From the IMG/VR virus record IMGVR_UViG_3300030330_006582, positions 1 through 24,084 of that record: 24,084 nt of DNA. One strand, 5' to 3'. The stretch comes from a virus. Taxonomy: Duplodnaviria; Caudoviricetes. The notes beneath the pieces were generated by a model, which did not search any database, was not told the DNA's origin, and worked only from the letters and a program-made list of their open reading frames with translations. Position numbers and translations under genes: made by a program. Shown piece after piece: positions 1 to 24,084 of the stretch; position 1 is the first letter of the stretch, and every line of letters starts with the position of its first letter.

Positions 1-283
1 CTTTTCCTAGTCTGCCTTCAGCTTTGATATATAGACCTCTGGGTTGTTCGATTGTGTTTAGAAAGTTCTTCATAACCTCTAAAGCCTCAGATGTTTTTCC
101 CCCTTCTGTTAAACCAGTAAAACGATGTAACCCAGGTCCAAACCCTCCATTCATGCATAAATCAAATTGAAGAGAGCCACTAGAAACTTTGTAATCACAC
201 TCGTCTTCAAAATTGTAATGATCACTTTTGTTTGATTTCAAGAAATTGCCTAGAATATCGTTTGGGTCTGGTCCTTCACTCAT
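1..283 (-). CDS. recA: RecA/UvsX-like recombinase, N-terminal part (runs off the window's left edge; not in the ORF track)
   Basis: Manual translation from ATG at 283: MSEGPDPNDILGNFLKSNKSDHYNFEDECDYKVSSGSLQFDLCMNGGFGPGLHRFTGLTEGGKTSEALEVMKNFLNTIEQPRGLYIKAEGRLGK. SSGSLQFD..NGG aligns to RecA STGSLSLD..GGG, Walker A is GLTEGGKT, and YIKAEGRL corresponds to FIDAEHAL. The start overlaps the upstream gene's stop (ATGAGTGA). Confidence 0.85.
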   Translation of the reverse strand, partial: MSEGPDPNDILGNFLKSNKSDHYNFEDECDYKVSSGSLQFDLCMNGGFGPGLHRFTGLTEGGKTSEALEVMKNFLNTIEQPRGLYIKAEGRLGK

Positions 284-623
284 TTAAAAAATCTTTTATT
301 GTTTTATTTTTGGGGGGGATAACCGCATCCTCTCCAACTTTTTCTCCAATATGATAAAGCTTGTATTTAGAAAAATCAACTCTAAAATTAAATGCCCTAA
401 ACTTTTCGTCCATTTTCTTTTTTAGCTTATCACTTAATATGTAAGCTAGCGAGTCAAACTTCTTGGTAAAGCTTACAATGTCCATAAATTCTAGAGAATA
501 TCGCTCACACAAAGTGTTAAGCATTTTCATTTCTCTGGCAAAAAAGGGTCTCCTTCCTTTATCGGGGACTTCCAATAAACGAAAAAGAATTTCTCTTTTG
601 TTTGGACCTTTAGACTTTGCCAC
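276..623 (-). CDS. Hypothetical basic protein, 115 aa
   Basis: GTG start coupled to the gmd stop (TAGTG), and its stop overlaps the recA start. No recognisable motif. Confidence 0.7.
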   Translation of the reverse strand: MAKSKGPNKREILFRLLEVPDKGRRPFFAREMKMLNTLCERYSLEFMDIVSFTKKFDSLAYILSDKLKKKMDEKFRAFNFRVDFSKYKLYHIGEKVGEDAVIPPKNKTIKDFLNE

Positions 624-1681
624 TATGGATACATAACAGGTCCAGCGTCCCTGTCAACCATTTTTTTCACAAGCTGTATAAAGTTGCAAGTAGGCTCCCA
701 TCCTAATTCTTCGCGAGCTTTGGTAGAATCGCCTTTCAGTAAATCCACTTCTGCTGGTCTATAAAAATCTTTATTAATCTCTACAAGACAGTCGTTACCG
801 TGAAAATATTTTTCATTAACTCCCTCGCCTCTCCAGTCAGAAACGGCTCTATGGAAACCAACAAAATTAAATGCCTCCACTACAAATTCTCTTATTGAGT
901 GAGTTTCGTTAGAGGATAAGACATAATCTTTTTCTTTGCCTCTTTCTTGATTTAACATTAACCAAACACCTTTTACGAAATCCTCTGCATCGCTCCAATC
1001 TCGTTGAGCGTCTAAGTTTCCAAGCTGTAAAGGTTTGATAACTTGACCTGTTTCAAACTCTTTAAGAATCCTAGCTACATTTTTTGTAATCTTTCTTGTG
1101 ACAAACTCTTCTCCTCTCCTAACACCCTCATGATTAAAAAGCCACCCCTGAACTGCATATAAATCATAAGACTCCCTGTAAACCTTAACTAGATGACGAG
1201 CAGAGCATTTAGAAGCAGCATACGGGCTTCTGGGGCGCAACGGGTGATTTTCATCTTGAGGTGTATAAGCTACATCGCCAAATTCCTCAGAGCTTCCTGC
1301 GTTGTAATACCTACAATGCGGAGCGATTTTTCTTAAAGACTCTAGCTGATATAAAACAGAAAGACAATTCGTTGTCATGTGGCTAACTGGTTGAGTCCAA
1401 CTATTGCCAACGAAAGAATTAGCTGCAAAATTTATAAAATAATCGGGTTTGAAATCAGAAATAACTTTATCTGTATTATGCTGATCCGTAATGTCTAAAT
1501 CAATTAATTTAAATCTTGGGTTTTTATTTAAATGTTTGATATTACAGTGGTTTTTAACACTTAATCTACGGACACCAGCGATGATTGTGTGTTCTGTGTT
1601 TTTTAAAAGGTAGTCTGCCATCAAGCTGCCATCTTGACCAGTAACTCCAGTAATAATTATAACTTTATTTTTTTTCATCAA
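623..1681 (-). CDS. gmd: GDP-mannose 4,6-dehydratase
   Basis: ITGVTGQDGS NADP-binding motif, AGSSEEFG, PRSPYAASK (YxxxK), LFNHEG, FVTRKIT, LGNLDAQRDW, YRPAEVDLLKGD. Confidence 0.95.
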   Translation of the reverse strand: MMKKNKVIIITGVTGQDGSLMADYLLKNTEHTIIAGVRRLSVKNHCNIKHLNKNPRFKLIDLDITDQHNTDKVISDFKPDYFINFAANSFVGNSWTQPVSHMTTNCLSVLYQLESLRKIAPHCRYYNAGSSEEFGDVAYTPQDENHPLRPRSPYAASKCSARHLVKVYRESYDLYAVQGWLFNHEGVRRGEEFVTRKITKNVARILKEFETGQVIKPLQLGNLDAQRDWSDAEDFVKGVWLMLNQERGKEKDYVLSSNETHSIREFVVEAFNFVGFHRAVSDWRGEGVNEKYFHGNDCLVEINKDFYRPAEVDLLKGDSTKAREELGWEPTCNFIQLVKKMVDRDAGPVMYP

Positions 1682-2687
1682 CCTTTTCTTGTATCCAGTG
1701 GTAAGTTGAAGAGATTCCGTCTGATAACGACTTGTCTGACTCCCACCCTACTTTTTCTTTAAATAGCGTATTATCAGAGTTTCTGCCTTTTACTCCCAAT
1801 GGACATTTGTGTCCATATTTTTCCTCAAATTCTTCGCCAAAAAGATTTTTAATAGATACATTTTTACCAGACGCTTCAATAGCTAACTCTGCTAGCTGAT
1901 TAATAGTCACCATTTCCTCTGATCCAATATTAACTGGACCAGAAAAATCGTCTTGAGCCATAAACTTTTCAATAGCTTTCAGGCATTCATCAATATACAA
2001 AAAAGAACGAGTTTGCTTTCCGTCTCCCCAAACTTCTATTTCTCCACCATCCTCACACTCTGCTACTTTGCGACACATCGCCGCTGGAGCTTTTTCTTTG
2101 CCTCCCTCCCAAGTTCCTTGAGGTCCAAAAATATTATGAAATCTTCCTATTCTAATATTTAAACCATAGTTTCTTTGGAAGGCTAGATATAGTCTCTCAC
2201 TAAATAACTTTTCCCAGCCATATTCTGAATCTGGATTCGCTGGATAAGCTGAAGACTCCTCACAATTAGGATTATCGGGATCAAGCTGATTGTGCTCTGG
2301 ATACATACAGGCAGAGGAAGAATAGAACACTTTACCTGCCTTTGTCCTTAATGCCTCTTTAGCTACATGAAGATTAATGAGTGCTGAATTGTGCATCACA
2401 TCGGCATCATTTTCTCCTGTGAAAATGTAACCTGCACCTCCCATATCAGCAGCTAATTGATATACTTCATCAAAAGAATGATCGGGACCAAGATCAAAAG
2501 CTTCTTTTGTAATCTTTTCATCCCTTAGGTCGGCTCTAATAAATTCATCGCAAATATCTGCCCAAGAAAAGTATTCGTGCTTTTTAATGTCTACTGCTCT
2601 TACCCAGTAATCCTGTTCCTTAAGTTTTTTTGCAAGATGACCTCCAATAAAGCCGCCACCACCTAGAATTAGTGCTGTTTTATTCAT
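1665..2687 (-). CDS. GDP-mannose 3',5'-epimerase-like extended SDR
   Basis: GGGGFIG, LAADMGGAGYI, SSSACMYP (catalytic Cys), YGWEK, GGKEKAPAAMCRK (catalytic Lys), WGDGKQTRSF. All are hallmarks of the GME subfamily. Confidence 0.85.
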   Translation of the reverse strand: MNKTALILGGGGFIGGHLAKKLKEQDYWVRAVDIKKHEYFSWADICDEFIRADLRDEKITKEAFDLGPDHSFDEVYQLAADMGGAGYIFTGENDADVMHNSALINLHVAKEALRTKAGKVFYSSSACMYPEHNQLDPDNPNCEESSAYPANPDSEYGWEKLFSERLYLAFQRNYGLNIRIGRFHNIFGPQGTWEGGKEKAPAAMCRKVAECEDGGEIEVWGDGKQTRSFLYIDECLKAIEKFMAQDDFSGPVNIGSEEMVTINQLAELAIEASGKNVSIKNLFGEEFEEKYGHKCPLGVKGRNSDNTLFKEKVGWESDKSLSDGISSTYHWIQEKVDEKK

Positions 2688-2746
2688 AATTATTTTTTTC
2701 TAAATTTTTTCTTTGTCGCTCATATTTTTGGCTAGCCTATTTAGAG

Positions 2747-2774
2747 ATTATACTATTCTGCCCTTTAAATTCAA
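2747..2774 (-). promoter_or_regulatory. Sigma70-type promoter for the GME-gmd-hyp-recA block
   Basis: Minus strand TTGAAT (2774-2769), 16 nt spacer, TATAAT (2752-2747), in the only sizeable gap of the island. Confidence 0.6.
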
Positions 2775-2783
2775 GACCTACCT

Positions 2784-3389
2784 TTATTTCGGTGTTACAA
2801 ACAAGAAGCCTTGATGTCTTAAAAAGACTTGGAAATTGTGAGTATCTTTGAAGTTTTCCAAAATTTCAGAACTGCAAGTTTTAAGACCTAGAGATTCTTG
2901 TAGGTCTCTATGTTCCCAGCCACCAAATTCATAAGCTTGATTAGGGTCGTAAAGCTTCCAATCATCTATAATGAAACAATCCTTAGAAATATCTCTATGT
3001 TTTTTTATTGTTTTTATTTCTTTGGCTAGGGGTAATGCATCATCTTTGTATGAGCGTATGGAATCTTCATAAGTCGTCTTGCCAAAATCGGCATTAGGGA
3101 AATGAGCGTCCAAGAAAAACAGCACAGATGTATCTTTGTCTAAAGATGGGACTATTTTTTCTAAGGCTTTGTGAGAATAATCATTTAAAAACTCAACATT
3201 TGAATCTTTAAATTTAATCTTAGCTTTTTTTATTAAATCTTCGTCTAAATCTACAGAATAATATTTATTTAGACCATACTGAAGCATATGAGAAAGGCAG
3301 ACACCTATACCAGTTCCTGTCTCTACATATATTTCGCACTTATTTTGTTTTAAAAAATCTTCTAAATTAAAAATGTTAAGCTCTCCCAT
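2784..3389 (-). CDS. Class I SAM-dependent methyltransferase-like protein
   Basis: YVETGTGIG (motif I), YSVDLD (motif II), NDYSH, FFLDAH, IIDD pattern typical of small sugar/O-methyltransferases. Confidence 0.75.
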   Translation of the reverse strand: MGELNIFNLEDFLKQNKCEIYVETGTGIGVCLSHMLQYGLNKYYSVDLDEDLIKKAKIKFKDSNVEFLNDYSHKALEKIVPSLDKDTSVLFFLDAHFPNADFGKTTYEDSIRSYKDDALPLAKEIKTIKKHRDISKDCFIIDDWKLYDPNQAYEFGGWEHRDLQESLGLKTCSSEILENFKDTHNFQVFLRHQGFLFVTPK

Positions 3390-3738
3390 ATTTCACCTTG
3401 CTATAGTTTAATGTTACTTTATCAAAAGAAGACGATATCTCCTCTTTAATTTTATTTCTATCCCAATTTAAGTCTCTGACTTCCATCGCTAAATGACCTA
3501 CTTTTTCAAAATCTGGATTATCAGATTTTACTATTTCAAATATTTTTTCTTCTACAATCCAAAGATCCAAGTTGGCTCGATATAAACGATCAGTAAATTT
3601 TTCAACTAATTCAGGTGAAAAATTAATCATTTCATTTTGATAAATATTAATTTCGTCTTCTACATTAGTAGATGTTCTTTCGGATCTAATTTTAGTTATA
3701 GTAAACCTATCTAAAATTTCTGACATTGGCATTTTCAT
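3376..3738 (-). CDS. Small helical protein, DUF6165-like
   Basis: N-terminal PMSEILDRFTITKI, central ANLDLWIVEE and C-terminal LAMEVRDLNWDRNKIKEEI resemble the DUF6165 pattern, which is usually found near glycosyltransferases. Recalled from memory. Confidence 0.55.
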   Translation of the reverse strand: MKMPMSEILDRFTITKIRSERTSTNVEDEINIYQNEMINFSPELVEKFTDRLYRANLDLWIVEEKIFEIVKSDNPDFEKVGHLAMEVRDLNWDRNKIKEEISSSFDKVTLNYSKVKYGRA

Positions 3739-4457
3739 TTTAAATATTTTTTTTCCCAGTAATTAGAGACAGTGTAAGTTTGACCTCGCTGTAAAGTAGG
3801 TCTAGATAATAAATATTTTTCACAGTTCAAAGTTTTTACAAAACCATCAATAAAGCAATGAATGGAACTCTCCACACAATAGATGGCACTAGCGTTTTTA
3901 ATTACCTTATACCAACCGACAATATTATCGTCTTTAAACTCCTGTAATTCAATAATTTTTTTGTTTAAATTTTTTGGTAGTTCAGCCTTATCATTGTTGG
4001 AGCTTGTTAGATGGGCTAAAATATAATCTTTTTCGTCTCCGACAAAATGATCATAAATTTCGTTTTCTTTTTCTATGTTCCTCGACCACTCTAAATTATG
4101 CTTGAGTCGAAAATCTAAACCTGCTAATCTGTATTTTGTTTCTTCAAATTTTTCCCAAGGAAGCTCTGCTGTTGGATGTGGTCCTCTGTCTGCTAGATTT
4201 AATATTAAATCTGGTTGAATCTGAGGAATAAGTTCTAGAGTCTTCATTGTGTCAGACCTTAACCAGTCACTATGAAGTTCCCTTTCATCAAGCTCTAAGT
4301 GAGTAACGTATGAAAATAAACCTATGATATTGGCATATTTTTTTGTAGTGGGCCAGATAACCTCATGGCCCAAATCTGCATAATGCTTGGCTATAGGAGC
4401 GCAAATAAATAGGTCTCCAAAAGCTCCAGGTTGTATTAAAAGAAGCCTATTAGACAT
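3735..4457 (-). CDS. GT-B glycosyltransferase, GT9/heptosyltransferase-like N-terminus
   Basis: The probable true start is ATG at 4457 (MSNRLLLIQPGAFGDLFICAPIAKHY, cf. GT9 'xxGD' motif), overlapping the upstream stop at 4450-4452. C-terminal IYCVESSIHC resembles the GT9 'DSGxxH' region. Confidence 0.6.
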   Translation of the reverse strand: MSNRLLLIQPGAFGDLFICAPIAKHYADLGHEVIWPTTKKYANIIGLFSYVTHLELDERELHSDWLRSDTMKTLELIPQIQPDLILNLADRGPHPTAELPWEKFEETKYRLAGLDFRLKHNLEWSRNIEKENEIYDHFVGDEKDYILAHLTSSNNDKAELPKNLNKKIIELQEFKDDNIVGWYKVIKNASAIYCVESSIHCFIDGFVKTLNCEKYLLSRPTLQRGQTYTVSNYWEKKYLK

Positions 4458-5088
4458 TGTGATTTGCTGGCAAATACTTACCCCTCTCGTTTTCGTTATA
4501 ATGGTATTTGTTTCTAGGAACAATTTTCTTACAAGTATCTTTAAAATCCTGTTCGCTTAATACAATAGGAATACCTATTTGCTCGGAAAGGGATTTTAGG
4601 CAGGTCTCTGTGTCATAGGTAAGAAATTCGTAACTCAACCAATTAAAAAATACATTTTTTTCTTCATAGCATTCTTTTAAACATTTAATAACCCACTCTA
4701 AAGATAGCTTATGAATTTCTTGTGCGGCTTCTCTTTCCATTCCTTGTGACATCAAAGATTTCACAGTTGTTTCGTGGTCGCGAATTGGACACACTACATT
4801 TATTTGGCAATCACCATACATGTCTCTAACTTTAGCTAGCAGTCTGTTAAAGGAAATGACTCCAATATTTCTCTCAAGGGGCTTAAAATATACAGCGTCA
4901 ACAACTTCTCCTTCAGAGGAGCCTGTCGGAACAGAATTCGTGTAAACTATTTTGTCAGAATCTGGTTTTGGGGGAGCAAAACCACCACCTTGGTCACCAT
5001 CACACCCAAAGAATTTTAAAAATATTGAGGCTGTTAGTTTGTTTCCGCTTCCTTGTGGTCCAACCACTAATATTATGTTTTTTTTCAT
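4450..5088 (-). CDS. Sulfotransferase-like P-loop protein
   Basis: IILVVGPQGSGNKL (5'-PSB-like loop), CPIRDHETTVKS (3'-PB RDP...S-like), LSYEFLTYDTETCLKSLSEQIGI (the 'YEdL..dP...l..l...lg' segment). ATG at 5088 forms an ATGA overlap with the upstream stop. Confidence 0.55.
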   Translation of the reverse strand: MKKNIILVVGPQGSGNKLTASIFLKFFGCDGDQGGGFAPPKPDSDKIVYTNSVPTGSSEGEVVDAVYFKPLERNIGVISFNRLLAKVRDMYGDCQINVVCPIRDHETTVKSLMSQGMEREAAQEIHKLSLEWVIKCLKECYEEKNVFFNWLSYEFLTYDTETCLKSLSEQIGIPIVLSEQDFKDTCKKIVPRNKYHYNENERGKYLPANHNV

Positions 5089-6080
5089 TTCCAATAAGAA
5101 TAAATACCCTTGTCAATTTCATATTTCATATTTTTAACTTCTCTCTGGGGTTGAGTTAAAGCCCAAGCAAACATAGATTCTACAAGTTTTGGAAAGTCCG
5201 TTTTGTCATTAAAATCTAAAAAGCTCTTAGCTTTATCGTGAGAGGGATATGCATCTTTTACCTCTAATCTTTCTTCAAGATGTATGGTGTCGGTATTATA
5301 CCCATGCCCCTTGGCAACTTCTCCCACCACTTTTGCAGCCTCATTAATTGTATAAAATTTATCAGAACCAATGTTAAAAATTTCACCATTAAATTTATCA
5401 TATCCAATTTTTTCAAAAACCTTAAAACAAGAAGATATATCAGAGAAGGCTCTAGTCTGTTTTCCGTCTCCATAAATAGTAAAAGGATTTCCGCTAATAG
5501 CCTTATTAATAAATATACCAATTACATTTCTATATCTATCCCAAATGTTTTGGTAAAGACCAATAACGTTGTGAGGACGAACAATGGTATATCTAAGATC
5601 AAATTGGTTAGCTGCTTCTCTCAAATCCATTTCAACAGTGTATTTAGCAATACCATATGGGTCTGCTGGAGTTGGAACAGAAGATTCAATAAACGGAACT
5701 TGTTGATGTCCATAAACAGCCATAGATGAAGTGAAAACTATTTTTGCACTTGTCCTAATACAAGAATTGATGACGTTCATAGAGCAAATAACATTGTTGG
5801 TGTAGTTAAAATTTCTGATGAATGGCGACAGTCCTTCTGCGGCATAAGCAGCAAAATGATAGACAGTATCAGGTTTAAAGTCATCAAATATTTTATTTAA
5901 CCGCTCACTATCAATAAGATCAATCTCCACAAACTGAAAATTTTTGTGTTCAGGTAAGAAGTCGCCATAACCTCCTGAAAAGTTATCTAACCCCATAACT
6001 TTATATCCTTGATCTAAAAAATATCTGGCAAAGTTAGCCCCAAACATTCCTGCGGAGCCTGTAATTATAATTTTTTTCAT
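5085..6080 (-). CDS. NAD-dependent epimerase/dehydratase (extended SDR)
   Basis: ITGSAGMFG, DNFSGG, HFAAYAAEGLS, FTSSMAVYG, YGIAK, RPHNVIG, YGDGKQTRAFS. Confidence 0.9.
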   Translation of the reverse strand: MKKIIITGSAGMFGANFARYFLDQGYKVMGLDNFSGGYGDFLPEHKNFQFVEIDLIDSERLNKIFDDFKPDTVYHFAAYAAEGLSPFIRNFNYTNNVICSMNVINSCIRTSAKIVFTSSMAVYGHQQVPFIESSVPTPADPYGIAKYTVEMDLREAANQFDLRYTIVRPHNVIGLYQNIWDRYRNVIGIFINKAISGNPFTIYGDGKQTRAFSDISSCFKVFEKIGYDKFNGEIFNIGSDKFYTINEAAKVVGEVAKGHGYNTDTIHLEERLEVKDAYPSHDKAKSFLDFNDKTDFPKLVESMFAWALTQPQREVKNMKYEIDKGIYSYWK

Positions 6081-6114
6081 GATTACCTTTTAATTTTCTA
6101 TTAGCTGGGACTTG

Positions 6115-6867
6115 TTACAGTTTATGTTTGTTATCCCAAAAATATTCTTCGTATGGATATTGTGGGATATCTTTAATATGTTGAGATAGTTTTTCGCCAT
6201 CAAAAAAGAAATAACCATCACCAATTCCATTAACATCATCTCTTTTATATTTATCTCTGATGAAATTGTGATTATGGAGGCTATATTTGCTAATTGTTTT
6301 TTGATTTTTAAGATGGTTGTTGTCTCCGTGTGAGTTAGATGTAAAATTATCGTATGGCGCAAAATAATTTTTAACTGGTTTTTTATATTTTAAAAATAGC
6401 CGATATGCCATATCTCCGTCTTCATTGCAAACACCCAAAAGCCTTTCATCAAACCATCCAGTATCATTTATCTGTCTTCTGTTTGCCATAAATGCAGACC
6501 AGCTTCTGCTTAAAGTAAATGTATCCTGTTCTTCAAGTTCATCAATGAACTCAAAAAATTGTTTATTAACCATAACATCGTCATTTAAAATGAGGACATG
6601 ATTTTCTGAAGAATTAATTATGCATGTATTCCATAGTTTTGCCAAAGATCGGAAGGTCGTCCAAATCATAGGGAATACATTTTTATAATCTGCACATAAC
6701 TTTAAGATGTCAGACCTATATTCGTTATTAAAATCTTCGTGAGCTTCCCCATTTACACAGCATATAATTTCTATTTCTGGTTTTATAGATTTTATTTTTT
6801 TAAGTAAAGGTATAAAATATTTTTTATATCTATATTTACAGGTAACTATTCCTATTGAATATTTCAT
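6115..6867 (-). CDS. GT-A (family 2-like) glycosyltransferase
   Basis: YSIGIVT start, LAKLWNTCI, LILNDDV (DxD-like), GWFDERLLG.NEDGD.AYR. Confidence 0.75.
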   Translation of the reverse strand: MKYSIGIVTCKYRYKKYFIPLLKKIKSIKPEIEIICCVNGEAHEDFNNEYRSDILKLCADYKNVFPMIWTTFRSLAKLWNTCIINSSENHVLILNDDVMVNKQFFEFIDELEEQDTFTLSRSWSAFMANRRQINDTGWFDERLLGVCNEDGDMAYRLFLKYKKPVKNYFAPYDNFTSNSHGDNNHLKNQKTISKYSLHNHNFIRDKYKRDDVNGIGDGYFFFDGEKLSQHIKDIPQYPYEEYFWDNKHKL

Positions 6868-6884
6868 ATAATATCGTTCTTTAT

Positions 6885-7571
6885 TTAATATTTTTCTCTA
6901 AGAGAAGATTTTAATTTTTTGTATGAATCGTTTTCTAGAGCTAAAACGCTCCCATGTTTTGTTATAGCTTTTCCCCAATAAACCTGAAAATCTAGCTCTT
7001 TAAACCTGTCATTTAATTCCCAATCCATAGGTTGTGTTATTTTGCTTTGTCCTAAATTAGAGTGCAGCTTTTTTAAGCTATCTTTTTTATAAAGAACCGT
7101 GCATAAGCCATTAGTTGCGGGGTGTTCTTTTTTGCCAAATATATCTCTATTGTCCCCCTTCCTAATCCAAGCCTCTCCTAAAAATACACAATCATAATTT
7201 ATATTTTTGCTATCGCATAAATTATCCATTGCTTTAATATAGCGAAGAGGATCTTCCTTAAAAATAACATCGTCCTCTAAAATAAAAAACTGCTCCCCAT
7301 CTTCTGAATCTGATATGTCACTAACTGCTTTTTTGTATTTCATACATAGAGACATTTCTGACCTTAACATTTCTCTATCAAAACGTCTTTGAAACTCATC
7401 TAAATCAAAATTTTCTAATATGACTTCGGAGGTTAAATCTTCTTGATCATACTCTTCAACAAACTCGAAATCTATATGAGGGAACCATTTTTCAAGCTCC
7501 GTCAGCATATGTTTCTTTCTTTCATTCAGCTTGCTGTAATGAATTATGAATATTTTAGATAAAGATGACAT
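6885..7571 (-). CDS. Glycosyltransferase family 25-like
   Basis: IFIIHYSKLNERKKHM, SEMSLCMKY, FILEDDVIF, PMDWELN. These match the GT25 (Lex2/LgtB-type) layout. Confidence 0.75.
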   Translation of the reverse strand: MSSLSKIFIIHYSKLNERKKHMLTELEKWFPHIDFEFVEEYDQEDLTSEVILENFDLDEFQRRFDREMLRSEMSLCMKYKKAVSDISDSEDGEQFFILEDDVIFKEDPLRYIKAMDNLCDSKNINYDCVFLGEAWIRKGDNRDIFGKKEHPATNGLCTVLYKKDSLKKLHSNLGQSKITQPMDWELNDRFKELDFQVYWGKAITKHGSVLALENDSYKKLKSSLREKY

Positions 7572-7587
7572 TGCTGATAATTAAAGC

Positions 7588-8514
7588 CTAACCAAATTTA
7601 ATACATTTTTTTAGGTAAGTATAAATATTATAATCAGTAAAATATTTTATTTTGGACTCTTTTACATAATCAATATATTTTTCATTGGAACCAGAAATTA
7701 TTTTTCGGATATCTTCAATGACACCCTCACTGTCAATATTAATTTTCTCAAAAGATTTAGGATTATAAAATTCATGAACTAAATTGCAGCCATCATAAAT
7801 AGGCACACAATTATTCATAAAACAGTCTGTTATTTTTTCGGATATGTAATAATCCTCTCTGGAGTTTTCAATACCTATACTAAACTCATAGTCACCTAAA
7901 GCGTCCTCTTTATATTCTGCATATCCTTTATATCGAGGGTCTTCAATGTTCCAACCTCTTCCATAAATATCAATATCCAGATCTGACTCTAGAATTCTAA
8001 TTAATAATTTTTCCCTATTAAAATAAATAGAGTCTGCATGTTTGGGAACTCCTGCAATTGCTCCATGTGCAGCTAAAATAATAGAACATTTTTTGCTTTT
8101 ATTGAAATTGTCATTTGATAAATATTCTTCCATGGAGGTTTTAATTCCTTCTCCAGCTTGCTTTACATGTGATTTAGTTGAGCCTCCAGAATCTTCACTA
8201 AACATTAGTGTAGGTGCCATCTCTGCATTTTCTCTAGAAGAAAATCTATCTACACTAGTAAAAATTTTAAAACTATTATCTAAAACCTCATCTTTTACAC
8301 AATGACTCCAACTCGGTTCCATTGTGAAGACGATGTTTTTTTCCTTGGGAACACTTAGCATTTCAGAGCTATTGTTGAAAGTTATTAAGTAATCAAAATC
8401 TGAAGCAGAAGTAATTTCAAGTCCTTGCGGTGGCTCTCCCCAGTTTCTTACAACTCTGTCAGCTAATCCCTCTGGAGTGTCCCAGTGACAAGCAAATTTT
8501 ATTTTTTTAGTCAT
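7588..8514 (-). CDS. Glycosyltransferase family 10-like (alpha-1,3/4-fucosyltransferase)
   Basis: C-terminal IDIYGRG...K...YEFSIGIENSREDYYISEKITDCF..CVPIYDG is the alpha-1,3-FucT motif. N-terminal MEP motif. Confidence 0.8.
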   Translation of the reverse strand: MTKKIKFACHWDTPEGLADRVVRNWGEPPQGLEITSASDFDYLITFNNSSEMLSVPKEKNIVFTMEPSWSHCVKDEVLDNSFKIFTSVDRFSSRENAEMAPTLMFSEDSGGSTKSHVKQAGEGIKTSMEEYLSNDNFNKSKKCSIILAAHGAIAGVPKHADSIYFNREKLLIRILESDLDIDIYGRGWNIEDPRYKGYAEYKEDALGDYEFSIGIENSREDYYISEKITDCFMNNCVPIYDGCNLVHEFYNPKSFEKINIDSEGVIEDIRKIISGSNEKYIDYVKESKIKYFTDYNIYTYLKKCIKFG

Positions 8515-9361
8515 TTTTTATGAATGTTGAAAATTTAAGCGAATATGGATCAAAGTCGCCCCACAGGTCATCATATAAATTTTTCGTTAATTTTAAATTT
8601 TTAAATTCGCTCCAATCATCAATGATGAGAATAGGAATGCTCATTTCCTTGAATCTTTCTGCTCCGTGCCAGCGGGTAACTATCGGGATACTCCTCATAT
8701 AAAGAGCTTCCCAAGTTTTGTGACAATCTACCCCATTTCCAACGGGAGAAACAGTAAACCAAGATGATGCTATATCTTCTAAATATTTTTCTTGAGTAGA
8801 CTCTACAAAATCATCGTGATTTTTTATAGAGGCGGCATTAGGATATTTTTTTTGCAATTGTAAAGGATATTTAGACCCTAGTTTATTAAGGCAATCATTT
8901 CTTGCTGCGGGATTAGTGGAAACATTAAAATTAATATAAACATTGTTTTCTTTGTTAATGTTTTTTGAGATTGTTTTATTAAATCTCTCTTGATTTCCAT
9001 GAGACCATTTAGGATTAGCTATGCCAATGGGGATAGGAAAAACCTTATCGTGATAGGCTATGAGATTTTGAGTATACCAATGCTGTATATTAGGAAATAA
9101 ATTAAATACAAATTTTATTTCATTTTCTCCGAAGTTTATGTCTGAGTTATGTGTTACTAAATTAAATTGATCTGGTAAATTAACTGCACCTATCTTGGAA
9201 TAAGTAGAAAGTGTTGATAGGTGTTCTGGTTTGCAAAAAACATAATTATTGTTTAGGTTTGTATCTTCAAACGCAGCAAACTCAGGTGTCCGTGCATCTT
9301 TATAATGGCTAAGTTGAAGTCTACATTTATGTTTAAAATATGTTCCGCAAATTAAATTCAT
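8507..9361 (-). CDS. Exostosin/GT47-like glycosyltransferase
   Basis: LVTHNSD, IPIGIAN, YINFNVSTN..R, SWFTVSPVGNGVDCHKTWEALYMRSIPIV (GT47-type 'F.l.P.G.g....R.wEal..g.IPV'). Confidence 0.7.
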   Translation of the reverse strand: MNLICGTYFKHKCRLQLSHYKDARTPEFAAFEDTNLNNNYVFCKPEHLSTLSTYSKIGAVNLPDQFNLVTHNSDINFGENEIKFVFNLFPNIQHWYTQNLIAYHDKVFPIPIGIANPKWSHGNQERFNKTISKNINKENNVYINFNVSTNPAARNDCLNKLGSKYPLQLQKKYPNAASIKNHDDFVESTQEKYLEDIASSWFTVSPVGNGVDCHKTWEALYMRSIPIVTRWHGAERFKEMSIPILIIDDWSEFKNLKLTKNLYDDLWGDFDPYSLKFSTFIKND

Positions 9362-10209
9362 AATAAAACTTTATCCCAAAATTCAGACGCTGCATTCTCG
9401 CAGCGATTTTTAAATTTATCATAACCCACTTCTTTAAAGTCTAAATAAGATCCAATGATAGAAGGGTTTCCTAATATATCTTCTACTCCACACAAAATAG
9501 CCTCCCCAATCATTCTACAAAAAGGTTCGTTTACATTTGGAGAGTGAAATACTGAATTGCATTTTTGAAAAATTTCAGCTACCTCAGAAGGATTGCACCA
9601 TTTTTTGTGGTAGGTTATGTTTTCATGCTTATCAAAATGATAAGGGGAGACGACATTAGAACCTCCAAAAATATCTATTTTCCTATTGGGATTATTTTTA
9701 GAAAAATTAATTAGGTTTTGAGTTCCTTTTTGCGGGTGAACATAACCACAATAAACAACATCATATTCTTTTTTTAAGTTAGCCTTTTTAAAAATTGAAG
9801 TGTCTAATGGATCGGGAACAATTTCTACATTCTTAAAATAGTCTCCATATAATTCTTTAAAAAAATTATAGTGGAAGTCTGTTAAGAAAAATGTTTTTTT
9901 ACAATTAGAAAATAACTGCTCCCTATCTTCACTGCTTAAGTAATGGCAAGAATCATGTTCTAGTCTGACTGAATTGGGGAGTTTTTTAATTAAATTAAAT
10001 CTTTCAGGAGAGGTTTTGGATATACACTCTAAGTTGGAATTAATCACCAAATCATAGGATACAAAAAGATCTGTTATTGGAGAGGAGTGATGGTGTTCCT
10101 TTATAGTGTGACCTCGTTTTTTGCCTTCCTCAATAATAATTGAGTTGCTAATTTGAGCCCCACCAACAGCTTGCTCTAAGGTAAAATCAGAAATGACTAA
10201 AACATCCAT
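9358..10209 (-). CDS. GT-B (family 4-like) glycosyltransferase
   Basis: GGAQIS N-terminal motif, YCGYVHPQKG, and EPFCRMIGEA (Ex7E). The probable start is ATG 10209 rather than GTG 10212. Confidence 0.8.
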   Translation of the reverse strand: MDVLVISDFTLEQAVGGAQISNSIIIEEGKKRGHTIKEHHHSSPITDLFVSYDLVINSNLECISKTSPERFNLIKKLPNSVRLEHDSCHYLSSEDREQLFSNCKKTFFLTDFHYNFFKELYGDYFKNVEIVPDPLDTSIFKKANLKKEYDVVYCGYVHPQKGTQNLINFSKNNPNRKIDIFGGSNVVSPYHFDKHENITYHKKWCNPSEVAEIFQKCNSVFHSPNVNEPFCRMIGEAILCGVEDILGNPSIIGSYLDFKEVGYDKFKNRCENAASEFWDKVLL

Positions 10210-10214
10210 CACAC

Positions 10215-10243
10215 AGAATAATGTGATTATAGCTTAAAGTCAA
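10215..10243 (-). promoter_or_regulatory. Putative sigma70-type promoter giving a leaderless transcript at the head of the glycosylation island
   Basis: TTGACT (10243-10238), 17 nt spacer, TATTCT (10220-10215), with ATG 5 nt downstream. Confidence 0.45.
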
Positions 10244-10659
10244 TCTTCTTCTAGAACGGGAGGGTAAAAAATTTTTTCAGATTCTGAATCGCAAATGCTC
10301 GCTAGCAGTAAATCTGTTCTGGCTGAAGTAAAATCTAAATTTGTAAAATGCCAAAAAGGGTCTGCTGATTCTTGCTTGTGAGTTCTATCTGTGCCTTCAA
10401 CAATATCAATATCGTGAAATTTGTAATCTTTATTTACTTTGCGACCAGCAGAAAGCTTTAAAAACATATTAACTCTGGCCATAGCCCACTGAGCGGTTGT
10501 TTTTTGTGGTTGCCAATTAATATCAGCAGCTTTTTCTCCTCTTTTGTAAACTCTGATTAGTTTTTCTACTGTTATTTTAGATTTGTTTTCCTCATTAAAC
10601 TTCAAAACCTTACCCACAAGGCATTTATAGATTTTCTCTGAAAAAGCAAGGTTCATCAT
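10240..10659 (-). CDS. Hypothetical viral protein, DUF5824-like motif
   Basis: LIRVYKRG...QWAMARVNMF resembles the 'VYxRG...WAxARVxxF' motif of a small viral domain (DUF5824, from memory). Confidence 0.5.
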   Translation of the reverse strand: MMNLAFSEKIYKCLVGKVLKFNEENKSKITVEKLIRVYKRGEKAADINWQPQKTTAQWAMARVNMFLKLSAGRKVNKDYKFHDIDIVEGTDRTHKQESADPFWHFTNLDFTSARTDLLLASICDSESEKIFYPPVLEED

Positions 10660-10694
10660 AAAAAAATTACACTTTTAATTATTAAAAATGAATA

Positions 10695-12341
10695 TTAACC
10701 CTCGCAAGATGAGCAGTTCAATATTGATCTAGCTAACTCTTGACTCGGATTAGCACTCCTTTGATAGTAAAAACTTTTTACACCCTGCTCCCACCCAAAG
10801 ATGAGGAGTTCACTTACTTGTTTTGGTGGACATTTAGGGGATATCATTAAATTGAGGCTTTGACCTTGGTCGATGTATTTTTGTCTTTGTGCTGCTTGAA
10901 TGACTATTTCTTTTTGAGAAATTTCGCCAAACGTTTTAAATACTTCTTTTTCTTGATCAGTTAAAAAGTCTAAATGCTGGACGGAACCTCCTTTTTGTAG
11001 AATAGATTTCCAAGTTGTCTGTGTATTCTTTTTCTTCTCTTCTAGGAGTTTTTCTAGATATGGATTTTTATAGGTAAACTTACCCTTGGCTAAATCCTTG
11101 GTGAAATAGTTGCTGTTCAGTGGCTCAATAGATGGAGAGACTTGACCCAATATAAATGAGCTTGAGGTTGTTGGAGCAATAGCCATCGTGGTCATATTGC
11201 GCTTACCGTAACCTTTTAAATGTTCTGGCTCTCCCAAAAGAACAGCAAGTTCTTCTGTGGCTTTTTGGGATTTTTGTTTTATTGTTTTGTGAATTTCTGT
11301 ATTGAGGAATTTTGCCTCCATACTTTCAAATCCAATCATCTCTTCTTGTAAAAAAGAGTGCCACCCTAAAACACCCAAGCCTAAAGCTCTTTGTTTTTTG
11401 GCAAAATTATGAGAAGCCTCCATGAAAGGAATTCCCTCTGTCTTCTGGACATATTCCTCCATTACTGCATCGAGAAAATATGTTAATGTTTCGATTGCAT
11501 CTGTCTCCTTAATCTCGTTCCACTTAACTAAATTTAACGAGGACAAACAGCAAACAAAAGATTCCTCTTCAGAAGAGTGTAAGAATATTTCGCTACAAAG
11601 ATTAGATGCACTAATTTTTAACTTCTTATCTTTGTAGGCTTTTGGTGCTCGCTTGTTAGCTGTATCTGTAAAAAACAAATAAGGATATCCTGTCTCAAAT
11701 CTCTTTTTGATAATTGATGCCCATATAGTTCTTTTTTTTCTATCTCCCTCCATCAGTGAACGCATCCATTCATCGGTGATACAAACACCAAAAGACATTT
11801 CCTGAATAGGATTGCCTTCACTTCTTATTCTTAAGAACTCAGTAATGTCTGGATGTTCAACGGGAAGATATGCTGCAAATGATCCTCTTCTAACATTACT
11901 TTGAGAAACAACAGAAGAAACCTTATCATAAAGCTCCATAAAATGGACTGGTCCACTGGAAGTTCCTCCCGCTGAAATCTCCGCTCCTCTTTCTCTTAGA
12001 TCTCCAAAATAAGCAGATGTTCCAGCACCGTGTTTTGTCTGCATTCCTACTTCGGCTTGCTTGTCCAAAATAGCGTCCATTCTGTCTTCAATAAAGACAC
12101 CATTGCAGGAGATGGGTAAACCTCTCTCTCTGCCAAAGTTTGCCCAAATAGGGCTGGCTAGTGAATAAAATCCGCGAGAAAGATACTCTTCAAACTTCTC
12201 AGCGAACCCTTTTACTTTGAGATATTTTTCAGCCGCAACCGAAATGTCATGCCCTCTTTGTTCGGCAGATTCGCCTGTTTGTAAATACCCTCTTTTTAGA
12301 AAATCGCGAGAGTCCTTATTAAGCCATTTGTATTTCTTCAT
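10695..12341 (-). CDS. nrdA: Ribonucleotide reductase alpha subunit, short form without ATP-cone (NrdAi-type)
   Basis: PISCNG (C225 equivalent), SNLCSEI (N437/C439/E441), FVCCLSSLNL (C462), AIAPTTSSS, DQGQSLNL, SFYYQR (Y730/Y731), C-terminal CSSCEG. 548 aa. Confidence 0.95.
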   Translation of the reverse strand: MKKYKWLNKDSRDFLKRGYLQTGESAEQRGHDISVAAEKYLKVKGFAEKFEEYLSRGFYSLASPIWANFGRERGLPISCNGVFIEDRMDAILDKQAEVGMQTKHGAGTSAYFGDLRERGAEISAGGTSSGPVHFMELYDKVSSVVSQSNVRRGSFAAYLPVEHPDITEFLRIRSEGNPIQEMSFGVCITDEWMRSLMEGDRKKRTIWASIIKKRFETGYPYLFFTDTANKRAPKAYKDKKLKISASNLCSEIFLHSSEEESFVCCLSSLNLVKWNEIKETDAIETLTYFLDAVMEEYVQKTEGIPFMEASHNFAKKQRALGLGVLGWHSFLQEEMIGFESMEAKFLNTEIHKTIKQKSQKATEELAVLLGEPEHLKGYGKRNMTTMAIAPTTSSSFILGQVSPSIEPLNSNYFTKDLAKGKFTYKNPYLEKLLEEKKKNTQTTWKSILQKGGSVQHLDFLTDQEKEVFKTFGEISQKEIVIQAAQRQKYIDQGQSLNLMISPKCPPKQVSELLIFGWEQGVKSFYYQRSANPSQELARSILNCSSCEG

Positions 12342-13312
12342 TAAAAAAGATCGTCAGCGTCAAATGTTTGAGAGTTCTTAGAATATTCCACGGGTCTAGA
12401 ATGGAAGAAGTCGGTGGCATTATTGCCCAACAATTCTTCTTCGAACCACATTGTATCTTCCAATAAAGAAGTGTCAACATCAAACGCTGAATCAAAACCG
12501 ATTTTTTCTAAAGAGTCATTAATTCTATTTTTTATGAACTCTTTCAAGATGTCGGCATTGAGACCTTTTTCATTAAATCCATTTACCATCCAGTCTACGA
12601 GGTAACTTTCTGCTACAAAAGCAGCTTTAGCTTCGCTGGCAATCCTCTCCTCCAATTCATCATCAAAAAGCTCTGGATGCTCGCTTCGGATGGTGTTGAT
12701 AATTTTGATTCCCGCAAGAGCGTGAATGTTTTCTTCGTTTCTGGTGTATTTTACCTGCTGACCAGTATCCTTAAGAACGTTACGGTAACGATTAAACCAA
12801 TTAATCACATAGAACTGGCTAAACAAAGAAACATTTTCCACAAACAAAGTAAAAAGAGTAAGTGCATACACATATTGCTTCTTAGAATCTTTGTAAAACT
12901 TGTGGTTATACTTACGGAGATATTTAACTCTGCCCTCAATAAAGTCGAGCTTTAGATTTTCCTCAAAAACATCTTCTAATCCCAGGACTTTCAAGAGTCT
13001 CTCATAAGCATTATTGTGAATAACCTCAACGTTTGCCATCACATAGCCGAGGTCGGTTAAACTGGGATGAGGTAGGTTGTCTCCCAGCTTGCTCCAAAAC
13101 TTCTTAACGGCTACTTCAATCTGTCCAATCGCAGAAAGAGTTCTGATGATCATTTCCCTCTCATCTTCGCTTAAATTTACGTTAAAATCCTGAATATCAC
13201 TACTAAAACTGAACTCTTTGTCGGTCCAAAAACCGTTATGCATTGCCTCTATAAACTCCTGCGCCCATGGATAATGGTCGGGCTTCCTTGATACTTGTTC
13301 TTCGAAAATCAT
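12341..13312 (-). CDS. nrdB: Ribonucleotide reductase beta subunit, class Id-like
   Basis: Ligands E66 (QIEVAVK), E96/H99 (EVIH), E159, E194/H197, plus Y103 and K70. C-terminal DFF..RPVEYSK. Confidence 0.93.
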   Translation of the reverse strand: MIFEEQVSRKPDHYPWAQEFIEAMHNGFWTDKEFSFSSDIQDFNVNLSEDEREMIIRTLSAIGQIEVAVKKFWSKLGDNLPHPSLTDLGYVMANVEVIHNNAYERLLKVLGLEDVFEENLKLDFIEGRVKYLRKYNHKFYKDSKKQYVYALTLFTLFVENVSLFSQFYVINWFNRYRNVLKDTGQQVKYTRNEENIHALAGIKIINTIRSEHPELFDDELEERIASEAKAAFVAESYLVDWMVNGFNEKGLNADILKEFIKNRINDSLEKIGFDSAFDVDTSLLEDTMWFEEELLGNNATDFFHSRPVEYSKNSQTFDADDLF

Positions 13313-13321
13313 GACTAAACA

Positions 13322-13351
13322 ATTTTACACTTAGCAGTATGCCTCTGTCAA
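13322..13351 (-). promoter_or_regulatory. Promoter of nrdB-nrdA
   Basis: Minus strand TTGACA (13351-13346), 18 nt spacer, TAAAAT (13327-13322). It overlaps an AAGTGTAA motif, and the ATG is 9 nt downstream. Confidence 0.55.
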
Positions 13352-13380
13352 GTCAATATCAAAATTTCCGAAAATTTAAT

Positions 13381-13408
13381 TTGACAAACGAAAAGTCGCC
13401 CGTATAAT
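13381..13408 (+). promoter_or_regulatory. Perfect-consensus sigma70 promoter
   Basis: TTGACA (13381-13386), 16 nt spacer, TATAAT (13403-13408), back-to-back with the nrdB promoter. Confidence 0.75.
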
Positions 13409-13464
13409 ATACCGTGAAACGGAGACAACGATTCTTCCTTTCCTAACGTAAAAGGTAAAGTATT

Positions 13465-13487
13465 ACGTTTTACTTACAGTAAAACGT
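13465..13487. repeat. Perfect 10-bp inverted repeat (hairpin)
   Basis: ACGTTTTACT-tac-AGTAAAACGT, extendable across one T/T mismatch to 13461-13491. Confidence 0.85.
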
Positions 13488-13567
13488 TATATAAATATAA
13501 TATAAAATCAAGAATTGAACTTTCAGTTTTTGTGGAAAAAGGTAAACCAGAGCATAGAATTGGGTCG

Positions 13568-14140
13568 ATGAGTAGTGACTTGACTTTAATTTCTAGGATT
13601 CAAGACGACAATGACCAAGACAGCTTGTTGGAGATCATTGATCGTCACTCTGGTATTTTTCACTCAATGGTGAACCATTTTATGTCTCACCCTCAAAACG
13701 CTCTCGATAAGAGTCAGATAGTAGGAGAAAAAGATTCCACTATTTATTCTGCGGCTCTAAATTATGATCCCGACAGAAATACAAAATTTTCTACCCACTT
13801 AGCAAACCAAACAAAGTGGAAATGTCTTAATGCCCTCAATAAAAGGAAAAAGAATAAAGAAATTTTTATTGATGACGAATATACCTATGTTGAACCCAGT
13901 TGTGACTCTTTCATTAGAGATATCAACAAGGGAGAGGCTATGTGTGTGTTTGAAAAATGTCTAGAGGAAGAAAAAGACGAAAGGGTAAAAAAAATAGTTG
14001 ACATGCGATATGGAGCAGGTAATAATAAGCTCACACCTTGGAGACATATTGCAGAAGAGTTAAATATGAGCATTCAGGGATGCATTAATGTTCACAACAA
14101 GTTTATTAACAAAGTAAAAAAAGAAGGAAATTATGTTTAA
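13568..14140 (+). CDS. Phage sigma-70-family RNA polymerase sigma factor
   Basis: Region 2-like AALNYDPDRNTKFSTHLANQTKW and region 4 HTH IVDMRYG...LTPWRHIAEELNMSIQGCINVH. The likely start is ATG 13568 (MSSDLTLISRIQ), 7 nt after TAGAAT. The ORF track's GTG 13532 lies in the promoter. Confidence 0.8.
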   Translation: MSSDLTLISRIQDDNDQDSLLEIIDRHSGIFHSMVNHFMSHPQNALDKSQIVGEKDSTIYSAALNYDPDRNTKFSTHLANQTKWKCLNALNKRKKNKEIFIDDEYTYVEPSCDSFIRDINKGEAMCVFEKCLEEEKDERVKKIVDMRYGAGNNKLTPWRHIAEELNMSIQGCINVHNKFINKVKKEGNYV

Positions 14141-14495
14141 TTCAATCACCGCAGCCGCATATCTTGTAAAAGATCCCGAGGTCCGTCAAACCAGCACTGG
14201 TAAAAAGGTCGCAAACCTTAGGGCTGGCATTTCCACATCAAACGCTAAAACAAAATGTTTTATTGATATCGAATACTGGGACAAGACCGCTGAAATTGCA
14301 GAAAAGTATCTCAGCAAGGGAAGAGAATTTATTGTTCAAGGAGAACTCTGCATGTCTTCTTGGGAAAAGGATGGCAAGAACTTTAGTAAATATCACATCA
14401 GAGGAAAAGACTTGCAGTTTTTGAGTTCGGCTAAAAAGTCCGACTCCGATGGAGGTAATGACTCATCCCAAGACTCTGACGATGTTCCCTTTTAA
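14133..14495 (+). CDS. ssb: Single-stranded DNA-binding protein
   Basis: OB-fold pattern (LVKDPEVRQT..GKKVA, FIDIEYWDKTAE..KYLSKG..V.GEL...W) and acidic tail ending DDVPF. Confidence 0.92.
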   Translation: MFNSITAAAYLVKDPEVRQTSTGKKVANLRAGISTSNAKTKCFIDIEYWDKTAEIAEKYLSKGREFIVQGELCMSSWEKDGKNFSKYHIRGKDLQFLSSAKKSDSDGGNDSSQDSDDVPF

Positions 14496-15574
14496 TGAAA
14501 TTAATATTAGAAGCACCATTTAATAGCTTAAGCTTTGGCAATGTTGCTCTAAACATTGTTAGAGAATTACACAGAAAAGAAGTTGAGTTGGCTATTTTCC
14601 CAGCAGGGGATTTAGATTTTAAGGCTTATGAAATATCTGATGATTTAAAAAAATATATCGAAGACTCCATAAATAATAGGTGGAAAAATATTTCAGCAGG
14701 AACTCCTTCTCTTAAGTTGTGGCACTTAAATGGAAGTGAGAATAGGAAGACTAAAGACCAATATCTTTTTACTTTCTATGAATGCAACCAACCTACAGAA
14801 GTAGAAACTAAAATTTGTGGTTTACAAGACAAAACGTTCTTTAGCTCAAGAGAGGCAAAGAAACATTTTACAGATCAAGGGCTTACTAATTGTCAGTTTA
14901 TCCCTTTGGGCTTTGACGAAGATTTTAAAGTAACAGGGAAAGAATACTTAAAAGATACCATTCATTTTGGTTTAATGGGTAAGTTTGAAAAAAGAAAGCA
15001 TACTCAAAAAATAATCAAAACTTGGCTCAAGAAATACGGTAACAATCCAAAATATCAACTTTCTTGTTGTATCTCTAACCCATTCTTTAAACCTGAACAA
15101 ATGCAAGGTCTATGGAATGACACGCTTGAAGGAGTTAATTATAATAATTTAAATATTATTCCTCATCTGCAAAAAAACAGTGAGGTTAATGAGTTATTAA
15201 ACGCAATTGATATTGATCTAACTGGTTTATCGGGTGGTGAGGGTTGGAACTTGCCAGCATTCAATGCGACATGTTTAGGTAAGTGGAGTGTGGTTTTGAA
15301 TGCAACATCGCACAAAGACTGGGCTACAGAAGAGAACTCTATTTTAATTGAACCTTCTGGAGAAATGCCAGCCGAAGATGGGGTGTTCTTCAAAAAAGAT
15401 TCTCCCTTTAATCAGGGAACATTTTATACTTGGTCGGAAGATCAGGCTTTAGAAGCCATGGAGAAAGCTGAATCTAAGGTGGGTCAAATTAACACTGAGG
15501 GTGTCAAGATGGGGGACAGTATGACATATTCTAAAACTGTTGATTCTATTTTAGACTGTATATACAGTAGTTGA
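14495..15574 (+). CDS. GT-B glycosyltransferase-like protein
   Basis: IPLGFD, FGLMGKFEKRK, LSGGEGWNLPAFNATCLGK..V.N.TSHKDW (GT4-like EGWxLP motif, with the second Glu replaced by Asn). TAATG coupling to ssb. Confidence 0.75.
   Translation: MKLILEAPFNSLSFGNVALNIVRELHRKEVELAIFPAGDLDFKAYEISDDLKKYIEDSINNRWKNISAGTPSLKLWHLNGSENRKTKDQYLFTFYECNQPTEVETKICGLQDKTFFSSREAKKHFTDQGLTNCQFIPLGFDEDFKVTGKEYLKDTIHFGLMGKFEKRKHTQKIIKTWLKKYGNNPKYQLSCCISNPFFKPEQMQGLWNDTLEGVNYNNLNIIPHLQKNSEVNELLNAIDIDLTGLSGGEGWNLPAFNATCLGKWSVVLNATSHKDWATEENSILIEPSGEMPAEDGVFFKKDSPFNQGTFYTWSEDQALEAMEKAESKVGQINTEGVKMGDSMTYSKTVDSILDCIYSS
15555..15568. repeat. 14-bp perfect palindrome just upstream of the hsp20 -35 box
   Basis: ACTGTATATACAGT. 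Confidence 0.8.
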
Positions 15575-15599
15575 AGAATGGCATCTTAAGTGCTATAAT
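15571..15599 (+). promoter_or_regulatory. hsp20 promoter: sigma70-type with extended -10, overlapping a sigma54-like GG-N10-GC
   Basis: TTGAAG, 17 nt spacer, TATAAT preceded by TG (TGcTATAAT). Nested within it is TGGCATCTTAAGTGCT (15579-15594). Confidence 0.65.
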
Positions 15600-15607
15600 A
15601 TAAGTAT

Positions 15608-15943
15608 ATGAATACTTTAATTAATTCCCTTTTTAATGGCTTAAACGATCTCTCTCCAAGAGATCTAATGATTAGAAAAAAATCTTGTGTTGCTGATACA
15701 GGAGATGTTTACGTGGCAGAAGTAGAGTTGGCTGGCTTCTCTAAAAAAGATATCAACATTAGTATTGTTGATGGAGTTGTAGAGCTTGAGGCAAAAAACA
15801 AAGACCGTTCTCAGAAATTTAAATTACATTTAAATGATTTAGTCTCAGAAGATCATGTATCTGCTGAGATGAAAAATGGACTGTTGAAGCTAACTCTTCC
15901 AAAGAAAACTGTATCAGAGGCAAAACAAATCGAGATTAAGTAA
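15608..15943 (+). CDS. Small heat-shock protein (Hsp20/alpha-crystallin)
   Basis: YVAEVELAGFSKKDINISI, VSAEMKNGLLKLTLPK, C-terminal IEI (IxI) motif. Confidence 0.92.
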   Translation: MNTLINSLFNGLNDLSPRDLMIRKKSCVADTGDVYVAEVELAGFSKKDINISIVDGVVELEAKNKDRSQKFKLHLNDLVSEDHVSAEMKNGLLKLTLPKKTVSEAKQIEIK

Positions 15944-16326
15944 TGCCTATTTATGTTTACAAACATCCCGAGCGAGAAGAATACCGCGAGGTTGTTCAAG
16001 GGATGAATGATGAACATGTTTATTCTGAAGATGGCGTTGAATGGAGCAGGGTTTTTCTTGCTCCCAACGCATCTATAGATAATTCAATTGATCCTTTTAG
16101 TAAGCAACAATATCTAGAAGCGACAAAAAATAAAAAAGGCACTGTTGGAGATATGATGAATCTATCAGCAGAACTTAGCGAAAAACGAGCGGAAAAAGCT
16201 GGGGGCTTAGATCCAATTAAAGAAAAATTCTTTGACAACTATGCCAAGGAAAGAGGAGGCTCCGAACATCCCGATAGACCAAAGAAGGTTTACGAAAGCA
16301 AAAATGTGAGAGTTGAATATGATTAG
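15943..16326 (+). CDS. FmdB-like protein lacking the zinc-ribbon cysteines
   Basis: MPIYVYKHPEREEYREVVQGMND parallels the FmdB N-terminus MPxYEYxCxxCG.FE..Q. TAATG coupling to hsp20. Confidence 0.6.
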   Translation: MPIYVYKHPEREEYREVVQGMNDEHVYSEDGVEWSRVFLAPNASIDNSIDPFSKQQYLEATKNKKGTVGDMMNLSAELSEKRAEKAGGLDPIKEKFFDNYAKERGGSEHPDRPKKVYESKNVRVEYD

Positions 16327-17417
16327 TAGGGTGTTCCACTAAGTCTTAGCCCTCTTTCTTCAGTTACTTTAAAACTAAAGTCAGCACTAAAGTTCATTAC
16401 ATCGTTTATACCCATGGTATAGTTGTAAGATGCCAGTTTCGCATCTTGAACTTCATAGATTAATTTTTTGTTTCCAGATGCTATTACACATTCAAAACTA
16501 TAATTTTCATCATTGTCTAACACTCCAGTCATGAATCCGTCATCAAAACCTGACACCAAGGAAGACACACTAAATGATCCATCAGCAGGAAATTGCGCTT
16601 TCCTATTATATGGAAAATTGTTTCCTAGCCCATAAGACGAGACCCTAGACAAATTAACTTGCATATTTACAGACTGAACAAGGTGAACTCCTGATAAGTT
16701 TTGTCCCCCTACCTGTAAATTTTGTAGGGTTATACTGCTATTCGGGTCTGTGGGATTAACAATGGGAGGAATAATATCATTGCTCGTTGTAGGATCAATT
16801 TCAAAAATGCAACGTTTAACATTGTCGTTATTTCCTCCAGTCAAGTTTATAGCTGGCATTTCCATTGAGGTTCCAGTTAAACTTTCATAAACCATATTAG
16901 AAGCAATATAGCTAGTGGTAACTAGCGGTAGACCACCAATTGAATAAGATAAAGAATATGAATTAGTATAGCAGTTTCCAAAAGCTAAACAATCAAAACC
17001 CGTGAGATTAAAAACATCACTACCACCCGTTATTACATCATAAGGCTCATAAGTTGCATTTTCAGGAGGAAGCACTACATAAAAGTTAGTGCTGTAATCA
17101 GAAACACCTGAAAACATTTGTTTATAACTTACCCATGCATTTTGTGAAAAAAGACCGAAACTTTCGTTTGCCAAGGATGGTTCTGGTATATAAGAAAAAT
17201 TTAATTCAATGTCAGGCTGTCTATTAAGTTGGCGAAAAGATACGTCTTGAGTTCCTAGCTGTTTAGGTTCTGCTCTAGTCATTCCCACACTATAGCTAAA
17301 ATTCTGAACTAATTTATAAGGCTGAATAGTGGTATCACTTGTATCAAAAGCATTTCCTCCCCCCTCTCCAACAAGAACGGCTGCGTCATCACTTTGTATA
17401 GCTATAGATCTAGGCAT
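16323..17417 (-). CDS. Virion structural protein, tail-tube-like fold probable
   Basis: Acidic, S/T/N/G-rich, beta-strand-rich, with two similar halves (VQNFSYSVGMTR..LG / VQSVNMQVNLSR..LG). Lies downstream of the tape measure gene. Confidence 0.55.
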   Translation of the reverse strand: MPRSIAIQSDDAAVLVGEGGGNAFDTSDTTIQPYKLVQNFSYSVGMTRAEPKQLGTQDVSFRQLNRQPDIELNFSYIPEPSLANESFGLFSQNAWVSYKQMFSGVSDYSTNFYVVLPPENATYEPYDVITGGSDVFNLTGFDCLAFGNCYTNSYSLSYSIGGLPLVTTSYIASNMVYESLTGTSMEMPAINLTGGNNDNVKRCIFEIDPTTSNDIIPPIVNPTDPNSSITLQNLQVGGQNLSGVHLVQSVNMQVNLSRVSSYGLGNNFPYNRKAQFPADGSFSVSSLVSGFDDGFMTGVLDNDENYSFECVIASGNKKLIYEVQDAKLASYNYTMGINDVMNFSADFSFKVTEERGLRLSGTPY

Positions 17418-17418
17418 T

Positions 17419-18375
17419 TTATGTTCCTGTTGGTATTACACCGAGAGGATCTTCTACGAGATCAACGGTTAATTTATTAGAATTTGAATAATTCCAAGTA
17501 TGACTCCATGTAGGGGAATAATATACTTTAGGTCTATTATATACAGAAGGAATCTGGTGTTCAAACCTCCTATAACCTCCTTTGTTTTCCAAGAAATGAA
17601 TCATACACTTTGTCTGCTTGTCAGAAATATTTTCAAAAGAATAATTCATTCCAAAAGTAGAAATGTTGTCATTCGTTTTTAATCTTTGAGTAAAAGAGTT
17701 CTGATATTGTAAAATGTCAGCTTTAATTTGAACATCGTTTTGAGTTCCAATATCAGGCTCAAAAAAGAATTTTTGAGTCCACATTGATGAGGCTCCTGTA
17801 GGGCTGTTAGTCTCACTAGAAGAGTGATCTCCAGTGCAATAATAAAAGTTATCTAACTTGGTTTGATTTAATCCCGAATAAACAATGTCATATTTTTCAT
17901 AACTAGTAGAAGGCTTCCATCCCTGAAAAGATAAATTAGGAAAAGTTCCCATCCCCGACCAATTAAACAAGGTAGGTGCATGATCTACATTGATTTTAGC
18001 AGCGACCTCGAAATGTTGGTTGTTCATGAAATTAATTGCATAATTATCACAAAAACCTGAAAATGTTTTATAGATTCCTAAGTTATCGGGAGATATTTCT
18101 ATAGGCAAATTGCCCGACTGTGCCTCGAAAAAAGCGGCTAGTCTACGAGCATTAGTCTCGTTAACGTCATACCTTAAAGAAAACGTTGCCGACAAACTGT
18201 TAGCCGATAAAGGAATTAAATTATAATAAAAATCATCAGTGGTATAACTGTGATTAGTCGCCTGAAAGTCTACTTGAGATCCATAGACTGGAGTAAGAGA
18301 TAATCCAGATAACTTGGAGGGAATAGTAACCCCCGAAATATTATCATCTCTGTTGTAAAATAAACTTTCGCTCAT
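17419..18375 (-). CDS. Minor tail/distal tail protein with two gpM-like halves and a central CBM-like insert
   Basis: Repeated pattern ARRLAAFFEAQSG.LP / TKCMIHFLENKGG.RRF. Central WKPSTSYEKYDIVYSG...FYYCTGDHSS..SP....W. Confidence 0.6.
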   Translation of the reverse strand: MSESLFYNRDDNISGVTIPSKLSGLSLTPVYGSQVDFQATNHSYTTDDFYYNLIPLSANSLSATFSLRYDVNETNARRLAAFFEAQSGNLPIEISPDNLGIYKTFSGFCDNYAINFMNNQHFEVAAKINVDHAPTLFNWSGMGTFPNLSFQGWKPSTSYEKYDIVYSGLNQTKLDNFYYCTGDHSSSETNSPTGASSMWTQKFFFEPDIGTQNDVQIKADILQYQNSFTQRLKTNDNISTFGMNYSFENISDKQTKCMIHFLENKGGYRRFEHQIPSVYNRPKVYYSPTWSHTWNYSNSNKLTVDLVEDPLGVIPTGT

Positions 18376-19193
18376 GAGTGACCAACATAGTTAAGTGTTA
18401 AACGAACTGCTCCATCAGCACTTGAATTTAGCTGCTCTGAAACCAATGATGCTTTAGGAATAGTCAAGGTTTGCAAGGAAGTTCCATCCCTACCATTAAT
18501 AGTAAAAGAAACCGTCTTATTTTCTTTTCCATATCCTAAAAAACTTAAACCGCTTTCTAAAAATATATCATCCACTTCTAGCTGAACTGATGCTGTATAT
18601 TGAATTGGGCTAATATGTTTTACTTCGGTTGGTGTTTCTAACCCAACCGTATAATAAGGTTTTTTGTTTACTGCTAAAGAATAATCAAAACCTATAACCC
18701 TGTTAGTGGTGCTATTATCGCAAGTTGCAGTTATTGATCCCTGACTCGGTATATAAATAGTGGTAGGCGATGCACCAGATGCATTAATTCCACTCCTCAT
18801 CTCATCATAAACAACAAAGCTTGCATTTACTTTAGGCACTGCTCCAACCGCACAATTAACAGAATACGACGATAAATATCCCTCCTCAAATCCATATGAA
18901 GCATTGTTATCATAGTTAAAGCTTCCTGCCAATTTCGATGAGGCTCCTGTAAAATTCAAAACAGGATCGTTATAAATAAGATATCTTGAAAAAGAAACTG
19001 TTTGCTGGGTTGGACCACCAATTGTAGTAAGACCTTGGCTTGAACCTAGCGGAGAAAGAGTATTGGCGCTATTTGAATAACCAATATCAAGAGATTCAAT
19101 ACCTGAAAGTTCTCTAGGAGCTAGGGTTGCCCCAATGCCTACTAACCCAGATATAAAAAAATGGTTTTGGTAATTTAATGTGGTGTCATACAT
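18372..19193 (-). CDS. Virion structural protein (tail hub/tube-like)
   Basis: Immediately downstream of the tape measure gene (TAATG coupling). Two-half beta-rich pattern (LSGIESLDIGYS..LG / VIGFDYSLAVNK.P.Y.VG) similar to 16323..17417. Confidence 0.55.
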   Translation of the reverse strand: MYDTTLNYQNHFFISGLVGIGATLAPRELSGIESLDIGYSNSANTLSPLGSSQGLTTIGGPTQQTVSFSRYLIYNDPVLNFTGASSKLAGSFNYDNNASYGFEEGYLSSYSVNCAVGAVPKVNASFVVYDEMRSGINASGASPTTIYIPSQGSITATCDNSTTNRVIGFDYSLAVNKKPYYTVGLETPTEVKHISPIQYTASVQLEVDDIFLESGLSFLGYGKENKTVSFTINGRDGTSLQTLTIPKASLVSEQLNSSADGAVRLTLNYVGHS

Positions 19194-22100
19194 TATGCTT
19201 TAGCTTGTCTTAAGGAACCTCCCAGTCTTTTCTCATCTTCAATGACTTGCTTGACAGTATCTTTGATTCTCATTGCCAGAGTTCTCTTCTGCTCCTCACC
19301 CTGACCTCCATCTTCTGTTTCACTACCGTCAGAATTAACAGTAATGTTAATAACAGTTTCTCCGCTACCTCCTGAAACTTCGATAAGCTCATCAAGCTTT
19401 CCAACAACTTCGCCGTTACCTCCTCTTGCTCCAGAGTTTAATGCAGCTAAATTACCTCTTCCAATATTTTGTGTAGCAGCAGCATTCATAACAAACTCTC
19501 CTCCCGACAGCATAGCAGGAACCGTATCAACTCCAGCGGTATAAGGGACAGATCCTCCAGCAGCAAAACGTCTACGACCACCCATGACCGCTGAGTTGGT
19601 CCAGTCTCTTGGTGGCAATACTCCTGGGTTTCCATATACATCTGTAAAGCCTGAACCTGAACCCGAGCCTGACCCCGAGCCTCCACCTCTAAATAAATTT
19701 CCTACTCCACTAAACACTCTTGATAAGAAGCTTGGTTGTGCTCCACCTCCACTAACTGGAGGAGTGGAAGCTCCCGCACCAGTTCCCATTCCTCCTGTAA
19801 TTCCCATTAAAGCACCACTGACTATTGCTGACATTATGGCTCCTTTTAAAGCTCCCTTTTGTTGCTTCCTTTGTTCTTCAAGTTGCTTTTCTTTGTCAAG
19901 CTGTTGGAAGTAAAGTCCTAAAGCTTGTTCTTGAGAGGCTTTTTCTCTTTGGGCTTGTGGGCTATTTGCAATACCAAACCTAGTCATTCTTGCGCTTAAA
20001 GGTTCCAAAGCTATTGATGCGAATCCTGAACCTCCAGATATTCTATCATAACCACCCATGGTAAATCCTTGAGTGGCAAAATTAAACAAGTCAGACTTTC
20101 CAGTTATAGATCCTTGCCCATAACTTCCTGGGGTAAACATGCCACCTCGATTCATTGTTGGGACTGATCCTGAGTTCAAAGCCATCATGAATGCAGGACC
20201 ATATTTTTTAACTGCTCCTTTGTTCATGACAAACTCTCCCCCAGTCAAAAGAGCGGGGACATCATCACGATTACCAGAACCGCCAGTTACTCTTCCACCA
20301 GAGTTAAATCCAAATATTGATTTTAATACTCCTCCAATAATACCAGTTCCTCCTCCAGAGCCGCCTTGGTTTGGATTACCAAAGCCGCCCATTATGTTGT
20401 TAATTGCTTGATTCATAAATGCCTTAGATAAACCTAAGAAGAAATCTGAAGCGGCTCTTCTAAGAGTATCCCCTAAATTCTCTCCTTTAGCTATGGCATC
20501 TACCATTGCGTCCCCAATGTTTCTTGCAAACTCTACAGATGAATCAACAATTGTTCCTGCAAGTTGTTCAGCCTCATCAAGCTCGCGTAATCCTCTCACA
20601 TCTCCCGCTTGCATTAAACCAAATCTTTTCTGGAAGTTACTATCTCTAATACTTCCTTTTATTCTTGTTGCTGGATCAGTAGATAATTGTGCATTTAATA
20701 GATCACTCACTCTAGCATCTCGTAAAGCTTTGGCTTGGTTTTGTAATAAGAAACCAGTGTCAGGAAGACCTTTAATTGCTGCTGTGTTTTCTCTTCTTGC
20801 ATTAGCCTCGTCTATTGTAGCCTGTATGTTTTCTTCCCTCTTTAATCTTTCTGATGCCATGCTCTCTTGAAGCTCTCTTATAACATCTCCCATTCCCCCA
20901 ATATTGCCCATTTCTCCTCGTAATTGTTCTTTCAGAAATTGATCCAGTCCTGCCGCATCGGTAACACTTGTCATCATACCTCTTACATTTGCTTTTCCAG
21001 TCCTTGCTACCCCTTCTCCTGGTGCTAATTTATCAAGAGCACTTGCAAGCTTTGCTTGCGTATCTGCCAACTCTTTTTCAAAACCTTCTCTTCTAGTAAT
21101 TCTAGCGTTTACATTAGCTAATGCTATCTGGTCGTTAGCCTGTGCTAATTCTATACTTTCGCGAGCAAAATCAGTTTGAAGACCTAAACCTCTGTTTCTC
21201 ATCCTTGCTTGGATTTCTTCCCTTTTCCTTATATCTGGATCTAGCGCACCTCTTGATTCTCTACCTCTTGTAATAGCTTCTCCAGCATCCGCTATAGCCT
21301 CCACTCTCGTTGCCTCCAATTTTGCTAAAGCAATCTCTCTTTCAGTCTTTAATTTATCTTTAGCTATACCTAAATTTTCTCTACTTAAGATGATTTCATC
21401 TTTTAAATTGTTAAGTTGATCAACTTTTTGTGAAGTGTTTTCTTCTAAAACTTTATTAGTCGCTTCTAAAATGCTGTTTTCTTCTTTTTGGGTAATTATG
21501 CCATCTTTGGAGGCTTCTGTCATTAATTCTTCTAAAGCTTTAACATCGTCTGTCTTTGTTGTAAGCTCTGAAGTAAGCTTAACCATAGATCTTACGGCAT
21601 CTACAGTTTTATTTCTTGAGTCTCTCTCTGCCTCTAAAATTTTAATACCATTCTTTCTGTTAATAACCTCTTCTGCACTTAGTCCTGTTCTAAGGATATC
21701 CATCTCAAGTTGTTCCTTGGCATCATCAAGAGCCTTGTCATTCATCTTGGCTCTTTCAGCAGCCATTCTAATTATTCTATTAGTTTGGTTAGCTGTAATT
21801 CTGGCTTTTGCTTCTTCTGCCTTTTTATCTGCCTCGTTCGCTTTTTTCTTAGCATCCTCTTCCTTCTTAATCAGAGCCATCCTTAAATCATGAAGATCTT
21901 TATCTTGAACGGCTTTATGTCTTCCGTCATCCTTAAAAAGCCGATCTCTTAACCCAGCCTCTTTCTGTCTGAGTTCTTCAGCGTTAAGACCCATGTCTTC
22001 TGCAACCTTTTTTCGGGCTTTTCCACCCTTCAAGAAACCCGAAAGCTGCTCTTCATTAAATTGAGTTAAAAATTCTTTATCTTCTTCAGTTATTCCTAAA

Positions 22101-24084
22101 CCTTCTGCATCCTGTATAGCTTTAGTAAACTTATTAGCCTTAACTATAAGTTCATCAAAAAATGTTAAAGTGTCAGCGACTTCATCTTTTGAAATAAATC
22201 CGTCCTTTCTTATCTTATCTATAGCTTCCAGCATTTGGTTCTGATCTCCCCCCGCAGCAACCACGGTTTCCATTCCAGCCTCTAACGATTCCCTTAATGC
22301 ACCTTTTTTAAACAGGTCTGCTCCTTCAAAATTTGCTTCTCTAGCTCCAAATGCTGCACCTTTTGATGAAAGCATAAATGATTTAAAGAAACCTATGTCT
22401 TTAAGTTCATCTTCTCTCATTGCAAAAGCAGACTCTTTTCCGAAGAAGTCACCCTCAGTCATGCGCTTCATGTCATCTTGAACTCTTTTTTGTCCAGTAG
22501 GACTTAGCATATCGAGTCTAATGGCAGCTTTTTGAGCAGACTCGGAAACTTGAGCCATAGCAGTAGCCGCAGCATTTGTAACACCTGTTACTTGATCAAA
22601 AACATCAGCACCTATTTTGTATGCAGCCGTAAGTATACCAACCTTAACAGATAATCCTTTTAGGAAGCCTCCAAGCTTGCCAACCTTTCCACCCGCTCCC
22701 TCTAAGGCACCACCTAATCCTTCCAGAGCAAAGGATGCCGTCGATCCCGCAGCAATCCCCTCTGAAACAATATTAGTATATCTTGCAAAACCATCGGTAG
22801 CATCAGCAGTGGCACCACCAAGCATTGTCATTCCAGCTTGCAATGCAAATATTCCACCAAGCAAATCTCTATTTCCTTCTTTTACCTCATTGTCGGAACG
22901 CAGTCTTTCTGATGCCGCATCATTTACCTTTTTTCTTGTTTGACCATTTGTTTTGATTTGGGCAGTAAGTTTTTTAAGTTCTGTATTTGCCTCTGCATTG
23001 GTCATCTTGCCCTGCTTTATTTCCTTATTGAGAGCACGAATAACATTATTTAAACTTTTTAAAGATGCCTCTACGGGCTTGGAGTCCTTGATTCCAATAC
23101 TGGCCATAGTTAGCCCTTTTGCGAAGTTAGGGATAGCCCCAGTGGGCTCATCCCTTGTATTAGTCACCGCAAGACCCATTGGGTTCCCAGCATTCCTTAA
23201 AGAAGGATCTTGATTAATTCTTATCTGATTTATGGGTAGACCCGCCGCAGACTCTCTAGCCACAGCATCTTCCAATCCTCCAGCAAAATTAGGAATATAT
23301 CCAGAAGCACTTTGGAATCTTCTGCCTACGAGTTGATCCCTTCTCCTTAGTATAAGTGGTTCAGCCCTACTACTAAACTCTCTCTTAAGATTACCCTTCT
23401 TATCAAACCACGAAGGATTTTTGGATCTAACTTCAGATGTAGCCATCATTTGAGCATTCATCTGTTTTTCGCTAGGATCAAACCTACCTGCACCTTTTTC
23501 TTTTATAACTTTCTGATAAAAACTTTTTAAATTATCTTGAGATGTGCTAACTTTAAAGTCTCCTGTATTTTGACCACTCGGTATACCAAAAAACTCTTTT
23601 ATTGTTTCTAAATTTGAGCCCATTCTTACATCAAAATCCCCGCCCCTTTCTCTTTGTGCGGCTCTATAATCAAGAGACGAGGCTATAGCCACTTCGAAAG
23701 CGGCACCTATCACTCCCATTAATGCCCCTTTTGCTCCGCGAGTAGTATCAAATCCTTTTTGTATTTCACTTTCTTGCGCTATTCTACCTAAAGGCTCTAA
23801 TTTCTTAGTATATAGAGAGGCAGCTTTAAAGATTTCAGATGAAATCATATCTTCAATACTAGCCTCTTTAGCATCGCTCCCTTTTTTGACTGCACTTTCG
23901 ACAGGTCCACGAACAATTCCTCCCCTCACCTTTACTCCGTCTACTGTTTTGGGTGCTCCTTTTATTTGTTGTATTGGCTTCTCCACGCCAATATCTGGAA
24001 CTAAGTAAAAGAAATTAGAAGCGTCTACGCTGGTGATTTTCTTTTTTCCCCCCTTTGCTTTTGCAAAGTTCGGGACATATCCCC
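19193..24084 (-). CDS. Tape-measure-like protein, 5'-truncated (>1629 aa)
   Basis: The frame stays open from 23986 to the window edge (...GYVPNFAKAKGGKKKITSVDASNFFYLVPDIGVEKP...). It has long coiled-coil and Ala/Gly hydrophobic stretches, two FxxGG...DxVPAxLxGGEFVMN modules, and a C-terminal VINITVN...VIEDEKRLGGSL end typical of TMPs. Confidence 0.85.
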   Translation of the reverse strand, partial: GYVPNFAKAKGGKKKITSVDASNFFYLVPDIGVEKPIQQIKGAPKTVDGVKVRGGIVRGPVESAVKKGSDAKEASIEDMISSEIFKAASLYTKKLEPLGRIAQESEIQKGFDTTRGAKGALMGVIGAAFEVAIASSLDYRAAQRERGGDFDVRMGSNLETIKEFFGIPSGQNTGDFKVSTSQDNLKSFYQKVIKEKGAGRFDPSEKQMNAQMMATSEVRSKNPSWFDKKGNLKREFSSRAEPLILRRRDQLVGRRFQSASGYIPNFAGGLEDAVARESAAGLPINQIRINQDPSLRNAGNPMGLAVTNTRDEPTGAIPNFAKGLTMASIGIKDSKPVEASLKSLNNVIRALNKEIKQGKMTNAEANTELKKLTAQIKTNGQTRKKVNDAASERLRSDNEVKEGNRDLLGGIFALQAGMTMLGGATADATDGFARYTNIVSEGIAAGSTASFALEGLGGALEGAGGKVGKLGGFLKGLSVKVGILTAAYKIGADVFDQVTGVTNAAATAMAQVSESAQKAAIRLDMLSPTGQKRVQDDMKRMTEGDFFGKESAFAMREDELKDIGFFKSFMLSSKGAAFGAREANFEGADLFKKGALRESLEAGMETVVAAGGDQNQMLEAIDKIRKDGFISKDEVADTLTFFDELIVKANKFTKAIQDAEGLGITEEDKEFLTQFNEEQLSGFLKGGKARKKVAEDMGLNAEELRQKEAGLRDRLFKDDGRHKAVQDKDLHDLRMALIKKEEDAKKKANEADKKAEEAKARITANQTNRIIRMAAERAKMNDKALDDAKEQLEMDILRTGLSAEEVINRKNGIKILEAERDSRNKTVDAVRSMVKLTSELTTKTDDVKALEELMTEASKDGIITQKEENSILEATNKVLEENTSQKVDQLNNLKDEIILSRENLGIAKDKLKTEREIALAKLEATRVEAIADAGEAITRGRESRGALDPDIRKREEIQARMRNRGLGLQTDFARESIELAQANDQIALANVNARITRREGFEKELADTQAKLASALDKLAPGEGVARTGKANVRGMMTSVTDAAGLDQFLKEQLRGEMGNIGGMGDVIRELQESMASERLKREENIQATIDEANARRENTAAIKGLPDTGFLLQNQAKALRDARVSDLLNAQLSTDPATRIKGSIRDSNFQKRFGLMQAGDVRGLRELDEAEQLAGTIVDSSVEFARNIGDAMVDAIAKGENLGDTLRRAASDFFLGLSKAFMNQAINNIMGGFGNPNQGGSGGGTGIIGGVLKSIFGFNSGGRVTGGSGNRDDVPALLTGGEFVMNKGAVKKYGPAFMMALNSGSVPTMNRGGMFTPGSYGQGSITGKSDLFNFATQGFTMGGYDRISGGSGFASIALEPLSARMTRFGIANSPQAQREKASQEQALGLYFQQLDKEKQLEEQRKQQKGALKGAIMSAIVSGALMGITGGMGTGAGASTPPVSGGGAQPSFLSRVFSGVGNLFRGGGSGSGSGSGSGFTDVYGNPGVLPPRDWTNSAVMGGRRRFAAGGSVPYTAGVDTVPAMLSGGEFVMNAAATQNIGRGNLAALNSGARGGNGEVVGKLDELIEVSGGSGETVINITVNSDGSETEDGGQGEEQKRTLAMRIKDTVKQVIEDEKRLGGSLRQAKA
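19649..19687 (-). repeat. Gly-Ser hexanucleotide tandem repeat within the TMP
   Basis: Plus strand (cctgaa/cccgag/cctgac)n, encoding GGGSGSGSGSGSG. Confidence 0.8.

Follow-up and report, generated by a model that had tools for sequence, protein, structure and literature searches.

An internal, motif-fenced slot in a phage tape measure protein holds exchangeable alleles of a predicted PD-(D/E)xK nuclease

In T5-like phages the tape measure protein (TMP) has been described as a trimer inside the tail tube's lumen, with its N-terminus at the DNA, which is ejected at infection (PMC10713586). TMP-borne enzymes are so far known from a few fixed cases only. The T5 protein pb2 is cut after R1127 during morphogenesis, which separates its enzyme domain (Linares et al., 2023, PMC10038345). 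The gp96 protein of Thermus phage P23-45 is a TMP fused to an RNA polymerase (Chaban et al., 2024, PMC10770324), and since the nucleic acid on which this enzyme works lies in the cytoplasm of the host, TMP-borne cytoplasmic delivery does exist. Polyvalent proteins are phage polypeptides in which unrelated enzymes (metallopeptidase, ADP-ribosyltransferase (ART), kinase, GNAT, NTase) are combined, and their presumed time of delivery is the invasion of the host (Iyer et al., 2017, PMC5512222). Literature searches outside the subscription journals returned no motif-fenced or nuclease-bearing TMP among the papers listed, and the string GFIPNF occurred in 0 papers.

The DNA analyzed here (the window, 24,084 nucleotides) is one whole virus contig that was detected in marine metagenomes. 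It encodes a TMP with an internal slot that is fenced by motifs and, among relatives, exchanged by recombination at these fences. In the reading that we consider probable, this slot contains a predicted PD-(D/E)xK nuclease, which is likely to leave the tail along with the TMP and likely to attack the nucleic acid of the host early in infection. The relevant features are:

19193 to 24082, minus strand: TMP ORF, 1,629 aa, 5'-open at the contig end
18372 to 19193, minus strand: tail protein gene directly 3' of the TMP gene, in the distal-tail position (PHROG 290, minor tail protein, E 0.002)
24062 to 24082, minus strand: upstream fence GYVPNFA, last motif of the conserved module A, the rest of which lies beyond the contig end
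23303 to 24061, minus strand: variable cassette, 253 aa (AlphaFold2 model, pLDDT 87.4)
23282 to 23302, minus strand: downstream fence GYIPNFA, first element of the conserved module B
23120 to 23302, minus strand: module B, about 61 aa, GYIPNFA to GAIPNFA (median identity 79% among TMPs), homologous to the upstream module A
20135 to 20314, minus strand: C-terminal GG module FNSGG...DDVPALLTGGEFV...MNRGG (PHROG hits), with a second copy from 19567

The window TMP matches the PHROG 3547 TMP (E 2.8e-13) and corresponds roughly to residues 636-2260 of L002/L081, a near-identical full-length TMP of 2,260 aa whose cassette segment is 98% identical to that of the window. PF10145 is present on its database homologs P0002 and P0037, which, together with the position in a non-contractile tail module, places the protein among the TP901-type TMPs. 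The gene order of L002 (read by eye) and the lambda-like tail-tip genes in G001, a 104-kb relative, indicate a siphophage. The tail gene adjoins the TMP gene in 64 of 75 loci (nine gave no match and two were too short), which leaves no space there for an immunity ORF; an adjacent immunity gene, and with it a toxin-immunity layout, is absent. The cassette-bearing TMP is not an assembly artefact, since a contig from run X3, itself not marked as a possible source sample but belonging to the same study as one, covers 22400-24084 with 19 substitutions and 0 gaps; another contig of this run diverges from the window sequence at 23302, at the downstream fence. RNA datasets containing the window were not listed. 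Among the cultured phages of INPHARED neither the PNF block nor the tail-tube-like protein found a match, and the TMP N-terminus found distant TMPs only (~27% identity). Two short contigs in Flavobacteriaceae bins provide a host clue that is too weak for a host call.

Some further observations concern the genomic surroundings. The window holds a large sugar-modification cluster (276-10212 and 14495-15574) with three NAD-dependent epimerase/dehydratases, several glycosyltransferases and a methyltransferase-like ORF, the target of which could be the virion, the host surface or DNA. Beside the tail genes (10695-15943) lie a class I ribonucleotide reductase pair, a sigma-70-like factor, an SSB and an Hsp20. 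G001 encodes an 809-aa ATPase (L255:2838-5264) with the PHROG label ATP-dependent protease, possibly an unfoldase of virion proteins. In L065 (3-1565) the TMP frame ends ~380 aa past module B, before that of its relatives, owing to a frameshift or an assembly error, and the TMP of L278 (1,142 aa) likewise appears short.

The TMP is composed of an N-terminal domain (~1-540), module A (~545-645, four PNF motifs), the cassette, module B (two PNF motifs), a helical body and the GG modules. All coordinates given for the fences and putative catalytic residues in the initial annotation translate as described there (E at 23693-23695, GGDFDV at 23627-23644, D at 23558-23560, K at 23552-23554); that annotation had overlooked a third motif, GAIPNFA, which follows 54 aa downstream at 23140-23120. 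The distance from PNF to PNF across the window cassette is 260 aa. In L002/L081 six PNF motifs were found, at 549, 581, 603 and 639 before the cassette and at 899 and 953 after it, and 257 occurrences yield a consensus of roughly A-(A/S)-x-G-(F/Y)-(I/V)-P-N-F-A. Alignment of module A with module B by hhalign gave a probability of 97.7%, in part due to the end motifs common to both; homology of the GG modules to modules A/B was not detected. From N to C the cassette consists of a beta-rich part, the nuclease-like core and a basic helical hairpin. Cassettes are basic across homologs, with a median net charge of +7.6 per 100 aa vs 0 to 2 elsewhere.

The core follows the order helix(GxxFE), D, inserted helix, (D/E)xK, helix(S..K), with the residue numbering of P0001:

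23486 to 23773, minus strand: PD-(D/E)xK-like core (alignment A2; model pLDDT 81.4; VIA rows)
23693 to 23695, minus strand: E130, predicted metal-ligand Glu (E or D in 192/192)
23630 to 23632, minus strand: D151, predicted 'PD' Asp (192/192)
23552 to 23560, minus strand: D175-F-K177, predicted (D/E)xK (D or E in 192/192; K in 192/192)

Homologs were gathered through the flanks only, so that conservation could be assessed without circularity. The search with module B provided 75 complete and five truncated segments from the best 80 of 173 loci. The search with module A provided 117 proteins not met before among the best 120 of 617, and all 117 TMPs carry exactly one segment of 206-317 aa. G126, E130 (E/D), D151, D175 (D/E) and K177, and with them four invariant catalytic-type residues, are kept in 75/75 and 117/117 segments, two sets which overlap and together form 45 clusters at 50% identity; across these clusters none of the other D/E/K positions of the query exceeds 0.82 conservation. 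Thus, the E/D/(D/E)xK residues that the initial annotation had picked out are borne out in all 192 flank-selected segments, while the segment between the motifs, whose invariance would have told against that annotation, varies, most segments being 13-24% identical to the window's cassette. The pattern G..[FY][ED]...D...[DE]xK occurs in 190 of the 192 segments vs 0.85% of shuffled copies, and the signature in cassettes exceeds chance; it also occurs in 38 of 336 related non-cassette TMP stretches and is therefore by itself not fully specific. The cassettes are under purifying selection, with a median dN/dS of 0.24 vs 0.08 for the N-termini (12 pairs).

The segment that had been called globular-looking models confidently as an alpha/beta globule (pLDDT 87.4). 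As to the REase core proposed for it, the residue order stands, and the canonical alpha-beta-beta-beta arrangement finds weak support only: two short strands were modelled in the core, at the D and DxK positions, and the beta sheet is reduced. Foldseek searches of the PDB and BFVD with the cassette and core models gave no match at E 0.001. In the VIA comparison of the core, what we take to be PD-(D/E)xK folds made up 14 of 50 rows, with low Z, and all ten of the ten rows with at least 79 aligned residues; with the full model the rows were dominated by the C-terminal helices (residues 193-248). Scans against Pfam, PHROG and PADLOC, run with the cassette and with its homologs, found nothing relevant, nor did sequence and profile searches of the PDB with the cassette. 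Two leads were rejected, plant hemopexin-type lectin repeats from the PDB searches (summed repeat matches) and TspB from the ESM Atlas (scores <=0.85). The lack of a significant fold or profile match and the reduced beta sheet would suit a binding or structural module in which the conserved acidic residues and the lysine serve another role. We regard this as very unlikely, since across 45 clusters invariance is confined to G, E/D, D, D/E and K, which follow the order and spacing of REases, since the long VIA alignments all concern PD-(D/E)xK folds, and since sister cassettes display the textbook G..E / D / EVK pattern. The modular slot in the TMP is well supported, and it probably holds a new PD-(D/E)xK nuclease family under allele exchange.

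The exchange itself is documented by the relatives. Among 168 TMPs the median identity is 74% in the N-terminus, 78% in module A and 79% in module B, but 14% in the cassette. Of the 134 pairs whose N-termini are at least 97% identical, 30 differ in the cassette to the point that less than 30% identity is left. In 12 of 16 discordant locus pairs the breakpoints were located by DNA alignment: homology ends 12-19 nt past the start of the (I/V)PNF codons of the last upstream motif in ten pairs and at the first bases of this motif in the other two, and it returns 6-24 nt before the PNF codons of the downstream motif. L003 and L033, for instance, share 99.2% DNA identity over nt 1-1924, up to 15 nt past the last upstream motif, and are unalignable thereafter; L023 and L030 have flanks 90.8% and 90.0% identical around an unalignable cassette. 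The breakpoints of relatives thus fall at the PNF motifs, which mark recombination boundaries, as had been proposed. Since flank conservation alone would yield such breakpoints, they speak for recombination and not for cleavage.

On a tree of 122 dereplicated N-termini with 20 allele groups, the seven largest groups (99 rows) require 36 changes (minimum 6, shuffled mean 60.4); the alleles are therefore partly clustered and far from vertically inherited. The window's own allele group accounts for nine changes, at least seven of them forced by well-supported branches. In several pairs dS is far lower in the cassette than in the N-terminus (e.g., 0.05 vs 0.70), as expected of recent lateral spread. 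A conserved carrier with a variable effector swapped by recombination is a trait of polymorphic toxins. The suggestion that whole cassettes are swappable holds for the wider family, where segment number and identity vary, and is to be narrowed for the window's clade: there, one slot always holds the same nuclease-like family, so that what is swapped is the allele and not the domain type. A swap of different domain types among close relatives was rejected on the same ground.

The wider family was approached in several ways. Scanned at the DNA level for GFIPNFA codons, the viral collection gave 168 stretches, 80 with flanks, in 17 of its 64 parts, and the long ORFs were nearly all TMPs of the window's type. 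After three without recognised module B were dropped, 38 TMPs were evaluable; they have 1-6 slots (one scored 0), and the REase pattern occurs in 34/38, in 29/38 in the first slot. Their 116 segments fell into 60 BLAST clusters, a few of which represent TMP body and not cargo. The core profile matched 671 representatives (protein clusters at 50% identity); among the best 150, fences stood on both sides in 114, on one side in 21 (many of them fragments) and on neither in 15. The 15 without fences include a group of TMPs of 1,400-1,650 aa with an IPRF variant and alleles close to the window's. Several shorter TMPs (P0163, P0184, P0187, P0209, P0215-P0217, P0244, P0258; L258-L277) have the same nuclease family after IPRF(A/N)xG, without module B and with several Y/F-A-x-G repeats downstream; a search for loci with P0216 alone found none. 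Finally, 80 loci were picked by conserved TMP peptides and not by the cassette; after exclusion of loci <10 kb, TMPs <1,000 aa and loci with <4 CCGG expected, 67 were evaluable, and 66 of them carry the nuclease domain. The nuclease is near-universal in the window's TMP family.

The window's clade has a single slot (117/117); distant relatives carry several unrelated domains. Pfam matches in distant cassettes include GNAT (three segments, E 7.9e-7 to 1.2e-4), PcfJ (2.9e-7), a GHKL ATPase (3.7e-5) and a cytidylyltransferase-like domain (1.3e-4), with weak matches to SprT-like, ParB and SNase domains. In our reading of the motifs by eye, kinase-like, HAD-like and ADP-ribosyltransferase-like cassettes may be present as well; PDB profile searches gave no match for the kinase-like alignment A4 or for A6 and only E 0.32 for the HAD-like alignment A5, and a PDB search with the SNase-like segment gave nothing useful. 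Among 81 near-clade TMP ORFs, a large share of them partial, none has HExxH, which is visible by eye in some distant cassettes. A partial TMP of 2,563 aa from a Flavobacterium bin (L251:1-7689, plus strand) has at least seven fenced cassettes, by eye including an HExxH peptidase, a kinase-like and two ADP-ribosyltransferase-like ones. Very long TMPs (L139, >4,646 aa; L085, L089, L117, L122) carry 2-6 unrelated cassettes, among them a P-loop with a HIGH nucleotidyltransferase, a PcfJ-like domain and a GHKL ATPase with HExxH. Cassette 2 of L111 contains two nuclease-like copies in one slot, with a degenerate GYIPSF between them, and P0034 has a second, unrelated slot.

A domain present in nearly all TMPs of the family (66/67), mostly in the first slot (29/38), under dN/dS <1 and with no immunity gene might also serve the phage's own entry or genome handling, by nicking or trimming the injected DNA or removing RNA, its variation reflecting relaxed constraint and recombination. 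We consider this rather unlikely, since near-identical backbones have repeatedly had their allele replaced by one 11-24% identical to it, which fits an arms race better, as do the conflict-system enzyme types held by neighbouring slots. In our preferred reading of an effector directed against the host, the cassette would travel unfolded within the TMP, and would for this reason also be latent in the producing cell; it would leave ahead of the DNA, refold and cut host nucleic acid. Allele turnover would then likely serve to evade inhibitors or sensors of the host, or reflect a shift in target. DNA is our first guess for the substrate and the probable one; RNA is a less probable but serious candidate. 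The case of T5 pb2 makes it plausible, if slightly short of probable, that the domain is freed by a cut at the PNF(A) fences, and the model works without such a cut.

The window contains no copy of the tetranucleotide CCGG (19 expected), and neither does the 104-kb G001 (0 against 316 expected, both strands); for these two records whole-genome counts were made. It is also absent from 49/64 near-clade loci of at least 10 kb and from 51/66 loci with a nuclease-bearing TMP, the sole nuclease-less locus having 82 of 82 expected, and in the distant set from 17/28 loci with the nuclease family vs 1/12 without it. Such counts would suit an injected DNase specific for CCGG, the phage genome having been purged of the site, so that neither methyltransferase nor immunity protein would be needed. 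The VIA rows on the core include PspGI, Bse634I, BsaWI and PfoI, which we take to belong to the CCGG family, and C5 (PF00145) and N4/N6 (PF01555) methyltransferases were found in none of six virus records (54-100% complete), nor was a Dam-type enzyme (PF02086) in G001 and G002, in both of which none of the three was found; the cognate methyltransferase of type II restriction-modification systems was not found in the virus records scanned. A weak PHROG 'DNA methyltransferase' match lies in the sugar-modification cluster of G001 (E 2.5e-5, 48 aa).

Nevertheless, CCGG avoidance tracks the phage lineage and not the allele, which makes the CCGG-specific DNase distinctly unlikely. The N-terminal tree includes ten of the 15 CCGG-holding near-clade loci, and these ten make up a single clade; allele groups g1 and g5 occur in both CCGG-free and CCGG-containing genomes; and alleles ~45% identical to the window's are found in loci with 0 of 15 expected CCGG sites but also in loci with 5 of 12, 7 of 13 and 8 of 15. 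Four CCGG-containing carriers, one of them 100% complete, have no C5 or N4/N6 methyltransferase. Moreover, the loci are not independent, and some contigs recur between sets. GTAC, GGCC, CGCG and GATC are also sporadically purged, and host restriction is the usual cause of such site absences in many phages. Type II restriction endonucleases of the CCGG family have an R-(D/E)-R recognition motif and a displaced acidic residue; the conserved columns of the cassettes show the canonical (D/E)xK and S..K instead, and no conserved Arg motif. GTAC is likewise absent from the window and from G001, L055, L063 and L064 lack CGCG instead of CCGG, L132 lacks GATC and GTAC, and L278-L280 lack GGCC too. The more inclusive reading, in which a restriction-like endonuclease is injected within a TMP polyprotein, its target (CCGG in most lineages) has been purged, so that neither methyltransferase nor immunity protein is required, and the PNF-fenced slot serves generally as a tail-borne cartridge whose effectors are separated into enzymes by cleavage and renewed through recombination, also seems unlikely to us.

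In a large family of uncultured aquatic siphophages one nuclease-like domain is retained within an internal slot between fences, where it is replaced at a high rate, and some relatives carry up to six loaded slots. If our reading is true, effectors made beforehand for the cytoplasm would routinely be delivered through the tail tube, and the slot would amount to a collection of nucleases not yet described and of candidate anti-defence enzymes. How folded-domain cargo is accommodated in long siphophage tails, and how an injected nuclease spares the phage's own genome, become testable questions.

Compared with the described systems, the window TMP shares with TP901-1-type TMPs (PF10145; PMC5099701) the N-terminal PF10145, the gene position between tail chaperone-like and distal tail genes and the long helical body, and its family adds modules A and B and a variable enzyme-like slot of 200-320 aa in the middle of the protein. 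Like T5 pb2, which is expelled at infection, it is a siphophage TMP bearing an enzyme domain, here a predicted one (PMC10038345). The pb2C domain is a terminal muralytic metallopeptidase, proposed to be periplasmic and released by one fixed cut (PMC10038345), whereas the window TMP carries its polymorphic, nuclease-like cargo internally, between two fences. For P23-45 gp96 a single conserved N-terminal RNA polymerase is described, and the accessible text reports neither fenced slots nor allele exchange (PMC10770324). Polymorphic toxins with Tox-REase domains (Zhang et al., 2012, PMC3482391) also combine a conserved carrier with a recombining REase-type domain, and the cassette signature GxxxE/D/ExK resembles Tox-REase-7 as tabulated there. 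The window's domain differs in being internal and not C-terminal, borne by a phage tail, without an adjacent immunity gene and without the conserved Q; the word 'tape' occurs 0 times in 300,000 of the 357,715 characters of that paper. The domain types of polyvalent proteins are also found in distant members of the window's TMP family. Polyvalent proteins are described as likely capsid-packaged, while the window's clade has one cargo only; in the main text of that paper 'tape' occurs 0 times and no fence motif is described, although its supplements may list TMP fusions (PMC5512222). The zincin-like metallopeptidase, their frequent processing domain, was not found by its HExxH motif in the near-clade TMP ORFs, many of which are partial. 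The slot of the window TMP thus works like a polyvalent or polymorphic effector protein, yet it is not a member of either class as defined.
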